This document shows positions 1-64,000 of a stretch of DNA of 64,000 bases, in pieces (position 1 is the stretch's first letter; the number at the start of each line of letters is the position of its first letter). Source of the stretch: Laetmonice hystrix (lineage: Eukaryota). The stretch is from positions 33,666,001 through 33,730,000 of the forward strand of contig OZ249439.1 in NCBI GenBank assembly GCA_965235115.1, written 5' to 3'. The notes beneath the pieces were generated by a model. The model was given only the letters and a program-made list of their open reading frames with translations. It did not search any database and was not told where the DNA came from. Position numbers and translations under genes: made by a program.

Positions 1-165
1 CACCGGTTGGACCACGGTCGAAACCCATCTTTAACAGACTCACTGACTGACGGGGCCACCGGTTGGACCACGGTCGAAACCCATCTTTAACAGACTCACT
101 GACTGACAGGGCCACCGGTTGGACCACGGTCGAAACCCATCTTTAACAGACTCACTGACTGACAT
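1..165. repeat. Tandem repeat, about 3 copies of a 56-bp unit (truncated by window start)
   Basis: CACCGGTTGGACCACGGTCGAAACCCATCTTTAACAGACTCACTGACTGAC recurs at 1, 57 and 113. It lies just downstream of the CACTA-type ORF and could be a subterminal array (inference). Confidence 0.9.
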
Positions 166-228
166 TTACCATTTAAAAATACTGAGCCAAGGGTGGGATA
201 TGTTTGTTATCGATCAAAGTAACTTGAT

Positions 229-3200
229 CTACAAATGGAAATCTCTGTTGATTGGGATCACTACTAATACCTTAGTACCCTTGTCCTCCAAAATTACTCT
301 TCCGAATTTCAACATTATTCGCTGAACTGGTAGAAACGAAGATGGTCCAGGACACTCAAAACTTCTCAACTTCCAAACCGATAGTGGCCTACGGAAGCCC
401 ATTGCATTTGAATGTGGTTTGTACCAGTCTACACGTGCAAACACGTGGGGAATGAGCTTTCCATCTATCACAAGGCTGTGTTTTATGTACGATCGGACTA
501 CTGCTGGCCGGGCACTCTCAGGGCTGCAGTCATTGGTGGAATACCAAGATGCAAGCACCCATCCACAGCTATTTTTCATTTTACACCTTTGGGAACTGAA
601 ATACTCCGACCCAATGTTTACTTCCCCATGTTCCATCCAAGTGAACAACATGTTGTTATCATTTATGTGCAGATCGGGGTACATCATCTTGTATGTACGT
701 TTTAGTAAGTTCATGTCTTCTTCGTCCAAACGCTTAATTTTGTAACGTGATGCAAGGGAGATTGCATCCAGCAACTGCCAACTATTAGTACAGTTCGCAA
801 TCTCTTCCTCCGGTATATGCGCAATATTGGCAACACTGACGGTTTTCGATGTTCTTTGTTCTCTGGGATTCATACCAGCAAAAGTTTCTGTATATTCTGT
901 TGGCATACTACTTTCCATTTGTACCAAGGATATTCCGGTAAGAAACGACCTCATAATTTGTATCTCAATGTACCGGTTGTTTGTATTAAATGCACCAAGC
1001 ATGCCATTATACCGCTCAAAAGCAAACAGCCAAAACCCGTAAATGCTCCCATAATCGCTGATGCATTCATGCAGATGGCAGTGTAAGTGCATATTTGGCG
1101 TAATAGCTCCTTTACCATATAGTTCCTCTACCTTTCTACCAAAGCCTAAGAAACATGCATCAGCAGTTTTTATTTCCTCTCTCCGTACATATGGCTTTAC
1201 TATGAAAGAACAACCAAGCACAAATTTTTCCCAACATTTCAAGTGTTCATCCGGAAGAATGCCATTTAAACAATACATAGAAAGAACAAGTGTCCAACTC
1301 TTCCACTCATGCGCAGTCCAAGCACCCCAGTTTGAGCTGATTGAACAAGCCCTCCATCTAGATTCTAGGTTTACTGTCATTTGCTGGAGTCTTTCATCTA
1401 TAAGAGCTATTTGTTTCTTATTTAAGATTCCTTCATCCACCCAGACTTTCCACATACGCTTGCTTGTCCCTAAGAAAAGGTTATGCATGGGATCAATGAT
1501 ACAAAAGCGAATTGCGTCGTAATAAGGCAGATCTAAAAAAGGAGTGTATCTTACCCCATACTTGCTCTCTGTTGCACTTTTTCTAGTAATATTTTTACAT
1601 TGAAGAACCTCCCGCACTTGCTTAACATGTTGCAAATGAGTACGTTTAGGCCATAGATACCGATCAAAACCGCTGTAGTCGGACTTTTCGCCGAATTGCT
1701 TTGGAAAGGTTTTCATACATTTATTGCAGCCTTGTGCGGCACTGTGCGACAAGAAACCACAAAGTTTCCTTGCAGCGGGAATATCAGCAGCTGCACACAG
1801 TAATGCTGCACGAATACGAATGCCGTTGGGGTAGTTTTGTGTTGGTATTCTAATACCCGGATTCCAGAGACTCTTGAGTTCCTCAACCAAGGGTCTAAGG
1901 AAGTTTTCCAGTGAAGCGGGTTCCTTTTTCAATGCAGGTATTATTCCTACCAGAATAACATTCTCCCGTTTAAAACGCACCTCACGAGGCAGGTTCATAA
2001 GGACCATGTATATTACTCCTACGGACACATTAGACCGCCTGTCAAAGGGTTGAAACCAATCTACATTAATCATAAGACCATAATTATTTGGAGCCGACAG
2101 AAAATCATTATCATCAACCCGTTGGAAATCCTTCCACACACGGCCATCATACACATCTGCATAACAGTCGGTAGGAACTGACCGGCTTCTCCAATGTTCG
2201 CACTGATCTTCTATATCGTTTCTTTGTAGTAACATTTGTAGGCTGTCTGTAATAGGCTTATAACAATACACCTTTATGGGACAAAACATAAGTTGGCGAT
2301 CTGAAGTCAACACTTCTTCCAATAACTTTGACCCACATGCCACACTCTTGCCCCTCCTGCTGATCATATTACTGCATTTCTTTGCCTTCCTCTGTCCCCG
2401 AACTGTTACAATTAGTTCATCAATAGTGTGATATATTTCAAAGCACTGTGGACATACGATAAGTCGCTCAAAATTGTCCCTGTCTAAGCCTAAATACTTT
2501 CGAACAAGGTATAAACTTCGAGGAAAAGACTCGGCTATTTTTGCTAAAAATTCGCTTTTTACACTTAAAATCATGAACAACCTAGAAAACAGCATAAGTA
2601 TCCAATTAAATGCCTTCTCAGACAGCATATTCGTGGCATTCCACGTGGCTAGTAACCAGACAATCCACATGATCAAATTCAAATATGACTTGCGTTCACT
2701 GGCACAACCTTGAAAATCGGGCTCTGTCAGGCCGGCACCAATAACATTTTGATGATCACGCAATAGTTCTAATCCTAACTGTTTTGAATCTGCACTGACA
2801 TGAACATTTGCCTCATTACTGTCGTCATCAGATGTAGTGTCATCCTCTTCACTGTCCATAACATTATATATGTACTGATTTGTATTATCACAATAACCCT
2901 CTTCTTTCTCACTGTCGTCACCAATAAAGGTTTGAGACTCTACAATTAATTTTAGGTCCGTTTGGGTGCCACCCCCTACATTAGGTGAGCAGACAGAGTG
3001 GTTGTTTTCCCCACAATCCCGACTACAATTACCCGTTCCACAGCTCAGTGTACTCGATGTTCTCGCGGCATTCGCCAGTATTGCACCAAGAGATGTGTCA
3101 GCTGACATTTGGTGAGGTGGCCTCATCGGTTGAGGAGTTCGAGCCCCCAGTTTAACCCTGTTAGCCTGTACTGTGCTGCATACGCCGTAATTTTTTTGCA

Positions 3201-3300
3201 TTTGCTTATGCCGATAATAAGTGCGTCTGTCAAGGTGTTCCCGGCACATGCCGCAAAATATCGTCTTTCTCGATACCCCCATCTTATCAAGGTACAACAA
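229..3300 (-). CDS. CACTA/EnSpm (CMC superfamily) transposase, 1023 aa, uninterrupted
   Basis: Transposase_21-like motifs YADVYDGRVWKDF, INVDWFQPF, NLPREVRFKRENVILVGIIP, ADIPAARKLCGF, CNKC, IDPMHNLFLG, NMHLHCHL..I.DYG.IYGFWLFAFERYNG. N-terminal CxxC-H motif. No stops or frameshifts. Confidence 0.88.
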   Translation of the reverse strand: MLYLDKMGVSRKTIFCGMCREHLDRRTYYRHKQMQKNYGVCSTVQANRVKLGARTPQPMRPPHQMSADTSLGAILANAARTSSTLSCGTGNCSRDCGENNHSVCSPNVGGGTQTDLKLIVESQTFIGDDSEKEEGYCDNTNQYIYNVMDSEEDDTTSDDDSNEANVHVSADSKQLGLELLRDHQNVIGAGLTEPDFQGCASERKSYLNLIMWIVWLLATWNATNMLSEKAFNWILMLFSRLFMILSVKSEFLAKIAESFPRSLYLVRKYLGLDRDNFERLIVCPQCFEIYHTIDELIVTVRGQRKAKKCSNMISRRGKSVACGSKLLEEVLTSDRQLMFCPIKVYCYKPITDSLQMLLQRNDIEDQCEHWRSRSVPTDCYADVYDGRVWKDFQRVDDNDFLSAPNNYGLMINVDWFQPFDRRSNVSVGVIYMVLMNLPREVRFKRENVILVGIIPALKKEPASLENFLRPLVEELKSLWNPGIRIPTQNYPNGIRIRAALLCAAADIPAARKLCGFLSHSAAQGCNKCMKTFPKQFGEKSDYSGFDRYLWPKRTHLQHVKQVREVLQCKNITRKSATESKYGVRYTPFLDLPYYDAIRFCIIDPMHNLFLGTSKRMWKVWVDEGILNKKQIALIDERLQQMTVNLESRWRACSISSNWGAWTAHEWKSWTLVLSMYCLNGILPDEHLKCWEKFVLGCSFIVKPYVRREEIKTADACFLGFGRKVEELYGKGAITPNMHLHCHLHECISDYGSIYGFWLFAFERYNGMLGAFNTNNRYIEIQIMRSFLTGISLVQMESSMPTEYTETFAGMNPREQRTSKTVSVANIAHIPEEEIANCTNSWQLLDAISLASRYKIKRLDEEDMNLLKRTYKMMYPDLHINDNNMLFTWMEHGEVNIGSEYFSSQRCKMKNSCGWVLASWYSTNDCSPESARPAVVRSYIKHSLVIDGKLIPHVFARVDWYKPHSNAMGFRRPLSVWKLRSFECPGPSSFLPVQRIMLKFGRVILEDKGTKVLVVIPINRDFHL

Positions 3301-4181
3301 TGCGTCTTTTCTTAAGTAGCTGCAAATAGAATTGTTTTGGATTAACCATAAATATACAATGTATAGCTTCCTTACGTAGCCTTCGGATTCGTGTGACCTT
3401 CTCTCTGGTATGAACTGTCGTTCACTGGTTCCAGGATAATTTACCGGGTACTTTTATAAACCATGCAAGTATACGGACAGGGAAGCAGCTCCCAAACATA
3501 ACATTCCATTCAGACACCCGTCTGAGATCTGGCTACATTTAACAAACAGGCCTATGGAGAGAATTCGCCTGAGTGGTCTGGCTGTGTGGGGAAACACAGG
3601 TCTCTTTAGTTATAGGTTCCCCATGTCGGCTCCTAGTCATAACTTACTGACCTACCCCAACAACCACACGTCACATCATCTTATATATTTTGTGTATTCA
3701 GACTGTCGCGACGGGCTTCTGACTGCTTCAGCAGATCAACCCCATGGCCAAACTTGCTACGCTTGTTGACCTCACCAGTCAGATCGGTGGTGCATGACGG
3801 CGTTTTGACTGACCAAATTTGGTCTCCCTGACTGAACAATACGTGTCAGGCTTGAAAGAGCATTGCTGTAATTCACTTATACTTGACACCTTGGCGAAGA
3901 GAGTATACACCCCATCAGCCCGCCTGCTATCGCTAATTCCTAGGAAATAAAGCGATCGGAGCATTTTACTCCAACACAGCTATTTTACTCAGCTATCTTA
4001 CACATTGTAAGGCACTAATAAAAGCTGCTAAAAGACTTGTATTGGTGTAGTAAATATTTTCTTTTATTACACTCGGCTGTTATAAATCCAAACGGAGCTA
4101 TAATGCACTGTTGGTAAGCTGTTATAATGGTGCAGGTCATTATGACAATAAGGTCTGCCGAAGGCAGTCCTTTAAGCTGGG

Positions 4182-4500
4182 CGTAAAGGTGCGTATCTGT
4201 GCGTTACATATGACTTTACGCTAAGCGGAATGAACGCACGTAAGTGTGCGTCACATGTGACTTTACTGCCAGCGGTGCAGAGTCCCTTACGGCGGGCGTC
4301 AGTCTGCGTATCGGTGCGTGACATATCACCTTACGGTGAGCGGCAGGGGGCCCCTTACGCTCGCCGTAATGGTGCGCATCAGTGCGTTACATATGACTTT
4401 ACGGTGAGCGGAGGTAACTCCCTTACGCTGACCGTAAGGCAGCGTAAGGGGGCGGGAAGTGTGACATTACGCTGCGCCGTAAGTGGTATCATTTGGTGCG
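4182..4500. repeat. Cluster of short direct and inverted motifs (GCGTTACATATGACTTTACG, CTTACG/CGTAAG)
   Basis: GCGTTACATATGACTTTACG occurs near 4202 and 4384 with degenerate copies between them, plus many CTTACG/CGTAAG hexamers. It resembles a transposon subterminal array upstream of the CACTA ORF. Confidence 0.55.
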
Positions 4501-5013
4501 GTGATCCCCCTCTAAGATTCTGAGCCCCACGCCTCCTCCCGTTTGGGAAAACACTGGATCCGCCCCTGGGTAGCAGTAGGTGAAATGAATTAACACCCAT
4601 AAGGCATGACCCCTTTCAAGGCACTAGCCAAGATTATTCTGGTCATTTCCGGTTTCGATGGACACCATATTGGATTTCGTGGCCATCTTGAAATTTGAAA
4701 GTTAGAAATGGATGCAGCCCTCGGATAACCCGCGGAATTTACTCAAATATCCTCAAAATTGGTCCACTGAGAGCTGAAATAAGCCCCTATAGTTACTTCC
4801 CGTTAAATGGCAGCCATCTTGGAATTGGCGGCCATCTTGATTTCGAATATGTCACATATACAATCAGCGTTCATAACAATCCCTAAAACCATTCAGAGAT
4901 TATAGAAATGTCGAAAAAAGAAAACATACCCAAAGGCAACTAGAATAACTTGCACACACATTGAATTTCTCAAACGGGTGAATCAGGGCGAATCCGACTA
5001 CGGAACGAAATTT

Positions 5014-5258
5014 TGATTTTCTCAAAAGGGCGAATTTGTGCTATGCATTTCCGGTGCTTGTATCTACAACTTCCGGTCGGACGAGTCCGAGGTACTTAAT
5101 GTTTTAAAAGGGGCTCAATGTTTATTTGCACAAAGCATACTTTACTTTGCAGTTTCATGTAATATTTGAGACAAAGAACCCGTCCAAACTTTAGCCACAT
5201 TTTTTATGCGATTTTCTCAAAACGTCAAAATTCGGGATTCGCCCCTTCGAGAAAATCA
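5014..5258. mobile_element. MITE-like inverted-repeat element
   Basis: TGATTTTCTCAAAAGGGCGAAT (5014-5035) pairs with ATTCGCCCCTTCGAGAAAATCA (5237-5258), 2 mismatches. No TSD established. Confidence 0.5.
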
Positions 5259-5989
5259 TAACGATATTTTCCTAATGCGGGTGATCCACACAGCCGGTTT
5301 TGTAGCGGTACACCAGCGGTCAAGCAGCGGTGGACCCTAGCGGTATACATCGCTGTTGTACCGCTGGTGTGATCAGTGTCGCAGTAGCGATGTCGTTACG
5401 GTACGTGAACCGGTCCGTGCTTACGGTATGTTAGCAGTAAGATTAAACATATTTGATATTTTTCGACTGCAGCGCGCTCCGGTACAGCACCGCTAGCGCG
5501 CCGATTCAACGTCTTTGTAGTGGATCAGGTGAAGCGGTGTATTTACGGTAATACAGTTTGCCTCAGCGAATCACATGTCCAGAAATTCATGACAGGCGCC
5601 TTGCGCATGCGCAGTTCCGGCCCATTGGGCCCACAGCCAAATCGAATGGAGAGATTATTTAAATTGCCTGTAGAGGGCGGTAAACTATAGCAGTGCCATT
5701 TGCCTGATCGCTGTTCGAACCAGAGAGGTTTTATAGGTATTCTCTCAAAAAATCGTAGCAATCTGACCATTTTTCCCTATTTACATGGTGCAGACCTGCC
5801 AACCTACAGAGAGAAGAAACCGAGAGATTTTTAAAAGTTGGCGTCCAAAAACCTGGAAATTGGGAGGAAAACCGGGCGATTTTTTGGGGAAAACCTGGAG
5901 ATTTTGGGGAAAAACCTGGAGGCTACATATTGATGAAATTATTGTCCGTAATAATTTGTAATTATTTGTTCTAATTCATTTCTTTCAAA

Positions 5990-6077
5990 ATCCATACACT
6001 TCTGAGTAATCGCTGTCAATGGACATACGTATGGCGCGACATACGTGTACGTACAGACAGACAGACGGAGGTCAAAT
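5990..6077 (+). mobile_element. Left part of the 3' end of a Helentron-associated (HINE/DINE-like) repeat, split by the ISL2EU insertion
   Basis: CCATACACTTCTGAGTAATCGCTGTC...CAGACAGACAGACGGAGGTCAAAT matches the uninterrupted copy at about 47270-47345. It continues at 28940. Confidence 0.75.
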
Positions 6078-6179
6078 AGCGCTTGTCAGTGACGACGTCA
6101 TCAGAAGCTGTGTAGTGTACTACGTAGAACACAGACGGAGAGCAGGTAGGACAAACGCACGCGTGACTGCATCTGAACA

Positions 6180-6704
6180 ATGGCCAGCACCGCACCGTTC
6201 TATCAAGTTAATCTCACCCCAGACGATGTTCCAGGGGCCAAGTTCGTTTACAAAGAAGTTCACCAGCATTCGAACTGTCAGCTGAAGAGGTGGCTTGAAT
6301 GTAGGGGCCTCCCACTAAAAGGGAACAAAGATGAACTTGTGAAGCGGTAAGTTTTAAACTTACCGCCATAACGTTCCGGCGGCAGAGAGTCAAGTTAGGC
6401 CTAACGGTTAACTTACTACTTAGCCAGTGTTACACTGCCAGTATTTAGTTAAAGTTGTGTATACAACCATAATAACACGTTCTGGTCAGCTGGTCAAACT
6501 ACAGCCCGCCCAAGTCAAGTCTGCCCGGTCATCTCTGCCCCTCGCTCGCTTCCAAGGCCGAACTTGACTGTTAGTGTGTTGTAGTAGCCAGTACTGCCTG
6601 AGTAGGGTGAACTTGTAGTGTTGACAGCCCTGCCTCGACGTCGCATTCCCCAAACTCATGAACTCTTGCCTTCTGCGTGTCGCCAGGAATCTTCTCGGGG
6701 TGGG

Positions 6705-6751
<47 letters not shown>

Positions 6752-9700
6752 CCGGATAATACCGTAGCGTAGGATTCCTAAAGTAAGGTGTAGGTAAACA
6801 TGGCCAGTTGCCATAGCAGAGTGGGGTAGAATAAAGCAGGGACGGCCATGTGAAAAAACCTCTGACTCTGTGGGCCTCACAAAGGCTGTAAGTGTTATGT
6901 GCCTTCTTCCTTACTTTAGGAAGTCTACAGTATATGGAGGTCCGATCAAAAAGCCCAGCAGCTGAGCAGGGGGCTGCACCCCAAATTTGAGAATATGGGG
7001 TCTAAAATCCGTGACTCTGATGCAAAATGTTGTCCAAAACTAATGAATAATTTAATATTTTTTCCTGTTTTCCAGGGGCCATGGGCCCCTTGCCCTCCCT
7101 CGCTACACCCATGCCAAACTCCCAAAACAAACGTCTATTAAAACAATCGGTTTGTTCAAACATACGTAACCTGTTATCTAGAGGGTAAGTGACAGTCTTA
7201 TTAGTGGCGTAGCTAGAATCTTTCTCAGGGCGGGGGGGGGGGGGGGGGGGGGGCAACTTTAACAAATTTCCCTGAAAGTAAATTTCCCCAGTAAGCTAAT
7301 AACCACGCAACAATTAAATGTTTTTATTTTTTACTTTATTGATTTAAAGTTCAATTTTCACATAAACCATATAAAATGAAATTTTAAAAAATCAATGTTA
7401 AACAGACCCTGAAATCACACTAGGGAAAAAGCAGATCATGTGCAACATTTTGGTCAAACGCTGTTTGCCTAATGCAGGCAGGAAGGGAGATCTAATTTCA
7501 TATTTACACCCTTAAATTAACTGTAATGGGAAATTATTCTTTAAAAAACATGAATTTTAACATATCTATTTTGAGATTCGTTATTCAAGTTTTGCTTTCT
7601 AAGGGCCTATTTCCCCAAATGTCGCTCTGATATTTTCAAGGGGACCAGCTTGCCCCCCCCCCCTCCCCCCTGGCTACACCACTGAGTGAGTGTGTGGTGG
7701 TTTAACACCATGCCAGCTGCCAGGGCCAGAGCAAGGCATGGCGAGAGCAAGGTAAAACAACACAAGCTACGCCAATGAGCCAAAATACACTATGCGCCCT
7801 TCCCAAGCCATACTCATTGATGGGTAGAAATGGGGGGGGGGGGGGGGAGCCACGGGCAGAGATGACGGGCATTAACGGTCATGATGGTCATGAATTAGAA
7901 GTACATGACATTTACTTATATGTAGAAGGGACATACCAGTTTTCAAACACTGTTTAGCTTTAACTGTTAAAATTTAAACATTCTTGACACGTTCAGTTTT
8001 CAGAATCTTTTCAGTTCAGCCTTTGTTGAGTGGTTCCGTGTTTCTTTATGGGCAAGTTAGCAACCAGTCATCTCATGGTGGTGAGGTAGTACTAAGTATA
8101 ATCAAAGTTACTCAGAATGATACTCTTAAAGGAAATCATATACAAGTTGGTTCTCAAATACGCTAACTTATTTTAAAGAGTGCTTTCAGGAAAAATGGAT
8201 TTAAGATAGGAACGAATGTAAAGATGTTATAAAGGTTTTTGTAGTCATTGTTGGCACACCAGTGTATTATGTTTCTCTGAGACTTGACATTATGTTTTTC
8301 CATTACTTTTTACATTTCTTTTTCTTTGCGTATACTTTGTACTTGAAATGTACAGTTTTTGTATCAATAAAGTTTTTTTTATCGTTTTTATTATTATTGT
8401 TATTCATTCAGTCATTTCTTCATTCCAATCATAAAAATGAATTCCCTTTATAAAAAAAATTGTCACTAATTTGTCATTAAAAAAATTTCCATTAACGAAT
8501 AAAAAATATTACTCTGTTCAGGAATATATCCAGGGCGATTTAGAATGGCTCGCCATGCCCCCATAAACCTTTGGCGTTTATGCCTTTTGTTACCCCAAAG
8601 ACTGCTGTACATGCCTTTTTTTACAACCAAGCCACTCGTCAATCTCTCTCTCTCTCCTCAATCTCTCTCTCTCTCCACAGACCAAATAGTACATTTTGCA
8701 CATCTCGTACCTCTCACAGCCGACATCCTGTGCGTTCAAATTCCCCTTCTACTACACTGTGCCCTTCTTTGTATGAGCACCATGACCCCTTTAAATCCTA
8801 GATATATCCCTGGTGTTGTTATATATTGTTTCTTTAACATGAACCCTTTTCTTTACTCTTAGGTTACCATAGACTGGTTTCTCACATTTTTTCAATACTT
8901 TTTCTTACGGCTAATTTCGAATTTATACTATAAATGACAAAAATTATTTGCATGATTTCTGGCAATGCCCTTTAAGTTTCAAGTCACTGATTCGATTACA
9001 ACCTCGTAGTACGTCCAACATTTTACTATTATCCAATGAACTTAGTACTTTCTGAGTAATAAACATTGGAATCTCAAATTTCCTTTTTAAAGACACACTA
9101 CTCTACTCACACACTTACTGTTTAGTTATTGCTGTCACTAATTACAGATGCATGGACTGTATTGGAGCAGGAAAGGCCACAGAGATTTCCATTGCTGTTG
9201 ATGGTGGTAAATGGTACCAAAGAAAGGTTCAGCAGGTCTTGAATTCTCTTGCATCCAATCCAACTAAAACAACATCAAATGAACCATCAAGAAAACCCCT
9301 TAACCCACAAGTACCCCCTCAACCCCCTGTGCTACCATTGACTGGTTGGAAACAGTTTCCATCTGTTCCTATCCCTGCAGAATTTTGTTACGGGACAATA
9401 TACCATCATATTATTGCAACAGCTAAAGTCAGGAAGACCTTTGGAAGTGATGATGATTGTGAATCTGATGAGAATGATTACAGCACCTCAAAGCCAATGC
9501 GCAAAGGTCGTCAGTATTTTGTAAGTGGGCATGTGACTGATATGCAGGACGTGACAAGATCAGGATGCTACTTCCTGAAAGCTTGTGTAAGATCATCCTT
9601 CCGGTCAGACACTTATGCGGTAACTGTTACTCTGAACAACAAGGATGGCCAAGTAGTAGATTCATCGTGTGAATGCCCCTCTTCATCCATGGGCAGGTGT

Positions 9701-10837
9701 AGTCATGTGTCTGGCTTGCTATTTGCCCTGGAGGACTACACCTTAACATTTGGACATCAACCAGCATCCTGCACCAGCAGACTTTGTGCCTGGAATGTTG
9801 GCCGGAAAAAAGCGAAAGATCCCCAGCCTGTTCATGTCACAGCATACAAGAAAAAGGGAGCACCAGATAGAATCATGTCACATGAGCCACGCCCTTCATC
9901 TTCTTGTACGCAACAGGCTGAGGATGATTTTCAGCACAGAATTATATCCACGCTGCCAAGTGTTGAGAATAAATCAATGTTTTCCACAGTCCTGGAACTT
10001 AATTACTCAGACTATGATTTGGAGTCTGACCGGCAGGAGGTCTTAACAGAACTGACCAATCAGTTCATCTGCTCCATGAAAGTTAATGTCACTGGCAGTG
10101 ACATTAACTTTCATGGAGCAGATGGCACTGCTGGTGAATTACCCAACACTCTGGGACAGGCAAATTCAGAGGAGTGGCACCATGTCAGGAAATGCCGCAT
10201 CACAGCCTCCAAGTGTAAAGCTTTTGCCAGCGTAAAATCTGACAGGGCGATGTTCAACCTCCTTCAAAGAACCCTCTGGGAAAAGGAAACAGTGAGAACC
10301 AAAAGCATGGAGTATGGCATTGAACATGAGAAGGATGCCCTTGAGCAGTACAAGAAACAAGCATATGAAAATGTCACGGTTAAGGAGAGTGGTTTTGGGG
10401 TGAATTCCAACTATCCAGGAATGGGCTGTAGCCCCGATGGACTTATTTATGATGGGGACAAGCTGGTTGGTACATTGGAAATCAAGTGTCCCACAGTGCT
10501 TGAAAAGTGTCATCCTCTGAATGCAGATGCAACTCTCACCCGCAAGCAGTTGTCTTCATTTTGCTCTATTAAGGAAAATGGAGCTCTGAAGCTGAAAAAC
10601 ACACACATGTATTACTACCAGGTTCAGATGCAGATGGCTATTTGCAAGGTGTACTGGTGTGATTTCGTTCTTTGGTCACCCGAAGGTATGACAGTACAAA
10701 GGATTCCCTTCGACCCTGCTTTCGGGGAGAAGACTGTCAAGGTTCTGAGCACTCTTTATGCATCTGTGTTTGTCCCTGAATATTTTGAAATGCGTGTGCC
10801 TTGGAAACTATTCCCTTTCAGACTTCCACAGCAGTAG
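6180..10837 (+). CDS. SAP-SWIM-YqaJ (lambda-exonuclease-like) nuclease of the ISL2EU element; exons 6180-6346 and 9148-10837, about 618 aa
   Basis: Exon 1 is absent from the ORF track and reads MASTAPFYQVNLTPDDVPGAKFVYKEVHQHSNCQLKRWLECRGLPLKGNKDELVKR (SAP motif). A phase-2 GTAAG donor and a TTACAG acceptor join it in frame (KR-CMDCIG). SWIM motif CECPSSSMGRCSHV. YqaJ motifs W..R..RITAS, YGIEHE, GCSPDGL, EIKCP, YYYQVQMQM. Confidence 0.9.
7202..7684. mobile_element. hAT-like MITE in the YqaJ gene intron
   Basis: TAGTGGCGTAGCTA at 7202 pairs with TGGCTACACCACTG ending at 7684 (imperfect TIR). No matching TSD seen. Confidence 0.45.
8641..8676. repeat. (CT)n microsatellite
   Basis: Two CT runs separated by CCTCAA. 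Confidence 0.8.
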
Positions 10838-11442
10838 TGAATGGTACCTTTGATTCGAACCCTAATGGTACCTTTAAACCATAAGGCTCCTTTTTCCAGT
10901 ACACTTTGATTGGTCCTGATCACTGAAGTAGTCTTTATAAATGCTAGAGTCTGCGGGCTCTGCACTTTGTGTGGGTGGGTGGGGGTGCCTGGGTGTGTGT
11001 GTATGTGTGTATCTGTGTGTGTTGGGTGGGGGGGGGGAGACCCTGTTTGATGAGGTTTGCTGACACCTTACAGGTTTAGATCTTGATTTTGGGGAGAGGG
11101 GGGCCTGGAGACTTTACTCCGAGATAAACTTTTTTCACTCCTGGTAAACAGATTTTAAACAAGTTTTTAACTGCATCAGAGTAGCTGGATCTTGTTTCAT
11201 TTTACCAGAGTCCACTTTTCTACTTAAATGACTCTGTGCATTTGTAAATATTTCATCTCTGGTCTGAGTCTTACTCAACAGCTCGACTCATTCATTTGTA
11301 CCACCTAGCCAGTAGCTACTCTTGTGACTCATTAAAATGTTCAAATTTTTTCACGTTGGTGTACTTGTACTTGTCACCATGTACAAATTCTTGATCGGCA
11401 CCATTTCACTGATCCATTTCACTGTACTTTTTCCGGAGGGGG

Positions 11443-12147
11443 CAGTGTTCTCCACAGGGTCGGGCCAAGGTCGGGCGGCCCGATGTGACGAGAGGCGAGC
11501 GCCGTTTGGTTGGGGGGGGGGTCTGGGGGTCATCCCCCAGAAAATTTTGATCTGTAGAAGCCCGGAGATGCGATTTCCCGGCATCTGGGAGAGAAAATGA
11601 CTGCTCTCGGAAGGCACCCCAATCGCCTATTTTTAACTGACCAAGTTCAGAAAACCATGGTTATAATCCTGAGCCAGAACAGTATGCCACAACGAAGAGC
11701 TAATTTTACTTAATTTTTATTACACTTTACGCCCAGGATGATTCCAAATGCCCCCAGCTCGATAGATCAGCGGTAGAACACAGTGGCCGACCCGGTCGTT
11801 GCTACGGCTACGCTGCTCACCAACCCTTACAGCATAGAATGGGCTGTCCCCAGTCACTGTGCGGTGGGCGATTCCACTTAACGTAGGGGGCCTGGGTTGG
11901 TCAGACGGCGAGTGTGACGGAGTTTGGCTGTGTCAAATCGTTATTTAAGTAATTTTAACTAGTTCTAAGACTAAGGCCCAGTAAGAGTATGATTCATTGC
12001 TACTGGGATAAGCGAGTTTAGACGATTGGAATGGATTTTAAGGTCGGGCGGTCGGCCGCCAAGGTCGGGCGGTCGTGACCAAGGTCGGGCGGCCCGCTGC
12101 CAAGGTCGGGCGGCCCGCCCGACCTTGGAGCCTTGTGGAGAACAGGG
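11443..12147. mobile_element. MITE with TGTTCTCCACA TIRs and repeated CCAAGGTCGGGCGG subterminal motifs
   Basis: CAGTGTTCTCCACAGGGTCGGGCCAAGGTCGGGCGG on the left is inverted to CCGCCCGACCTTGGAGCCTTGTGGAGAACAG on the right. About four direct AAGGTCGGGCGG copies lie at 12040-12120. Confidence 0.6.
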
Positions 12148-14050
12148 GGGACTTTTACTTCTACACACAGACAAATATCTCCGCAACCCTTTAGGCCAAC
12201 CTTAAATGTTTGTTCTGAACAATTCGGCTGTTTTACTCAAAACTTTGCGACGTGGAATTTTGTTTGGCATATCTTACACTTTCAATTTTGTAGACCACCA
12301 TTCTTGGACATAAAGCAACCTACTTCACCAAAGGTTCCTGATAGTTGACTAGAAAACCTATCACATGAACCATCTGTGTAATGACTGGTTTCAAACTCAA
12401 AGGCACAGTCCTTCCTATGATCTTAAACTTTTTCATTCTCTCAATAGCCCTCTCGACATGGATCCTGACCCTAGGCCTAGCAATCCTTTTAGTAGGCAGT
12501 GCCACAAGGCATGCATAATGTGACGTCACAATTCTTGAACAGCACACGCCAGCAGCGCTCTGAGGGGGGGCCCCATTTACGTTACAGGAAGTCCAGAGCT
12601 TGTGCATTCTGGGGTTTTCTTTCATTCATAAATATGCAAATTACGACAACCAGAATCCATTTGACCTCCGGACGTCACTAATCAGGTCACGGCAACACAT
12701 CCGGTTTTGTTTTTGGGAATTCCCGCGCGTCGTGTCGTTGTTTTGGAGACAGTTGAAGTTGGCATGCACGTTTGAGCTGGGAATTCATCCGCATAAGGTT
12801 AGTATATTACATTCTGGTTTTGATATATTGTATCTATAAAGGTCAGGGATTACAACAGTGCAAGTTTTATTATGATCGGCCTTGTAGCAGCTGAGCTATG
12901 GCCTCTGACAAAAAAAAAGCAGACGGCTCATCGACATCGGGCGTCACGTTGTTTTGTTTACGTTATCCAGGCACTCCCGCTGCAAGTGCAAGCATGCAGC
13001 ATGGGACCGTTTCACTCGCCCAGCTATCTGGAAATTAGGTGTATTACACCCTAAATTATTATTTGCTTTAATATCAGTAGCGGATCCGGGGGGGGGGGGG
13101 GCAGGACCCCCAGGGTTTTCAATAAGAAAAAAAAGGTAGAAGGGGACGTTGACAAAGTAGGAGGCGGGTCTGTGCTATGGGTCTGTGGCAGTCGCCTGTG
13201 CTGTGGTGTCGACCTGGGGCTGGGTGTGTGTGGCAGACGAAGAACTGGTCAACCCCACTTTCACTGGGGGGGGGGGGGTGATGATTTTTGATTTTGAAAA
13301 ATTTGCCAGCAGTTTTTTGGAAGTAGGTGGGCTTTGACGTCCATTTTTCTCTTTTTCCGATACAGCTTTCTAAATTAACTGTGTTGGCCCCCCCTTTTGC
13401 CAGCTCCCCCATGGACCCCCCCCCCCCCCAAGTAAGGTCCCTCCATAACAGCACAGGTTCCCTCTAAACGTTTATGGCATGGGAAATCCCCATTTCAACT
13501 TTAAAATTCAAGACTTTGATTTGAACATCTGGTCGAAATTTTTGGCAAAGTTGAGCCAGACGATTGGTAGGCCTACAGGCTATCTAAAGCCTATTGTACA
13601 GTAAAGGAATTTAGGACAGGTGATATTGTTCGTGAAACAATCCCATGGATTTTGGTGCGCAGGGATATTTGAACTGATGGCCTGCCATCGTCATGAACTT
13701 CTCTAGATCTCGTTTGAATCTGTGTCCATCATCAATTATAATTAATATTTCATTAAAATAAATTAATTTAAAATTAGAAATTTATACATATTTGAGCTTA
13801 AATTAATATACATGTAATACATTGTTGTGAAAATAAATCGAGCACATGCACATTCCATTGAATTTTTAGTTCACCCAAAACCATCAATTTGTTAACAATG
13901 GTGGTACCTGTCGTGGTGTTATGTTACTGTACCTTATCATCATATGTGGTTATTATGAAATAGGGCAACCTCAATTTGCCAACGAACAGCTATGGGTTTT
14001 ACTCTGTCAGTATGACTTATACTCCTTGCACTGCCAGTTACAGGTTCATC

Positions 14051-17000
14051 ATGGATGACCACCTGTACCCCAGTGCAGAGGTCACAGTTCGAGGCCAACC
14101 CTTTGGTCAGCTGAAGCCAGAAGATGTCACTAATGCACTCATGTTTGACCTTTACACTGAGGTTCAAACAAATAAAACGCCATGGAAAGACATTAAGAGG
14201 GCCATGATCCATGTATACAAAGACATTTCCACCGACTTGCCCAACATCACAGAGACTGCGTTGCGTAATGCTTGTGAAGCCGTTAAAATCAAGCGCAAAA
14301 AAATCATGATGAGGAGGAACTACGAGAAAGACCTAAATATGTACCTGAATGAAGCATTTACTTTGCCAAGAATTGGGTCGAGACAAAAAAGTGTACAGAC
14401 ATGCCAGAACCCAGACATAGGCCTACCAGATCCTGAAGAACCTGTGCGTAAGAAGATGCACTTCGAGAACCAGGTTGGAAAACTTATAAACCAGTCTCTG
14501 CTTGCTGATGCATCTACTTTACAGGACACTGTTGATGAACTGAGGAGGGAGGTCAGACAGAAATCTACAAAGGTTAACGAGCTGGTAGAAAAGAATAAAA
14601 AACTGAAGCAACAATGTGAGAAGGCAAAAAAGAAGGTGGCTGCTATGAGCCTCAAAAGAATAAATGAGAAGATCAAAAGAAAAACTGAACAATCACTACA
14701 CTGGCGAGGACTCTATGAGGCACAGAAAAAACAAGATAAAACCATTGGTGACCTGCATCAACAATTGAAACAAGGTGAAAGTGGAAAAGTCAAACTGAAA
14801 TCCCTGTGTAGAGCACAGAAATCCAAGATCAGGCAGACAGAGAAAACAATGGAGAAAAAAATTGTGTTGTTACAGAAGGAAAAGGACAAGGCAGTGGATG
14901 CAAAGTCAAGTGAACTAGAACAATCATTAAAACAAGAGTCTCTCCAGCAGCAAGAAATCGCCACACTGAAGGACAGAATCTCTCAACTTGAATATGAGAA
15001 ACTAGAGCTTCAGGAGGAGGCAAAACAAGCCACCACAAACACTGTGCAAACGAAATGCAACAAGACATACAGTGACAAACTGCGGCAGTGTGTGTATTAC
15101 TGCTTAAGTAAGGAAGTGCCAGTGTCTAATGTTTCGTCAATTTTGAGGTTTGTCACAGAAACATTAACTGATCAGTCTCTGACATCTGTTCCAAGCACAT
15201 CTACTGTCTGCCGCATGGCCAGGGAGATGAATATCCTTACAGATCTGAAGACCTATGAGGAGATCAAATCTGCTGAGAATTTGACCCTTTGTTTTGATGG
15301 CACCACTAAGAAGGAACATAAATTCAATGAGGTACATGTGACAACTCCAGAATCCACCATCCTTATCGCAGTTGGAGACTTGCCTGGTGGGAAAGCGAAA
15401 GACTATCATGATCACATTGTCCAGGGCTTGGATGATGTTGCAGCGACTGCCAGTAAATTCCACAAGATATCTCACCAAGATGTGGCTGCGTCACTCGTGG
15501 CAAAAGTGTCAGGTGTAGTCACCGACCGCTGTGTTGTCAATGATGCAGCAGTGACACAGCTTGAGGAAACATGGGATCATGGAATTGTGAAGATGAAGTG
15601 TAATGTACATCCCTTGGACAGTGTGGCAAGGAAAGCCGATGCAGCACTTCGAGACTATGACAGTAAGAAGTCTTTCAAGGGAAAACTGTTTGGATCCAAC
15701 AGCGGTGCAGTCAATGTGGTAGCAGCAACATGCAAGATGCGCTTTAAAAATGGCAAGGGGGATCCAAAGGGGATGAAGGAATTTCTCAGGAGAAAGTCCA
15801 TACCTGTTGGTAAGCTTTAAGAGTAAGATCAATGGTCTTCTACCACATTATTAATGCTTTACATTAAAAATTATCAAGGATTTTTGACAAAGCATTATAT
15901 TTGACTTGAAAATATTTGGTTCACAGCATAAATGCATAAAAATTATTACAGCATAAATGCATAAAAATTACATATCACATTTACATCCATGTTTGCATTA
16001 CAGTTGTATCAGTTATCCAGTATCACAGCCATTTTATTAGCAATCTCTGTAGTATTTCAGTTTTTCTATCAATTATTTTTCACATCTTGACTCACACCTT
16101 TGTCTGTTTCAGGACTTTTCTCACGGTACGTGGGAAACCGCATACACGTCATGTTCCACCTGGCTGGCGTCATTTTCCACTATCACAAGGTACTGCTGGA
16201 GTTCTTGCGTCATGGCACCACCATACAGAATGGCTTACGTTGGTCTCTGATGGCGGACCTTTCCTCCCCACACATACTGGTGACACTAAGGGTCCTTGGT
16301 TTACTTGGAAAGCTTGTGAGTGGCCCATGGATGGAGGCCGTCTATGCCAACCCAGAGAAGCTGTCAAACCTGGAGATGTGTCCAATTCTGCATGCAATGG
16401 TTAGGAGGCTTGCAGCACTAACAGAGTCCCCGGTGGCGTTCCTGACCACGAATGTGGACGTCTTTGGGAAACCGCTCGTTCCAGAACCTGCTGACACTGA
16501 TGAGCCACTTAAAGACGAAATATTGGAAGATCTACTCAGGGTTCGTACCTGTCCTGGAATATTAGAAAAGTTCTTACTTTTTGACAAAGCAATTTCCAGA
16601 CCTGGAAAAATTGAGTTTTTTAATACCAGCCAGTTTTGTTCTGGAAAAGTTAGAATCTTGCTGAATCCTTCAAAGCTGTTATAGGCCTGATAGCAAACTG
16701 TAAAAGCAACTTTCAATAATATTCATGGTATAGAATACAGGTATATAGGATAGGGATATTTTTATTAACTATTGTAATCTGTCAGAATACCTGGGAAAAA
16801 CTATTAATTTCCCTGGAAAAGTCCTGAAATGTTGCGTAACCTTTTCAGTGTCATATAAACCTTGTCTACTGCAGGGTGGCATATCTGATGAGGTCTTGGA
16901 GCCACTTCAAGCCACTCTTAAAGAAGTTAATTTGGTTGTGCAGCGACAACTAGACCAGTACCTGCATGAGCCAACCCCTGAACTGTTGGAGAAGACCAAG

Positions 17001-17648
17001 TCAGCACCAGTGCATAACATGCAAGCCGAGCATGTTCTTGGCATGGTCGACTCCCAGGTCAACAGGGCACCAAATGCAGCTCCAGAGTTCATTGAAGCAA
17101 AGATCAAGTACAAGAAGAACAGGACTGCTGAATGGCTTCTGGCACAAGAAGACCAAGTCAACATTGTGAAGTTTGCTGTTCACAGAAGCAGGCAACATGC
17201 CACCAAGCAGAAGGAGCGACAGGCTGAGAATGTGACAGTCTTCAGGTCCAGGCAGGATGCCAGCCAAATCAAAAAGATCGAGACACACGTACGTGCTCTT
17301 CTCAAAACTGCAGGGCAGGAGGGGCAACCAGTGACCACTGGTGATGTAGCCAAAGAGCTGCCCTTGTGTATGGAGAATGACTCAGAGAACAGCACTGTAA
17401 TTGCCCAGATAGTAAACGCCCCACACACTCTTGTGAACAGACGCATTGACCATCTCTGGTCTCCTGATGATACGGCAGGGGCTAAGGTCTATCAAGGAAA
17501 GGTGTTGAAACTGAAAAAACGAAAGAAACCTGTGTTTGTGGTGAGTTACTGGCTTGAGGAAGAGGGTGAGGAGTCCAGCAGCGACTGGGACATGCCATTG
17601 GAGAGCATCCTGACAGATTACTATCTAGGTGACCTGCACTTTCAGTAA
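14051..17648 (+). CDS. hAT-like transposase: exon 14051-15809, intron, exon 16113-17648 interrupted by a MITE (about 986 aa when reconstructed)
   Basis: Coiled-coil N-terminal half, then LTLCFDGTTK, TDRCVVN, CNVHPL (CxxH), RYVGNR and HNMQAEH. Phase-1 GTAAG/TTTCAG intron joins in frame. Removing 16537-16870 gives EDLLQGGISDE in frame. Confidence 0.72.
16537..16864. mobile_element. 328-bp MITE with 6-bp TSD (TCTACT)
   Basis: Begins CAGGGTTCGTAC and ends ATAAACCTTG. TCTACT at 16531-16536 and 16865-16870. Internal CCTGGAAAA repeats. Confidence 0.75.
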
Positions 17649-18041
17649 CTAACAAATTCATCATGGCGTAACAAGTACTTGGAAATGGAAATATTGTCAA
17701 TTCATCATTAGCTCCATGTTTGTTTTGTGTTGAGGTGAAAGTTTCAAGCGTGATTGACGTTACCAATGTATAAAATAGATTTCAGTAGCCTTTAATAGTC
17801 TTTGGTAGTGTCGTGTGAAAACTGCCAGTGCATACCGGCCGTAAGACATTTTGTTGCCTGATGTTAACAGGTGACCTTAGGATTACAGGGTCATGGTCAA
17901 AGGGAATCTTGTTCCATGGACAGATATGACATTAATTGTGATGAACAAATTGAAGCAAAATATTGACTCCAGGCTTAAAAGCCTGGTTAAACCATGTCTT
18001 TATTAAGTATTATGTTTATTATTATCATGTTTATTATTATC

Positions 18042-18043
<2 letters not shown>

Positions 18044-18098
<55 letters not shown>
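18044..18098. repeat. (ATT)n microsatellite
   Basis: About 18 ATT units. Confidence 0.9.
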
Positions 18099-18100
<2 letters not shown>

Positions 18101-19950
18101 TTAGTAACTATAATGGTTTAACCATGGTGGGTCATGCTGTGTGGCCGCATCAAGAACGGCCACATGTTTAAATAATACTACACATGAATTACTATATGTA
18201 GGCCTATTTTAGCCTGATTAGGGCCAGTATATAATTAAATACACTGTATATAGTAAAATTTGTAAATAATGTTGTGGCAAGTTGATATCAAACATATCGA
18301 AAAAATACTTACAATGTATATGAAAAACAGGAAAATAGATGGCAAAAATTGTAAAAAAAATCAAGATCTGAAAATGTACTTCAAGGTGTGACCTTGAAGA
18401 TAATGTCAAGGTCAAACAATCTGACAGCAGCAACTTAAATGTGATTACACAAAATCATGTTAATATGCATTACTACACATTTGAGACTGTTATCTCGCTG
18501 CAGTATCTTGCAATAGACTTGATCTGACGATTTTTGCCACCGTGGGTAATAATTTGACCTTGAGATAATGAGGTCAAGGTTAAATCAAGGTCATCCTGTA
18601 CCTGATAAAAATGTTCATGAAGAAATACTTAGTAATATGGTGTATGGTTTTACATAGTTATCTGCAACATATAAATCAGCAGAATTTATGTTTATTGTTG
18701 TTGTTGATTATTTCCTTTGAAAATCGGCCGCAGTTAGCTATATGTTAATGTATAGGCTACCTTATACAAACAATGAGATGTTCATTAAAAATTAAAATGT
18801 CGATATCTCAGAGACAAATAGAGCTTTTTTAAAAATTCCAAAAGTTTTGAAACCCAAACGATGTATATATTCATTCTAATACTTAAAATAGTCACTTTGA
18901 AACAATTTATTTTTTTGTGGTAGTGCCTACTTTTAGTGAGTATTTCTTCCTGTGGTGTGAATTTCTTTCTCCTACAAAGAAATGGAGGTATGTTTAAACT
19001 CACCTGATGTTGTTGCAAAACATCCTCAATGTTAAATCCCCTATCAGCTATAACTAAATCTCCACGGTGTAGCTTCTCAACAAATCCTGATCTTATCGTG
19101 ATTTCTCTGTCAGAGATACAACCTTCATACACATCAGAAAGAAACACAACTGCACCTGTAGGAGCAATCCCAACAAGACATTTCAGAGTACAGTGATTCT
19201 TATAACTAGAATACATATTTCCTTGTTCCGCAAAGTCTCTGGACTGTTGAGCAAAAATTTCAAAACAGTCAATTATCACTCGAACATTTTTAAATGACTT
19301 AAAACATGGTGGAAGATGGTCTTTTATCAACTGTCAAGAAGCAAACATTCTCTCCCGGAGTTGAGCTGTGCTTGTGTATAGGAACTGGATCCATGTGTTA
19401 ACAATGACAGAAACTGTTGCCGTTGAAATACTGAATCTATATGCCAAGTCTTGATTGGGAAAGGCTTGACGCAGTTTCATCAGAGTGAGAAGCAACCGAT
19501 TCCTAGGTGACAGCTTCATACCTTTTTTTTTTTTATTTCGGACTTTTGTCTCACCTGCTTTAGAACCACGCCAATAATTAAGGCTTTCTACATCTTTCCC
19601 AAGACAGGCAAAGAGGTGCAGAAACTGCAAAACTGTCAGGCCTGTGTAAAACTGAAACAACGTTTTGTTTTTTGAGACACATTCAAATGAAAATTTGTCA
19701 CAAACATCAGTTTTGGCTTTTCCTTTGTCTGTAGAATTACGTTTTGCAATGATTGCCTCTATTTTAGATGACAAGACCTGCTCACAAACATAGGCAGTTT
19801 GTGATGCTGAAGATGTGACATTTGGAGATCTTCTACTCTGTGTGGCACTAATTTCAGTTCCTGTCTCGTGAACAGTTTCCTGAAAAACATAAAATATTTA
19901 TATAGAATATACTTCTGGAGTTGCTAAAATAAGTAATAGTTGCATAAAGT

Positions 19951-21328
19951 AACTAGATACGTTGTGGAGTACCACAATGGATCCCATCCCCGGGCTGTCC
20001 CATGTAACATGTTCTGAATAGGGATAACTATTGTACTATCTTGCACCCGTGACGACTTATGAGCCTTAGAAGATGGAAGTTACGTCATTATGACCTTATG
20101 CTACGTCATAAATATTGATCTCAATGGACTTCCTATTCATGTTCAAAAATAACTATAGGTGTATCTAGCACCGTTTACTAGTTACAGGCTTCTACCAATC
20201 CTTAGAAGGGCTCAGTTACGTCATAAGGATGTAATAGATCACACAACAGAATAAATCTTGGTGTCAATTGAAAGAACATAATGAGGACTTCCTGTTTATA
20301 TTCAATACTAACTATGGGTCTAACTCCTACCATTTACAAGTTAAAACCCTGAGAAAATATCGATGACATCGTTATGTCATGGGTCACGTGACCTAAGAAA
20401 TAATGATGCCAAACGAAAGAGTATACATGACTTCCTATTCGTGTTCAATAGTAACTATGGGTCTAACTTCAAGCATTAACAAGTTATATCCCTTAGAAAA
20501 TATTGATGACATCTTTACGACGTCACAGGTCACGTGACGATACCAAGTGATAGCAAGTTATAGCCCTCACAAAATATAGGTTCACTGGCTGTGGTAATCA
20601 GTACCAGTTCAATCCAGTATTAGCTTGTCAGATGGCGTAGCACTGGCGATAAGTGTCTTGACTCACATGCTATGGGTCGCCGGTTCAATCCCAGGCCGAG
20701 TCACCTATTTTTTTTTTACTTCTACCGGAAGGGTCCCGCGTTCAATCCCAGGCCGAGTCACGTTTCTTTTTCTTTTTGTTTTTTCCCTCTAATTTTTAAA
20801 AATGGTCACGTGACCTGAAAAAAAAAATATCATAAAAGAGCATAATGACTTCTTATCTGTGTTTAATAGTAACCAATGCCAAATCTGGCACCGTTTACAA
20901 GTTCTAGAAAATTGACAATTTTTCGAAATTTCAAAGTCACGTGATTCAGCGAATATTAGTCAAATCGCTTATCTTTTGATGATTTGAGACAAGCTCATGT
21001 TAGAGAGTCCTTCTGCCTAATATTGTCGAATTTCACCGAAAAATGAAGAAGGAGTAGCGATTTAAGAGATTTGTGACTGAGGACCCAGTTCTCCCAAAGT
21101 TCAAGGTCAAATGACAAATGAAGGGTCCATGTTAGACTAGACCCTTGCCTGATTAAAACGCTATGATGGGGTTTGGAAATTCCCAATATGAACGTCATGA
21201 CGTGACGTCATACGTCACGTCACGTGATATGTCACAACTCATTGTCTGACCAGTCCTTGTCATGGTCAAGATGTGTGCCAAATTTGATTGAGATATCTTG
21301 AAAACTGACTGAGATAGACGCCACTGTT

Positions 21329-21361
<33 letters not shown>

Positions 21362-21437
21362 GACGCAAAGAATAATAATAGGGAAGACGAAACCGTACAA
21401 TCTGAAGATCCCATCCCCCTGTAGGGGATGGGATAAT
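19951..21437 (+). mobile_element. Helentron-associated non-autonomous element (HINE-like) in an ISL2EU intron
   Basis: Starts AACTAGA. GATCCCATCCCC near 19980 recurs in the 3' hairpin ATCCCATCCCC-CTGTA-GGGGATGGGAT (21408-21434). (ACT)n at 21329-21361 precedes the hairpin. Degenerate internal repeats (GTCACGTGAC, TGACTTCCT..TTCAATA.TAACTATGG). Confidence 0.65.
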
Positions 21438-24179
21438 TAGTGTGTAGAAGCATTTATATATTTCTGTAATTTATGTATTTCTGTAAAGATAACTTCGTAA
21501 AACTGTGTGTTTGCAATATCCCAAATGGATGTTTCTTCTATGTTTGCTGATTGCTGGCACTGTGGAAGCAGTGTTTTTCCAACTCTGAGACGTTGTGTAG
21601 GCGAACAGGGAAAGTGATGACATCACAATTGATAAAGTAATATTAAAAATAACCTGATACAAGTCTAACACAGTAGAGTGCAAGCTAAATAAAGGCCCAG
21701 GCGTAACCAGTAACATTTAGGGAGGATACTGTAGAAATAAAAATGAATCAATATTTACAATACTGTAATATTTACAAATTATATTCTAATTATTGATGTA
21801 CAATTACAGCATTTAACAATGATATGGCCAAATGATATTTACAAGACTCACTGATTCAACTGAAGTACTGGGTACAGGACTTGCTGGAGGAGCTAATTCT
21901 TGAACCACAACTGGAAGAGATCTGACTGGTTGATCATCTTGTAAGAGGACCATAGCCTCTGCAGCATCATGCTTTATTTTCTTAGAGACAGGGTTTACCC
22001 GAGGTATAGGTGGTTTCCTTTTTTTGGATAGTTTCTGAACCTGAAAAGAAATTGAAAGGAATTACAATAGGCTATTATTTAAAAAAAAATTAGTATACAT
22101 GTATAAAATAGTTCGAATTCTTAATATTTACCTTGCGGAGCACTTGTATTTTTTGTAATAGCTTTTAGTTTCATTGATACACTACTCGAAGCAGTACATC
22201 CACTACCAAAATTATTCCTTTAATTTAAAGTTTAAAACATAATTTTTAAATGGAAATTGATTACCGAATTTAGTGTCATTATTTGTTGAGTCTCCCCCTG
22301 TGCTATGGTACACAAATGATCAAAGAAGGTCCTTAACCAAAGGAAAATGCAGGAAATTCAGTGTCACAGCATTGATCCCTCCAGCTTTTGGGGGCCTAGG
22401 CAGCCCCCAAACCATCGGCCATTTAAAGTACCGTAGGTGCGCGTACATTATCATTGTACCCTTGGCAGCGCACCAAAGGTAAGTAAATAACTTTAGGTCT
22501 TTCCTCGAGAGCCATGTTCATAATTGGGTAATCTAGCAGTGTTTACTCAAAAATGGGTAAGCTATCTTAAGAAACTCGCCCGTACAGAGGCATAGGAAGG
22601 GGTACCAAATGATACTCTACGCCCCCATTCCTCATGACCTGCCAAAATGAAAAAAACACCAAGCAAAATCTACTGCCCTCTCATCTTTCCAAATGAAGGG
22701 TCCATTGCTGCCGCCCCCTTCCCCATGTCCCCTGATAATTAATTAATTATGGAAGGTATGGAGATACATGTATTGGTCCCTATCACATTCATTATTTGCC
22801 AATGGCCTTGATATGACGGGTTAAAACACAGCTTACTCTGCCCCCTTCGATTTCTTTCTAGACAGCCTGAGCCCCACCAGTCCTCTTAGATGGGCCAAAA
22901 GCTTGCTCCTTATTTCTATGGGAAAGTGGCAGGCTATTTATTAAATTAAGGTATTTATGGTAGAAAATCCCATAGAAATAGGGGTAGAGGATTTTTTTTT
23001 TTTAAATCCAGTTCCAGAAAAGAAGGGTGTTTTTTTTAAGAATCCTTAGAAATAGGAAGAAAGGGGTGCTTTTTTAAAGATTCGGTCTAAAATTTCATTC
23101 AGGTCCCTTGCATAGAGGGGGGTCTTATGAAATTAAGGAACTGGCATAGGCTTGGGTGACGACTGCTATGAAAATGTGGGGGGACATGGAACATTAGAAA
23201 ATCAAATGGCTGGGCTGTATCCCTAAGTGGTGTGTGTGACAGTTGTGTGTGTGTGTGTGTGTGGGGGGGGGGGTTACAAAAGCCTGTGACCGCCGTGCAC
23301 TGAAGGCACGAAGCATAGCTAGGGGGTCTGTGGTATGCCCCCAGAAAATTTCAAAACTAAAGTTAAGGTGTAATTTTGTGGTATCTGGTACATTTTGCAG
23401 GACAAAGTAAGGTCTGAAATGACATTTTTTTTTGTTTATTTTATTTATTTTTAAGGATAGATCCAAGGGGGGAGGGGGGGGGGGGGTTACAGACACCATG
23501 TATCCCCCAGGATAGCACTGAACTGTGGGTAGTCTAGAGTCTTGTTGCAAGGTTTGGCTTGCCACTCTAAAAAGTGTGGGGGGGGGGCAATCGATGTTGC
23601 CCCTGCCGTATAAAACGTGGCGGGAGCATGTCTCCCCCCCCTTCCCCATACTGGCCAGTTTCTTTTATGGAGGCCAGCTATTAATACAGGGCCCCCGGAC
23701 CATTGCCCGAACTATCAACAACACTCAACAGCAATCCCCTCGTTCCCCCACATTTCGACCTCTGCCCTGGGCGCCCTGGGCCTGGGTCTAGGTACCCAGC
23801 CCCTCCTGGGAGGAGGGGCAGGGTTGGGGGCTCTGCAACAGCCTCCTTTTCCTGCACAACTGATATTATGATTTAATCAATGATACACAAATTAAAACGC
23901 TTTTTTACTCTAAATTGGCAAGTAGATGGAAAAGAATGTAGGATTTACCTGCTCTGGGGTGTACTGCAAAGGAACCGGGTCCGGGTTTTCATCGGTGGGT
24001 CCCTTTTCACCAACAAAATGTTTGTTGCATAAATAAGTCCACTTGTTCACTTTTGCAACAGTGAAATCTGCACGGCCACAGGCATGTATCCATTTCTTAC
24101 ATTTTCCCAGGTTACTGTGAGGCTTGGGAAATGGAATCCAAGTCACTCCTTGCATATAGTCCCTATCGGAATACCTACT

Positions 24180-27100
24180 CTAGCGTCCAATGGTAATACC
24201 TAGTAATTAAGTCACATTTTGTTACTTTTGAGAAAAATGGGCATAAGGGTACGACCCTTATAATAAGAGTGGCGAAGATACTTTTGAGGGGTTTAATGGT
24301 GAAAATCACTATTTATCAATTGTTTTAAAATAACTTTCAGAGACATTCTAAAATCTGCTACATAACATGATTAAATGCTACAATAACATGATTTAATGTG
24401 ACTTACTATGTTTTATCTTGGCATTCATGCCAAGGTAAAATATAGTAAGTCACACTTCAGAGCACTCAAAATACATCCGTCAGTAAGTTGAAGTGTATGG
24501 AAGGAGATGAAATGATAAATCAAAAAGTATAACAGTTTTATTTCTCACAAGATTGAAACATTTACCGTACACAAATTTGCTGATAGAATTACTGCAGTTT
24601 ATAAGCCATAAAAAAACTTAATGTAGCCTATACCCAATCAACATTAGTACTAGCTTCAAGCTTGAATATGTATCACCTTAGTCAAACTATTCCTTATCAT
24701 GTCAGTAAGTAGGTCTATGTGTGGGTTTTGTTATCGCAGGTGTTTCAATGTCATCAAAACGAATGAATTCTAGTAGGCTAATCGCCCAGTCTAAGATCTG
24801 GGACATCGGCTTCCGGGATATCAAGCCAAAATTTCCTCTTTGCTGGAGGAACACCTGACTGAAGCAATTTCACGATACCCTGTTTCTTTGCCACAAGAAT
24901 ACCTCGAGGTGTGGTGTGTTTTTTTGGCATTTCAGCAACGAAATTTCCCTTCAGGAATGCAACTTCCTTGGTTGGGTTATTAAAGGAGCCTTCTTTGAAG
25001 AACAGAGATGTGGAGGACTTTCTAAACTCAACCTCAACAACATTGCACAGAAGAGGCATTGTGACGGTTTTTGAATTCCGAGATCTATTGCCTGCCTGGA
25101 AATCATAGAAATCAGAGACCTGCAGGACCACTGGCTTGATGTTTTTGGCAGATTTGTCAACTAGCTCTACAAAATCATCAAAAGTGAGGATCTCATGAGC
25201 CTTCCGCATTTTTATTCCAATGCTACCATGCACGTTATCAGCAGCCATGAACGTGTGACCCTTTTCAAGATATTTGATTTTGATCATGTCTGGGCCCCAT
25301 TCAGAATTTACACATGACACAAGAGCTGTGAAAAGAGTCCAGTTTTTGTTTTGCCCCGAGCAGTTATCTACCCAGAAGAGAACCTTCTCGGATCCACACA
25401 TAGCAACACATTTAATGTAGGCAGAAGCAACATCTGATGCCAATCTCCCTGAGATTGCCTCATGCCAAAGAATGGTATAATGTGGCTGGTTTGATGACAT
25501 GCTCGCAAATGTCTCATTGAATACCACTAGCCGACTAACAAAGAAATGGCTCTTGATAACCATTTTCGGCAAAAGTATGACCTTTTGCATGTCAGCTGCA
25601 AATGTACATATGTCCTCATCAACTGGCTTTTGGTACTCCTCTCTGGCCTTCTCGGCTCTGGCTCTATGTATTGCCATACTGATGCAGGTTTCACATGTCT
25701 CCCCATCATGACCTTCACCAGTTTCCATTTCATGAGACTTAAAGGCCTGGCACTGGTCGCACTCATCTTGTGGGGGCTGTCCAAATGTAATCTTTTCCTC
25801 TTCAAAAACTTTGCGGTATGTCTCATAGCTCACTGAGTGCCCGTTCTCTTTATAATCTTTCCACATGTCTGGAAAAGAATCATTGGTGAATTAAACTATC
25901 AAATTATTTTCTGACAACCTAACATCTAAAATACAGTTATAGGAAATGAAATTCTTCTACGATGTACTTCTTTTACAATGGTAGGGAGGCACTATTTTCA
26001 AAGTCTTTCAAATTGCTTCAGTTAACAGTGTTGGTTATACTGAATTTTCCATCCTGGTCGAATCCGATACTCAGATAGAGCGGGAGATTCTCTTCCACAG
26101 CATAGGTTTTCTCCTGGGGCTCTGATGTCCCCCTACATTACAAACACTGTCCCGTATTATTAATATTGAAAAACTACCTACAATGCTTAAAATAGAAAGA
26201 ATTCTGAATTCCTGAATTCATATTTTTAAAATAAGCATAGCATGGGGATAGATTTTATCGGGCACTCACCAGTAATACTCAGATAAGAATCCAGATATCT
26301 CCTGTTTGGCGCATGCTCCCTTGTATAGTGGCTTACTTGAGGGTGGTAAGAGTTGATATGATGTCTGATGGCATCTGTGTCCACTTTGTTAGTCGGCACA
26401 CTGGAGCCTCGTTTGTCAGTGGTGGGTGATAGAGCCCCCTCCCTGGATGTTTTTGAAGCTACGAATGTGGTGATCATTCCATCCGTTTTCATCCCGAGAG
26501 TATGTAAAAACATAGTTTTGCACACGGATTGATTTCTGCCGTCACCCAATGGTAGGGAATACACAAGTGTTCGCCCTTTTTTCGTATCATCGTTGGCTGT
26601 GACCTTTCTCCTTTTCACCGATAAAATGCTGATATTGCTGTCTAGCCAACTCCTGCGTCCTTCAAAAGGGAGTGTCCAGAATGTAGCATTGATTCTTTCC
26701 CTATGTTCTTCAGTAATTACAGTGGAACATTTTTTGCGACAACTGTCCCCACAGGGCCTGAGCAAAGGGTATTTCTCTTGATAATGCCTCTGCCTGTCGT
26801 CATCTGAACGAAGTCTTTTCCTGCAATTACGAAAATATGATTAGAAACATTGTGAAAACGTTCACAAATTTTAATGAATTTGTTATCTAATTATCAGGCC
26901 CTAGTTTGCTCGCCAGCATTTTAAAGATATTTCTGGATTATTTTAGTTGACTAGCATTATCCAATAATGGTATGCTCTCCTTAGATGAATTTAGTGGCAT
27001 AATGGAAAAATGGGCCAAGTGACTTCAGTTACGTTTTGAGAAAAAGCGACTTTAAGTCTGTACGTGTCCCCTAGTTCTATATAACGTGAAATGATTCAAA

Positions 27101-28649
27101 TTATGTTACTATTATATTTACTAATGAATCTCACCAATAAAATGGAATGTGTATAATGTGTATCTAACATTAATTCATTGATCAAAATTTCATTTTTTAA
27201 ATTTTTTTGATCACTTGGCCCACTTTTTCCAATTAACCACTTAGCCCCCTTTTCCCCATAACCCAAGTCTGCCCTTATTTCACTTGACCCAGTTTGCACC
27301 AATGGCCCTTTAATGCAACTTGGCCTACTTTTACATTCAAGAATTTTCACGATTTAGAATATGCACTTCTTTTGAAGATCAACAAATGGAAAGTGAATGC
27401 TCCTGTTGGTCATGTATTTGTGCAGGGAGCATTCATATTTCATATAAAATGATTAACTCATTTTTCAGAAAAATGTCACAGCCTACTTTTCCCCTACCTT
27501 ACTCGTAAAGCTAGGCTCACATAATTATGGATACTTTTACCCTAAGCCACTCAATTGTTAAGATGAGGTTTGGTTTTGCTGTGATTGGAACTTATTTAAG
27601 CGGGAAAAGAAGGGGCACAGGCTGTTTGCATTAATGCATTAGGATTTCTAATAGCAAAAGTTATATTTCAGATTGCCGTTTTTTATACTTGAGAATAGTC
27701 TAGGTGACATTTAAAGTTCACTTACTTTTTTCTGTGATGGGCATCTGGCTGGTCATTATGATTATCAGCTGCTTGTGTGGCGTTAGGTTCATGCTGCTCA
27801 TCGTCCGTGTGATTATCAGCTTCCATGGCTTCAATAGTTTGCTCAGGAGCAGCTTCATCTGTGATAACAAGCTCATGAAGAGTGGCTCCTTCAGGTAATA
27901 CAATATCAGTTAGGTCGTTCACATCTATTACATCAACTGCCATGGTGTCCATCATGTCATCGGTGCTGTTAACATTTGAGTCGTACATTTCAGCTGAAGT
28001 AGGCAGCCCATACATTGTGCTGGTGTCACTGGTACTCTCCATATCCTGGTCAGGTAACGCCTGGCCATTAGCAACACTCTCATCAGCAGCTGCTGATGTA
28101 GGTGATGTAGGTGATATAGGCTCATGCATAGTGTGGTGTGTATGTAGGCCTGCACCTGAGGTAGGCCTGGCACCTTGCATGTTTAGAGAAGAATGCCCAC
28201 TGTCACCAACATTAACTTGGAATAAAGCGTTATTTGATTCCCCTGACTTATCCCTCACCTTTTTCAAGGCAAGTTCAACCATCTTCTGGCCCCTGGATAA
28301 CATTTTGAAGCGATCAAAAAATCACGTAACGGTTGCAGAGCATGGGGGCGGCCATTGTTGTAGCCGTCACGTCATGGTGGGTCATGTGATCTAAAGACCT
28401 AGCATGTCACATGATGCACTTAGTGCACAATGGAAAAAGCTAGCAAGTGCTCTTACTAGGTTTTACCACTGGATACATGTCTTAGTGGTGGACTTGCTAT
28501 GTTTTCCCTCAGTAATTCTGAAGTCATGGAGGACTTTTTCCAAATGATAATAACATACATCTGTTGGAACAAACCCAGTAAGTAACATTTTGACGTTAAC
28601 TCACTTTTTTTCAAAATGTGACTTACTAGGTATTTCCATTGGACGCTAG
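24180..28649 (-). mobile_element. Sola1 DNA transposon (4.47 kb) inserted in the ISL2EU THAP exon
   Basis: 27-bp TIR CTAGCGTCCAATGG(T/A)AATACCTAGTAA. Flanks TACT (24176-24179) and CACT (28650-28653) form a 4-bp TSD with one mismatch. Removal restores N-S-D-S-R-Y-S-D-R-D-Y-M. Confidence 0.85.
24778..28303 (-). CDS. Sola1 transposase, three exons (28303-27726, 26820-26270, 25868-24778), 739 aa, apparently intact
   Basis: GT-AG junctions join in frame (HRKK-KRLR; LSIT-DMWK); 2220 nt including the stop. Motifs SHYTREHAPNRRYL, FGQPPQDECDQC, DMQKVILLP, WHEAISGR, DNCSGQNKN, KYLEKGHTFMAADNVH. Confidence 0.85.
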
Positions 28650-28939
28650 CACTGTCACTGTTACAGAGACCGTAACAACAGTGTCTGGTGGCTCCTCTCT
28701 TGTTTAACTGAGAAGTGACCGGGGCCTCTGCAGTGTCCCTGGCCTCCATGTTCAGTTTTGTAGCAGAACGTCAGAAAAATATCCCTAAACACTCCTAAAA
28801 TCAGGAAAAATGTTCAAGAGCGCAGGTAGGACAACGCTGCAGGCTGCGGTTTGTTTGTCCTACTTGTTCCCAATAAACATACGCATGCGCGCTGGCCAGT
28901 TCTATTTTTAGGCACACAGGCCGGTCGCTGACAAGCGCT

Positions 28940-28967
28940 ATTATAAGCCCCTGTTGGGGGCTAAAAA
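28940..28967 (+). mobile_element. Right part (terminal hairpin) of the HINE split by the ISL2EU element
   Basis: ATTATAAGCCCCTGTTGGGGGCTAAAAAG matches ATTATAAGCCCCCGTTGTGGGGCTAAAAAG at 47341-47370. Confidence 0.8.
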
Positions 28968-28999
28968 GAGATGACTGTGCACAGTGTCACATACTATGT

Positions 29000-29165
29000 T
29001 CATTGACAGCGATTACTCAGAAGTGTATGGGTCGATTTCTTTGAAACTTCACACAATGATCAGGGATGATCTGAGGATGGTGCACGTTGAACAGATTTTT
29101 GATATTCTTCAAAATGGCCGCTTGGCGGCCATCTTGGATGTAAACACAAATTCGTGTTTGTAAAC
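29000..29165 (-). mobile_element. Fragment of the same HINE family, inverted
   Basis: The reverse complement aligns with about 47150-47295 (CAAGATGGCCGCCAAGCGGCCATTTTGAA...TTTCAAAGAAATCGACCCATACACTTCTGAG). Confidence 0.75.
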
Positions 29166-30021
29166 TTAACCACATTGCGATAGTCAGAAAAGGGTTAATA
29201 CAGCGGAACCCCACTATAATCTTTATGTGCCAGTTAGTAGACATACAGGGCTGCCTGATAAAAAATATTTCATTCAAATCTGAATTGAGCGCCCTCAACT
29301 GCCCACCAAAATTTTACAATTTTCCGGAACTCCTTCCATTGTAGATTGACATCAATCAAAATAAAGCTGGGCAATCATTGGCGCATTGAGATATTTCAAT
29401 TTCAAAAGCTAATTTTGTTAGAAGTCAAATTTTGGCCCTCAAAAAACTGACCCTTCTAGAGGCCCTAGAAAAACAAACGTTGGGTTTAGGGATCTAGAAA
29501 TTGAGGATTTTTCTATTTACCAATAGGCCTTCCACCAAAAAGAATTTCAGGCAAATCTGAGGGGGTCATATATCACCCTCCAATGGTAATCCGCCTGAAT
29601 CTGAAAAAAATCGACTCTTAACTTTCTTTTTAACATTTATAGTTTTTATAAACTTTTGTTAGAGTCTACGACACATGGATTTGTTATGACCTGTTATATA
29701 AAAACCGGTTAGGGTATATTAAAAGTTGAAATACAAGAGATCGGGGGCCTCAATACAATCACTTTTGATCAGAGATACATGTAGGCCTACTTCTACAATC
29801 TACCAACTTGCCTCATCATATCAGCCAACTTGATCTCTTGAGTGGGTATGTAGCTTCTCTCAGTGGAGGGCTTTGCTTCTCTCTAGTACTCACCGCTACC
29901 AACTCTTGTTGTAATAATATTTGAAAACAGTATTTGTTTGTTTGGGATCATTTCTCTGTTTAATCCAATCACGCACCCATGTTGTGTGCCTTCTCTTAGG
30001 TTTGCTCAATAATTTTAAATC

Positions 30022-30254
30022 ATCTTCTTCAAAGAAATGAGTAGCTATACCCGCCGCACACAACCCCTACTCTTATCGATAGGTGCCAAGGGATCTTTAA
30101 CGTGCCCCTCCACATAGACGTATCGTGACACGGCCGGCCTTTGATAAAGCAGTCGGCAGCACTGCTTATGCAGGAAAGTCCGGCGCGGCCGCGGATCGAA
30201 CCCAGAACCCTTGGATCAAAGGTCCCGTGCTCTAACCACTGTGCCACCCCACCC
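30022..30254 (-). mobile_element. tRNA-derived SINE
   Basis: Minus strand has box A (GGTGGCACAGTGG) and box B (GGTTCGATCC), then a non-tRNA body (GGCACGTTAAAGATCCC...) and a GAAGAAGATGA tail. No acceptor stem closure. Confidence 0.75.
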
Positions 30255-30255
30255 G

Positions 30256-31030
30256 GGATGGAAGCCTTGCCGATGCCAGATATGGATGCTCACACGGTTG
30301 CCAGCCTTTTGTTTAAAGAAATTTTCTGTCGTTTTGGATGCCCAAAGATTCTGCACTCTGATCAAGGTCGCCAGTTTGAGAGTACACTTTTCAGGGAGTT
30401 GTGCAAGCTGTGCAATGTAGACAAAACGAGAACTACTGCACTACATCCGGCCAGTGATGGAATGGTGGAGCGGTTCAACAGGACCCTGGAAGCCATGCTT
30501 ACAAAGTTAGTGGATAGCAACCAGAGGAATTGGGACGAGTGTCTTCCTCTGGCAATGCTTGCTTACCGTTCTGCAGTCCATGAGAGTACTGGATTTTCGC
30601 CATGTCGTATGATGCTTGGGCGAGAGGTAGAACTTCCAACTGACCTGTTGTTTGGCAAGCCGCCTGAAGTGCCTGTGTCTAGCGCAGATTTTGTGTCTAA
30701 ACTGCCAGAGACAATGTGGAAAATACATGAAAATGCCAGGGGGAACTTAAAGATTTCCAGTGATAACCAGAAAAGGTATTACGATCATCGGGCTCACAAG
30801 ATAGCGTATCGCCAAGGTGACCCAGTTTGGCTTTATATTGGCCGAAGCGAAAAAAAGGTGTGTCGCCTAAACTACAGAAGGATTGGGTCGGGCCATTCTT
30901 AATAGTTCGCGTCTTGGACGACCGTCGCTATGTCATCCAGAGGACACCAGGTGGAGCAAAACAGATGTTCCATCACAACCGACTTTAGAAATTTCATGGG
31001 CCAGTGGGAAATGGGCCTGTTCGGGAGAGA
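30256..31030 (+). pseudogene. Gypsy/Ty3 integrase C-terminal part, 5'-truncated and frameshifted near 30845
   Basis: FCRFGCPKILHSDQGRQFES, RTTALHPASDGMVERFNRTL, LAYRSAVHESTGFSP. After the shift, KLQKDWVGPFLI..VLDDRRYVIQ (GPY/F region). Confidence 0.9.
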
Positions 31031-31609
31031 GTGGATGGCGACATGTGAACAGTTATATCTATTTTCAGTTGTTCCATTTTTGCAAAAACGCACGCCGCAC
31101 ACCGCACACCGCAAACCGTGTGCATGTGAAAGCGGCTTAAGGCTCCTAGTTGGCACCAAGATTACCAGTTGAATTAATCTTCAGCTTGTGTTTCATCCTT
31201 ACAGATCATGTCTAAGAACGTCTGCAGGCAGTGCGACATCAGTTTTATCAGCTTTGCAGAGCTGGAGAGGCACCACACCCAGCACTAATGCCCGACTGCA
31301 TTGATGAGATGCCCGCTTTGTGACTACAGGACGGGCGGGGAAGACGGCATGAGCCGGCACTTCCTAAGCAGCCACAAGCCCGGTAGGAGGAGGAAGAGAT
31401 CCCGAAGCCCCGCCGAACCCAGGAAGGCCCGCAGCACCAGTTCCGGAGGTTAAGAGGAGGAGGAAAAGTTCGCCTCCGCAGCCCCAGGTCAGGAGCACCG
31501 TTGCCCCGGCTCCCCACTCGCAGGCTCCGAAGTCCCCCAAGTCGGCCCCGAAGGCCCCTACGCCAGCCCCGAAGCTCCCCACACCAGCTGCGGAGAAGAT
31601 CCAGCCAGT

Positions 31610-32620
31610 CCCTGATGTGTAGGGTCGTCCAGTAGTAGCAGTGTTAGACCGCAAAGTCTTTAAACTAGTGTAGCAGTCCCTGATGTGTAGGGTCGTCCAG
31701 TAGTAGCCATGTTAGACCGGAATGTCTCTAAACTATAGGATAGAAGTTTCGGATGTGTCATGTCATCCAGTAGTAGCCATGTTAGACCGGAATGTCTCTA
31801 AACTATAGGATAGAAGTCTCGGATGTGTCGTGTCATCCACTAGTAGCCATGTTAGACCGGAATGTCTCTAAACTATAGGATAGAAGTCTCGGATGTGTCG
31901 TGTCATCCACTAGTAGCCATGTTAGACCAGAATGTCTTTAAACTATAGGATAGAAGTCTCGGATGTGTAGTGTCATCCAGTATTTTACCGTTTAGACCGG
32001 AAAGTCTTTAAACTTCATGTTGTGTACAAGTATACAGGATGTAGGAGTCATCTAGTAGTATACCAGTACCTCGTTTAGACTGGAAAGTCTTTAAACTTCA
32101 TGTCATGTACAAGTATATAGGATGTAGGGGTCATCTAGTAGTATACCAGTACCTCGTTTAGACCGGAAAGTCTTTAAACTTCATGTCATGTACAAGTATA
32201 CAGTATGTAGGGGTCATCTAGTAGTATACCAGTAACTCGTTTAGACCAGAAAGTCTTTAAACTTCGTGTTGTGTACCAGTACAGGATGTAGGGGTCATTC
32301 AGTAGTATACAAGTAACTCGTTTAGACCAGAAAGTCTTTAAACTTCGTGTCATGTACAAGTATATGATGTAGGGTCATCCAATGGTGCCAGTTACTGTTT
32401 TAGACCGGAAAGTCTTTAAACTTCGTGTCATGTACAAGTAAAGGATGTAGGGGTCATCCAGTAGTATACAAGTAACTCGTTTAGACCAGAAAGTCTTTAA
32501 ACTTCGTGTCGTGTACAAGTATAGGATGTAGGGGTCATCCAATGGTACCAGTTACTGTTTTAGACCGGAATGTCTTTAAACTACAGTAATTCAGTATAGT
32601 GCTTACTCGGATATATAGGG
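31610..32620. repeat. Tandem array of about 13 units (70 bp grading to about 80-84 bp) between pol and the 3' LTR
   Basis: TAGTAGCCAT at 31701, 31771, 31841, 31911 (period 70). Later TTTAGACC recurs every 78-84 bp. Shared core TTAGACC(G/A)GAA(T/A)GTCT(T/C)TAAACT. Confidence 0.9.
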
Positions 32621-32921
32621 ACCATCCTGGAGTAAGGTAAAAGGTTTTCATATTTACATGTGGTAATGGTGCAATTGTTAACTCACCGGAAGCAACATTT
32701 GTGCCTGGAGATGAAGATTGTCGGTGGAAGATGACTGTCCTTGGGAGAAGACCGTCGCCATCAGGAGTTCTGTAACTAAATGTATATTGTATATATTGCG
32801 CAAGTCACTATGTAAGATATTGTAAATAACTGTCTATTTGTAATGGTTTAAATGATAGAATCTATGGTAAATGTGTAACACTCACCGGTCAGATGTAGTT
32901 TTGTTCGGGACGAACATTCTG

Positions 32922-33300
32922 TAAAGTAGGGAGGTGTGTAACGATCCTGCGGTATCGTGCTTAGTAATGTCCTTTAGACACTCTTAGTAACTAGGCTTAC
33001 TGATGGAAGACGGCGGTCGGCATCGTTAAGGCCAGGCCCCGGTTGGCTGCCAGCACCAGTTGTAAACACTTATCGCAAGTTTCGCAGTTTTAGTGAAGTC
33101 ACGCAACTTTTGTCAATGCTACGTGATCGGCGCGAGAGCCGCCTATGTTTGGGCTGTAACGTCATAGTTTTATCAAGTCAATGCAAAGCCAATGGTGATT
33201 ATAGTCTCGTGACATAGTCTCATCATTTGAGAGTCATTTAGTGACGTCTGTAAATAGGAGTGCATCACAACGGTTTGTCACTCTGGTTTGTGTCATCACA
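32922..33300 (+). mobile_element. Gypsy polypurine tract and putative 3' LTR (about 32937-33300)
   Basis: TTCGGGACGAA, then the purine tract AAAGTAGGGAGG, then TGTAACG at 32937. Candidate end GTCATCACA at 33300. No 5' LTR is present to confirm the end. Confidence 0.6.
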
Positions 33301-33867
33301 CGGTAAGGGTCGCCTACTATAATGGCTATGTAGAAGCGGAGAACTACATGTGAACAGTACCGTATGGCTGTACAGTGTACATACGTGTTGGACCCAATTT
33401 ACTATTTGAAAAGTTAATTCTCTGTTTGTTGCTGAATTTCGTTTACCCATTTGGAGTTAATCATCTTGATGCCTTACATTACGATCCTACGATCATTCAA
33501 GCCAATCAAGATGGCCGTCCCCTAAGGACCTGTCGACGTGGTGTGGGAGGATTTTAGCCCAGCTACAAATGGATTTACGATCGTGATTAATTATTTTCAA
33601 CCAAAATGTTTATTAACTGATTGAGACCACATAGAATCTATTGATCATGTAAAACGCGGAACGGATTATCTCTCAGATCAAGCTTGAATCTATTCATATC
33701 GGACGATATTGGAGGAAATTCACCGGTGGCGCACGTAACCAAGGACGCACAATACACACACGTTTCCTTATACCGTGAGAACTCAAACAATCACCTCACC
33801 CGCGGTAATCACTTCAACTGCTTCTACTCAATGTGTTCCTTATACTGTAAACTCCGCACCACATACC

Positions 33868-35472
33868 ATGTCAAGCTTTCATCAACAGCCGAATGTTGCG
33901 AATGCCCAAATCAGGCCAACTTTTGCTCCACCACAATACCCGTTACCCATGGCTGGTACATTGCCCTTCACCGCCCAACAACAACCAGACATGTCTATGA
34001 TTCAAGATCAAAACAATGTACACACAAGACCTCCCACCCAACAATCGGGCCCACTGTTGGCAATGGGCTCTCAACCATGTGCTATGAATAAATCACAATG
34101 TCTAAACATACATCCAAATCTTGATGGGCTAACGCACAATGATAAAATGGAGCAGATGATGCTAAATCTCACCTCTGCCATATGCCAAGTTGCCTCCAGT
34201 ATGGAACAAATTAAAACGGCCAACAACTCGATGAGTCTTATGGTAGAACAATTATAGCGTGACGTCATAAACACTAAACAGGAACTTGATGGCACTCAAC
34301 AACTAGCACTTATCACCAGACAAGAACTTCAAGATCTCCAGGACCGAGTCACTCATTTGGACAATCGTGTTCTAACCAATGAACGTTTGGCCATGAACGC
34401 CACTTCAAGAACCTTATCCCTTGAAGGTAGAGTTACATCATCGGATCAGTTACCCCAGAATCAGCAAGCTACATATGGATCCACAAGTAACAGAGAGATG
34501 AGACTCATCATTAGAGGTGTCCCTGAGGATCCACAAGAGGATCTCGATGCTCTGGTGCAGCGCATCTTCACTACAATGAGCCTACCGTTTCGAGTCAGTG
34601 ATACAAAAGGTGTGACTCGATTAGGGAAACCCATTGAGAACAACACCTTCTCAATGGGTTCCCTACTCAACAGCAACGGTCACCCCAAATATGGACGACC
34701 CGTTATGTTGTCGCTCGACAAGATTCATCAGAAATACATAATCTTCTCACACCAGAAAAATCTGCGCAATCATGGCTTGTTTGGACGTGTGAGATTCTCT
34801 GATGACATGACTGAAGAAGAGTCTATGCACTACCGAGAAGCGAAGCAGATCTGCAATGCGATGAAACGTCACACAACTGATGTTAAGCTTCGCGGAACCT
34901 CAGTAATCATTGAGGGCAATGAATACCCATACTCCGACTTCAATAAACTGCCTTATGGTGTCACCCTCGAGTCCGCATCAACCATTGACACCTTGGACGG
35001 CATCGCTTTCCAGGGCCATTCCAGCCTTCTAAGCAATGTTTTTCCGTGTAAGTTGGAACTAAATGGAGAGAAAGCAAACAGTGTAGAGCAACTCTATGTT
35101 CTCAGAAAAGCGAAGGAATCCCTGGCCGACCCCACGCTAACTCAACAGATTAGAAATGCAACCTCCCCCTATCAGATAAAATGCCTCTCAAAAAGGATAC
35201 CATCTTCTGACAAATGGAATCAAATGTCTGTTGCAATCTTGAAGGAGTATGTGGAACTTAAATTCTTGAAATTCCCTGATCTCATGAGTAAACTCCAAGG
35301 ATGCAAGGGCGAGTTTATCTACGAGGCTACCCTTGAGAAACCCTATGGAGCTGGGTTTCTTAACGACGCACCCCAATTCTCGCATAATCAATTGAATGAT
35401 GAGTATGATAATTTAATGGGAGTTATCCTTCAAGACATTCGCAAGAAGCACAAACGTGTGGTTAAATCGTGA
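33868..35472 (+). pseudogene. LINE A ORF1: P/Q-rich N-terminus, coiled coil, RRM-like domain, C-terminal NADAR domain (about 35002-35445); one in-frame stop
   Basis: The ORF-track pieces 33775-34257 and 34357-35472 share a frame and are separated only by TAG at 34255-34257. ORF1-type motifs RLIIRGVPE, TRLGK, RPV, FSDDMT. NADAR motifs LSN.FPC, SVEQLY..RKA, W, LKF, IYEAT...YGAG, NLMGVILQDIR. Confidence 0.82.
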
Positions 35473-35737
35473 ACTGATCGTCAGTCCGCCTTTGTTTTGC
35501 CTATGGCCCTATATTTACAAACAAGCCCATAGTTTTATTTTGGTCAATGTATACACCCCTTGCACTGGGCCCTTACGTAATGGTTACGTCACGACTCTGC
35601 ATGAGTCCCACACCTTGGTTTTTACCTGAGCAGCGCCCGCACACGTACTCATTGCATTCCACCCGTCCACAAGCTGCCTTTCCCAGGATTGTATATTTAC
35701 TACCTAAATATTCGGACCTCTTTGCATATCGCCGGGA

Positions 35738-36385
35738 ATGTCCATACCACGCTTTCATTTCCTGCTTGCAGGCGACTCACGTTTACGAGGATGGCCTAGG
35801 GAAGTGAAGAGTCTTCAAAAGGAAATGGATTTATTTGACATCGAATTTCACTTCCACTATGTATCGGGCACTCGCTGCAAAAATCTAGTTGATGAAATCT
35901 ACATGTGCTCTGACTACAAGCAGTATGATGTTGTACATTTCTTAGCTGGGATAAACGAGTTCTCAACAAAACTACCGGGACACGATGTGCTACCGCGCTT
36001 CACAAATCCGAACACTGGCTTTGCGCACCTCGCTGAAGCGCGCGCGCGCCTGGATGCCATTGCCAGGTCTGTAGTGATTTGTGAGGTTATAGGCATGTCA
36101 TTTGAATTGTTTAATCACTCATTGGGAGGCTTTGGAAAACTCCAGACGGCGTTGAACAGTACTATCCTAGCAGTGAATGTCTTTGTTAGAGATCAAAACA
36201 CTGAACTTGGTGTTTTCACCCCATCGATGGAGCAACATGTACACAAAATCCGCCACGGAAAACGCAGCCATTTCTACTCTTCAACTCTCCAAGACGGCAT
36301 TCACTACACCAGTGACACCAAACGGAGATTCATCAAGCAAGTCCTCCGCACGGTGTACCAAAACATACATACCACATGCAATTAG
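35738..36385 (+). CDS. Stand-alone SGNH/GDSL-type esterase, 215 aa, intact
   Basis: Block I LLAGDSR, block II VSG, block III FLAGINE, block V LQDGIH: all four catalytic blocks present. ATG start and its own stop. Confidence 0.82.
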   Translation: MSIPRFHFLLAGDSRLRGWPREVKSLQKEMDLFDIEFHFHYVSGTRCKNLVDEIYMCSDYKQYDVVHFLAGINEFSTKLPGHDVLPRFTNPNTGFAHLAEARARLDAIARSVVICEVIGMSFELFNHSLGGFGKLQTALNSTILAVNVFVRDQNTELGVFTPSMEQHVHKIRHGKRSHFYSSTLQDGIHYTSDTKRRFIKQVLRTVYQNIHTTCN

Positions 36386-36890
36386 ATGATATATCACGGT
36401 CACAAGGACTCCTTTCGTGTGTAAATTTTTCTTTATTTTCTCACCAGACGTCGCCACCAACGAGTTGTGTTCCTATGACTCACCAAACTTTATACTACTG
36501 TCTGACACCAATACACTCTGCTTTGTGCCTGATATTTGCCATGAATTCGATACTTGAAGGGACAACCGATGTCAGTGAGTTACAACCTCCCTTTCTATCA
36601 TTTCGATACGTTCTATAATTTCTATAATGCTATATTTGTAATATTGCTCATTGCTATCAACCAACGGATATGTATATATATATTTGCTACAAGTATGGTT
36701 GACGAACGTATATCCGACGAAATTGCTGGGCGAAGAGTCCTCCCTCACCTGCCCCGTATCTGACCCTCTTGCTAGGTGTTAGATAATTACCTGTACTTCG
36801 GCACCCACCCCTGCAGCTTCTGCAATAGGGGAGTGGCACTGTTCCTACTATTGTTAGGCCTATATTCCTGGGTTATTCTCTTTTTCACAC

Positions 36891-39705
36891 ATGCCCCCAC
36901 CAGTATTATCGTCTAAAGGTTGCCGTATGGTGCATTTAAACTGCCAAAGCCTTGTTAACAAACCAAATTTAGTTAAACTTCATGTCACCCAATACTTACC
37001 GGACATATTTGGTTTATCAGAAACTTGGCTTAACACAGATCTACCTAACAGTCTATTTCTTATACCCAAATATGACTTCATCAGAGTTGATCGAGCCTGG
37101 AGTGCACCGGGGAAACCTAATATTAAGCGAGGAGGAGGAGTAGGCTTATACATCAAATCTGACTTACATTACTCCCAATTTGAATATGCTCACCTAAATA
37201 GTAGCACGAGTGACATTGAGATAGAGTGGGTAAGCATCCACCAACCTAACCAGAAAAAAATTGTAATTGGCAACCTTTATAGACCGCGCGACGGCGACAC
37301 CACAATATTTTGTAATTTATTGAGCAATATGGTCAACGAAATATCCTCAAGAAAGAATTCAGAAATTTTTGTATTAGGTGATTTCAACATCAATTATTCT
37401 AAAGCTGGGACACCTGCTAAACAAAACATCCAGGAATTTGAGTCAGTGACTGGTCTTAAACAACTCATTCATGAAACTACTAGATTTTCTGATTCTAACT
37501 CATGTATTGATCTGATTTTCTCGAACTCTGACACCATCTCACAGTCGGGTACTCTTCATATGAACATTAGCGATCACGAAGCCATTTTTGTTACAAGAAA
37601 GAAACTCGAGCATAAAGTCGGTCGCATAAACTCACAAGGGAGAACTTACTCGAAATACGACAGATTGAAATTTGTGGATTCACTGAGGAACATTGATTGG
37701 GAACCGTTTGATAGCATTACTGATCCGAATGAGGCATGGATCTTCTTGAAAGATACTATCACTAACGCCATAAATAAACAGTGTCCAATCAAACAAATTA
37801 AAATAAAAAATAAAAATGACCCATGGATGTCACAGGAACTAATTGAGCTAATAAATGATAAAGATAATGCCAGGCGGGAAAGCAAAAAAATCTAATCTGA
37901 CCGACGATTGGACAAGAGCACGGCGCCTTAAACATCTTGCAAACAGAGCCGTGAATAATGCCAAACGTGATTTTATCTTAGAGAATCTTCAAAATCAAAA
38001 TGATGCTAAAAGTTCTGGGAATGTATCAGTTCTATCCTTCCAAAAGACAATCCTCATACTACAATTAATCTCACGCATCAAGACACTGGACTCCCCATTG
38101 ACCCTGATAAGAGTGCCAGTACTTTAAATGAATTTTTCACGGGCATAGGTCCTAAATTAGCAGTCAAATTCACAGATCCTTGGGACACCGTCCTTCGCCG
38201 CTACTAAGTCAGAAATTTGTAATTGTGATATCAAAGTAGACGAAGTAAATCGTCCGCTTTAAACAACTTGTCTTCAATGATCCTTAAACACGCTTTCCTA
38301 GGTATACGGGATAAAATTACTCATTGTTTCAATTTGTCTTTAAAAACTGGAATTTTCCCTTTGGATTGGAAAATGGCCAAGGTAGTTCCCTTGTTCAAAG
38401 GTGGCGATGCAGCAAATGTCTCTAACTATCACCCCATATCTCTGTTACCCCTCCGAGGTAAACTACTAGAGAAATTGGTTCATACTCACCTTGAGAAATA
38501 TATTGAGGATCATCACATCCTAAGCATCCATCCGGGAGGTTTTAGACAAGGGCATTCAACACTTCAATCAATTGGAGAGCTAACTGATGATATTACCTAC
38601 AACATTAACAACCTGAATAGCACACTAGTAACTTTTATCGATCTCAAAAAAGCTTTTGATACAGTAGACCACGATATCATGCTTAAAAACCTACACAGAT
38701 TGGGTATCAAAGGCTCGACACATAACTGGTTAAGTTCGTATCTCTCCAATAGATCCCAACAAACAGTTGCAAATAACTCAACCTCAACAGCACTTCCCAT
38801 TAATTGCGGAGTGCCACAGGGTTCTATTTTAGGACCATTCCTCTTTCTAATTTATATTAATGACCTAGGTATGACTCTCCACTCAACATCTTCTAAACTT
38901 TATGCTGATGATACAGCTCTATACGTACATGGGGATAACATTCTGGATCTAGGAACTCGACTGCAGCAGGGCCTAGATGACCTTGACCACTGGTGCTCAC
39001 TGAACAAGTTGTCAATAAATGCTTCCAAGACTAAATGCATGTTTTTCCCGGCTAAGCGCCCAAGTTCAACTACTATACTCCCCAAATTAATCCTAAATGA
39101 TCAGACTTTAAACTATGTAAATCAATATAAATACCTAGGTGTCACTCTGGACAATAAATTGACTTTTCAACCTCATCTGCAACAGACAATAAAATTAACA
39201 TCCCATAAAATTTACCTCCTGGCCAAAATTCGACATCTCTTGACGGATGAAGCCGCATTGGCTGTCTACAGATCCAAGATAATTCCCTATTTCGACTATG
39301 GAGACATTCTTTTTCATAATAGCAGTGCTACAAAATTGAAGAAGCTTCAACGACTCCAAAACCGCGCCCTGCGAATTTGCCTGAGATCAGATCCACTCAC
39401 GCCCGTAGATATGCTACATAATAGAGCAAATATGCCATATTTATCAAATAGAAGAATTGCTCACATCAGGACTTTTGCCTTCAAAAGAGCCACGCTTCAA
39501 AAATACCTATGTCCCCCCACTAGGAATACAAGAGCAAATGCTGCAAAGCAATTAAAATTCTGGTTAGCACACAATAATCAAGTAGCCTGCTCAGTAAATA
39601 ACACATGCGCACGTGAATGGAATCTCCTATAAGAAACATTGTAAATTTGTATCATTCAAGCACTTCAAATATAGGCAGAAATTATGGCTGAAATCAACTA
39701 TACCA
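36891..39705 (+). pseudogene. LINE A ORF2: APE endonuclease + reverse transcriptase, frameshifted at about 37890 and 38130-38270
   Basis: HLNCQS, LSETWL, RGGGVGLY, GNLYRP, GDFN, CIDLIF, SDH; NYHPISLL, GFRQGHST, FIDLKKAFDTVDH, GVPQGSILGP, LYADDT, YKYLGVTLD. Confidence 0.93.
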
Positions 39706-39749
39706 ATAACCTAACCTGTGTTTAATACTTGCCTGTCACGCCCCATCAC

Positions 39750-40215
39750 CAGATTGTGTTCCTGTGACCTAAATGACTCAACACTGTCTACGGGTTGTCC
39801 ACATATGACCTCTGTAGTAACTTCCCTTCGCCAACGGACAACGCTACGCTCATTTTTCATCTTCGGGTCATGCTCTTGCAACCCTGATCTCCAGGATGTG
39901 CTCAGATGTCCTATGTTGATCCCTGTATTAGAAATTACTGTTGGCGTCATACTACACTCCACCAAATCTTGATCTTCGGGTTGTGTTCTTACGACCCTCA
40001 TCTCCATGATATGTTCTGATATCATATGAAATCTTATCGCCAGGTTGTGTTCATATGACCTAAACGACTCAACACTGTCTACGGGTTGTCCACATATGAC
40101 CCCTGTAGTAACTTCCCTTCGCCAACGGACAACGCTACGCTGATTTTTCATTTTCGGGTTGTGCTCTTGCGACCCTGATCTCCAGGATGTGTTCAGATGT
40201 CCTAAGTTGATCCCA
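39750..40215. repeat. Imperfect tandem duplication, period 291 bp, directly after LINE A ORF2
   Basis: CTCAACACTGTCTACGGGTTGTCCACATATGACC...GATCTCCAGGATGTG at 39777 and 40068. Confidence 0.85.
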
Positions 40216-40925
40216 TAAATTCATCTGATGGCCTACCCTGTTTGCTGGCCTTCGCTTTTCATACTCTCATTACCAACCACTATGTATCTGAATTTGTTAC
40301 GCCGGGCTGTGGTCATGTGACCTTCATCACCATATTGTGCTCCTGTGAATTATGACCGTGCAATCTATAGTATACAGTAGGGCTATGCTGAATAACACTG
40401 GGACACATGAAAAACCCTTTCGGGGGATGTGACGCCCCAGTATAAATAAACGCCTTAAAAAAAACTATGAGCACCGCCACCGCCGGCCCCGGCACTCCCA
40501 CCCCCCGGCATGCCGCCTCTCATCCCGGGCAGCTATTAACTATGGCCTAGGCTAGACTATAGAGTTAGAACTTGACCCGCCCCCACCTGATGAGATCGAG
40601 TCCCTATGGAAGCTAGACTAGATCATTATTAGCTTAGATAGACCTGATCCTCCGACTTTCTCCCATCTCCCGGCAAACAATAGTTTTTCTAGGCTTTTCT
40701 AGACATGAAAACAGACGGTACCTGAGGCTGAATAGAGGTCTACCACGAGAGATGAGAACAGATGGACGTGGCCAAGCTGGACTTCACGAACTGGGGCAGG
40801 GTCTAGGCTAGACCAAGAATAAGATGATTTCGAGCAGAACGCCAGAACTACACCTGCAGCTGTCCTGTCGCCTGCACACAGCCAACGGTTACTAACGTTA
40901 GTCATCGGTGCCGAACACGTTACAA

Positions 40926-41976
40926 TATGCATTGAAAATTGGAGCCCTTCGTGAAGTTTTACCATATTTATTTCGAATCCAGGACAATTAGACACCGGAC
41001 AATTAGACACCGGCCAGTCAGACACCGGACAATTATACACTGGACAATTAGACACCCTAGAAAGTGGCAAAGTAGGACAACTAGACACCCGCATATAATG
41101 TGACATAATATATAATTGAAGTATACGTGTGAGTATGTATGAGTATGTTAGCCCTAACCCTAACCCTAACCCAAACCTAACCCTAACCAGACAAGTGCTG
41201 GTTTATCTGATTCCTTTACTTTTAGCAATATATTTTATAGAGGGTGTCTAATTGCCCGGGTGTCCAACTGTCAGGTGTCTAATTGTCCAGGTGTCTGACT
41301 GTCCGGTGTCTAACTGGCCAGTGTCTAATTGTCCGGTGTCTAATTGTCCGGATACCATTTATTTCTGTGTTGCAGGGGTGTAATGGTCCTAACTGCAACA
41401 GCTCCACCCCACGTGCAGAAAGTGTTGGTGGAAAATTTGGAATTTGTTGATGTTAAGATTGTGACCACAAATCCAGACAGGCCGAATATATGCTATAGTA
41501 TATTCCCCAGGGGCCCTACCATCTATCAAGAGGACCACATGGACATATTCATACATGAACTAGCAACCCAGTTAATGGACAGACAAAACGAATTCCCCTT
41601 ACAGTTGTATACACTGATTTTAACACAATTATACACTGCATGGAAGAATTTATTCCTACCCATGTCAAGTACAATGATGATGAACAAATACCCGAAAATT
41701 TGCTGTTTAATCAGTATCATGTGGCCTCAACAGAAAGAATGAAGCAATGTATCTAGGCAGAACTTTTCAAAGATTCACCAAAACTTTGCCTGCTCTTCGC
41801 AACAATTGCACTTGGAATGGGATTAGATGCCAGGCACATAAGACGTGTCATCCACTACAAACCCCCTACCAGCATTGACAGATATTATACAAGAGACTGG
41901 CCGTGTTGGACGTGATGGTTTACCTTCTGAAGCCATTTTATATTATAATGCAACTGATATCCGCAAGAACAGACCT
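40926..41976 (+). pseudogene. RecQ-type helicase C-terminal remnant, probably from an Academ transposon; two frameshifts, one stop, one MITE insertion
   Basis: KIGALREVLP, VLTATA, NPDRPNI.Y, LFATIALGMGLD, IRRVIHY.PP, QETGRVGRDG.PSEA.LYY. The Academ origin is inferred from Academ elements being known to carry RecQ domains. Confidence 0.7.
40975..41356. mobile_element. MULE/Foldback-like MITE with 9-bp TSD, 15-bp subrepeats in its arms and a (TAACCC)n centre
   Basis: ATTTATTTC is duplicated at 40966-40974 and 41357-41365. The arms are arrays of GGACAATTAGACACC and its inverse. TAACCC repeats at about 41148-41188. Confidence 0.8.
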
Positions 41977-43767
41977 CGTCTCGTTTGTGCCCGTGGGGAC
42001 TTATCCATAGGCGGCGGAACCGGGGGGGAGGGGGGGGGGGGGGGGGGGGGTTAGTGGCAACCTCGCAATGAAAAGTGTGCATGGTAGGATTTAATAGGCT
42101 TCACCCACGCAGGGGCAGATCCAGATGGGTGGAGGTAATTCTCCCCCTTGAAAATGACTATCCAATCTTTTCCCACCTTACTTTGCTCTTCTTTAAACTT
42201 TCATTGATCCCCCCTCCCCAAATTACCCCATATGTACACACTTTCATGCTTTGAAGCAATTTCCATGAAAATTTTGTGTCCAGATACCGTAACTTACGGC
42301 CTCCCCAAATGAAAAAAGTCGGGGACAATTCCCGAACCCCCTCCACGGGCGGATCCAGGTTTGCGCCAACGGGGGTGTTGCGAGGGGCCAGGGGGCGCCG
42401 CTTTGTGTGAACAAAAAGCAGGAAAAAGGACAAATTATTTCGTAACGGGTTGTTGCAACCCCGGTAGCTCCCCCCCCACCTTAAATCCACCACTGCCCTC
42501 CCCTTCCTCACCGCATGAACGTTTCCATGGAGGAAAACGCTGAGTTGACATTTTATTTTTCATTTTTTTCTGGGGGAGGGACCCCAGGACCCCAGCGCCC
42601 CCCCCCCCCCCGCTCGAGGCTTTGGCCTTCAGCGCTTGCATAGCCCGCATTTCAAATCTTGGAGCTTGTGACCTATGTCATTCGAAGATTTCAACATGGC
42701 CGACTGAGCACACACCTCAGAGTCAGCTCCTCCACATTACCTGTAAATTCTTAGCCTCACGTGCACACTGGATATTATTAACATCTCAACACCGACCTCT
42801 TACCTTGCTAAAACCAGTGGGAACTACAAAAATGCCAAGACCCAAAGAAAAAGCTGGAAAAAAGGGCGAACAGAGTAACGACGGCGACGACTCCTTGCAA
42901 GTGAGTGATATTACACTAACTAATACAACTGGTGCGGACCCCGTTGGCCTCAACGATCTCATGCGGGAAATCCTAAAAACCCAAAAAGGGAATGATCGCC
43001 TACAAAAAAACCTGGCGGACGTTGTCTCATCTATTGCGGCCACAAACGAAAAGTTAGACTCTCACATCAAGTCAGTGGAATCAATTGTCAGTGCCGTGAA
43101 TACCAAATGTGACGCACTTGATGTGCGGATTGAACAGTGCGAAGCAAGCAACTCACAACTCTCGGACCAGCTGAACGACGCACACGCCAAAATCAAGAAA
43201 CTTGAAACGAAATTGAACTCTATTGAAACAAAGTTAGACGCATATGAGAATGATAGGAGAAGAAAAAACATCATAATCGAAGGCTTATCTGAGGGGAACG
43301 AGAATGTCAGGGCTACGGTAACAGATCTGCTCAATGACCTGAACGTTGAGTTGGGGGTCTGTACTATGGAAAGCGTGTACAGGCTTGGCCCTAAGAAACA
43401 AAACACCACCCGCCCAAGACCTATCAATGGTGAAATTCCCATCACAGAATGCAAGACAGGAAATATTCAAACATGTAGCTGAATTAAAAGGCAAGACGAA
43501 ATGGGAGCATGTATATATCACAGACGACCTGACCCCACAGGCAGCGAGTGAGCGCCGTGACCTGCGGGCAATCGCGGCAGCTGCCCGGCGACAAGGCATC
43601 CATGCTAAAATTAAAGGCGGCGCTATAATTATTGATGCCAGGAAATTTTCCTACAAGGACATTAACGATCTTCCCCATGGCCTGTCGTTAGAGTCTGCAA
43701 AGATGGTTGAAGTCAAGGACGGGCTCGCATTCCAGGGGCACCACGCATTTCCCTCCAATATACATGT

Positions 43768-46700
43768 GGGCCAGTTTTTCTAGAAATGTACAATTCGCCC
43801 TCAGCGGCCAAGAGAATATGGAATTTTTAAAACTTTTCCCAACCTATATCATTTGCATTGATTATGATAAAGGAACATTCTATCTTTCTGAAAAAGTTAA
43901 TTATACTCAGGAATTCCCATCCAGTCAGTTTTTAGAGCCCTCAAAAAAGATGTACTTCGTTTTCGTGGAACGTGAGTAAGATTTTGGACATTGCTTCAGA
44001 TATTTGCAATTTCCTTCTCTTGTATTTAAATGAACAAAGTTATATTTGGCCCATTAAATTTTAACAACATTCCCCTGATATGTGCCAAATATGAACAATA
44101 TGGGGCAAATATGAACTTATGAAACAGTTTGCCAAAATATAGGTCTGAAATTGCCAAAATTCCTGGATCATGTCCATCAGATATTCACAATATTCTATAT
44201 TCTCTAGTTCTTTTTAGGTGCCAAATATGCATGTTAAAACTGTTTTATTAACTTTTCACACATCTTATTATTATAAAACAAGCATTATATTTCATTTCTA
44301 TCCGATTTCCATGTTGCAGTAAGCTAATAAATTGACACCTATTATTATTACTCACGTTCCCAAAAAGGTTACTCACGTTCCGCCAAGTCCATACTTTTAT
44401 CAAAAGCAGACTAAATAAGATCGAAAACGCCCAAAAAGTTTTATTTAGACTGTAAACATATCAAATTTATTTTATCTGTGAAAACTTCATCAGAGGCACA
44501 TAAATTTCAAAAATGTTCCAACAAAGAAAAAACTTCACCGATGAAAATTACTTTGCAATTTCTCACATGAATTTTCTCCCTTGAAAAACTCTGAATAATA
44601 AAATATTTTTACACCAATTGCATGCTCAAACCCTCCTGTACATGATTCAATCAGTTAAAATTCGTTGATTTTGCATTACATGGCTGTGAAGCCCTTGGAA
44701 TAAGAACATTTGATATATTACTCACGTTCCCTAAAAAAGTTTCTCACGTTCCTCAAGGACATCAATTTTCCCAAAGGCACTTATGAAGGTCAAATATGAT
44801 CCAATACTCTCGAAAATTTATATTTAAACCATAAAAATGTTACATTCCTTGATTTTATCATGGAAAACTTCATCATAGCCCATAAATTCCCAATATGTTA
44901 CCTTGAAGAAGAGACTTTGCTGATTAAAATTATTTTGCAATTTCTCGCATGAATTTTCTCCCTTGAAAAACTTGGAATAACAAAATAGTTTTACAACAAT
45001 TGCATTCTCAAACCCTCATGTACATGATTCAATCAGTTCAAATTCGTTGACTTTGCCTTGCCCTGAACTCCCCCCCCCCCCTTCAAATTCGTTGACTTTG
45101 CCTTGCCCTGAACTACCCCCCCCCCCCCCCCCCGACTTCCGCCTTCTTCTTTAGCCTCTAGTCCAGCTGGGACTCTGTATTCATCCTCCTCCTCATGACT
45201 GCGAAACTTGTGACCTATGAAAATACTTAAACATGTTATAAAGGCTCAAACAAACAAAATGGAATATATACATGTTTAAAATAAGTCAATGTCTTGGTGG
45301 ACCCAGGATTGTTCCTATTTTTAATGTAAGATTAACAAGCTTGTGAAGCTTATAGCCCCCACCACGAACTATGGATTCTTGAAAAAACGATGCACGACTT
45401 CAATTGATCTTTGAAGGGCAAAGGAAATATTGTCAAATGAAACTTTGTAAACTTAGTAAAGTTCTATGCAGTTATATGTACAGCTTGATGGCGTTATCCG
45501 GCGTAAAGATGCATGTGTCTGCATTAACTATGCAGTTATGTACAGTTTGATAGTGTTATCCGACATGAAGTGTTGTAGACATGCTTGACCTCGATTGACC
45601 TTTAGAGGTCAGTTATGTACAGTTTGATAGCGTTGTCTGGCGTGAACCAACTGAGTAGGGACAAATTATCTGTGGGTCCAGGAACTATGCATACTTTTGG
45701 CACGCTTGTTGCCCCTCATGCCTTCTGTCAGCAAGAATGAAATCCAGAAAATGTTATTGCTTCGAATTTCTTTAAATCCAAGATGGCCACCAAGCAGCCA
45801 TTTTTAATGATATATTTGACCTGTGTCCTCCTTAGACTGTCCCTGGTTATTATGTAATGTTTCATGCAAGATTAGATGTTGTTATTTTCAACTGGTTTGG
45901 AGGTACAGGCCATTAAAATATGCATGACCTTGATTGACCTTTCAAGGTCGCTCAAGGTCATGGAAAATGACGCCAAATGAAACTTCATATATGACTTCCT
46001 ATCTATCAATAATAATAACTGTTGCCTTATCTTGCACCGTTTTCGAGATATGAGTCAAAGCAGTGTTATGGGGGGGGAGTAAAATATTAATATGGCCGCC
46101 ATGTCGCCATATTTCCTCTGATCTAGAAATACATTGGCATATACATTGCCCCTCATATACACCTTCTTTCCACCAAATTTGAAAGAAATCGGGATCGTTT
46201 TGTCTGAGTTATTGTTCCAAATGTGTTTACATCCAAGATGGCCACCACGCGGCCATTTTGACTGATGTCTAAAATATATTTGACCTGCCTCATCCGTGGA
46301 CTGTCCCGGATCATTATGTAATGTTTCATGCAAGATTATGTCGTTATCTTTAACTGTTTTGAAGATCCAGGCTATTGCAAATATGCATGACCTTGATTGA
46401 CCTTTCAAGGTCGCTCAAGGTCATCGAAAACGGCGCCAAATGAAACGTCATAATTATATGACTTCCTATCTGTCAATAATAATAACTATTGCCTTATCTT
46501 GCACCGTTTTGGAGATATGAGCCAAAGCAGTGTTATAGGGGGGAGGTAAAAATATTAATATGGCCGCCATGTCGCCATTTTTGCTCTGATCTGGCAATAC
46601 ATTGGCATATACATTGCCCCTCATATACACCTTCTTTCCACCAAATTTGAAAGAAATCGGGATCGTTTTGTGCGAGTTATTACTCCAAATGTGTTTACAT

Positions 46701-49452
46701 CCAAGATGGCCACCACGCGGCCATTTTGACTGATGTCAAAAATATCTTTGACCTGCCTCATCCGTGGACTTTCCCGGATCATTATGTAATGTTTCATGCA
46801 AGATTATGTCGTTATCTTTAACTGTTTTGAAGATCCAGGCTATTAAAAATATGTATGACCTTGATTGACCTTTCAAGGTCGCTCAAGGTCATCGAAAATG
46901 GCGCCAAATGAAACGTCATATATGACTTCCTATCTATCAATAATAGGAACTATTGCATCATCTTGCACCGTTTTCGAGATATAAGCCAAAACAGTGTCAT
47001 TGTGGGGGTCAAGAAACAAATATGGCCGCCATCTCGCCATTTTGGATCTGAATTGAAATTTTATTGTGATGCATATTGGCCCTCATTATGCCTCATCCCT
47101 GCACCATGTTTGAAAGAAATCGTCATTGTTTTGGCTGAGTTATTGCTCAAAATGTGTTTACACTCAAGATGGCCGCCAAGCGGCCATTTTGAATGATATC
47201 AAAAATCTGTTTGACGTGCATCATCCGCAGTTCATCCCTGATCCTTGTGTAAAGTTTCAAAGAAATCGACCCATACACTTCTGAGAAATCGCTGTCTACG
47301 GACATACGGAGGGACGGAGGGACGGACGGACGGAGGTCGAATTATAAGCCCCCCGTTGTGGGGGCTAAAAAGGAGGGACAGGCCTGTGGGACAGTCAAGT
47401 AGAATTGCCAAAAAAGTGCCACTTCAAAACCAATCAACTATCCAGGGGTTGGGGCCTGTTCTACTTTTGGAACGTGCTTTTTGCATCTCAAAAAGCCACC
47501 AGCCACTAGATAAGAGGCTGGACACACAAGGCCTGGCATTCCATTGTTACGCAGGGTCGGTATTCAACCCAGCCATGTCCAGCACCAAAAAATGAAATAT
47601 GTCAGAATGACCAAAAAAAATAAATTTCTAAATTTGGATTCATTTCTGTGGTATATCTAAAGGTAATGCATAAACACATCTGAATTTAGAATATTATTGG
47701 GATTGAAATATTTTTTCAATTTGTTGTTGTTGTTGTGGAGTGTTGTAGAGCAGTTGTGGAACGTGAGTAAGTTTTTTTTACCCAACGCTGAGAGAAGACA
47801 ACATATAAATATCTATTCAAATACATATATTTTGAATCTTGTCATCATTAGTATTATGAAATAACATAGAGGAAGTCATGTGAGCCTGCTGTCGTTTATA
47901 AAAAACAGGGTTTGTGATATTTGGAGGAACGTGAGACACTTTTCTTACTCACGTTCCCGATTCATGAATTTAATGCATTTTTCTCAGCGTTTACATTAAT
48001 GAAAAGGCCAAACATAGGTTCATTTTATAAAAGAGATAATGAACAAATGATTTAATTGTGTTTAATAATAAATGATAAGATAACAGCACTTCAAAACAGC
48101 GATGATATTGGACAATAAAGATAGAGGGAACGTGAGTAAGGGGTATAGTAAGGGGTATATTCGAACCTACGATGGACAACGTTAAACCACCTAAACGGAG
48201 ACACATTTATATCTTTATTCATTCATATTTATGCACAATTACTTGGCCAAAGTTGAAAAATAACATCAAATATAACCTCTGAAATGGCTCACTATTCATA
48301 TTACTCACGTTCCACTTCTCACGGAATGAAACGACCTTGAGTCGTTTGAAAGCAGCCAGCGAAATGCCTGCTGTATTACCGCTCAAGCACGAGGCACTAT
48401 TGGAAACATCAATCTTTCCCAAAGTTAAACAAACATTGCAAGAAGGGTTAATTACATTTCTATATTTTGTCAATTAGATCCAAAACGATGCCTTTCACAT
48501 CCGGACTGGCATTTGCCAACATGTATACATCCATAATTCTGTAGAAATGCTTTATAATGTTTCAAAAAGTGCTAGATACTTACCACGCTTTCGACTTTCC
48601 TCTTTACCACAACGCGCTGTGGCGTTCTATCCAGTGAACAGGGTAAAAATGCGGTGAGATGCTTTCCCCCATTACTCACGTTCCCATCTCTCTCACGTTC
48701 CAACATTCGAAATTTCTATCATAAATGCAGTTCAAAGGGCCGTTTCTTCTGAAGTAATCTTATTTATAGAATGAATGATCTAGCAAGGAATGTAATGAAA
48801 TGTTAAATGTGCAAGATATTATCTTATGTGGAAGTTAAATGAGATCTTCCATCTGAGGAACGTGAGAAACATTTTTGGTATAAAACCAGACTGCTGAGAT
48901 TTGGGAGTTAATAACTTTTTCACTGCTCTGGCTACACCAATAGGAATTTAACACAATATAGAGAAATACATGTAGATTACAGCAATGGATATACTTCTGT
49001 TTTATAAGTGTTCAATGTGATAAAGTATAATAGAAGAAAAAGAAGTTTTGCACGTTCCTAAAAATTGACACAAAATCTCCATCCTCCATCAAAAAAACCC
49101 CCACCACCTGGTTGGCCTGGAATACACCTTGAATGTCAATATAGCCATGATAGATCAATGAGCAAGTATCAAAATAAGGATCCCAATGTGTTTGTAAACG
49201 ATATAGGGTGTCAAAGCCTTAATTTATGAGCAAAAAAGGTAATTTTCCTCAATTTTTCAGTTTCTATTAGTTGCAGTTTGTTAGGAGTTGTACCAAAGTA
49301 TAACAATGTATATATTTTATGAAAGCTTAGGATGTCCTGCATGAAATGTTACCAACAAGGGGACCCTAGGCGGTAGTAGTCATGATTTACAGGCTTGTGA
49401 AGAGATCAAGGTGTGATTTTGGCCAATTGTACATTTCTAGAAAAACTGGCCC
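43768..49452. mobile_element. Non-autonomous TIR transposon with 4-bp TSD and GGG termini (Sola2-like)
   Basis: 28-bp perfect TIR GGGCCAGTTTTTCTAGAAATGTACAATT. ATGT at 43764-43767 and 49453-49456. About a dozen TTACTCACGTTCC / GGAACGTGAG motifs. No transposase ORF seen. The Sola2 label rests on the termini and TSD length only. Confidence 0.75.
45334..47369 (+). mobile_element. HINE/Helentron-associated element carrying about 3 tandem 465-bp units
   Basis: Starts AACAAG with TATAGCCCCC near 45351. GACCTTGATTGACCTTTCAAGGTCGCTCAAGGTCAT at 45926, 46389 and 46857. (GGAC/GGAG)n at about 47300-47337. 3' hairpin AGCCCC...GGGGCT at 47347-47364. Confidence 0.75.
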
Positions 49453-49950
49453 ATGTACCCATGCACAATTACATACAACGGAGGCTCTTACACTTCTGCA
49501 GAGCAGCTTTATCAAGCGGAGAAGGCGCGCTACTGCCACGACCCTGTATCCGAGGATCTGATTTGTAAGGCTGAAAGCCCGTACGAAGCCATGATACTTG
49601 GTAAACTAATCAAATCTACCGGCGAATGGGACAAAAACAAATTAAAGGTCATGAAACGGGTTGTCACACTTAAGTTCGATCAAAATGACGCCATTAGGCA
49701 GAAATTGCTTTCAACAGTTGGTAACCTGTATGAGGCCACTCTTGACAGGGTCTACGGTTGTGGGTTCACGCTCGGCCAGTGCCACATGATCTCACAAGAC
49801 AATGTCAAAAGCAACAATCACCTGGGCAAAATCCTGTGCGAATACAGAGGGGCATTGAAATATTGCTTATGTTAGTGTTAGTTAACTTGTAAAGCTTGTA
49901 ACGTTTATAGCTCGGCATTCGGGAACTAGATTAATATTAAGAACGGTTTA

Positions 49951-50580
49951 TTGTCATATATCTATATTGTTCAACATTTTGCCACACATCCAGAGCCTAA
50001 TCCCCTGTTTGTACCCTACTTACAGCATTCGAGCCAATCTATATTGGTCCTCGCCGACTCACGTGGGAGAAACCTGCAACAAGCTCTAAACAAAGAACTG
50101 AGCGGACAAAGCCTACCGGCCCGATTCAATGTACAAGTAAAGGTTTTCAGCGGGGCCAAAATCCAAGATTTGACAACCTATGCAAAGACCCACCTGGACT
50201 AGGCCCGCCCACTTGACTATATTTACCTGTTTGGAGGTGTAAACCACCTATCTGTGAAACATCGCTCAGGCGTAGTAACGGCCGCGTTTGATGACATTTC
50301 CAATCTTGTAGACACGATGACTGATTACTTCGAAAATGCCCGATCTGATTTATCTCCCTTTGCTAAGAATGTTGTGATTTGCCAGCTTGTGGGTATCAAC
50401 CTAGATGTATATAAGAAACAAAGCAACTCCCAAACCTTTGGGCAACATATTATCGACCAGTCCTTGCCTCACGTTAACCATGCCATTAACCTTATGAATC
50501 GTGATGGCAATGTTCGAAGTCCCTGGTTGCAAACCACGGTCCATGCTAAAATACATCATAGGCTCTGCCATAAGTTCCCA
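49951..50580 (+). pseudogene. LINE B SGNH esterase ORF; one in-frame stop, 3' end replaced by a tandem repeat
   Basis: ILVLADSR, VFSGA, YLFGGVN, VVICQL.G are collinear with copy A. TAG at 50200-50202 is in frame. No DxxH block seen. No in-frame ATG. Confidence 0.75.
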
Positions 50581-51215
50581 ATTACCGGGAATGTGTGTGT
50601 TTAATTATACATTGTTTGTTGAATCAAATCATATTGGGATCCCCTCAAGATTGAACCATCGATCTCACTGCAGAAGGTGGTACATTGACGGGGAATGGGT
50701 GTACTTGTATATACATTGTTTGCCGAGGTATACTGTGTTAAGATTCCCTCAAGTTGGAACCACCGATCTCACTGCAGAAGGTGGCCCAATTACCGGGAAT
50801 GTGTGTGTTTAATTATACATTGTTTGCTGAATCAAATCATATTGGGATCCCCTCAAGATTGAACCATCGATCTCACTGCAGAAGGTGGTACACTGACGGG
50901 GAATGGGTGTACTTGTATATACATTGTTTGCCGAGGTATACTGTGTTAAGATTCCCTCAAGTTGGAACCACCGATCTCACTGCAGAAGATGGCCCAATTA
51001 CCGGGAATATGTGTGTTTAATTATACATTGTTTGTTGAATCAAATCTTATTGGGATCCCCTCAAGATTGAACCATCGATCTCACTGCAGAAGGTGGTACA
51101 ATGGCGGGAATGGGAGTATTTTTGCTGTTAGACAAACTCAATCCCCTGTATAGTGTATAGCTTGTCTAAGACCTCACCAAGCCTGAATCACCGATCTCAC
51201 TGGAGAAGGTGGCCC
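50577..51215. repeat. 208-bp tandem repeat (about 2.6-3 copies), each unit a dimer of about 104-bp subunits
   Basis: CCCAATTACCGGGAAT at 50577, 50785 and 50993. CCTCAAG..GAACCA.CGATCTCACTGCAGAAG occurs twice per unit. Confidence 0.9.
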
Positions 51216-53698
51216 GGGCGAAATGCATTTATCTATCTGGAATGTGTCCCAAGGAGGATACCGACCCCAATTGTAGGATGTTGAGAACGTATCCAACTAA
51301 TGAAGGCGTGTAAATAGCTTAATATTGTTCACTGCTATATGACGCACGCGGCTTGTAGATAAATATGTATAATGCTGCTGATAGGTTTTCAAACGGAGGG
51401 GCTGGCTTCCACCCATGTGTAGTCGGCCACTAAGGTATTACGACTCTCTCATGACTCAGTCTGCTGTTTATGACCCTGGTAGCAACATATGCATACACCA
51501 AGGTCATCACAACATCAGTTTAGGTACTTATATTTGGGATACGATGAAGATAGCGTTAAACGTACGTAGAACATGCTATGCTGAATTCACTCTCACATGG
51601 AAGACCTAACATTGGTAACTAGTCGTAAGGGCCTACACTTAGCACATCTGAACACTAGGAGCATCTTCAGGAAGGTAGACCTTCTCAAAAACTATATGGC
51701 TAACTCGAGACTTGACGTTCTATCTATCTCGGAAACCTGGCTTAGCACTCAACTATCTGATAATATGATTTCCATCCCCGGCTTTAACCTAACTAGATCC
51801 GATAGAACCTGGAACTCTCAAGGAAACCATGGCTCCAGCCCCAAAAAAGGAGGGGGCGTTGCGACTTTTATTAGATCAGGGATTCCTTTCTCGGAAACCG
51901 ACCTATGCAATCTTAACCTCAGTAACTCAAATATCGAGACCCAATGGATAACGCTTAAGCCGATAAACCAACGAAAAATTATAGTCGCCACAGTGTACAG
52001 ACCTCCCCAAGGTAATCCCAAATCTTTTATAGAAGTATTGGCGCCGCCTTATCAGAAGTCAGTCTAACTAGGCAAGACGTCTTTGTCTTGGGCGACTTTA
52101 ACATTGACTACCTCGATAAAAAGAACGAAAACACAAAATTGTTATCTAACCTGATCAGATCTAATGGCCTCCGTCAACTGATTACCGAACCTACTAGATT
52201 ATCTGATAGGAGATGTAGCTGCCTGGACCTGATCCTGACCAACTCGGAATTTATTGCTAACTCAGGACTAGTGGACTGTAACATTAGTGATCACATTATG
52301 GTTTACGTGACTAGGAAGAAAGGAGTATCTGTTAAAAAGAAAGTGTCCTTTACCGGGAGATCCTACAGGCAATATAACGCTACGGATTTTAAAGATCGCC
52401 TTAGGGACATTGATTGGCGGGGATTCGATGCCGCAACACACCCAGATAGAGCCTGGAATATTCTCCTTAGTAGTATTAAGGAGATAATTGACAAGATGTG
52501 CCCATTAAAAATGTTTAAAGTCAAACAAGAAAAAGACCCTTGGATTAACCCTGAGCTACTCGAGCTTATTAAAGACAAGGACTATGCCCTGAAACGGGCT
52601 CGGCGCACTAAGAACCCGGAAGACCGTGAAATAGCTAGAACCTTAAGGAACCTTACACTGGGTAGAGTACGTAGGGCCAAGTCTGATTTTATTAAAGACA
52701 ATCTCGAAGCTAATAGTGACAACAGCAAGAAAGTCTGGCAAACAATTAAACAAGTGCTACCCAATAATAAATCGCAAGCAATTACCTTTAATCTTACTGA
52801 TGCAGAAACAGATAACATTGCAGAAACAGATAACATTGTTGAAGAACATCGCACTGCAGATTATGTAAATAACTTCTTTGTTAATATTGGACCTAAACTT
52901 GCGAGGCAGCACAATACCAGATGGGAGTACAAGGGTACAAAATGTGACCACAGAATGGGTGACATCCTGACAACCATTGACGAAGTCATTAGCCTGACAA
53001 AACAAATAAATATCTACAAAGCGTCGTCAGTTCATACCATTTCTAGTAAGGTTTTAAAGGATGCCTTCCTTGCTGTCCCCGATAAGATAGCTCGTCTGTT
53101 TAACCTATCATTCACGACCGGGATTTTTCCTCAAGACTGGAAGTGTGCTACCATTATTCCCTTTTCAAAAAGAGGGTAACAAAGCCGACGTTTCAAACCT
53201 AAGACCGGTCTCACTCCTCCCCATCCCAGGGAAACTAATGGAGAAGGTGGTAGGTAACAGACTTCGCAACCATCTCGAAGAAAATAACCTGCTAGACGAG
53301 CGACAAAGTGGATTCCGTCCGAACCACTCTACCACTGGCGCAGTGGTAAACCTTGTAGATAAACTTTTTAAAGCACTGAATGACGGAGGAGTCACGATTG
53401 CCACTTTCATAGACCTATCAAAAGCTTTTGATACGGTTAATCACTCGATTCTCTTAAAAAAAATAGATTTTTTAGGAGTCAAAGGTCTATCGCAACAATG
53501 GTTCACTGATTATCTCACCAACCGTTCCCAATGCACATCGTGCAACAACGCTCTCTCAGAGAAAAACGAAATAGTCTGTGGAGTACCGCAAGGATCGGTT
53601 CTGGACCCTCTACTCTTCCTAGTTTATGTAAATGATATGTTTACTGCCATACGTTTTTCAAACATCCAACTCCATGCAGATGATACCGTAGTCTTTAA

Positions 53699-56600
53699 AG
53701 CGCTTGTGCACAGTCGTTTTTCTGATGTAATACAATTCAGATCCTATTCCTAACAATGTTGGCGTTGGAATTTTAAAAATACATTGCACTATTTCTGAGA
53801 TATTGCGAAAAATAGCACTGATATTCCATAGCAACAGGCCCCTAGTTACGGGTCGCTATTAATCGGCTCCTGTCGGGAAACTTCGGCGCGTGACGACATA
53901 CTCAGAACACCGCTCGGCACGCTTGCTGTCACGACCCACCAGATCCAGTATGCCGAGTCGGTGTGTGGCTATGTTTTGCAGCCATTCTAGCAGTAAACAA
54001 TATTTGAATGGCCAAAGGACAAGGAAAGAACACACTGTGGTAGTGTGGACGATGTGTGCTGTGTGCACGACATGATTTTACAGAGGATTGCTTTGACAAC
54101 AGTAGGCTAACAACAGGCACTGGGCAGTGTACACCCAAGTCTACACGCTCTACAGACTACACTACCGTCTACAGTACAGTCAAGCCAAGGTCAGTTTTAC
54201 TAGACTGATTAGCCTAGATCAAAACTATAGTACTTAGGATCCTGTTTTTAGGATGTCTAGGCCCTAGATCTTATTCTAGACAGCTAGTCTAGATCGACTG
54301 CTGATTCTATCAGCTCCCCGGCAAGCGCTGAGCGGACAGGCTCACCGCAACAGGTAGTGGGCGGCGGACCGCATCCAGACAGTGCCCAGCACATCATCGG
54401 TCGCCGCTCGCCAGAGCCTAGCCCTAGCCCTAACGTGTTAGCCTTGGGGAATATCGATTCTTTACTGTCCAATTTAGCAAACCATCTGCAAGATCTTGTA
54501 AATAGATCTATTTGTTTTCTGTTTATTAATAATAATATTATACTGCAAGACAATGTAACACTGAGCTGGGGATCAAAGAAAACCAGCGGTGCCGATGAAC
54601 TCCAGCTGGAGGCAGGGTAATTTTATTTTTTTTTTAATTAAAAAAAAGAGATGAGGCTCTAAAATAGCCTAAATTACCTAAGCTTGGGGGTTTGTCACGT
54701 TTGAGCTTTGCCTCTCCTGTACCCCCAACCAGATCCTCTGTTTAACCACTGTGCTGGCAATGCAAATTCTGGTACATTTTATTTCCAGGTTATGTTGGAG
54801 ATTGTCTTCAAACAGTCCTGCCCCTCATTGACAAGCCTCAAAAACGTGGTTGTACACTGGCTGCTGCAACCTGACAAATGGACAGTCATCAGGGAGAAGA
54901 GATCACGTTTTGCCAAGCCCAAGGACTTTACTTCTCACATTCAGTGTAAATAAATTAAGCGGTTGACAAGTGTTTTATCAAATTTATGTGAATTTGGCGT
55001 AGTCTAATCGAATTTTGGAAATCGGAATGTTCCAGTCAGGAAGCCAGGTGTTGTTTCAGTTCAAGACGTGCTCTTGTTTCTGTTTGGACGAGGGTACTGA
55101 AATCCCGTGTGTGTGACACCGACAGTGTCTGTTGGAAATGCTTCCTAATTTAAGCTAGTAATAAGTGAAACATGATGGGTGGCCCCAACACCACCTGACA
55201 AACAGTCTGTAAGCCGTATAATGATAATTTCTGCAAAAAAGACGAAATATATATGGAAAAGGTTGTACATAAAAGTTCATAATAATTTAGGACTACAAAG
55301 GAAGGCATAATAAAAAAAAGAAGAAGTAAAGTGTAGCCTATACATTGTCGCTATGGTCTCTTTTCTTTCACATTTCAGGTTTAAATAGTGTAAAAGAAAT
55401 CCGTAAGTTGTTAACCTTCAAATACGGTACATTGAAACCAAATATTCTTGGAAAAAGGTATTTCTAACAATTTGGTTATCTTGTATAGACGGGACAGTGT
55501 ACTATAGAAACTATTGCACTGATGACAGTTAAAAAGAGCTATATTATAATACCGTATATGTCCTATTTGCCGCGCATGCGCGTGTGCAGAAGGGGGGTGC
55601 GCGGCAAATGAATTATTTTAACGTTAAGGGGGCATTTTCTTTCCAAATAGGTCCCCAATATGAGTCCCCAATATGAGTTTTCCCAAATTTCCACCCCTGA
55701 CAAACACATTGGGTTTAAAAAAATGCTGGGGTGCGCGGCGAATAGGAGGTGCGCGGCAAATAGGACATATACGGTACTAGTATATTCCTATCAAACACTG
55801 CAAAACATAAACTCAACTCAAAAGGAACAACCAGTATAATAAAATTGATTTTTGTAATTCTTGTAAATGGCCTGTTGTAAAATGTTCTATGAAATATACC
55901 GTGTATGGTGCTATCAAAACTATTGTGCCATAAATAATGCCTGTCCTAGGGGCCCACATAACCAGGTTTTTAGGCCCAAAAAATGTCAAGAAAGTTGTCT
56001 AAAACCGAACATCACATTGTAAGAATTAGAAATTGAGCAGGGTTCATAAATAAATAAAATTCTGATGATACGGGCACGTGGCCTATAAAGTATAATTAAT
56101 CAGCATATGGACGTGGCATAGACTGATGATAGAGTTAGTTATAAATGTGCTAAAACTCCAGCAATTGTCGTAGAACCATCACATCAAGGCAAACTGGCCT
56201 AAATCCAGGATGGAGTGTAATACATTGATGGTAGGGCTACACTTCCTTTCCCTAACCCATCTATTAACTTCGCTAGTTTTGAGGATGCAGGGACTGATCC
56301 TGGTACGTGTTGGGGGGGGGGGGGGTTATTTGTACTTGATGTTGTAAGTATTATCTGTGTCAATTTGTGTATGATGGGGTGAATCAGCAATGTGTATGTA
56401 TAAATGAAAAATAAAAAAATATTTTAAACAAATAAAAAGGAAAAAAAGGTTCTTAATATTTTTAAGACTCCTTTAAAGGGGGGGGCAGGGTTTCATATAG
56501 AGGACGGGGGGGGGGGTAAATCTCCTGCATAACTCGGAGGGATAATCCCCCCCCCCCAGCAACCTTTAATGGCTTTATTTTAAAAGCAGGCAAGCAACCG

Positions 56601-57982
56601 TGGCCATGGCATGATATAAAATCTTACCCATCCTCCCTTACCGTACCGATGTTCAATATTTTCAAAAGACTAAGTATACATTTTTGCTCAGAAAACACGT
56701 TTCTGCAATAGCTGGCATTCCTGTAGCTTCCTTCGTAGCGTTGGTCAGACCCGAAGCGTACTGCCCTGGCCTGGGAAGGGGAGCTAAAGTACATTAGGAT
56801 TAGCTACACTCTCTCAGTGACAGTCTCTGGTCAAGCCTCGGCCAGTCGCCGGACCAGCTGCAGCGCAGGTCAGTACTTTCACTTTCAGCAGGCGTAGCAG
56901 CCAGGGATGAGGTTTTGTCTGCACACGGTGACAGCATAGATAAAAGAAAAGTGTAGCCCCACACTCAGCCAGGCCTATCATTATTTATTATAGGGCATAA
57001 TCGAAATTACCAGACAAATCTCTCTGCTTGTTCTCAGAGTCAGGCTCGTCCTCGCCCTCGGCTCAGCTTCAGCCCGGCTCAGGTCGGTCCACAACGGTCA
57101 CGTTGCCAGGCTTGCGCCTCAACTTCGCGCTAGCCTAGGCCTAGACTAGAGTAGGCCTAGACTAGAGTCTACTCTGACTCATAGTCATATCAAACATAAT
57201 ACCGTTCGGGCCCTCTGCACTAGCCTTCGGAAAATAACATTCTTCTTTCCTAGAATCTCTCAAAACTAGAACCCCTCTCTTTCTCCCCCTCCTCACTGAA
57301 GCGTTTGGGCCTAGCGCGGCTGTCACTGGAGACGGTGTAGTCTGTAGCGCGTACCAGCGGGAGATGTTGACATGCCTACCGGGACCATCGCTCGGTAGGC
57401 TAGTTCGGTCTGTTCGCCAAGGCCCAGGCCAAGGCTAAGCCCAGCACTGCACAGGGCTGTGCCCGGGAGAGGCCCCCCTCTTTTTTACGGTTTTTAGGTC
57501 CTAACTAATACTTGGATCCGTCCACTGTAACCCCCTCCCCGCACCAATCGCCCTGCCCAGCCTCCCTCGTCGTCACTCACTGTCACTGCCTCACTGTCTG
57601 ATGCTAGCGGCTCATGCATATAAATTATATAATATATGGGCCTACAACAGAATCTTCCACGGCATCCCCCTTATCTTTTTCTGGAAAAAGCCATTCTGTG
57701 TCAGAATCGGACTTCTTCAAGTTCTTGCTTCCCGTGCCTTCCACCATTGCTACGCCTACGTCCCCCTAGGAAGTGTTCTGACTATGACGTCACGGGTCAT
57801 TCAGAGGCTACTTCCGGTAGCAATCGCAAGGTGTTGCAGCTATTAATATTCGTTTTTTCGTTAATTATGAGAATTACGTGCTGCTGATTACATCGATTAC
57901 TAAAGAATATTATTATGATGATGGTTTACGTTGGAAAAGGTAAATAAACCAGCCTATACAGTGGAGAATTTGCACAAGCGCT
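53699..57982 (+). mobile_element. Decayed Kolobok-like element (TTAA TSD, 12-bp TIR AGCGCTTGTGCA) with a degenerate THAP remnant at about 53949-54100
   Basis: TTAA at 53695-53698 and 57983-57986. THAP-like fragments in shifting frames: MPSRCVAMFCSH, EWPKD, FTEDCFD. Confidence 0.7.
55552..55774. mobile_element. Tc1/mariner-type MITE (223 bp, TA TSD)
   Basis: TA|CCGTATATGTCCTATTTGCCGCGCA ... TGCGCGGCAAATAGGACATATACGG|TA, a perfect 25-bp TIR. Confidence 0.85.
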
Positions 57983-57986
57983 TTAA

Positions 57987-58556
57987 AGGGAAATGTGAGT
58001 TCAAAGCGCCACCTAGTGAGCCGCGTTGGTACCACGGGGAAAATGTGAGTATTCAAAGCGCCGCGTAGTGAGCTTTAAAAGAAAACTGTTTGGCTTATTT
58101 ATGCAGTCAACTAGTTTGATCTGGAAATCAGTAGTATTTTTTAAACAATGAACCAAACTGTGTGCCAGAACCTGTCTACTCCATTGAATGCTATAGTTAA
58201 GACCCGTGTTTTACCAAGGCACTGACTCTTTGGCAGGCTTTAACTTTTTTGTTGATTCGGTGACCCCCAATTTTTTTTGTTTTAAACTATTAGTCTTGAT
58301 CCACTTTACCTTGTCACCGAGTTTCAGGAGAAAATTGGTGGTCATTTTTTAACTATTAGTCAAAATGTCTGAAAAATCCTGTTTTTCCCATTGAAACCTA
58401 TAGTAAAGACCCATTTTTTACGGAGGCCTGTATAAAAAAATCTAATTCGGTGACATATGATTTTTTTTGTTTCTTTGTACTCCTAAGGACAAAGGCTATC
58501 CCCCATAAAAATATTTTGAAGATTCTAGTGGTGGATTCGAACACTCACATTTCCCT
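57987..58556. mobile_element. Kolobok-like MITE (570 bp, TTAA TSD, TIR AGGGAAATGTGAGT)
   Basis: TTAA at 57983-57986 and 58557-58560; 14-bp perfect TIR. Confidence 0.78.
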
Positions 58557-59187
58557 TTAAGTCTGGCAGAGCCATCACTGATGTCACCAGGCATATCCAA
58601 GATGACTTGACTGGCTTAGCTGAATGGGCTGTGACTGGCTTAGCTGAATGGGCTGTGAGTAATAAGCTGACTATCAACCCTAAAAAGACTAAATATGTAC
58701 TATATGGGTTAAAATCACAAACCAAAAAGATCAAGAACCATAGCCTGGTGTTTAATAACAGGAATATTGAACGGACATACTGCTATAAATATTTAGGAAT
58801 TACTCTGGATGCTCAATTAACCTTCAACAAGCATATTGACAACTGTCACCGACTAGCTGCACACAAAACTTATATATTAGCTAAGATAAGGGGGCTTATT
58901 ACATTCCAAGCGAGCTTAGCGATATATAAAACTATGATTCTTCCCATCCTGGATTATGGGGACATCATATATGATGGTGGTAACCAGTCGGATATGAAAA
59001 AGCTCCAAACTTTACAGAACCGCGGTCTCAGAATCTGTATTAATGAAATGGGTTATATTTCAACCATCGACTTACATCGAAGGTGTAACACTGCAAAATT
59101 AGCCCCACGAAGGCTGGCACACCTCAGAAACTTTATGTACAAGCAACAAAACTCACTAGATATTGTTGATACTCGAAACATTACTAC

Positions 59188-59457
59188 CAGGGGCCGTTTT
59201 TTTTGTTTACTTTTCCACCGTGAGCAAGGGTGAGCTGAGCTGAGCAAGGGTGAGCAGAAGCTCATGCTAACCGTTTTGCTCACTGTTTTCGTTTTTTTGG
59301 GTGTTTTTCCGTGAGCTTGCTTGCCATGAGCACGCCTCATGGAAAAAAAACAACCAAAAAAAGCACGAAAACGCTGAGAATGAGCTCATGCTCACCCTTG
59401 CTCAGCTCAGCTCACCCTTGCTCACGGTGGAAAAGAAACAAAAAAAACCGGGCCCTG
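59188..59457. mobile_element. 270-bp fold-back MITE in the LINE B ORF2 C-terminus
   Basis: About 70-bp arms (CAGGG(G/C)CCG...TTTTCCACCGTGAGCAAGGGTGAGCTGAGCTGAGCAAGGGTGAGCA) are inverted at both ends. No clear TSD. Confidence 0.8.
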
Positions 59458-60340
59458 AACTCATGAGGCCCTAGTGTTTAAGGTCCCGCAACCTAAACTG
59501 GAAAAATTTAAGAGAAACCCGCTATATAGAGGTGCCATAGCCTGGAATGACCTAACTGTAAGCATACGAAACATCCCAACATACAACCAGTTTAAGTACT
59601 ATCAGAAGAACTGTATGCTGAGCTCAACCCTTTTCCCAGTTGATGAATGAACTTACTGTTGCGGTGTACATTGTTCGGCCCTGTGTAACACTTATGTCGC
59701 TCCAATTGTATGATAGCGTCTTGAGATAGCAGCTAAAATGTGCATGAGCATGTGTATGGCCCAGAGTTTACGACTGTAGGCCTACTGTGATATATTGCAC
59801 GGCATGTATAATAATAACTCACGATTGAGTTTCTCACGTTGGTAACTGAACTCATTTGTGCTGTCTCTCATACGTATCTATGTTTATATTACTTTTAAAG
59901 GAATGCTTGATATTAGGGTTTCAGCTGTCTGTACATGTGCTTCTTACCTTTAAGCTTCTTTCCAACCCAAAATTGAACCCAATAGGTTGTTCAGAATAGA
60001 GAATTCAATATTAGAAAGAGGTGTGCTCTATAGAAGGCACAAATATTCGAGTAGACCGCCATTTTTGCCACGCCCACCGTGTTAACCAATCAAAAAAGAC
60101 CGGGATTCCAGGCCTAATGACGTCAGTAAGTCGAACCACAGCCATGCCGCCATTCATTCAGGGGTACAACTTGGTATAAACAAGACGCGTGTACAGGCCT
60201 CCTATACAACTTTACAAGTCGTTTGGACTTTAGTCCAAGTTTTAAAAGTACTGAAGACTAGTGGAGTCGAGACAGGAAGAGTTTTGTGATAGTGTGTAGG
60301 CCGACAGACGAGGTTATAGCAGCGACTGTCGACTTTCAGC

Positions 60341-63300
60341 ATGCCAGGTTGTGTGGCAGTCGGCTGCACTCAATCTGAAAAGACTGAACGTGCGCCCGGA
60401 GAAGAAAGGCTATCCTTTCACGGGTTCCCCCTTCGGGACAAGCAACTTTTGCAGAAATGGCTGAGAAATATGGACAGAAAGGACTTTTTGCCGACACAGT
60501 CATCGAGGATTTGCCCGGATCATTTTCTTCCCAGTTGTTTTGAGGAGGACCTTTACGCAAAGTATATGCCCGCGGAACAACTACTAGGCCAAGGGTCCCG
60601 TTTACGGAGGCGGAACCTGAAAGTTGGAGCGGTGCCAACAGAGTTTGCGCACAGAAAGTCTGAAGAACCCAAACAAGCCTCACTTGACCGTGACGAGAGA
60701 AGGAGAAGAAGAGCCATCATGAAAGAGGTGGGTGTTAACTAATGCCAGCTTTTAACTTTGTGCAGGTGCAGGGCCTTGACCTCTATTATCGCTCATGTCA
60801 ATCGGCAGTCGCCCAGTGCCAGGGGTCTCGGTCGAAATCGGCCGCCGCTCGAAATCGGCCGCCCGTAATAACCGACGGACGATCAGGCGTAGCACGCGGG
60901 GGCTCCGCTGGCGGAGCCGCCTGCGGGACTAAACTATCACTAACCCTAGGCCAAACCTTAACCTTAACCCGACTAACACTAACCCTAGGCCGAACCTAAA
61001 CCTTAACCCGACTAACACTAACCCTAGGCCAAACCTAAACCTTAACCCGACTAACACTAACCCTAGGACCTTAGTCTAGGCCCTGGGCGAGTACGACGGC
61101 CGCCCGTAACTTCCGCGCGGCCGATTTCGAGCGGCGGCCGATTTCGATATACACCGTGCCAGGTGGGCAGACAAGGAGCCTCGACCGTTCGGGTTAGGCC
61201 TGTGTTTGTGTGGCTGATCAAATAAGCAAGGCCGCCCGCAAGGCCTATGTTGTAGCTTATCTTCACCCGTTTACTTGGTCCACTCCATGTCTTGGGTTAG
61301 AAGTTAGAGTTAGTCCTACTATATATGTCTAGACTATAACGTTAGTATTATAGGGCCTATTTCCTGTCTATAGATCTACCAGTCTATTTAGTACGGTATA
61401 GTGAATTACTATACCGTCCATAGTTCCATACCCAGGGTATTTGGTCAAAGCTTCCGGTTGCTAACACGTCTGGGTCAAAGTGTCCGGCGGGATAGTCAAA
61501 GTGTCCGCCGGGGTAGTCAAAGGGTACGCTAAGCATCTCGAACTAACGTACTTGGGGTCAGTGTTCAAAAAATAAGAGGCATATTCAAACGTGATTGCCA
61601 AGGGCGAGGTCACTTACCGGTATGACAGGCCAACCAACCGGCCACTTTGCCCAACCTCAGCGGAGACTATAGCTCTTTTTTTTTTTCTTTTTTTTTTTAA
61701 AAATAACTATACTGTCCACAGATTACGTAACACTGTTTTTGCCTATTTTAAAGACCTCCCCCCCCCCCTAGCGGCGGATCCAGGGTTTTGCAACTGGGGG
61801 GGGGGGGGGCTTCTTGAAGTATGTCAGCTGTTCTATCATCTATGTTTTATGTTCTATGTTCTAAAGGCTGAAACACCTGGTGCTGAAATGATGCCTGAGT
61901 CCCCCCTTGAAACAGAAATTGAAGAAAACCATGAACCTGCAGAATCCGAGGTCAGTGTACTGGTAAATAACAAGCATCATAAAGTAATTTTCTTGAACCT
62001 TTAGTATGAGAAAAATATTTCGCCAGTGAGAGTTTGACATTTGCAGCCTTCTCAATAACCGTTTTCCCCATCTACTGACTGCCGGCAACTTTTTCAAAAT
62101 AAAAAAATAATCATATCTTGCATATTTGAGTGCACACAATTCTGTTCTGTACGATCTGCTAGCAGCTGCATGGCCACCTCACTGACTTCATCCTGTACTT
62201 TTTTCTTACTGAAAGCCCTGCATTTGCATAAACAGTGCTATAATCCTTCAGGCACAGACAGAGAGAACACCGCAGAGAGAGCAAACGCCACAGAAAGAGA
62301 CACTGAAGAATCTGTCTGTGTATAGTGTAGTGGCGACACCTCGACGGACAGCTAGTGACCTCAGCTACGATCTGCAGAGAGAGCAAACACCACAGAAACA
62401 ACAGACACCAAAGAAGGATCTCTCTTTGTATAGTGTAGTTGCGACACCTCGACGGACAGCTAGAGACCACAGCTATGCGAAGAGCAGATGGATCTCTCGT
62501 GGGGTGCAGACCGAGAGACTGACAGTGCCTTCCCCTGAGCATCATTCACCTCCTGAGGCAGCGGAAGCACACATCACCAGTAGCAGCAGTGAAGTGGAAA
62601 GTGGGGAATCCGCAGAATACGTACCACTAAGCTCTTCAACAGAAGAAGAAACACAAACTGATAGCGATCAAGAGACAAACAACCCATGTGAAATGAAGAA
62701 ATTCATTGTATTTGCTGAGAACTTGGACAGCCTCCACAAGTTCTGCAACCAGTGTGGTGCACCAGTCGTGGAGAAAACCAGCAGAACGACTGGTTCAATG
62801 ATAACTTACAAAGTGATGTGTCATGCAGGGCACAATTATACATGGAGGTCACAGCCCATTGAACGAGCGCAGCCAGCAGGCAACCTGTTAGTATCAGCAG
62901 CCATACTAACCACTGGCAACACATTTGGGAAGATCAAAGCCTTTGCAGATGCCTTAAATCTGCAGCTGTTTTCCCGGACAATATATGAAAAAATTCAGAA
63001 GTCAACATTACTACCAGTTATACAAGAGGACTGGGAAAAAGAAAGGGAAGCGGCAGTGGAAGAAATCAAGACCAAGGCATCAGTTGTTCTGGGTGGCGAT
63101 GGGCGTTGCGATACCCCTGGACATTGTGCCAAATATGGCACATACAGTCTGATGAGCGTCGATGGGAGTGGCAGCCAGGGCACCAGAAAGATTGTCATGA
63201 TGAAACTTGTGCAGGTTTCAGAGTAGACCCTCTATGTTGGAACAATTATTCACTTACTGTTTGCACACATTACAATTTGCATAATAATTCAGGGTAAAAT

Positions 63301-64000
63301 GTAATATGCACACCTTTTATGCAGAATTATGAAGGTCATTCACAGTGAATCCCATTCCATATTCACTTCCCACTTTATATTTACAAACAAAGTTTCTTTT
63401 TTCAAGGTGAAAAACTCCAACCATATGGAACCAGAGGGGCTGAAACGATGTTTGGATGCAGTCCTCGAAAGTGGTGTCAATGTGGACATTCTGGCAACAG
63501 ATCGCCATCTCATGGTTGGTAGCATGATGAAGAAAGATTACCCCGAGGTTTGTTGTTACCGAATCTTATTACAGGGTTATTATCTGTCTCAATAACCATC
63601 AACGTCTTTCCTGACATTAATGTCAAAACCATATTGTAATAGACACTGTGTCACCATGGGTTTAACATACGATGTTTGAATATTGGTTTCGTTCCTAATA
63701 GATTAAAATTTCGTGGGTTTTATTTCTTAATTTTTTTATTTCGAACCTTTTTTATTTTTGCGGATTTGTATAATTTGCGTGGGTTATCACCAGAAACGCC
63801 CTTTTTTTCAACATTGCCCGTTACGGAACCCCATTGTTTTGTACTTCCAGGTGGAACATCAGTATGACGTTTGGCATCTGTCTAAAAGCGTCATGAAGCA
63901 ACTTAGTGCAAAAGCAAAGACCAAGGGGTGTGAAGAGTTAGGAAAGTGGATCCAAAGTATATGTAATCATCTGTGGTGGTGTTGTGCAACGTGCAATGGT
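60341..64000 (+). CDS. THAP-Kolobok transposase gene, spliced and incomplete: exons 60341-60727, 61867-61950, 62252-63223, 63407-63547, 63851-end
   Basis: THAP motifs MPGCVAVGC, SFHGFP, W, RICPDHF, AVPT. Kolobok-type core GDGRCDTPGHCAKYGTY, MEPEGL, ATDRH, HQYDVWH, NHLWWC. GT-AG phases are consistent except the donor after 63223, which reads TAG rather than GT. Confidence 0.82.
60823..61156. mobile_element. MITE in the Kolobok intron, 6-bp TSD, telomere-like centre
   Basis: TCGAAATCGGCCGCCGCTCGAAATCGGCCG arms are inverted at both ends. TGCCAG at 60817-60822 and 61157-61162. Three CTAACCCTAGG..AACCT.AACCTTAACCCG units at about 60938-61066. Confidence 0.7.

What the first reader, a model, noticed from the sequence alone, without database searches (positions are those of the whole stretch)
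33868..39705. LINE retrotransposon whose ORF1 is fused to a NADAR (ADP-ribose-processing) domain
Seen in the sequence: a CR1/L2-type ORF1 (coiled coil, RLIIRGVPE...RLG...RPV...SDDMT) runs in frame into a domain with the NADAR/YbiA signature (SN..PC, EQLY...K, W, KF, YEAT...G.G, N..G.IL..IR), upstream of an APE-RT ORF2. Established: NADAR proteins reverse guanine ADP-ribosylation of DNA (DarT1 antitoxins), YbiA is an N-glycosidase, and CR1-group ORF1s are known to carry esterase, PHD, zinc-knuckle and sometimes macro domains. I know of no described NADAR-bearing LINE ORF1. Inference: the element may carry its own eraser for ADP-ribose marks on its RNA, cDNA or target DNA. That would be a counter-defence analogous to viral macrodomains, possibly against host PARP or pierisin/CARP-1-like guanine ADP-ribosyltransferases.
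Basis: partly seen in the sequence, partly recalled or inferred. Interest (0 to 1): 0.92.

Follow-up and report, generated by a model that had tools for sequence, protein, structure and literature searches.

The report
LINE ORF1 protein carrying NADAR hydrolase
This is a dead copy of a jumping gene (a LINE retrotransposon) whose RNA-coating protein ends in a well-preserved NADAR enzyme, a type known to strip ADP-ribose from DNA and RNA bases. The fusion is real and very widespread, but it was already noted once in passing for oyster LINEs, and its role is untested.

Summary
ORF 34357-35472 joins an L1-type ORF1p (RRM + C-terminal domain; Z 10.2 to human L1 ORF1p) in frame to a NADAR domain (Pfam E 1.4e-14; Z 18.4 to 8BAU). 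An SGNH-like esterase ORF and an APE-RT ORF2 follow.

Corrections:
- The element spans 33514-40464 and ends in AATAAA plus poly(A), not at 39705.
- This copy is dead: a 5' frameshift, one stop in ORF1, and ORF2 broken at 37.9-38.3 kb.

The fusion is family-wide. The genome holds 592 to 741 candidate copies, many with open frames. At least 150 clusters in public data match full length (1,636 at E<=1e-30), and two outside samples link it to APE-RT. The two catalytic glutamates are near-invariant; the lysine is K/R in 71%. Synonymous sites between families are saturated while NADAR stays 52-68% identical.

The novelty claim fails. Genome Biol 2025 (PMC12477816) already reports NADAR in ORF1 of oyster LINEs. 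This scan has also reported the same fusion several times on other DNA of this genome.

Counter-defence against base ADP-ribosylation remains plausible but untested.

New here: two Gypsy-type LTR families in the same genome carry NADAR inside Pol.

The parts
33514..40464 (+). Whole LINE copy (6.95 kb), degenerate
   Evidence: Similarity to the 95-97% identical copy on G000:C3 (L002, L027, L033, L034) begins at 33514 and ends at 40464. The flanks are unrelated. No clear target-site duplication was seen.
33868..35472 (+). ORF1 reading frame (frame 1), interrupted by a stop at 34255-34257. The first in-frame ATG is at 33868. The true N-terminus lies further upstream in the sister copy but is frameshifted here (a 14-base length difference at about 33760).
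   Evidence: Translation; stop map; L002 keeps one frame from further upstream; first Met.
34150..34488 (+). Probable coiled-coil region of ORF1p (approximate limits)
   Evidence: Region aligned across families with helical character. Helices 2-23 and 34-46 in the model. The match to the L1 ORF1p trimer starts at model residue 31-38. Limits are inferred.
34489..34806 (+). RRM domain of ORF1p (aa 45-150; RLIIRGVPE ... RLG ... RPV)
   Evidence: Z 9.2 to the human L1 ORF1p central domain 2W7A, rmsd 2.9 A, 89 residues aligned, model range 45-150.
34807..34977 (+). C-terminal domain (CTD) of L1-type ORF1p (aa 151-207)
   Evidence: 2YKP_A (L1 ORF1p trimer): Z 10.2, 145 residues aligned, model 38-207 against chain 146-320. 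Also 2LDY, RRM-CTD.
34963..35463 (+). NADAR domain, YbiA type (aa 203-369; Pfam core 35020-35448)
   Evidence: PF08719 E 1.4e-14. TIGR02464 E 6.4e-13, below its cut-off. 8BAU Z 18.4 and YbiA 2B3W Z 14.7.
35086..35088 (+). Codon of Glu244, catalytic Glu of helix 1 (taken as equivalent to E43 of P. nicotianae NADAR)
   Evidence: phmmer alignment to 8BAU. Residue roles from PMC11543638. Invariant in 26 of 26 genome copies and E in 145 of 149 public representatives.
35107..35109 (+). Codon of Lys251, phosphate-binding Lys (taken as equivalent to K50)
   Evidence: Present in this family, but K or R in only 106 of 149 representatives (M, C, H, A elsewhere).
35323..35325 (+). Codon of Glu323 (YEAT), the last-strand Glu that defines the YbiA family (taken as equivalent to E125)
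   Evidence: E in all 141 representatives that cover the position.
35738..36385 (+). Separate 215-aa ORF (frame 2), SGNH/GDSL esterase-like (GDS ... DGIHYT)
   Evidence: ORF. No Pfam hit for this copy. Its 37%-identical homologue in L032 hits Lipase_GDSL weakly, E 1.4e-3, below the cut-off. The segment 35716-36396 is missing from the 95-97% identical C3 copy.
36870..37895 (+). ORF2, apurinic-type endonuclease (APE) domain
   Evidence: PF03372 E 2.3e-11 and PF14529. Collinear with aa 10 onward of the open 970-aa ORF2 of L031.
37893..38267 (+). Broken stretch of ORF2: nine stops in the ORF2 frame, with an open piece in another frame (two compensating frameshifts inferred)
38268..39632 (+). ORF2, reverse transcriptase and C-terminal region
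   Evidence: PF00078 E 2.7e-37. 62% identical to the L031 ORF2.
39633..40464 (+). 3' UTR with an internal 179-base repeat (39745-39923 and 40036-40214, 93% identical), AATAAA at 40445-40450 and an A8 tail at 40457-40464
   Evidence: The related element L031 likewise ends in a poly(A) run about 1 kb after ORF2, preceded by AAATAAAAG.

Best explanation
SHOWN: window 33514-40464 is an inactive copy of a poly(A)-tailed LINE. Its ORF1 protein is an L1-type RNA-coating protein (coiled coil, RRM, CTD) extended in frame by a YbiA-type NADAR domain that keeps the full Glu/Lys/Glu catalytic set. A small SGNH-like esterase ORF and an APE-RT ORF2 follow. ORF2 in open relatives is about 970 aa, with no RNase H or CCHC domain detected by Pfam, which fits the CR1/L2-like superfamily.

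The fusion is the normal state of a very large and old group of LINE families. The NADAR part is the best-conserved part of ORF1.

INFERRED mechanism: ORF1p trimers coat the element's own RNA, which places many NADAR active sites directly on the template RNA and next to the nascent cDNA and the nicked target. There the domain acts as an N-glycosidic ADP-ribosylhydrolase. It removes ADP-ribose attached to guanine or cytosine bases of RNA or single-stranded DNA, lesions that would otherwise block reverse transcription. Such marks would be written by host nucleic-acid ADP-ribosyltransferases of the pierisin/CARP-1 kind. On this reading NADAR is the element's own eraser, analogous to Macro and NADAR domains in RNA-virus polyproteins.
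For: Domain identity:
- Pfam NADAR E 1.4e-14.
- Fold Z 18.4 to 8BAU and Z 14.7 to YbiA; Z 10.2 to L1 ORF1p RRM-CTD.
- Catalytic residues aligned with those expected in 8BAU.

Family-wide fusion:
- At least 110 scored matches among 592 candidates with the ORF1-NADAR protein.
- 150 scored among 741 candidates with the Pfam model, mostly inside open frames of 400-480 aa without stops.
- Open relatives: L031 has ORF1-NADAR of 627 aa and ORF2 of 970 aa.
- A second, 35%-identical element in the same window.

Outside this genome:
- 1,636 cluster representatives at E<=1e-30. Most of the best 150 span RRM to NADAR; one, a Haliotis protein, matches the NADAR part only.
- ORF1-NADAR lies next to APE-RT ORFs in ENA ERZ26222911 and Logan ERR14368249.

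Selection:
- Between families pS is 0.75-0.9 (saturated) while NADAR pN is 0.2-0.35.
- NADAR identity (0.51-0.68) is usually above that of RRM-CTD (0.28-0.68).
- E244 is E in 145 of 149 representatives, E323 in 141 of 141, K302 in 143 of 143 and W287 in 135 of 143.

Chemistry and context from the literature:
- NADAR and YbiA enzymes remove G-ADPr and C-ADPr from ssDNA and ssRNA, and an animal (sponge) NADAR is active (PMC12945103; PMC11543638).
- CARP-1 homologues are found mainly in Bivalvia and also in Cnidaria and Porifera.
- NADAR occurs in polyproteins of invertebrate RNA viruses, largely to the exclusion of Macro (PMC9503650).

Convergence in this genome:
- Two Gypsy-type LTR families also carry NADAR, inside Pol.
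Against: - No enzymatic, expression or genetic data exist. No RNA runs are available for this organism.
- The phosphate-binding Lys is not conserved. It is K or R in 71% of representatives and M, C, H, A or L in the rest. A basic residue at +5 to +7 is present in 117 of 145. Substrate binding may therefore differ in many lineages.
- No host guanine ADP-ribosyltransferase was found in this genome. The searches with PF02917 and PF01375 were blank, but the controls were blank too, so this says nothing.
- YbiA-family enzymes also act on small molecules such as riboflavin intermediates.
Confidence: 0.45

Rival explanations
1. The NADAR domain acts on small or RNA-terminal ADP-ribose derivatives, not on ADP-ribosylated bases. 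Candidates are by-products of RNA repair or tRNA-splicing-type chemistry, NAD-derived immune signals, and NAD caps on the LINE RNA. In that case it serves RNA processing or maturation, or quenches signals.
For: Iyer et al. 2022 propose soluble ADPr derivatives, RNA-repair by-products and NAD-cap products as NADAR substrates (PMC9503650). The Ectocarpus authors suggest RNA processing for TE NADARs (PMC12477816). The best NCBIfam hit is the YbiA-type small-molecule N-glycosidase model (E 6.4e-13, below its cut-off). The variable phosphate-binding Lys suggests altered ligand contacts.
Against: For RNA-virus NADARs embedded in polyproteins, the same authors favour macromolecular adducts. Fusion to an RNA-coating protein points to a polymer-bound substrate. 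All tested NADAR and YbiA family members act on base-ADPr.
Confidence: 0.2
2. The domain works mainly as a binding module. It reads ADP-ribose or nucleic acid and brings the RNP to ADP-ribosylated chromatin or DNA nicks, with little or no catalysis.
For: The phosphate-binding Lys is replaced by M, C, H, A or L in about 29% of representatives. ORF1p is a structural protein.
Against: Both catalytic glutamates are essentially invariant across at least 141 diverged lineages. That conservation is hard to explain for a pure reader.
Confidence: 0.1
3. The domain is an N-glycosidase for another substrate, such as damaged or modified bases or nucleotides, or riboflavin-pathway intermediates as for E. 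coli YbiA. It would be unrelated to ADP-ribose.
For: YbiA was first characterised as an N-glycosidase of riboflavin intermediates. TIGR02464 similarity.
Against: A metabolic house-cleaning role gives no obvious benefit to a LINE or a Gypsy element. E. coli YbiA itself hydrolyses G- and C-ADPr.
Confidence: 0.1
4. The NADAR stretch is a chance similarity, or a host exon picked up by only these copies.
For: None beyond the fact that this particular copy is degenerate.
Against: Pfam score above the gathering cut-off, fold Z 18.4, hundreds of copies in the genome, at least 150 diverged clusters elsewhere, and purifying selection.
Confidence: 0.01

Closest known systems
ORF1 proteins of Repbase 'Tx1' LINE families of Crassostrea gigas with YbiA-family NADAR domains (one sentence in PMC12477816, Genome Biol 2025)
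   Same: A LINE ORF1 protein carrying a YbiA-type NADAR domain in a marine invertebrate, with function unknown. This is almost certainly the same phenomenon.
   Different: Those families are labelled Tx1 (L1 superfamily). Here ORF2 is about 970 aa, Pfam detects no RNase H or CCHC domain, its match to human L1 ORF2p is weak (E 1e-17 to 1e-19, extending into the linker but not the APE or C-terminal regions), and its C-terminal motifs look CR1/L2-like. It comes with an SGNH esterase ORF and has a PHD-bearing relative. The clade was not tested by phylogeny, and I could not see the Repbase sequences. The paper gives no analysis of architecture, abundance, conservation or selection.
[quoted passage not shown]
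   Same: A retroelement-encoded YbiA-family NADAR conserved across families. This genome also has Gypsy-type Pol proteins with NADAR between the protease and RT.
   Different: A different element class and a different fusion partner (Pol rather than ORF1p), in a brown alga rather than an animal.
NADAR and Macro domains in polyproteins of positive-strand RNA viruses of invertebrates (PMC9503650)
   Same: A parasitic RNA replicon carries an ADP-ribose-processing domain, presumed to erase host ADP-ribosyl marks. The hosts include bivalves, annelids and crustaceans.
   Different: In viruses the domain sits with the RdRP in a polyprotein. Here it is fused to a nucleic-acid chaperone or coat protein of a nuclear retrotransposon.
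DarG1/NADAR antitoxins of DarTG1 and phage orphan NADARs (PMC11543638, PMC11825919)
   Same: The same fold and Glu/Lys catalytic core. The proposed logic is also the same, namely erasing guanine ADP-ribosylation to protect a replicating genome.
   Different: DarT1-linked NADARs use Asp in the last strand and phage NADARs use His, whereas this one has the YbiA-type Glu. There is no DarT partner, and the setting is eukaryotic.
Human LINE-1 ORF1p (coiled coil, RRM, CTD; PDB 2YKP, 2W7A, 2LDY)
   Same: The fold of residues 38-207 matches RRM plus CTD (Z 10.2), with a preceding helical region.
   Different: L1 ORF1p ends after the CTD. Here a 165-residue enzyme domain follows, and no Pfam L1 ORF1 model is hit.
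CR1/L2-like LINEs with esterase and PHD accessory domains (from my own knowledge: Kapitonov and Jurka 2003; ZfL2-1 esterase, Schneider et al. 2013)
   Same: Accessory hydrolase modules upstream of APE-RT. The GDS ... DxxH esterase motif is present at 35738-36385.
   Different: Here the esterase is a separate ORF that is present or absent even between 95-97% identical copies. NADAR is an additional module that I did not find described for CR1-like elements in the held library.

Membership tests
NADAR superfamily (Pfam PF08719) | Sequence match to the family model above the curated cut-off | tested here: met
   E 1.4e-14, 55.1 bits against a cut-off of 35.1, model positions 10-161 of 163.
NADAR superfamily (Pfam PF08719) | YbiA fold (five core helices flanked by small sheets) | tested here: met
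   AF2 model residues 203-369: Z 18.4, rmsd 2.8 A, 165 aligned to 8BAU; Z 14.7 to 2B3W.
NADAR superfamily (Pfam PF08719) | Catalytic Glu and Lys of helix 1 (E43 and K50 in P. nicotianae numbering) | tested here: met
   E244 and K251 align with the SEQ..K motif of 8BAU. Family-wide, E is present in 145 of 149 representatives and K or R in only 106 of 149.
NADAR superfamily (Pfam PF08719) | ADP-ribosyl N-glycohydrolase activity on guanine- or cytosine-ADPr | not testable with these tools
   Needs an enzyme assay.
YbiA family within NADAR | Glutamate in the last strand (Asp in the BC4488/DarG1 type, His in the phage type) | tested here: met
   E323 in YEAT aligns with the YEAS motif of 8BAU. It is E in 141 of 141 representatives. 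Definition from PMC11543638 and PMC11125620.
YbiA family within NADAR | Equivalog-level match to the riboflavin-intermediate N-glycosidase model TIGR02464 | tested here: not met
   49.2 bits against a cut-off of 73.7. It is related to the E. coli YbiA enzyme but is not an equivalog of it.
DarTG1 antitoxin NADAR | Asp in the last strand, a conserved K115-type Lys and a neighbouring DarT1 gene | tested here: not met
   Glu rather than Asp. The neighbours are LINE ORFs. The weak hit to the NF053876 anti-phage NADAR model scores 19.6 bits against a cut-off of 240.
L1-type (type II) ORF1p | RRM followed by the L1-specific CTD | tested here: met
   Z 10.2, 145 residues aligned, model 38-207 against 2YKP chain 146-320. 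RRM alone Z 9.2 to 2W7A.
L1-type (type II) ORF1p | N-terminal trimeric coiled coil | tested here: inconclusive
   Long helices lie upstream of the RRM and the Foldseek match includes the trimer entries. Trimerisation was not modelled, and the region is broken by a stop in this copy.
Autonomous APE-type LINE | APE endonuclease plus RT in ORF2 downstream of ORF1, with a 3' poly(A) or repeat tail | tested here: met
   PF03372 and PF00078. AATAAA plus poly(A) at 40445-40464. The relative L031 has an open 970-aa ORF2.
CR1/L2-like (Jockey superfamily) clade | RT phylogeny placing the element in that clade | not tested
   No named reference RT sequences were available. Indirect hints only: ORF2 of about 970 aa with no RNase H or CCHC domain detected by Pfam, a weak match to L1 ORF2p, an esterase ORF, a PHD-APE-RT relative at 28% identity, and C-terminal motifs recalled from memory.
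CR1/L2-like (Jockey superfamily) clade | 3' end made of short tandem repeats rather than poly(A), as is typical of vertebrate CR1/L2 | tested here: not met
   The element ends in AATAAA-N6-A8, and the sister copy has a longer A run. L031 also ends in poly(A). This weakens but does not exclude CR1/L2-like placement.
Tx1 clade (label used in PMC12477816 for the oyster NADAR LINEs) | L1-superfamily ORF2 (about 1,200-1,300 aa with a C-terminal Cys-rich motif) and site-specific insertion | tested here: inconclusive
   ORF2 is about 970 aa and no Cys/His motif is seen in its C-terminus. Copies are dispersed over many chromosomes. No phylogeny was made, and the Tx1 criteria are from memory.

The most novel reading that the evidence does not exclude
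Base ADP-ribosylation of RNA and DNA by CARP-1/pierisin-type transferases may be an unrecognised innate defence of marine invertebrates against reverse-transcribing elements and RNA viruses. LINEs (through ORF1p), Gypsy-type LTR elements (through Pol) and RNA viruses (through polyproteins) would then each have captured NADAR erasers as counter-defence. This genome shows two of those three routes side by side.
Probability: 0.25. Interest if true: 0.85.

Novelty: new member of a known kind. Interest (0 to 1): 0.55.

Why it matters
If the NADAR domain is an active eraser of base-linked ADP-ribose, these LINEs would be the first retrotransposons shown to carry a counter-defence enzyme against nucleic-acid ADP-ribosylation. 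They would also point to an undescribed host restriction pathway in invertebrates.

The scale makes this more than a curiosity. There are hundreds of open copies in this genome and more than a thousand diverged clusters in public data. A second retroelement class in the same genome also carries NADAR.

The family offers a large natural set of eukaryotic NADAR variants for working out substrate specificity, including lineages that replaced the phosphate-binding lysine.

As a sequence observation it is not new. It has been noted once in the literature and several times by this scan.

Tried and rejected
- The search for homologous proteins with the 371-aa ORF1-NADAR gave no hit at E<=1e-5. The same tool with the NADAR region of the Gypsy Pol gave none at E<=1e-10. 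Both are blanks of a word-indexed search and mean little, because the exhaustive HMMER search found thousands.
- Clade naming through homologue names failed. The 71 ORF2 homologues carry almost no informative names, and the Atlas gave only generic RT clusters.
- A search for host pierisin- or cholera-type ART families in this genome (PF02917, PF01375) found nothing. The control genomes were blank too, so this is uninformative. No Pfam accession for CARP-1-like ARTs was known to me.
- Expression could not be checked. Only three runs from one study and one sample hold the sequence, and none is on record as RNA.
- No target-site duplication was recognisable at either copy.
- No LTRs were found within the 8 kb fetched around the Gypsy-NADAR Pol.
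The architecture survey therefore rests on a few loci.
- dN/dS could not be given as a ratio between families because synonymous sites are saturated. The within-family pair (window against C3 copy, omega 0.73 on few changes) reflects decay after insertion.
- Rejected readings: chance similarity, host-exon capture, and a NADAR pseudogene of a host gene.

Full report
**1. What is at the coordinates**

The + strand between 33.7 and 39.7 kb carries a series of ORFs.
- A frame-1 reading frame runs 33775-35472 with a single in-frame stop at 34255-34257.
- A 215-aa ORF lies at 35738-36385.
- ORF2 occupies two frame-3 pieces, 36891-37895 and 38268-39632.

Pfam places NADAR (PF08719) at residues 222-364 of the 371-aa ORF, with E 1.4e-14 and 55.1 bits against a gathering score of 35.1. 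It places Exo_endo_phos on the first ORF2 piece and RVT_1 (E 2.7e-37) on the second. NCBIfam gives the YbiA-type model TIGR02464 at E 6.4e-13, below its equivalog cut-off.

**2. Structure**

An AlphaFold2 model of the 371 residues, built on an alignment of 26 genomic relatives, has mean pLDDT 80.9.
- Residues 203-369 superpose on the Phytophthora nicotianae NADAR-ADP-ribose complex 8BAU at Z 18.4 (rmsd 2.8 A, 165 residues) and on E. coli YbiA at Z 14.7.
- Residues 38-207 superpose on the RRM plus C-terminal domain of human LINE-1 ORF1p at Z 10.2 (145 residues). The RRM alone gives Z 9.2 (Foldseek E-values).

ORF1p here is thus an L1-type (coiled coil, RRM, CTD) RNA-coating protein with an enzyme domain appended. 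It is not a CR1-specific ORF1 type.

**3. Catalytic residues**

Schuller et al. (PMC11543638) define E43, K50 and E125 of the P. nicotianae enzyme as mechanistically relevant. Cihlova et al. (PMC11125620) use the last-strand residue to separate the subfamilies: Glu for YbiA, Asp for DarT1-linked and His for phage NADARs.

phmmer aligns window E244, K251 and E323 with the SEQ..K and YEA(S) motifs of 8BAU, where those residues are expected. The residue numbering is inferred, not read off the structure. The codons are at 35086, 35107 and 35323. This is a YbiA-type NADAR with a complete catalytic set.

**4. True extent and state of this copy**

A 95-97% identical copy on another chromosome (G000:C3; loci L002, L027, L033, L034) shares sequence with the window from 33514 to 40464 and no further. 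The element ends in AATAAA (40445-40450), six bases and an A run. I saw no target-site duplication.

The window copy is dead.
- Relative to the sister copy, a 14-base length difference at about 33760 puts the 5' part of ORF1 out of frame.
- ORF1 has the stop at 34255.
- ORF2 leaves and re-enters its frame between 37893 and 38267.

The sister copy has its own defects. It carries a 1.75-kb insertion inside NADAR at a TTAAA site, and it lacks the whole segment 35716-36396 that holds the esterase ORF. Its deletion junction shows a short microhomology.

**5. The fusion is the family's normal state**

Within this genome:
- A six-frame search of the 627-Mb genome with the ORF1-NADAR protein scored at least 110 matches among 592 candidates. 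Identity ranged from 24 to 95%, and most lay in open frames of 400-627 aa.
- The Pfam NADAR model scored 150 of 741 candidates, all above the cut-off.
- L031 holds a relative with both reading frames open: ORF1-NADAR of 627 aa and ORF2 of 970 aa. It has no esterase ORF and ends in poly(A) about 1 kb after ORF2.
- L032 holds another lineage with ORF1-NADAR, an esterase ORF and ORF2.
- The window itself holds a second element only 35% identical in NADAR, interrupted by insertions.

Outside this genome:
- A profile of the 26 proteins searched against 1.84 billion cluster representatives found 1,636 at E<=1e-30. Most of the best 150 span RRM to NADAR in a single stretch; several are truncated or NADAR-only, and one is the Haliotis protein noted in section 10.
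- In two outside samples the ORF1-NADAR gene lies just upstream of APE-RT ORFs. These are ENA ERZ26222911, which has a 220-aa ORF in between, and Logan ERR14368249, which has a 964-aa ORF2.
- Atlas neighbours hint at annelids. This is a lead only.

**6. Selection**

Between families synonymous sites are saturated (pS 0.75-0.9). Non-synonymous divergence in NADAR is only 0.2-0.35. NADAR is usually more conserved than RRM-CTD, for example 52% against 30-44% identity.

Conservation in the 26 genome copies:
- S242, E244, A252, W287 and K302 are invariant.
- E323, A324, T325, G331 and G333 are nearly so.

Conservation in 149 public representatives:
- E244 is E in 145.
- E323 is E in all 141 that cover the position.
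- K302 is K in 143 of 143.
- The phosphate-binding Lys is the exception. It is K in 67, R in 39, M in 16, C in 7, H in 7 and A in 5. A basic residue at +5 to +7 is present in 117 of 145.

That pattern argues for a retained catalytic function, with lineage-specific changes in ligand binding.

**7. Which LINE clade**

The evidence is indirect.
- ORF2 is about 970 aa, and Pfam detects no RNase H or zinc-knuckle domain.
- It matches human L1 ORF2p only weakly, at E 1e-17 to 1e-19.
- It has a 28%-identical relative with a PHD-APE-RT architecture.
- An SGNH-like esterase ORF accompanies it. The motifs GDS ... DGIHYT are present, and the L032 homologue hits Lipase_GDSL at E 1.4e-3, below the cut-off.
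- From memory, its C-terminal motifs resemble CR1/L2-type ORF2.

The poly(A) tail is atypical for that group, and I could not run a phylogeny with named references. The only published mention calls the oyster families 'Tx1'. Whether these are the same lineage remains open.

**8. What is already known**

PMC12477816 (Genome Biol 2025) describes NADAR in Ectocarpus Gypsy Pol. It adds that Repbase ORF1 proteins of several C. gigas 'Tx1' LINE families also carry YbiA-family NADAR domains, and suggests a role in RNA processing. Full-text searches found no other paper linking NADAR, YbiA or DUF1768 to LINEs.

The scan's own notes show that the same fusion was reported and followed up several times on other pieces of this genome, with the same conclusion. 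I re-read the paper myself and agree. The fusion is therefore not new as a kind. What I add for this locus:
- the corrected boundaries and state of the copy;
- the fold evidence;
- the residue statistics;
- the present-or-absent esterase module;
- the Gypsy observation in section 10.

**9. How it most likely works (inference)**

ORF1p of L1-type elements coats its own RNA in cis as trimers. This is established knowledge for L1 and is only inferred here. A NADAR domain on every subunit would then patrol the template RNA, the nascent cDNA and the single-stranded target.

The supporting literature is as follows.
- NADAR and YbiA-family enzymes remove ADP-ribose from guanine N2 and from cytosine in ssDNA and ssRNA, and a sponge NADAR is active (PMC12945103).
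- CARP-1-type DNA ADP-ribosyltransferases are found mainly in bivalves and also in cnidarians and sponges.
- NADAR and Macro domains are largely mutually exclusive in polyproteins of invertebrate RNA viruses, where they are read as erasers of host ADP-ribosyl marks (PMC9503650).

The simplest reading is that the LINE carries its own eraser of base-linked ADP-ribose. I give this 0.45. The rivals are action on small or terminal ADPr derivatives or NAD caps (0.2), a mainly binding role (0.1) and another N-glycosidase substrate (0.1).

**10. Side finding that bears on the interpretation**

Two NADAR matches in the genome lie in open frames of about 1,650 aa. One of them (L037) is a Ty3/Gypsy-type Pol with these domains:
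- aspartic protease at residues 82-170;
- NADAR at 349-490 (E 1.3e-29);
- RT at 652-812;
- RNase H at 875-1004;
- integrase at 1239-1410.

A second family, 56% identical, also has an open Pol of 1,667 aa. The Gypsy NADAR is 31-40% identical to LINE NADARs. It keeps the helix-1 Glu and Lys, but has His (VHAC) where the LINEs have Glu (YEAT), which is the phage-type residue.

Two classes of reverse-transcribing element carrying NADAR in one animal genome argues that the domain helps such elements in this host. It is hard to explain as an accident of one lineage. I found no note of this in the scan. The literature search turned up only the brown-alga case.

Separately, the abalone protein XP_048255699 (4,240 aa) contains seven NADAR repeats and no ORF1p part.

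**11. Verdict**

The fusion is real, family-wide and selected. Its function is untested. The novelty claim is wrong.
- Novelty class: new member of a known kind.
- Interest: moderate (0.55). The biology is potentially important and directly testable, but the sequence observation is already in print and has been made repeatedly by this scan.

Noticed in passing
L037 (G000:C1:23016500-23024500), ORF 2824-7797; also G000:C8:28856242-28857294 and G000:C7:33147372-33148361: Ty3/Gypsy-type LTR retrotransposon Pol proteins (1,649-1,667 aa, open frames) carry a NADAR domain between the protease and RT (PF08719 E 1.3e-29). There are two families, 56% identical. The NADAR has His where the LINE NADARs have the last-strand Glu. 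This parallels the Ectocarpus Gypsy NADAR, but in an animal genome.
   Followed up: partly
window 35716-36396 against L027 about 1911 (G000:C3): The 681-base segment holding the SGNH-like esterase ORF is present in the window copy and precisely absent from the 95-97% identical sister copy. The junction shows a short microhomology (ATATTCGG / ATATCACGG). More distant families also occur with (L032, ERZ26222911) and without (L031) this ORF, so the esterase behaves as an optional module.
   Followed up: partly
window 43391-59194 (+): A second, distantly related NADAR-LINE. ORF1 is at 43391-43765, NADAR at 49453-49848, APE at 51627-53176, and RT at 53133-53693 and 58640-59194. It is split by insertions of about 5.7 kb and about 4.9 kb. 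NADAR is 35% identical to the first element.
   Followed up: partly
P0021 = XP_048255699.1, Haliotis rufescens LOC124129589 (4,240 aa): An annotated abalone protein with seven NADAR domains (PF08719 E 1.9e-256). The last five are spaced 642 residues apart. It has no RRM-CTD part, and its NADAR is 21% identical to the window's. It may be a host multi-NADAR gene or a mis-modelled repeat array.
   Followed up: partly
P0065, P0092, P0060, P0098, P0108, P0076 and about 18 others: About 24 of 132 public ORF1-NADAR representatives continue 100-350 residues past the NADAR domain. These tails have no Pfam hit and no similarity to the esterase ORF. They may be a further accessory module.
   Followed up: no
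L002 about 2361 and L027 about 1514 (G000:C3): The sister copy has a roughly 1.75-kb insertion inside its NADAR domain, flanked by TTAAA / TTTAAA. This looks like a TTAA-targeting DNA transposon or MITE.
   Followed up: no
window 32011-32585: A tandem array with a unit of about 83 bases lies just upstream of the element, seen as staggered self-matches of 81-94% identity.
   Followed up: no
window 40982-41351: Two 15-base tandem arrays in opposite orientation (GGACAATTAGACACC and GGTGTCTAACTGTCC) flank a short CCCTAA x6 telomere-like run at 41152-41188. A G29 run lies at 42022-42050.
   Followed up: no

What the first reader, a model, noticed from the sequence alone, without database searches (positions are those of the whole stretch)
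35738..36385. Three-ORF LINE: a free-standing SGNH esterase ORF between ORF1 and ORF2, in both families
In described CR1/L2 elements the esterase is part of ORF1. Here it is a separate ORF: 265 nt after the ORF1 stop and 505 nt before ORF2 in copy A, and 75 nt after ORF1 in copy B (49951-50580). Copy A keeps all four blocks (GDS, G, GxN, DGIH). A tricistronic LINE raises the question of how ORFs 2 and 3 are translated. It also pairs two hydrolases (acyl-ester and ADP-ribose), like the esterase and ADP-ribose-hydrolase pairing seen in some nidoviruses (inference).
Basis: partly seen in the sequence, partly recalled or inferred. Interest (0 to 1): 0.7.

Follow-up and report, generated by a model that had tools for sequence, protein, structure and literature searches.

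The report
Jumping gene with separate esterase gene
This animal's LINE jumping genes carry a small, separate enzyme gene (an SGNH esterase) between their two usual genes; the layout is conserved and under selection in many families and other datasets, and I found no description of it in the papers searched.

Summary
Window 35738-36385 is an intact 215-aa ORF. It starts 265 nt after the ORF1 stop and ends 505 nt before the ORF2 ATG. It carries all SGNH blocks (S14, G44, G71/N73, D186/H189). Its AlphaFold model (pLDDT 85.7) matches GDSL/SGNH esterases (Z 18.1, rmsd 2.3 A).

The separate ORF is not a decay artefact:
- In 30 loci from at least 16 diverged families, the esterase always sits in its own 220-283-aa frame, between a coiled-coil + NADAR ORF1 and an APE-RT ORF2. 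These loci come from this genome and from other public assemblies.
- Near-identical copies have all three ORFs intact.
- Synonymous sites are saturated while dN is 0.3-0.4.
- 144 of the 150 best matches in a search of 1.8 billion proteins are under 270 aa.

Copy A is a dead copy whose esterase ORF survived. Copy B is broken.

The ORF1-to-esterase gap is short (-11 to about 124 nt in intact families). That fits reinitiation but does not prove it. The esterase-to-ORF2 gap is long (0.3-2.1 kb), AUG-rich and usually repeat-bearing, so ORF2 expression is unexplained. RNA data could not be obtained.

The elements end in poly(A), which makes the CR1/L2 label doubtful. The nidovirus parallel is untested.

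This scan already noted the same three-ORF layout elsewhere in this genome (s1-337654).

The parts
33775..35472 (+). ORF1 of copy A. Coiled-coil-type N-terminal part and C-terminal NADAR domain (about 35020-35448). Interrupted by one in-frame stop at 34255-34257.
   Evidence: NADAR E 1.4e-14, residues 222-364 of the 34357 ORF; open frame starts just after 34257; coiled-coil-like hits and NADAR in intact relatives.
35473..35737 (+). ORF1-to-esterase spacer of copy A. 265 nt, with 4 ATGs and stops in all frames.
35738..36385 (+). Free-standing SGNH/GDSL esterase ORF, 215 aa, intact. Key residues: S14 (35777-35779), G44 (35867-35869), N73 (35954-35956), D186 (36293-36295), H189 (36302-36304).
36386..36890 (+). 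Esterase-to-ORF2 spacer of copy A. 505 nt, 7 ATGs, no tandem repeat in this copy.
36891..39632 (+). ORF2 of copy A. APE at 36891-37895 and RT at 38268-39632, in the same frame but separated by in-frame stops (broken).
49453..49875 (+). C-terminal NADAR part of ORF1 of copy B.
   Evidence: NADAR E 1.3e-23.
49930..50604 (+). Esterase of copy B, broken. No in-frame ATG, premature TAG at 50200-50202, and profile positions 184-217 (DGxH block) missing.
50577..51118 (+). 208-nt tandem repeat (2.6 copies) in the esterase-to-ORF2 spacer of copy B. Similar arrays vary in copy number in relatives.
51597..53753 (+). ORF2 of copy B (APE and RT), split over several frames.

Best explanation
The ORF at 35738-36385 is the middle gene of a three-gene, poly(A)-tailed, APE-type LINE lineage.

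The three genes are:
- ORF1, which encodes a coiled-coil protein ending in a NADAR domain.
- A separate ORF of about 215-250 aa, which encodes a small, basic, probably catalytically active SGNH acyl-esterase. It has a Ser14-Asp186-His189 triad and a Gly44/Asn73 oxyanion hole.
- ORF2, which encodes endonuclease plus reverse transcriptase.

The separation is the inherited, selected state of the lineage (shown). Copy A is a dead copy in which this ORF happens to remain intact, and copy B is broken.

Inferred: the esterase is translated from the full-length LINE RNA by ribosomes that terminate at the ORF1 stop and restart a short distance downstream. This would be translational coupling of the kind described for human L1 ORF2 and SART1. 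The enzyme then acts as an accessory factor in trans, by analogy with the lipid-binding ZfL2-1 ORF1 esterase.

ORF2, which lies 0.3-2.1 kb further on behind an AUG-rich and usually tandem-repeated spacer, must use another route: internal entry or a transcript from an internal promoter. That step is open.
For: Fold and motifs:
- Catalytic blocks are invariant across copies that are 22-37% identical.
- AF2 model has pLDDT 85.7 and pTM 0.85.
- All top 50 Foldseek hits are GDSL/SGNH esterases, E about 3e-7.
- VIA-align gives Z 18.1, rmsd 2.3 A over 168 residues with 4rw0.
- The best profile hit in PDB sequences is a GDSL protein, E 0.0055.
- Relatives reach Pfam Lipase_GDSL_2.

Separate ORF conserved:
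- None of 66 own-genome hits has an open frame above 293 aa.
- All 30 loci surveyed have ORF1(NADAR), then a stop, then the esterase frame, then ORF2.
- All three ORFs are intact in L032, L037, L043 and L045, and in four 99.8-99.9% identical 6,348-bp copies in ENA assemblies (ORFs of 428, 253 and 961 aa).
- The same order is seen in Logan runs ERR14368249 and ERR14707600.
- The exhaustive search gave 1,722 cluster representatives, and 144 of the top 150 are under 270 aa.

Selection: dN is 0.32-0.43 with synonymous sites saturated in the closest cross-family pairs.

Coupling: the ORF1-stop-to-ATG distance is 1 nt in two families, an 11-nt overlap in one, and 31-124 nt in other intact families.

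Charge: pI 7.1-9.8, mostly basic, like the ZfL2-1 esterase (PMC3905857).
Against:
- ATGs are not depleted in the short spacers (8 seen, 9.9 expected), so scanning-type reinitiation gets no support from that test.
- The copy-B family has no in-frame ATG before the catalytic Ser in any of 4 copies. This needs non-AUG restart, splicing, or no expression.
- Copy A's own spacer is long (265 nt, 4 ATGs), and its family has no second full copy to check it against.
- Enzymatic activity and substrate are untested.
Confidence: 0.85

Rival explanations
1. The separate ORF is a decay artefact. The ancestral and functional state would be one ORF1 protein with a C-terminal esterase (the classical 'type IV' ORF1), split here by a mutation.
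For: Copy A is a dead copy, with ORF1 and ORF2 both interrupted. One database protein, P0074 (414 aa), reads NADAR and esterase in one frame.
Against: The stop between the NADAR end and the esterase start is present in every one of 30 loci from at least 16 families, including young copies with all ORFs intact. Frame offsets differ among families: +1 in 9, +2 in 7, in frame in 2. P0074 comes from a single decayed copy with a broken ORF1 N-terminus, a truncated esterase and no ORF2.
Confidence: 0.03
2. The esterase is made from a spliced or frameshifted RNA. Either an intron joins ORF1 (or a 5' leader with an ATG) to the esterase, as env is expressed in retroviruses, or ribosomes shift frame at the ORF1 end.
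For: The copy-B family has no in-frame ATG and has a pyrimidine-rich CTTACAG just upstream of the esterase core in all 4 copies read. In-frame arrangement of ORF1 and esterase is rare (2 of 18 families).
Against: - Acceptor-like sites are not conserved across families.
- In families with a 1-nt spacer or an 11-nt overlap there is no room for an intron between the ORFs.
- In most families the esterase frame is closed by a stop between the ORF1 stop and the ATG, so there is no overlap for frameshifting.
- None of the about 8 copies of the B family shows a processed junction, though only 4 upstream flanks could be read.
Confidence: 0.1
3. The element is functionally two units. An ORF1 + esterase bicistron is read from the full-length RNA, and ORF2 is read from a shorter transcript started by an internal promoter in the tandem-repeat spacer, like the monomer promoters of mouse L1.
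For: The esterase-to-ORF2 spacer is 322-2,087 nt with 7-39 ATGs. In most families it holds tandem repeats of about 100-210 nt whose number varies between copies. One clade carries 2-7 copies of a highly conserved hairpin there.
Against: There is no transcript evidence. Copy A has no repeat in its spacer. cis-preference of ORF2p would then favour copying of the short RNA, yet full-length three-ORF copies are young and multiple.
Confidence: 0.3
4. The esterase ORF is an unrelated host gene or another transposon that happens to lie inside the LINE.
For: An esterase of the same family also occurs as an ORF right after pol in a Ty3/gypsy-like LTR element, so the module does move between elements.
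Against: It has the same position and orientation in every LINE locus. It lies inside the 6,348-bp unit shared by near-identical copies bounded by a poly(A) tail. No separate repeat boundaries surround it.
Confidence: 0.01

Closest known systems
Esterase-type ('type IV') ORF1p of CR1, L2 and RTEX LINEs, e.g. zebrafish ZfL2-1 (PDB 4c1b; PMC3905857, PMC4120745, Kapitonov and Jurka 2003)
   Same: An SGNH esterase encoded by a LINE upstream of ORF2. The catalytic S/G/N/H residues are kept, the protein is basic, and it is presumed to be an accessory enzyme of the RNP.
   Different: - There the esterase is the only ORF1 protein, joined to a coiled coil, and the element is bicistronic.
- Here it is a second, separate ORF without a coiled coil, downstream of a coiled-coil + NADAR ORF1.
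- Similarity to 4c1b is not significant (E 1.4).
- The 'transposon-specific' His two residues before block III is not kept (weak alignment).
- These elements end in poly(A).
GDSL esterase ORF3 of bdelloid rotifer Vesta LTR retrotransposons and Athena elements (PMC5408684)
   Same: A free-standing GDSL/SGNH ORF carried as an extra gene by retroelements, and shared between element classes. A homolog of the present family sits 10 nt after pol in a Ty3/gypsy-like element (L058/L059).
   Different: There it lies downstream of pol in LTR or Penelope-like elements. Here it lies between ORF1 and ORF2 of a LINE. Homology to the rotifer ORFs was not tested.
Bicistronic LINE translation: human L1 ORF2 reinitiation and SART1 UAAUG coupling (from my own knowledge: Alisch et al. 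2006; Kojima et al. 2005)
   Same: Short or overlapping stop-start junctions (1 nt, -11 nt, 31-124 nt) between ORF1 and the next ORF. One family has no AUG, which recalls AUG-independent L1 ORF2 initiation.
   Different: A third cistron follows after a long, AUG-rich, repeat-bearing spacer. No described LINE mechanism covers that.
NADAR-ORF1 LINEs noted earlier in this scan (s1-353725, s1-353736, s1-337654)
   Same: Same elements and same genome. The three-ORF layout was already noted on another piece.
   Different: This report adds the fold proof, the survey across families and other assemblies, the selection test, the junction anatomy and the exhaustive length distribution.

Membership tests
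SGNH/GDSL hydrolase superfamily | Block I with the nucleophile Ser (GDS-type) | tested here: met
   D13-S14-R15 are invariant in 10 diverged copies. The motif aligns to the GDS of 7ddy.
SGNH/GDSL hydrolase superfamily | Block II Gly and block III GxN (oxyanion hole) | tested here: met
   G44 and G71 are invariant; N73 is present in 90% of rows.
SGNH/GDSL hydrolase superfamily | Block V DxxH (acid and base of the triad) | tested here: met
   D186, G187 and H189 are invariant.
SGNH/GDSL hydrolase superfamily | Three-layer alpha/beta/alpha flavodoxin-like fold | tested here: met
   AF2 model pLDDT 85.7. Foldseek prob 1.0 to 50 of 50 GDSL/SGNH entries. Z 18.1, rmsd 2.3 A, 168 residues aligned.
SGNH/GDSL hydrolase superfamily | Hydrolytic activity on an ester substrate | not testable with these tools
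   Needs recombinant protein and an assay.
LINE esterase-type (type IV) ORF1p | Esterase is part of the first ORF, preceded by a coiled coil | tested here: not met
   The esterase is in its own 220-283-aa frame in 30 of 30 loci. The coiled coil lies in the separate ORF1.
LINE esterase-type (type IV) ORF1p | Significant sequence relation to ZfL2-1-type esterases, including the transposon-specific His before block III | tested here: not met
   Family profile against 4c1b gives E 1.4. The position of that His holds hydrophobic residues here. The alignment is weak, so this is a soft negative.
APE-type non-LTR retrotransposon (LINE) | ORF2 with an apurinic-type endonuclease and a reverse transcriptase | tested here: met
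   Exo_endo_phos E 2.3e-11 and RVT_1 E 2.7e-37 in copy A. Relatives have an intact ORF2 of 960-1,020 aa.
APE-type non-LTR retrotransposon (LINE) | 3' poly(A) or repeat tail, 5' truncated copies, no LTRs | tested here: met
   AATAAA plus A15-A29 tails, with flanks that differ after the tail, and a 5'-truncated copy L053. This was shown in relatives, not in copy A itself.
CR1/L2 clade | 3' end with short microsatellite-like repeats rather than poly(A); RT groups with CR1/L2 | tested here: inconclusive
   Relatives end in poly(A). Among CR1-group elements only Zenon is reported to do so (PMC13343379). RT phylogeny could not be run for lack of reference sequences. ORF2 is equally distant from human L1 and R2.
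Retroelement free-standing GDSL ORF (Vesta/Athena type) | Separate GDSL ORF within a retroelement, shared between element classes | tested here: met
   Separate ORF in LINEs. A homolog sits after pol of an LTR element and groups beside the LINE esterases, 93/90 support on a long branch. Homology to the rotifer ORFs themselves was not tested.

The most novel reading that the evidence does not exclude
A large, essentially undescribed lineage of tricistronic LINEs in (probably marine) invertebrates carries two enzymes beside the replicase: a NADAR ADP-ribose-processing domain on ORF1p and a stand-alone SGNH esterase. The two would act together as a counter-defence or template-repair pair, for example by removing ADP-ribosyl or acyl marks placed on the element's RNA, DNA or RNP. 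The third cistron would be expressed through a dedicated structured-RNA or repeat module in the long spacer. The esterase gene would be a cassette that has also moved into LTR retrotransposons.
Probability: 0.12. Interest if true: 0.8.

Novelty: new variant of a known kind. Interest (0 to 1): 0.55.

Why it matters
LINE esterases are known only as the sole ORF1 protein of bicistronic elements, and their role is unsettled. Here the esterase has been kept for a long time as a separate protein next to a distinct coiled-coil ORF1 protein. This argues that it works as a free accessory enzyme and not as the RNP scaffold.

The layout also gives a natural three-cistron eukaryotic RNA in which two different downstream-ORF expression problems can be studied: a short gap and a long repeat-rich gap. 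The family is large (1,722 cluster representatives) yet unnamed in public protein sources, so annotation pipelines miss it.

Tried and rejected
- A single-sequence word search with copy A's esterase found nothing. Only the 10-row profile reached relatives.
- Pfam does not recognise copy A's esterase at E 0.1 or better.
- I first thought the esterase always lay in the +1 frame relative to ORF1 (8 of 10 families). A wider sample gave +1 in 9, +2 in 7 and in frame in 2, tracking the two esterase clades, so I dropped it as a rule.
- The ATG-depletion test on the short spacers was negative.
- dN/dS could not be given as a number because synonymous sites are saturated.
- Rfam found no family in six loci.
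- The conserved spacer hairpin is absent from the window.
- Literature searches for a three-ORF LINE with a separate esterase found none.
Copies were only compared.

Full report
**The observation**

Between 33.8 and 39.6 kb the window holds a LINE, copy A. Its ORF1 ends in a Pfam NADAR domain (E 1.4e-14). Its ORF2 carries an APE endonuclease (E 2.3e-11) and a reverse transcriptase (E 2.7e-37).

Between them lies an intact ATG-to-TAG ORF at 35738-36385, 215 aa long.

Copy A is otherwise dead. ORF1 has an in-frame stop at 34255-34257, and the APE and RT parts of ORF2 are separated by in-frame stops.

Copy B (49.4-53.8 kb) has the same order. Its esterase frame (49930-50604) has three defects:
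- It has no in-frame ATG.
- It has a premature TAG at 50200-50202.
- It loses the last 35 profile positions, including the DGxH block, where a 208-nt tandem array begins (50577-51118).

**It is an SGNH esterase**

Pfam does not see copy A's protein, and a single-sequence search found nothing. The genome itself holds 66 relatives at E 1e-3 or better.

An alignment of ten copies that share only 22-37% identity keeps these positions invariant: D13-S14-R15, G44, G71, D186-G187-H189. N73 is present in 90% of rows. These are the four SGNH blocks.

- The AlphaFold model built on that alignment has pLDDT 85.7 and pTM 0.85.
- All 50 best Foldseek matches in the PDB are GDSL/SGNH esterases, with probability 1.0 and E about 3e-7.
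- The second-look aligner gives Z 18.1, rmsd 2.3 A over 168 residues with 4rw0.
- By sequence, the profile's best PDB hit is a GDSL lipolytic protein (7ddy, E 0.0055).
- The zebrafish LINE ORF1 esterase (4c1b) appears only at E 1.4.
- Several relatives reach Pfam Lipase_GDSL or Lipase_GDSL_2.

**The separate ORF is the conserved state**

I fetched 20 genomic loci with flanks and 11 loci from other public assemblies.

In every LINE locus the order is ORF1 with NADAR, a stop, the esterase in its own stop-to-stop frame of 220-283 aa, a long spacer, then APE-RT. None of the 66 hits lies in an open frame longer than 293 aa. The 150 hits show the same.

Several families have all three ORFs intact:
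- L032: open frames (stop to stop) of 496, 231 and 1,020 aa.
- L037: 501, 232 and 964 aa.
- L043 and L045.

In ENA assemblies four copies of a 6,348-bp element are 99.8-99.9% identical. They carry ORFs of 428, 253 and 961 aa and end in AATAAA plus a poly(A) run. One of the four is 5' truncated. Logan assemblies of two other runs show NADAR-ORF1 followed by the esterase after 38-56 nt.

The exhaustive profile search found 1,722 cluster representatives at E 1e-3 or better and 874 at 1e-10 or better. Of the best 150, 144 are under 270 aa. The exceptions are multi-esterase models and one 414-aa NADAR-esterase reading, P0074. P0074 comes from a single decayed copy with a broken ORF1, a truncated esterase and no ORF2. 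None of the cluster members carries a name in any source.

**Selection**

Between the closest cross-family pairs, non-synonymous divergence is 0.32-0.43 while synonymous sites are saturated. The frame has therefore been translated and constrained for a long time. The proteins are mostly basic, with pI 7.1-9.8.

**Junctions**

The distance from the ORF1 stop to the esterase ATG varies:
- 1 nt in two unrelated families (stop, one base, ATG).
- An 11-nt overlap in one family.
- 31 to 124 nt in the other intact families.
- 200-365 nt in decayed ones, including copy A.

The frame offset is +1 in 9 families, +2 in 7 and in frame in 2. It follows the two main esterase clades, so there is no universal frame rule. 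In most families there is also no overlap in which a frameshift could act.

ATGs are not depleted in the short spacers: 8 seen against 9.9 expected.

The copy-B family has about 8 copies at 97-100% identity. In all four copies read it has no in-frame ATG before the catalytic Ser.

The distance from the esterase stop to the ORF2 ATG is 322-2,087 nt, with 7-39 ATGs. In most families this spacer holds tandem repeats whose number differs between copies.

**What I conclude about mechanism**

Shown: a three-ORF LINE lineage in which the esterase is a separate, selected gene.

Inferred: the esterase is read from the full-length RNA by termination-reinitiation after ORF1. The basis is the short or overlapping junctions, by analogy with L1 and SART1, which I cite from my own knowledge. 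I put this at roughly 50%.

Splicing or another route remains possible, especially for the ATG-less B family.

How ORF2 is reached across the long spacer is open. The candidates are an internal promoter in the repeats or internal ribosome entry.

I could not get RNA evidence.

**Comparison with what is known**

Esterases in LINEs are described as the sole ORF1 protein of bicistronic CR1, L2 and RTEX elements. There they are preceded by a coiled coil and lack RNA-binding domains (PMC3905857, PMC4120745, PMC13343379, bioRxiv 10.1101/788562).

Free-standing GDSL ORFs are described for rotifer LTR elements and Athena (PMC5408684).

Five literature searches found no LINE with ORF1 plus a separate esterase ORF. 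Repbase could not be consulted.

The present elements end in poly(A). Among CR1-group elements that is reported only for Zenon (PMC13343379). ORF2 is equally distant from human L1 and R2. The clade is therefore unresolved and the CR1/L2 framing is doubtful.

A homolog of this esterase sits 10 nt after pol in a Ty3/gypsy-like element. It groups beside LINE esterases in a tree, with 93/90 support on a long branch and midpoint rooting only. This fits exchange of the module between element classes.

**The NADAR pairing**

Every LINE locus with this esterase has a NADAR ORF1. However, NADAR candidates outnumber esterase candidates 741 to 243, and only about a dozen of the 150 best NADAR hits are followed by a listed esterase hit. 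Both lists are capped at 150 scored. The pairing therefore looks optional.

Nidoviruses do carry NADAR and macro domains (PMC12377751, PMC11848433). Neither paper mentions an esterase pairing, so that parallel stays an analogy.

**Earlier notes of this scan**

The same three-ORF layout was already noted on another piece of this genome (s1-337654). The NADAR-ORF1 fusion was noted on this window (s1-353725, s1-353736). My results agree with those notes and extend them.

Copies were only compared.

Noticed in passing
L046:5642-5660 and 5971-5989; L048:4958-5702 (six copies); L051:7061-7079; own genome C2:17406641, C2:40703491, C3:4047957, C4:34744443, C6:16017632: A hairpin core of about 30 nt, containing GCGTTTCGTTTGAGACCGC, is repeated 2-7 times in the esterase-to-ORF2 spacer of three diverged LINE families. 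It is 93-100% identical between them although synonymous sites of the neighbouring esterase ORFs are saturated. The basal stems differ but stay complementary (fold z -3 to -4). There are 23 hits in the genome against 0 in the reversed control, no Rfam match, and none in the window.
   Followed up: partly
window 49930-50060; L044:4350-4476; L045:4656-4782; L047:4418-4544: In the copy-B family the esterase open frame has no in-frame ATG before the catalytic Ser in any of four copies, although ORF1 and ORF2 are intact in L045.
   Followed up: partly
L058:4962-5693; L059:1306-2037: A 243-aa homolog of the esterase lies 10 nt after the pol gene of a Ty3/gypsy-like LTR retrotransposon (gag with zf-CCHC, pol with RT-RNaseH-integrase) in two Logan runs. 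In the esterase tree it groups beside LINE esterases.
   Followed up: partly
G000:C1:23020367-23020792; G000:C8:28856722-28857147: Two NADAR matches lie in open frames of 1,660 and 1,649 aa. NADAR may be fused to a much longer protein, possibly ORF2, in another lineage.
   Followed up: no
L045:5464-6470; L032:5796-6159; L035 (reverse strand) 4863-5273; window 50577-51118: Tandem repeats of about 100-210 nt start shortly after the esterase stop in several families, and their copy number differs between near-identical copies. This recalls the monomer promoters of mouse L1.
   Followed up: partly
window 45810-47227: A 468-nt tandem repeat with 3.0 copies at 87% match, between the two LINE copies and unrelated to the finding.
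   Followed up: no
window 39711-40200: Just after the RT stop of copy A, a stretch of about 300 nt is duplicated: 39760-39910 resembles 40050-40200. No poly(A) tail is recognisable for copy A.
   Followed up: no

What the first reader, a model, noticed from the sequence alone, without database searches (positions are those of the whole stretch)
42832..49875. A second, highly divergent LINE has the same ORF1-NADAR fusion, hidden by a 5.7-kb insertion
Removing 43768-49452 joins LAFQGHHAFPSN to MYPCTITYNG. This recreates the linker-NADAR boundary seen in copy A (LPHGLSLESA...DGLAFQGH...SN..PC versus LPYGVTLESA...DGIAFQGH...SN..PC); 4 extra bases at the junction are a separate finding. The two ORF1s are homologous but differ at most positions, so they are separate families. 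The fusion is therefore likely old and inherited, not a one-off capture. Copy B keeps the fuller motif set (EQLYQAEK, EATLD..YG.G, NHLG.IL..YR).
Basis: partly seen in the sequence, partly recalled or inferred. Interest (0 to 1): 0.8.

Follow-up and report, generated by a model that had tools for sequence, protein, structure and literature searches.

The report
LINE ORF1 protein fused to NADAR
A broken copy of a jumping gene (LINE) whose RNA-binding protein ends in a NADAR enzyme domain is really there, split by a later transposon; the fusion is old, inherited and present in hundreds of copies in this animal genome, and had been noted in one sentence for oyster LINEs.

Summary
Window 43768-49452 is a 5,685-bp TIR transposon with a 4-bp ATGT target duplication. 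Two intact paralogs of the same LINE family read straight through the site (...HHAFPSN-MYPCTITY...).

Correction: the transposon splits the NADAR domain itself, about 25 residues in, not the linker boundary.

Copy B (42684-59900) is a dead full-length copy, 98-99% identical to an intact copy. That copy has three ORFs:
- ORF1, a human-L1-type ORF1p (coiled coil, RRM, CTD) with a C-terminal YbiA-type NADAR domain;
- a weak GDSL-like esterase ORF;
- a 960-aa APE-RT ORF2.

Copies A and B are 35% identical in ORF1 and 39-45% in ORF2. They share a LINE-only clade in both the NADAR tree and the RRM-CTD tree. The two ORF1 halves co-diverge (40 of 79 splits shared; chance 0.2). NADAR divergence tracks RT divergence. 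The catalytic glutamates are invariant, and NADAR is as constrained as the RRM. The inherited-fusion reading is supported.

The genome holds at least 150 NADAR hits (741 candidates), paired with two ORF2 clades (this one and L1/Tx1-type). One capture versus two is unresolved.

Prior art: one sentence on oyster Tx1 LINEs (PMC12477816). A de-ADP-ribosylase counter-defence role is inferred, not shown.

The parts
42684..59900 (+). Copy B: a full-length but dead copy of LINE family B, carrying three later insertions
   Evidence: 98-99% identical, block by block, to the intact paralog C19:19048676-19057574 (L002+L059, element about 6,975 bp). No poly(A) tail; the 3' end reads ...CTTTTAAAG.
42832..43759 (+). 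ORF1-B 5' part: N-terminus, coiled coil, RRM, CTD and the first strands of the NADAR fold, up to ...FPSN. An extra A at 43426 shifts the frame.
   Evidence: The domain layout comes from the AlphaFold2 model of the intact paralog and the profile hit to human L1 ORF1p 2YKP at 1.5e-15.
43760..43763 (+). Four extra bases (ATAC) that are absent from intact copies
   Evidence: Origin unexplained. The repaired-looking site contains the palindrome ACATGT, which would fit an excision footprint (a guess).
43764..43767 (+). Left copy of the 4-bp target-site duplication ATGT (right copy at 49453-49456)
43768..49452 (.). 5,685-bp non-autonomous TIR DNA transposon. TIRs lie at 43768-43799 and 49421-49452, and there are subterminal GGAACGTGAG repeats.
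   Evidence: The genome holds at least 34 matches to its left end. Other copies of 3.2-4.5 kb have 4-bp duplications ATAC or ATAT. Its four longest internal ORFs (77-117 aa) have no Pfam hit.
49453..49875 (+). ORF1-B 3' part: the NADAR domain from Pfam position 30 to the end. A 2-bp deletion at 49849/49850 changes the last residues.
   Evidence: Pfam NADAR E 1.3e-23. The catalytic Glu and Lys align to the Glu and Lys of 8BAU's conserved SSEQ..K motif, which the paper numbers E43/K50 (PMC11543638). Indel.
49951..50604 (+). Middle ORF (GDSL/SGNH-esterase-like), here in two pieces. It is 240 aa and intact in the paralog.
   Evidence: The Pfam Lipase_GDSL hit is only E 0.012, below the cut-off. 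Copy A's counterpart is 25.5% identical (E 8e-12).
50577..51121 (+). Tandem repeats of about 208 bp in the spacer between the esterase ORF and ORF2. There are fewer units here than in the C19 copy.
51597..53698 (+). ORF2-B 5' part: APE endonuclease and the first half of RT, with frameshifts (-1 at 52032/3, +C at 53159) and an in-frame +18 at 52801-52818.
   Evidence: The intact ORF2 is 960 aa.
53699..58554 (.). A second insertion of 4.86 kb inside RT, with a 6-bp target duplication CTTTAA. No terminal repeats were found.
58555..59900 (+). ORF2-B 3' part and 3' UTR, interrupted by a 263-bp foldback MITE at 59191-59453
34357..35472 (+). Copy A ORF1 (RRM, CTD and NADAR), used as the comparison partner. 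The NADAR domain is residues 222-364. An in-frame stop at 34255-34257 cuts off its coiled-coil N-terminus (33775-34257).
35738..39632 (+). Rest of copy A: esterase-like ORF 35738-36385, APE 36891-37895, RT 38268-39632

Best explanation
Shown: window 42684-59900 is a dead, full-length copy of a three-ORF LINE family that still has intact copies elsewhere in the genome. Its ORF1 protein is a human-L1-type ORF1p (coiled coil, RRM, C-terminal domain) that continues in the same reading frame into a YbiA-family NADAR domain. In this copy a 5.7-kb cut-and-paste TIR transposon landed inside the NADAR-coding part, so the domain looks like a free-standing ORF 5.7 kb downstream.

Shown or strongly inferred: the ORF1-NADAR fusion was inherited by families A and B from a common LINE ancestor, not captured twice. 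It has been kept under purifying selection while the families diverged until synonymous sites were saturated. The same ORF1-NADAR module accompanies two unrelated ORF2 clades in this genome, the 960-aa type of A and B and an L1/Tx1 type. It also occurs in other invertebrate assemblies and in marine metagenome contigs.

Inferred mechanism (about 35-40% likely): ORF1p trimers coat the LINE RNA in cis, and so bring three copies of a nucleobase ADP-ribosyl hydrolase to the RNA and to the cDNA at the integration site. There the enzyme would strip ADP-ribose from guanine (and perhaps cytosine) bases placed by a host or foreign ADP-ribosyltransferase. This would be a counter-defence like the orphan NADARs of T4-like phages.
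For: Junction and insertion.

Copy B anatomy.

Domains: Pfam NADAR 84-86 bits against a cut-off of 35.1. A profile of 49 ORF1s against the PDB gives 8BAU 4e-32, YbiA 9e-25 and human L1 ORF1p 1.5e-15. The AlphaFold2 model has mean pLDDT 89.8. Foldseek finds 8BAU at TM 0.72 and 2YKO at TM 0.64. A trimer model scores 0.68 with best control 0.00; that mark was reached by 21 of 30 proteins solved as pairs and by 0 of 23 solved as single chains, and the pass may come from memory of L1 ORF1p.

Active site: the Glu aligned to the paper's E43 and the YbiA-type last-strand Glu are invariant in 12 of 12 diverse LINE NADARs; in the 49-protein alignment the first is invariant and the second nearly so (at least 90%). 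Lys or Arg sits at +7 in 9 of 12 (residue roles from PMC11543638 and PMC11125620).

Selection: NADAR pN is 0.21-0.31, about the same as the RRM-linker part and lower than the coiled coil. pS is saturated at 0.74-0.9. Two of three close pairs give dN/dS 0.28-0.37.

Co-descent: 40 of 79 splits are shared between the NADAR and RRM-CTD trees (chance 0.18), Mantel 0.60. The same clades appear in careful trees. NADAR and RT identities co-vary, rho 0.89.

Spread: at least 150 hits from 741 candidates. ORF1-NADAR plus ORF2 occurs in other assemblies. ESM Atlas clusters are annotated as annelid.

Mechanism: NADARs remove ADP-ribose from guanine in DNA and RNA (PMC11543638, PMC11125620, PMC11833690). 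Phage orphan NADARs neutralise DarT1 (PMC11825919).
Against: No enzyme activity, expression or host ADP-ribosyltransferase has been shown. No public RNA run holding the element was found. Searches of this genome with two Pfam models that I recalled as covering pierisin-type transferases (PF03496, PF01375) found nothing, but their controls were silent too, so this is uninformative. E. coli YbiA acts on riboflavin intermediates, so the substrate need not be a nucleic acid. In the NADAR-only tree the phage and bacterial sequences fall in two places inside LINE diversity, so a single capture for all LINE NADARs is not demonstrated. Window copy B itself is non-functional.
Confidence: 0.8

Rival explanations
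1. Families A and B acquired NADAR independently (convergent capture), and the similar junction is coincidence.
For: The NADAR-only tree does not recover all LINE NADARs as one clade against phage and bacterial sequences. ORF1 modules are known to move between LINE clades (PMC4120745).
Against: A and B sit together in a LINE-only clade in both the NADAR tree (83/91) and the RRM-CTD tree (90/88). The sequence just upstream of the NADAR fold (LPxG...ExA) is conserved, with an invariant Pro in 49 of 49 ORF1s. The two ORF1 halves co-diverge.
Confidence: 0.03
2. The 49453-49875 ORF belongs to the TIR transposon or to a host gene fragment, not to the LINE.
For: In this window it stands directly against the right TIR and starts with ATG.
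Against: Intact family-B copies have it in frame with ORF1 and have no TIR element. Three other TIR-element copies have unrelated right flanks. The ATG lies within the target-site duplication.
Confidence: 0.01
3. The NADAR domain is active, but it works on a small molecule or an RNA-end product (NAD- or ADP-ribose-derived metabolites, YbiA-like N-glycosidase chemistry) rather than on ADP-ribosylated bases. For example, it might clear a by-product of LINE RNA processing.
For: It has the YbiA-family Glu signature. E. coli YbiA is a riboflavin-intermediate N-glycosidase, and NADARs in RNA viruses were proposed to act in RNA processing (as cited in PMC11543638 and PMC12477816).
Against: All YbiA/NADAR proteins tested so far hydrolysed guanine-ADPr (PMC11125620, PMC11833690). 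Fusion to a nucleic-acid chaperone argues for a nucleic-acid substrate. Neither point is decisive.
Confidence: 0.3
4. The domain has lost catalysis and serves only as an extra nucleic-acid-binding or assembly module of ORF1p.
For: The Lys at +7 is His or Phe in 3 of 12 families. Copy A has Glu where others have Asp in the D..WG motif.
Against: The catalytic Glu is invariant and the YbiA-type Glu invariant or nearly so (at least 90%) across 49 highly diverged proteins with 23% mean column identity.
Confidence: 0.1

Closest known systems
ORF1 proteins of several Tx1 LINE families of Crassostrea gigas in Repbase, noted to contain YbiA-family NADAR domains (PMC12477816, one sentence)
   Same: A LINE ORF1 protein carrying a YbiA-type NADAR domain in an invertebrate. 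This genome also has ORF1-NADAR next to L1/Tx1-type ORF2s.
   Different: Families A and B have a different ORF2 clade: 960 aa, no zf-RVT, and only 1e-14 to human L1 ORF2p, against 1e-103 for a Tx1-type partner. They also have an extra esterase-like ORF. The paper gave no domain architecture, phylogeny, copy numbers or conservation analysis.
Human and mouse LINE-1 ORF1p (PDB 2YKO/2YKP/2YKQ, 2LDY): type II ORF1p
   Same: The same order of coiled coil, RRM and CTD. Profile E 1.5e-15 and Foldseek TM 0.64-0.68. A parallel trimer is predicted.
   Different: A 145-residue NADAR enzyme domain is appended at the C-terminus. Pfam Transposase_22 is not hit by the single sequence.
Phytophthora nicotianae NADAR (8BAU) and E. 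coli YbiA (2B3W)
   Same: The fold (TM 0.72 and 0.65). The catalytic Glu and Lys and the YbiA-type last-strand Glu are conserved.
   Different: Those are stand-alone proteins. Sequence identity is only 23-25%.
Orphan NADAR of T4-like phages that neutralises the DarTG1 defence (PMC11825919)
   Same: A mobile genetic element carries a NADAR without a cognate toxin. This is the model for the proposed counter-defence role. 391 phage records carry relatives at 24-34% identity.
   Different: The phage proteins are free-standing, and many have His at the last-strand position (PMC11125620). The target transferase is known for the phages and unknown here.
NADAR at the N-terminus of Pol in one Ectocarpus Gypsy lineage (PMC12477816)
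   Same: A retrotransposon-borne YbiA-type NADAR.
   Different: It is an LTR element, the fusion is to Pol rather than to the RNA-binding protein, and its nearest relatives were reported to be bacterial.
Esterase-bearing ORF1p of CR1/L2 elements (ZfL2-1, PMC3905857) and the modular, reticulate ORF1s of the Jockey superfamily (PMC4120745)
   Same: A LINE 5' region carrying an accessory hydrolase. Type II ORF1 is known in the CR1, L2 and R1 clades, and ORF1 exchange between clades has been proposed.
   Different: Here the esterase-like module is a separate ORF, and the domain fused to ORF1p is NADAR, which those surveys do not list.

Membership tests
NADAR superfamily, YbiA family (PF08719) | Score above the Pfam gathering threshold | tested here: met
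   84.4 bits (window piece) and 86.1 bits (intact ORF1) against a cut-off of 35.1; copy A scores 55.1
NADAR superfamily, YbiA family (PF08719) | YbiA-like fold | tested here: met
   AlphaFold2 block-mean pLDDT 95-98 over the domain. Foldseek: 8BAU E 1.4e-9, TM 0.72, rmsd 2.6 A; 2B3W TM 0.65
NADAR superfamily, YbiA family (PF08719) | Catalytic Glu and phosphate-binding Lys (E43/K50 of P. nicotianae, E88/K95 of E. coli C7) | tested here: met
   Both align in family B. The Glu is invariant in the 12- and 49-sequence alignments; Lys or Arg is present in 9 of 12
NADAR superfamily, YbiA family (PF08719) | Glu in the last strand (YbiA family), rather than Asp (BC4488 family) or His (phage gp30.3), as defined in PMC11125620 | tested here: met
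   The Glu of the LYEAT motif is invariant in 12 of 12
NADAR superfamily, YbiA family (PF08719) | Hydrolysis of ADP-ribose from guanine bases | not testable with these tools
   Needs a biochemical assay
Type II (L1-type) ORF1p | Coiled coil, then a single RRM, then a CTD | tested here: met
   Helix 40-143, RRM 146-231, CTD to about 300. Profile hit to 2YKP/2YKO 1.5e-15 and 2LDY 2e-8. Foldseek 2YKO-2YKQ, best chains TM 0.59-0.68
Type II (L1-type) ORF1p | Pfam Transposase_22 (PF02994) hit | tested here: not met
   No PF02994 hit for the single sequence at E up to 0.05. Homology shows only at the profile and fold level
Type II (L1-type) ORF1p | Homotrimer through the coiled coil | tested here: inconclusive
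   Three-copy model score 0.68, best control 0.00, in-register heptad contacts 43-142. The mark was reached by 21 of 30 proteins solved as pairs and 0 of 23 solved as single chains. The pass may be from memory of L1 ORF1p
Tx1/L1-group LINE (the clade of the published oyster NADAR-ORF1 elements) | L1-like ORF2 with a C-terminal zf-RVT region | tested here: not met
   Family-B ORF2 scores 56 bits to human L1 ORF2p, against 352 bits for the Tx1-type L031 ORF2. It has no zf-RVT and is 960 aa rather than about 1,250 aa
CR1/L2-like (Jockey-superfamily) LINE | Placement of the RT among reference clades | not tested
   No named reference RT set was available, and homologue searches returned no names. 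Compact APE-RT ORF2, no poly(A) tail and an esterase-like ORF fit this group but do not prove membership
Cut-and-paste TIR DNA transposon (the 5.7-kb insertion) | Terminal inverted repeats, a target-site duplication, and many copies in different flanks | tested here: met
   33-nt TIR at 97%; 4-bp duplications in 4 of 4 copies examined; 34 genomic matches
Cut-and-paste TIR DNA transposon (the 5.7-kb insertion) | A transposase gene that would assign the superfamily | tested here: not met
   The four longest internal ORFs (77-117 aa) have no Pfam hit. The copy is non-autonomous and its superfamily is unassigned

The most novel reading that the evidence does not exclude
ORF1p-NADAR is an anti-restriction module. 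Lophotrochozoan LINEs of at least two clades would carry a nucleobase de-ADP-ribosylase on their RNA-coating protein because their hosts, or the hosts' microbes and viruses, mark retroelement RNA or cDNA by base ADP-ribosylation. That would reveal an unrecognised animal defence against retroelements and would explain why 'animal NADARs' exist at all, since many of them would be LINE genes.
Probability: 0.25. Interest if true: 0.85.

Novelty: new member of a known kind. Interest (0 to 1): 0.55.

Why it matters
The role of NADAR enzymes in animals is an acknowledged open question (PMC11125620). Here, at least 150 high-scoring NADAR hits lie in one animal genome, most of them in ORF1-sized open frames, and about 60 sit directly upstream of a LINE ORF2. 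All examined ones are fused to an L1-type RNA chaperone, and the active-site glutamates are conserved. This gives a concrete, testable setting: does a retrotransposon need to erase ADP-ribose from nucleic acids? It also adds NADAR to the short list of accessory enzymes in LINE 5' modules (esterase, PHD). The same ORF1 module travels with two unrelated ORF2 clades, which is a clean case for studying ORF1 exchange. For annotation, a stand-alone 'NADAR gene' in invertebrate assemblies may be a LINE fragment.

Tried and rejected
I used identity tables and short ORF1 fetches instead.
- The search for related loci with the NADAR alignment failed on both collections because no stretch was conserved enough.
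- Word-based homologue searches returned no names, so neither the organisms nor the ORF2 clade could be named. The run search gave coded organism names only.
- No RNA run holds the element, so nothing can be said about expression.
- Contigs from the reads collapse the family and do not bridge this copy's insertion junction.
- Searches of the genome with two Pfam transferase models that I recalled as covering pierisin-type enzymes (PF03496, PF01375) found nothing. The control genomes were also silent, so this is uninformative.
- C-terminal extensions of 160-345 aa in some foreign ORF1-NADAR proteins are not the esterase and have no Pfam hit.
- Supplements of PMC12477816 do not name the oyster families.
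- The 'DUF1768 + retrotransposon' literature search found nothing.
- Rejected readings: that NADAR belongs to the TIR element, that A and B captured it independently, and that A and B are Tx1 elements.


Full report
**1. The observation**

The ORF ending at 43783 carries ...DINDLPHGLSLESAKMVEVKDGLAFQGHHAFPSN up to base 43759. The ORF at 49453-49875 begins MYPCTITYNG and is a Pfam NADAR hit (E 1.3e-23, model positions 30-162).

Between them lies a 5,685-bp element (43768-49452):
- It is bounded by a 33-nt, 97% complementary inverted repeat.
- It is flanked by the direct repeat ATGT, at 43764-67 and 49453-56.
- Its left end occurs at least 34 times in the genome.
- Three other complete copies (3.2-4.5 kb) sit in unrelated flanks with their own 4-bp duplications, ATAC or ATAT.

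It is therefore a cut-and-paste TIR transposon. Its four longest internal ORFs have no Pfam hit, so this copy is non-autonomous.

Searching the window's own genome with the NADAR piece found intact family-B copies. In L002 (C19) and L003 (C3) a single 453-codon frame reads ...LAFQGHHAFPSNMYPCTITYNGG.... Their DNA at the site is TCCAAT|ATGTACCC.

The four extra bases (ATAC, 43760-63) are real in the assembly and absent from intact copies. Contigs made from the reads collapse the repeat family. They show the uninterrupted junction and do not bridge this insertion, so I could not verify ATAC independently.

One correction is needed. In intact ORF1 the Pfam match starts at model position 10, upstream of the insertion point. 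The 'linker' motif DG.AFQG....SN aligns to the N-terminal strands of solved NADARs. The transposon therefore cut the domain itself.

**2. Anatomy of copy B**

I aligned the window to the natural intact copy C19:19048676-19057574 (L002+L059). Copy B spans 42684-59900 at 98-99% identity.

Its lesions are:
- +A at 43426
- the extra ATAC
- the TIR element
- -2 bp at 49849/50
- fewer units of a roughly 208-bp tandem repeat (50577-51121)
- -2 bp at 51152
- -1 bp at 52032
- +18 bp at 52801-18
- +C at 53159
- a 4.86-kb insertion at 53699-58554 (target duplication CTTTAA, no terminal repeats)
- +24 bp at 58608-31
- a 263-bp foldback MITE at 59191-59453
- +6 bp at 59777

The intact element is about 6,975 bp and ends ...CTTTTAAAG without a poly(A) tail. 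It has three ORFs:
- ORF1, 444 aa from the first ATG (42832 in the window)
- a 240-aa ORF with only a sub-threshold GDSL-lipase hit (E 0.012)
- a 960-aa APE-RT ORF2

Several copies keep 964-aa open frames at 99-100% identity, so the family was active recently.

**3. What ORF1 is**

- A profile of 49 full-length relatives hits P. nicotianae NADAR 8BAU (4e-32), E. coli YbiA 2B3W (9e-25) and the human LINE-1 ORF1p trimer 2YKP/2YKO (1.5e-15, covering the end of the coiled coil, the RRM and the CTD).
- The AlphaFold2 model (mean pLDDT 89.8) shows a 100-residue helix (40-143), an RRM (146-231), a CTD and a NADAR domain (about 300-444).
- Foldseek returns 8BAU (TM 0.72, rmsd 2.6 A), 2YKO-2YKQ (best chains TM 0.59-0.68) and 2B3W.
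- A three-copy model of residues 40-300 gives an in-register parallel coiled coil. The score is 0.68 and the best control 0.00. That mark was reached by 21 of 30 proteins solved as pairs and 0 of 23 solved as single chains. The model supports a trimer but does not show one, and the pass may reflect memory of L1 ORF1p.

ORF1p is therefore a type II, L1-type ORF1p with an enzyme domain added at the C-terminus. Type II ORF1 is already known outside the L1 clade (PMC4120745).

**4. Is the domain kept functional?**

In the alignment to 8BAU, family B keeps three sets of residues (residue roles from PMC11543638 and PMC11125620):
- the Glu and Lys that the paper numbers E43 and K50
- the Glu of the last strand that defines the YbiA family
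- the Asp of the D..WG motif

Across 12 LINE NADARs that are 25-50% identical to B, both glutamates are invariant, and Lys or Arg stands at +7 in 9. In 49 full-length ORF1s with 23% mean column identity, the catalytic Glu is still invariant and the last-strand Glu nearly so, at 90% or more.

Between families, synonymous sites are saturated (pS 0.74-0.9). NADAR pN is 0.21-0.31, equal to the RRM-linker part and lower than the coiled coil (0.31-0.57). Two of three close pairs give dN/dS 0.28-0.37. The domain is therefore under the same constraint as the RNA-binding core.

**5. Inherited or captured twice?**

A and B are 35% identical in both ORF1 halves, 39% in APE and 45% in RT.

- On 83 ORF1-NADAR proteins from this genome and other assemblies, the NADAR tree and the tree of the 185 residues upstream share 40 of 79 splits. 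Label shuffles give a mean of 0.18 and a maximum of 2. The Mantel correlation is 0.60, against a maximum of 0.21 in permutations.
- Careful trees of 30 sequences give the same clades from both halves. A and B fall in one group of elements that all have the 960-aa ORF2 type.
- For 24 elements in which a NADAR hit lies 2-4 kb upstream of an RT hit, identity to B's NADAR and to B's RT co-vary (Spearman 0.89). I paired these from the tables by eye.

This supports co-descent of NADAR, the rest of ORF1 and ORF2 for the lineage that contains A and B.

**6. Scale and spread**

- The Pfam profile finds 741 first-look candidates in the genome. All 150 that were scored reach at least 107 bits, mostly in 400-480-aa frames.
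- About 27 lie upstream of the A/B-type RT. About 32 lie upstream of an L1/Tx1-type RT in 1,240-1,276-aa frames.
- The two ORF2 types are only distantly related. Family B scores 56 bits to human L1 ORF2p; the Tx1-type ORF2 of locus L031 scores 352 bits and has zf-RVT.
- On the ORF1 trees the ORF2 type is strongly clustered: 3 changes, against 7.2 expected, with 0 of 500 shuffles as low.
- There are exceptions (L076, P0064, P0088) that may be ORF1 exchange or nesting.

Elsewhere, ORF1-NADAR followed by an esterase-sized ORF and APE-RT, or directly by ORF2, occurs in several ENA assemblies, in Logan assemblies and on a Tara Oceans contig. ESM Atlas clusters of the same architecture are annotated as annelid. 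A 4,240-aa Haliotis rufescens model holds seven NADAR stretches. In a search of 1.84 billion representative proteins, 66 of the retrieved hits have the ORF1-like architecture.

**7. Origin of the domain**

The nearest stand-alone relatives found are phage and bacterial NADARs at 24-34% identity: 391 phage records, 38 plasmids and two phage-like contigs.

In a NADAR-only tree with ten of them, the outgroups fall in two places inside LINE diversity. An AU test does not reject a clean split between LINE and non-LINE sequences (p 0.17). One capture versus two is therefore open, and no donor can be named.

**8. Mechanism**

Shown: the architecture, the conservation and the inheritance.

Inferred: ORF1p coats its own RNA as a trimer and carries the hydrolase to the RNA and the nascent cDNA.
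- NADARs are the only known hydrolases that remove ADP-ribose from guanine in DNA and RNA (PMC11543638, PMC11125620, PMC11833690).
- T4-like phages use orphan NADARs against DarT1 (PMC11825919).

By analogy the LINE domain would erase base ADP-ribosylation. I put this at roughly 35-40%. A small-molecule or RNA-processing substrate gets about 30%, and a non-catalytic role about 10%. No host transferase was found, but those searches were uninformative. No expression data were available.

**9. Comparison with what is known, and verdict**

A 2025 paper on Ectocarpus transposons states in one sentence that ORF1 proteins of several Tx1 LINE families of Crassostrea gigas in Repbase appear to contain YbiA-family NADAR domains (PMC12477816). 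I found no other report. The kind of fusion is therefore known.

What this window adds:
- members in a different, three-ORF LINE clade
- the L1-type scaffold
- the large copy number
- co-descent
- active-site conservation

I rate it a new member of a known kind, with moderate interest. All comparisons used natural copies.

Noticed in passing
window 43760-43767: With the transposon and one target duplication removed, the site reads TCCAAT-AT-ACA-TGTACCC, which contains the palindrome ACATGT. This would fit an excision footprint from an earlier visit by a 4-bp-duplicating element, followed by re-insertion. It is only a guess.
   Followed up: partly
window 53699-58554: A 4.86-kb insertion inside the RT of copy B, with a 6-bp target duplication CTTTAA. 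No terminal inverted or direct repeats were found, and its nature is unknown.
   Followed up: partly
window 59191-59453: A 263-bp foldback element (near-perfect long inverted arms beginning GGGCCG...) inserted in the 3' part of ORF2 of copy B.
   Followed up: no
window 50577-51121; L002+L059 positions about 2625-3797: A tandem array with a unit of about 208 bp in the spacer between the esterase-like ORF and ORF2 of family B. The number of units differs between copies, and in the window the array creates spurious overlapping ORFs.
   Followed up: partly
window 34255-34257: Copy A's ORF1 has a single in-frame stop inside its coiled coil. As a result, the N-terminal 160 codons (33775-34257) appear as a separate ORF.
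   Followed up: yes
G000:C3:4046398 (L076) versus G000:C2:37640679 (L073): Two closely related ORF1-NADAR genes lie upstream of different ORF2 types, the 960-aa type and the L1/Tx1 type. This is either an ORF1 exchange between LINE clades or a nested insertion.
   Followed up: partly
G000:C1:23020367 and G000:C8:28856722: NADAR hits lying in open frames of about 1,650 aa. They may be ORF1-ORF2 read-through or single-ORF variants.
   Followed up: no
P0146; P0023 (Haliotis rufescens XP_048255699.1): A 682-aa protein with three tandem NADAR domains, and a 4,240-aa abalone gene model with seven NADAR stretches. They could be merged LINE ORF1s or true multi-NADAR proteins.
   Followed up: no
P0073, P0074, P0077, P0088 and others; L063:2662-3558: Some foreign ORF1-NADAR proteins have 160-345-aa C-terminal extensions, or are followed by a 298-aa ORF. 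These have no Pfam hit and no similarity to the esterase-like ORF.
   Followed up: partly
G000:C1:44258913-44265311: An ORF1-NADAR of another family (36% identical to B) is followed 5 kb downstream by a 5'-truncated family-B RT at 99% identity. This is an example of LINE-in-LINE nesting that can mimic chimeric elements.
   Followed up: no
L066 (ENA contig k119_22414, 169 kb): A phage-like contig with a stand-alone NADAR next to an NAD-dependent DNA ligase and near a weak PARP-like ORF. It might be an ADP-ribosylation conflict cluster.
   Followed up: no
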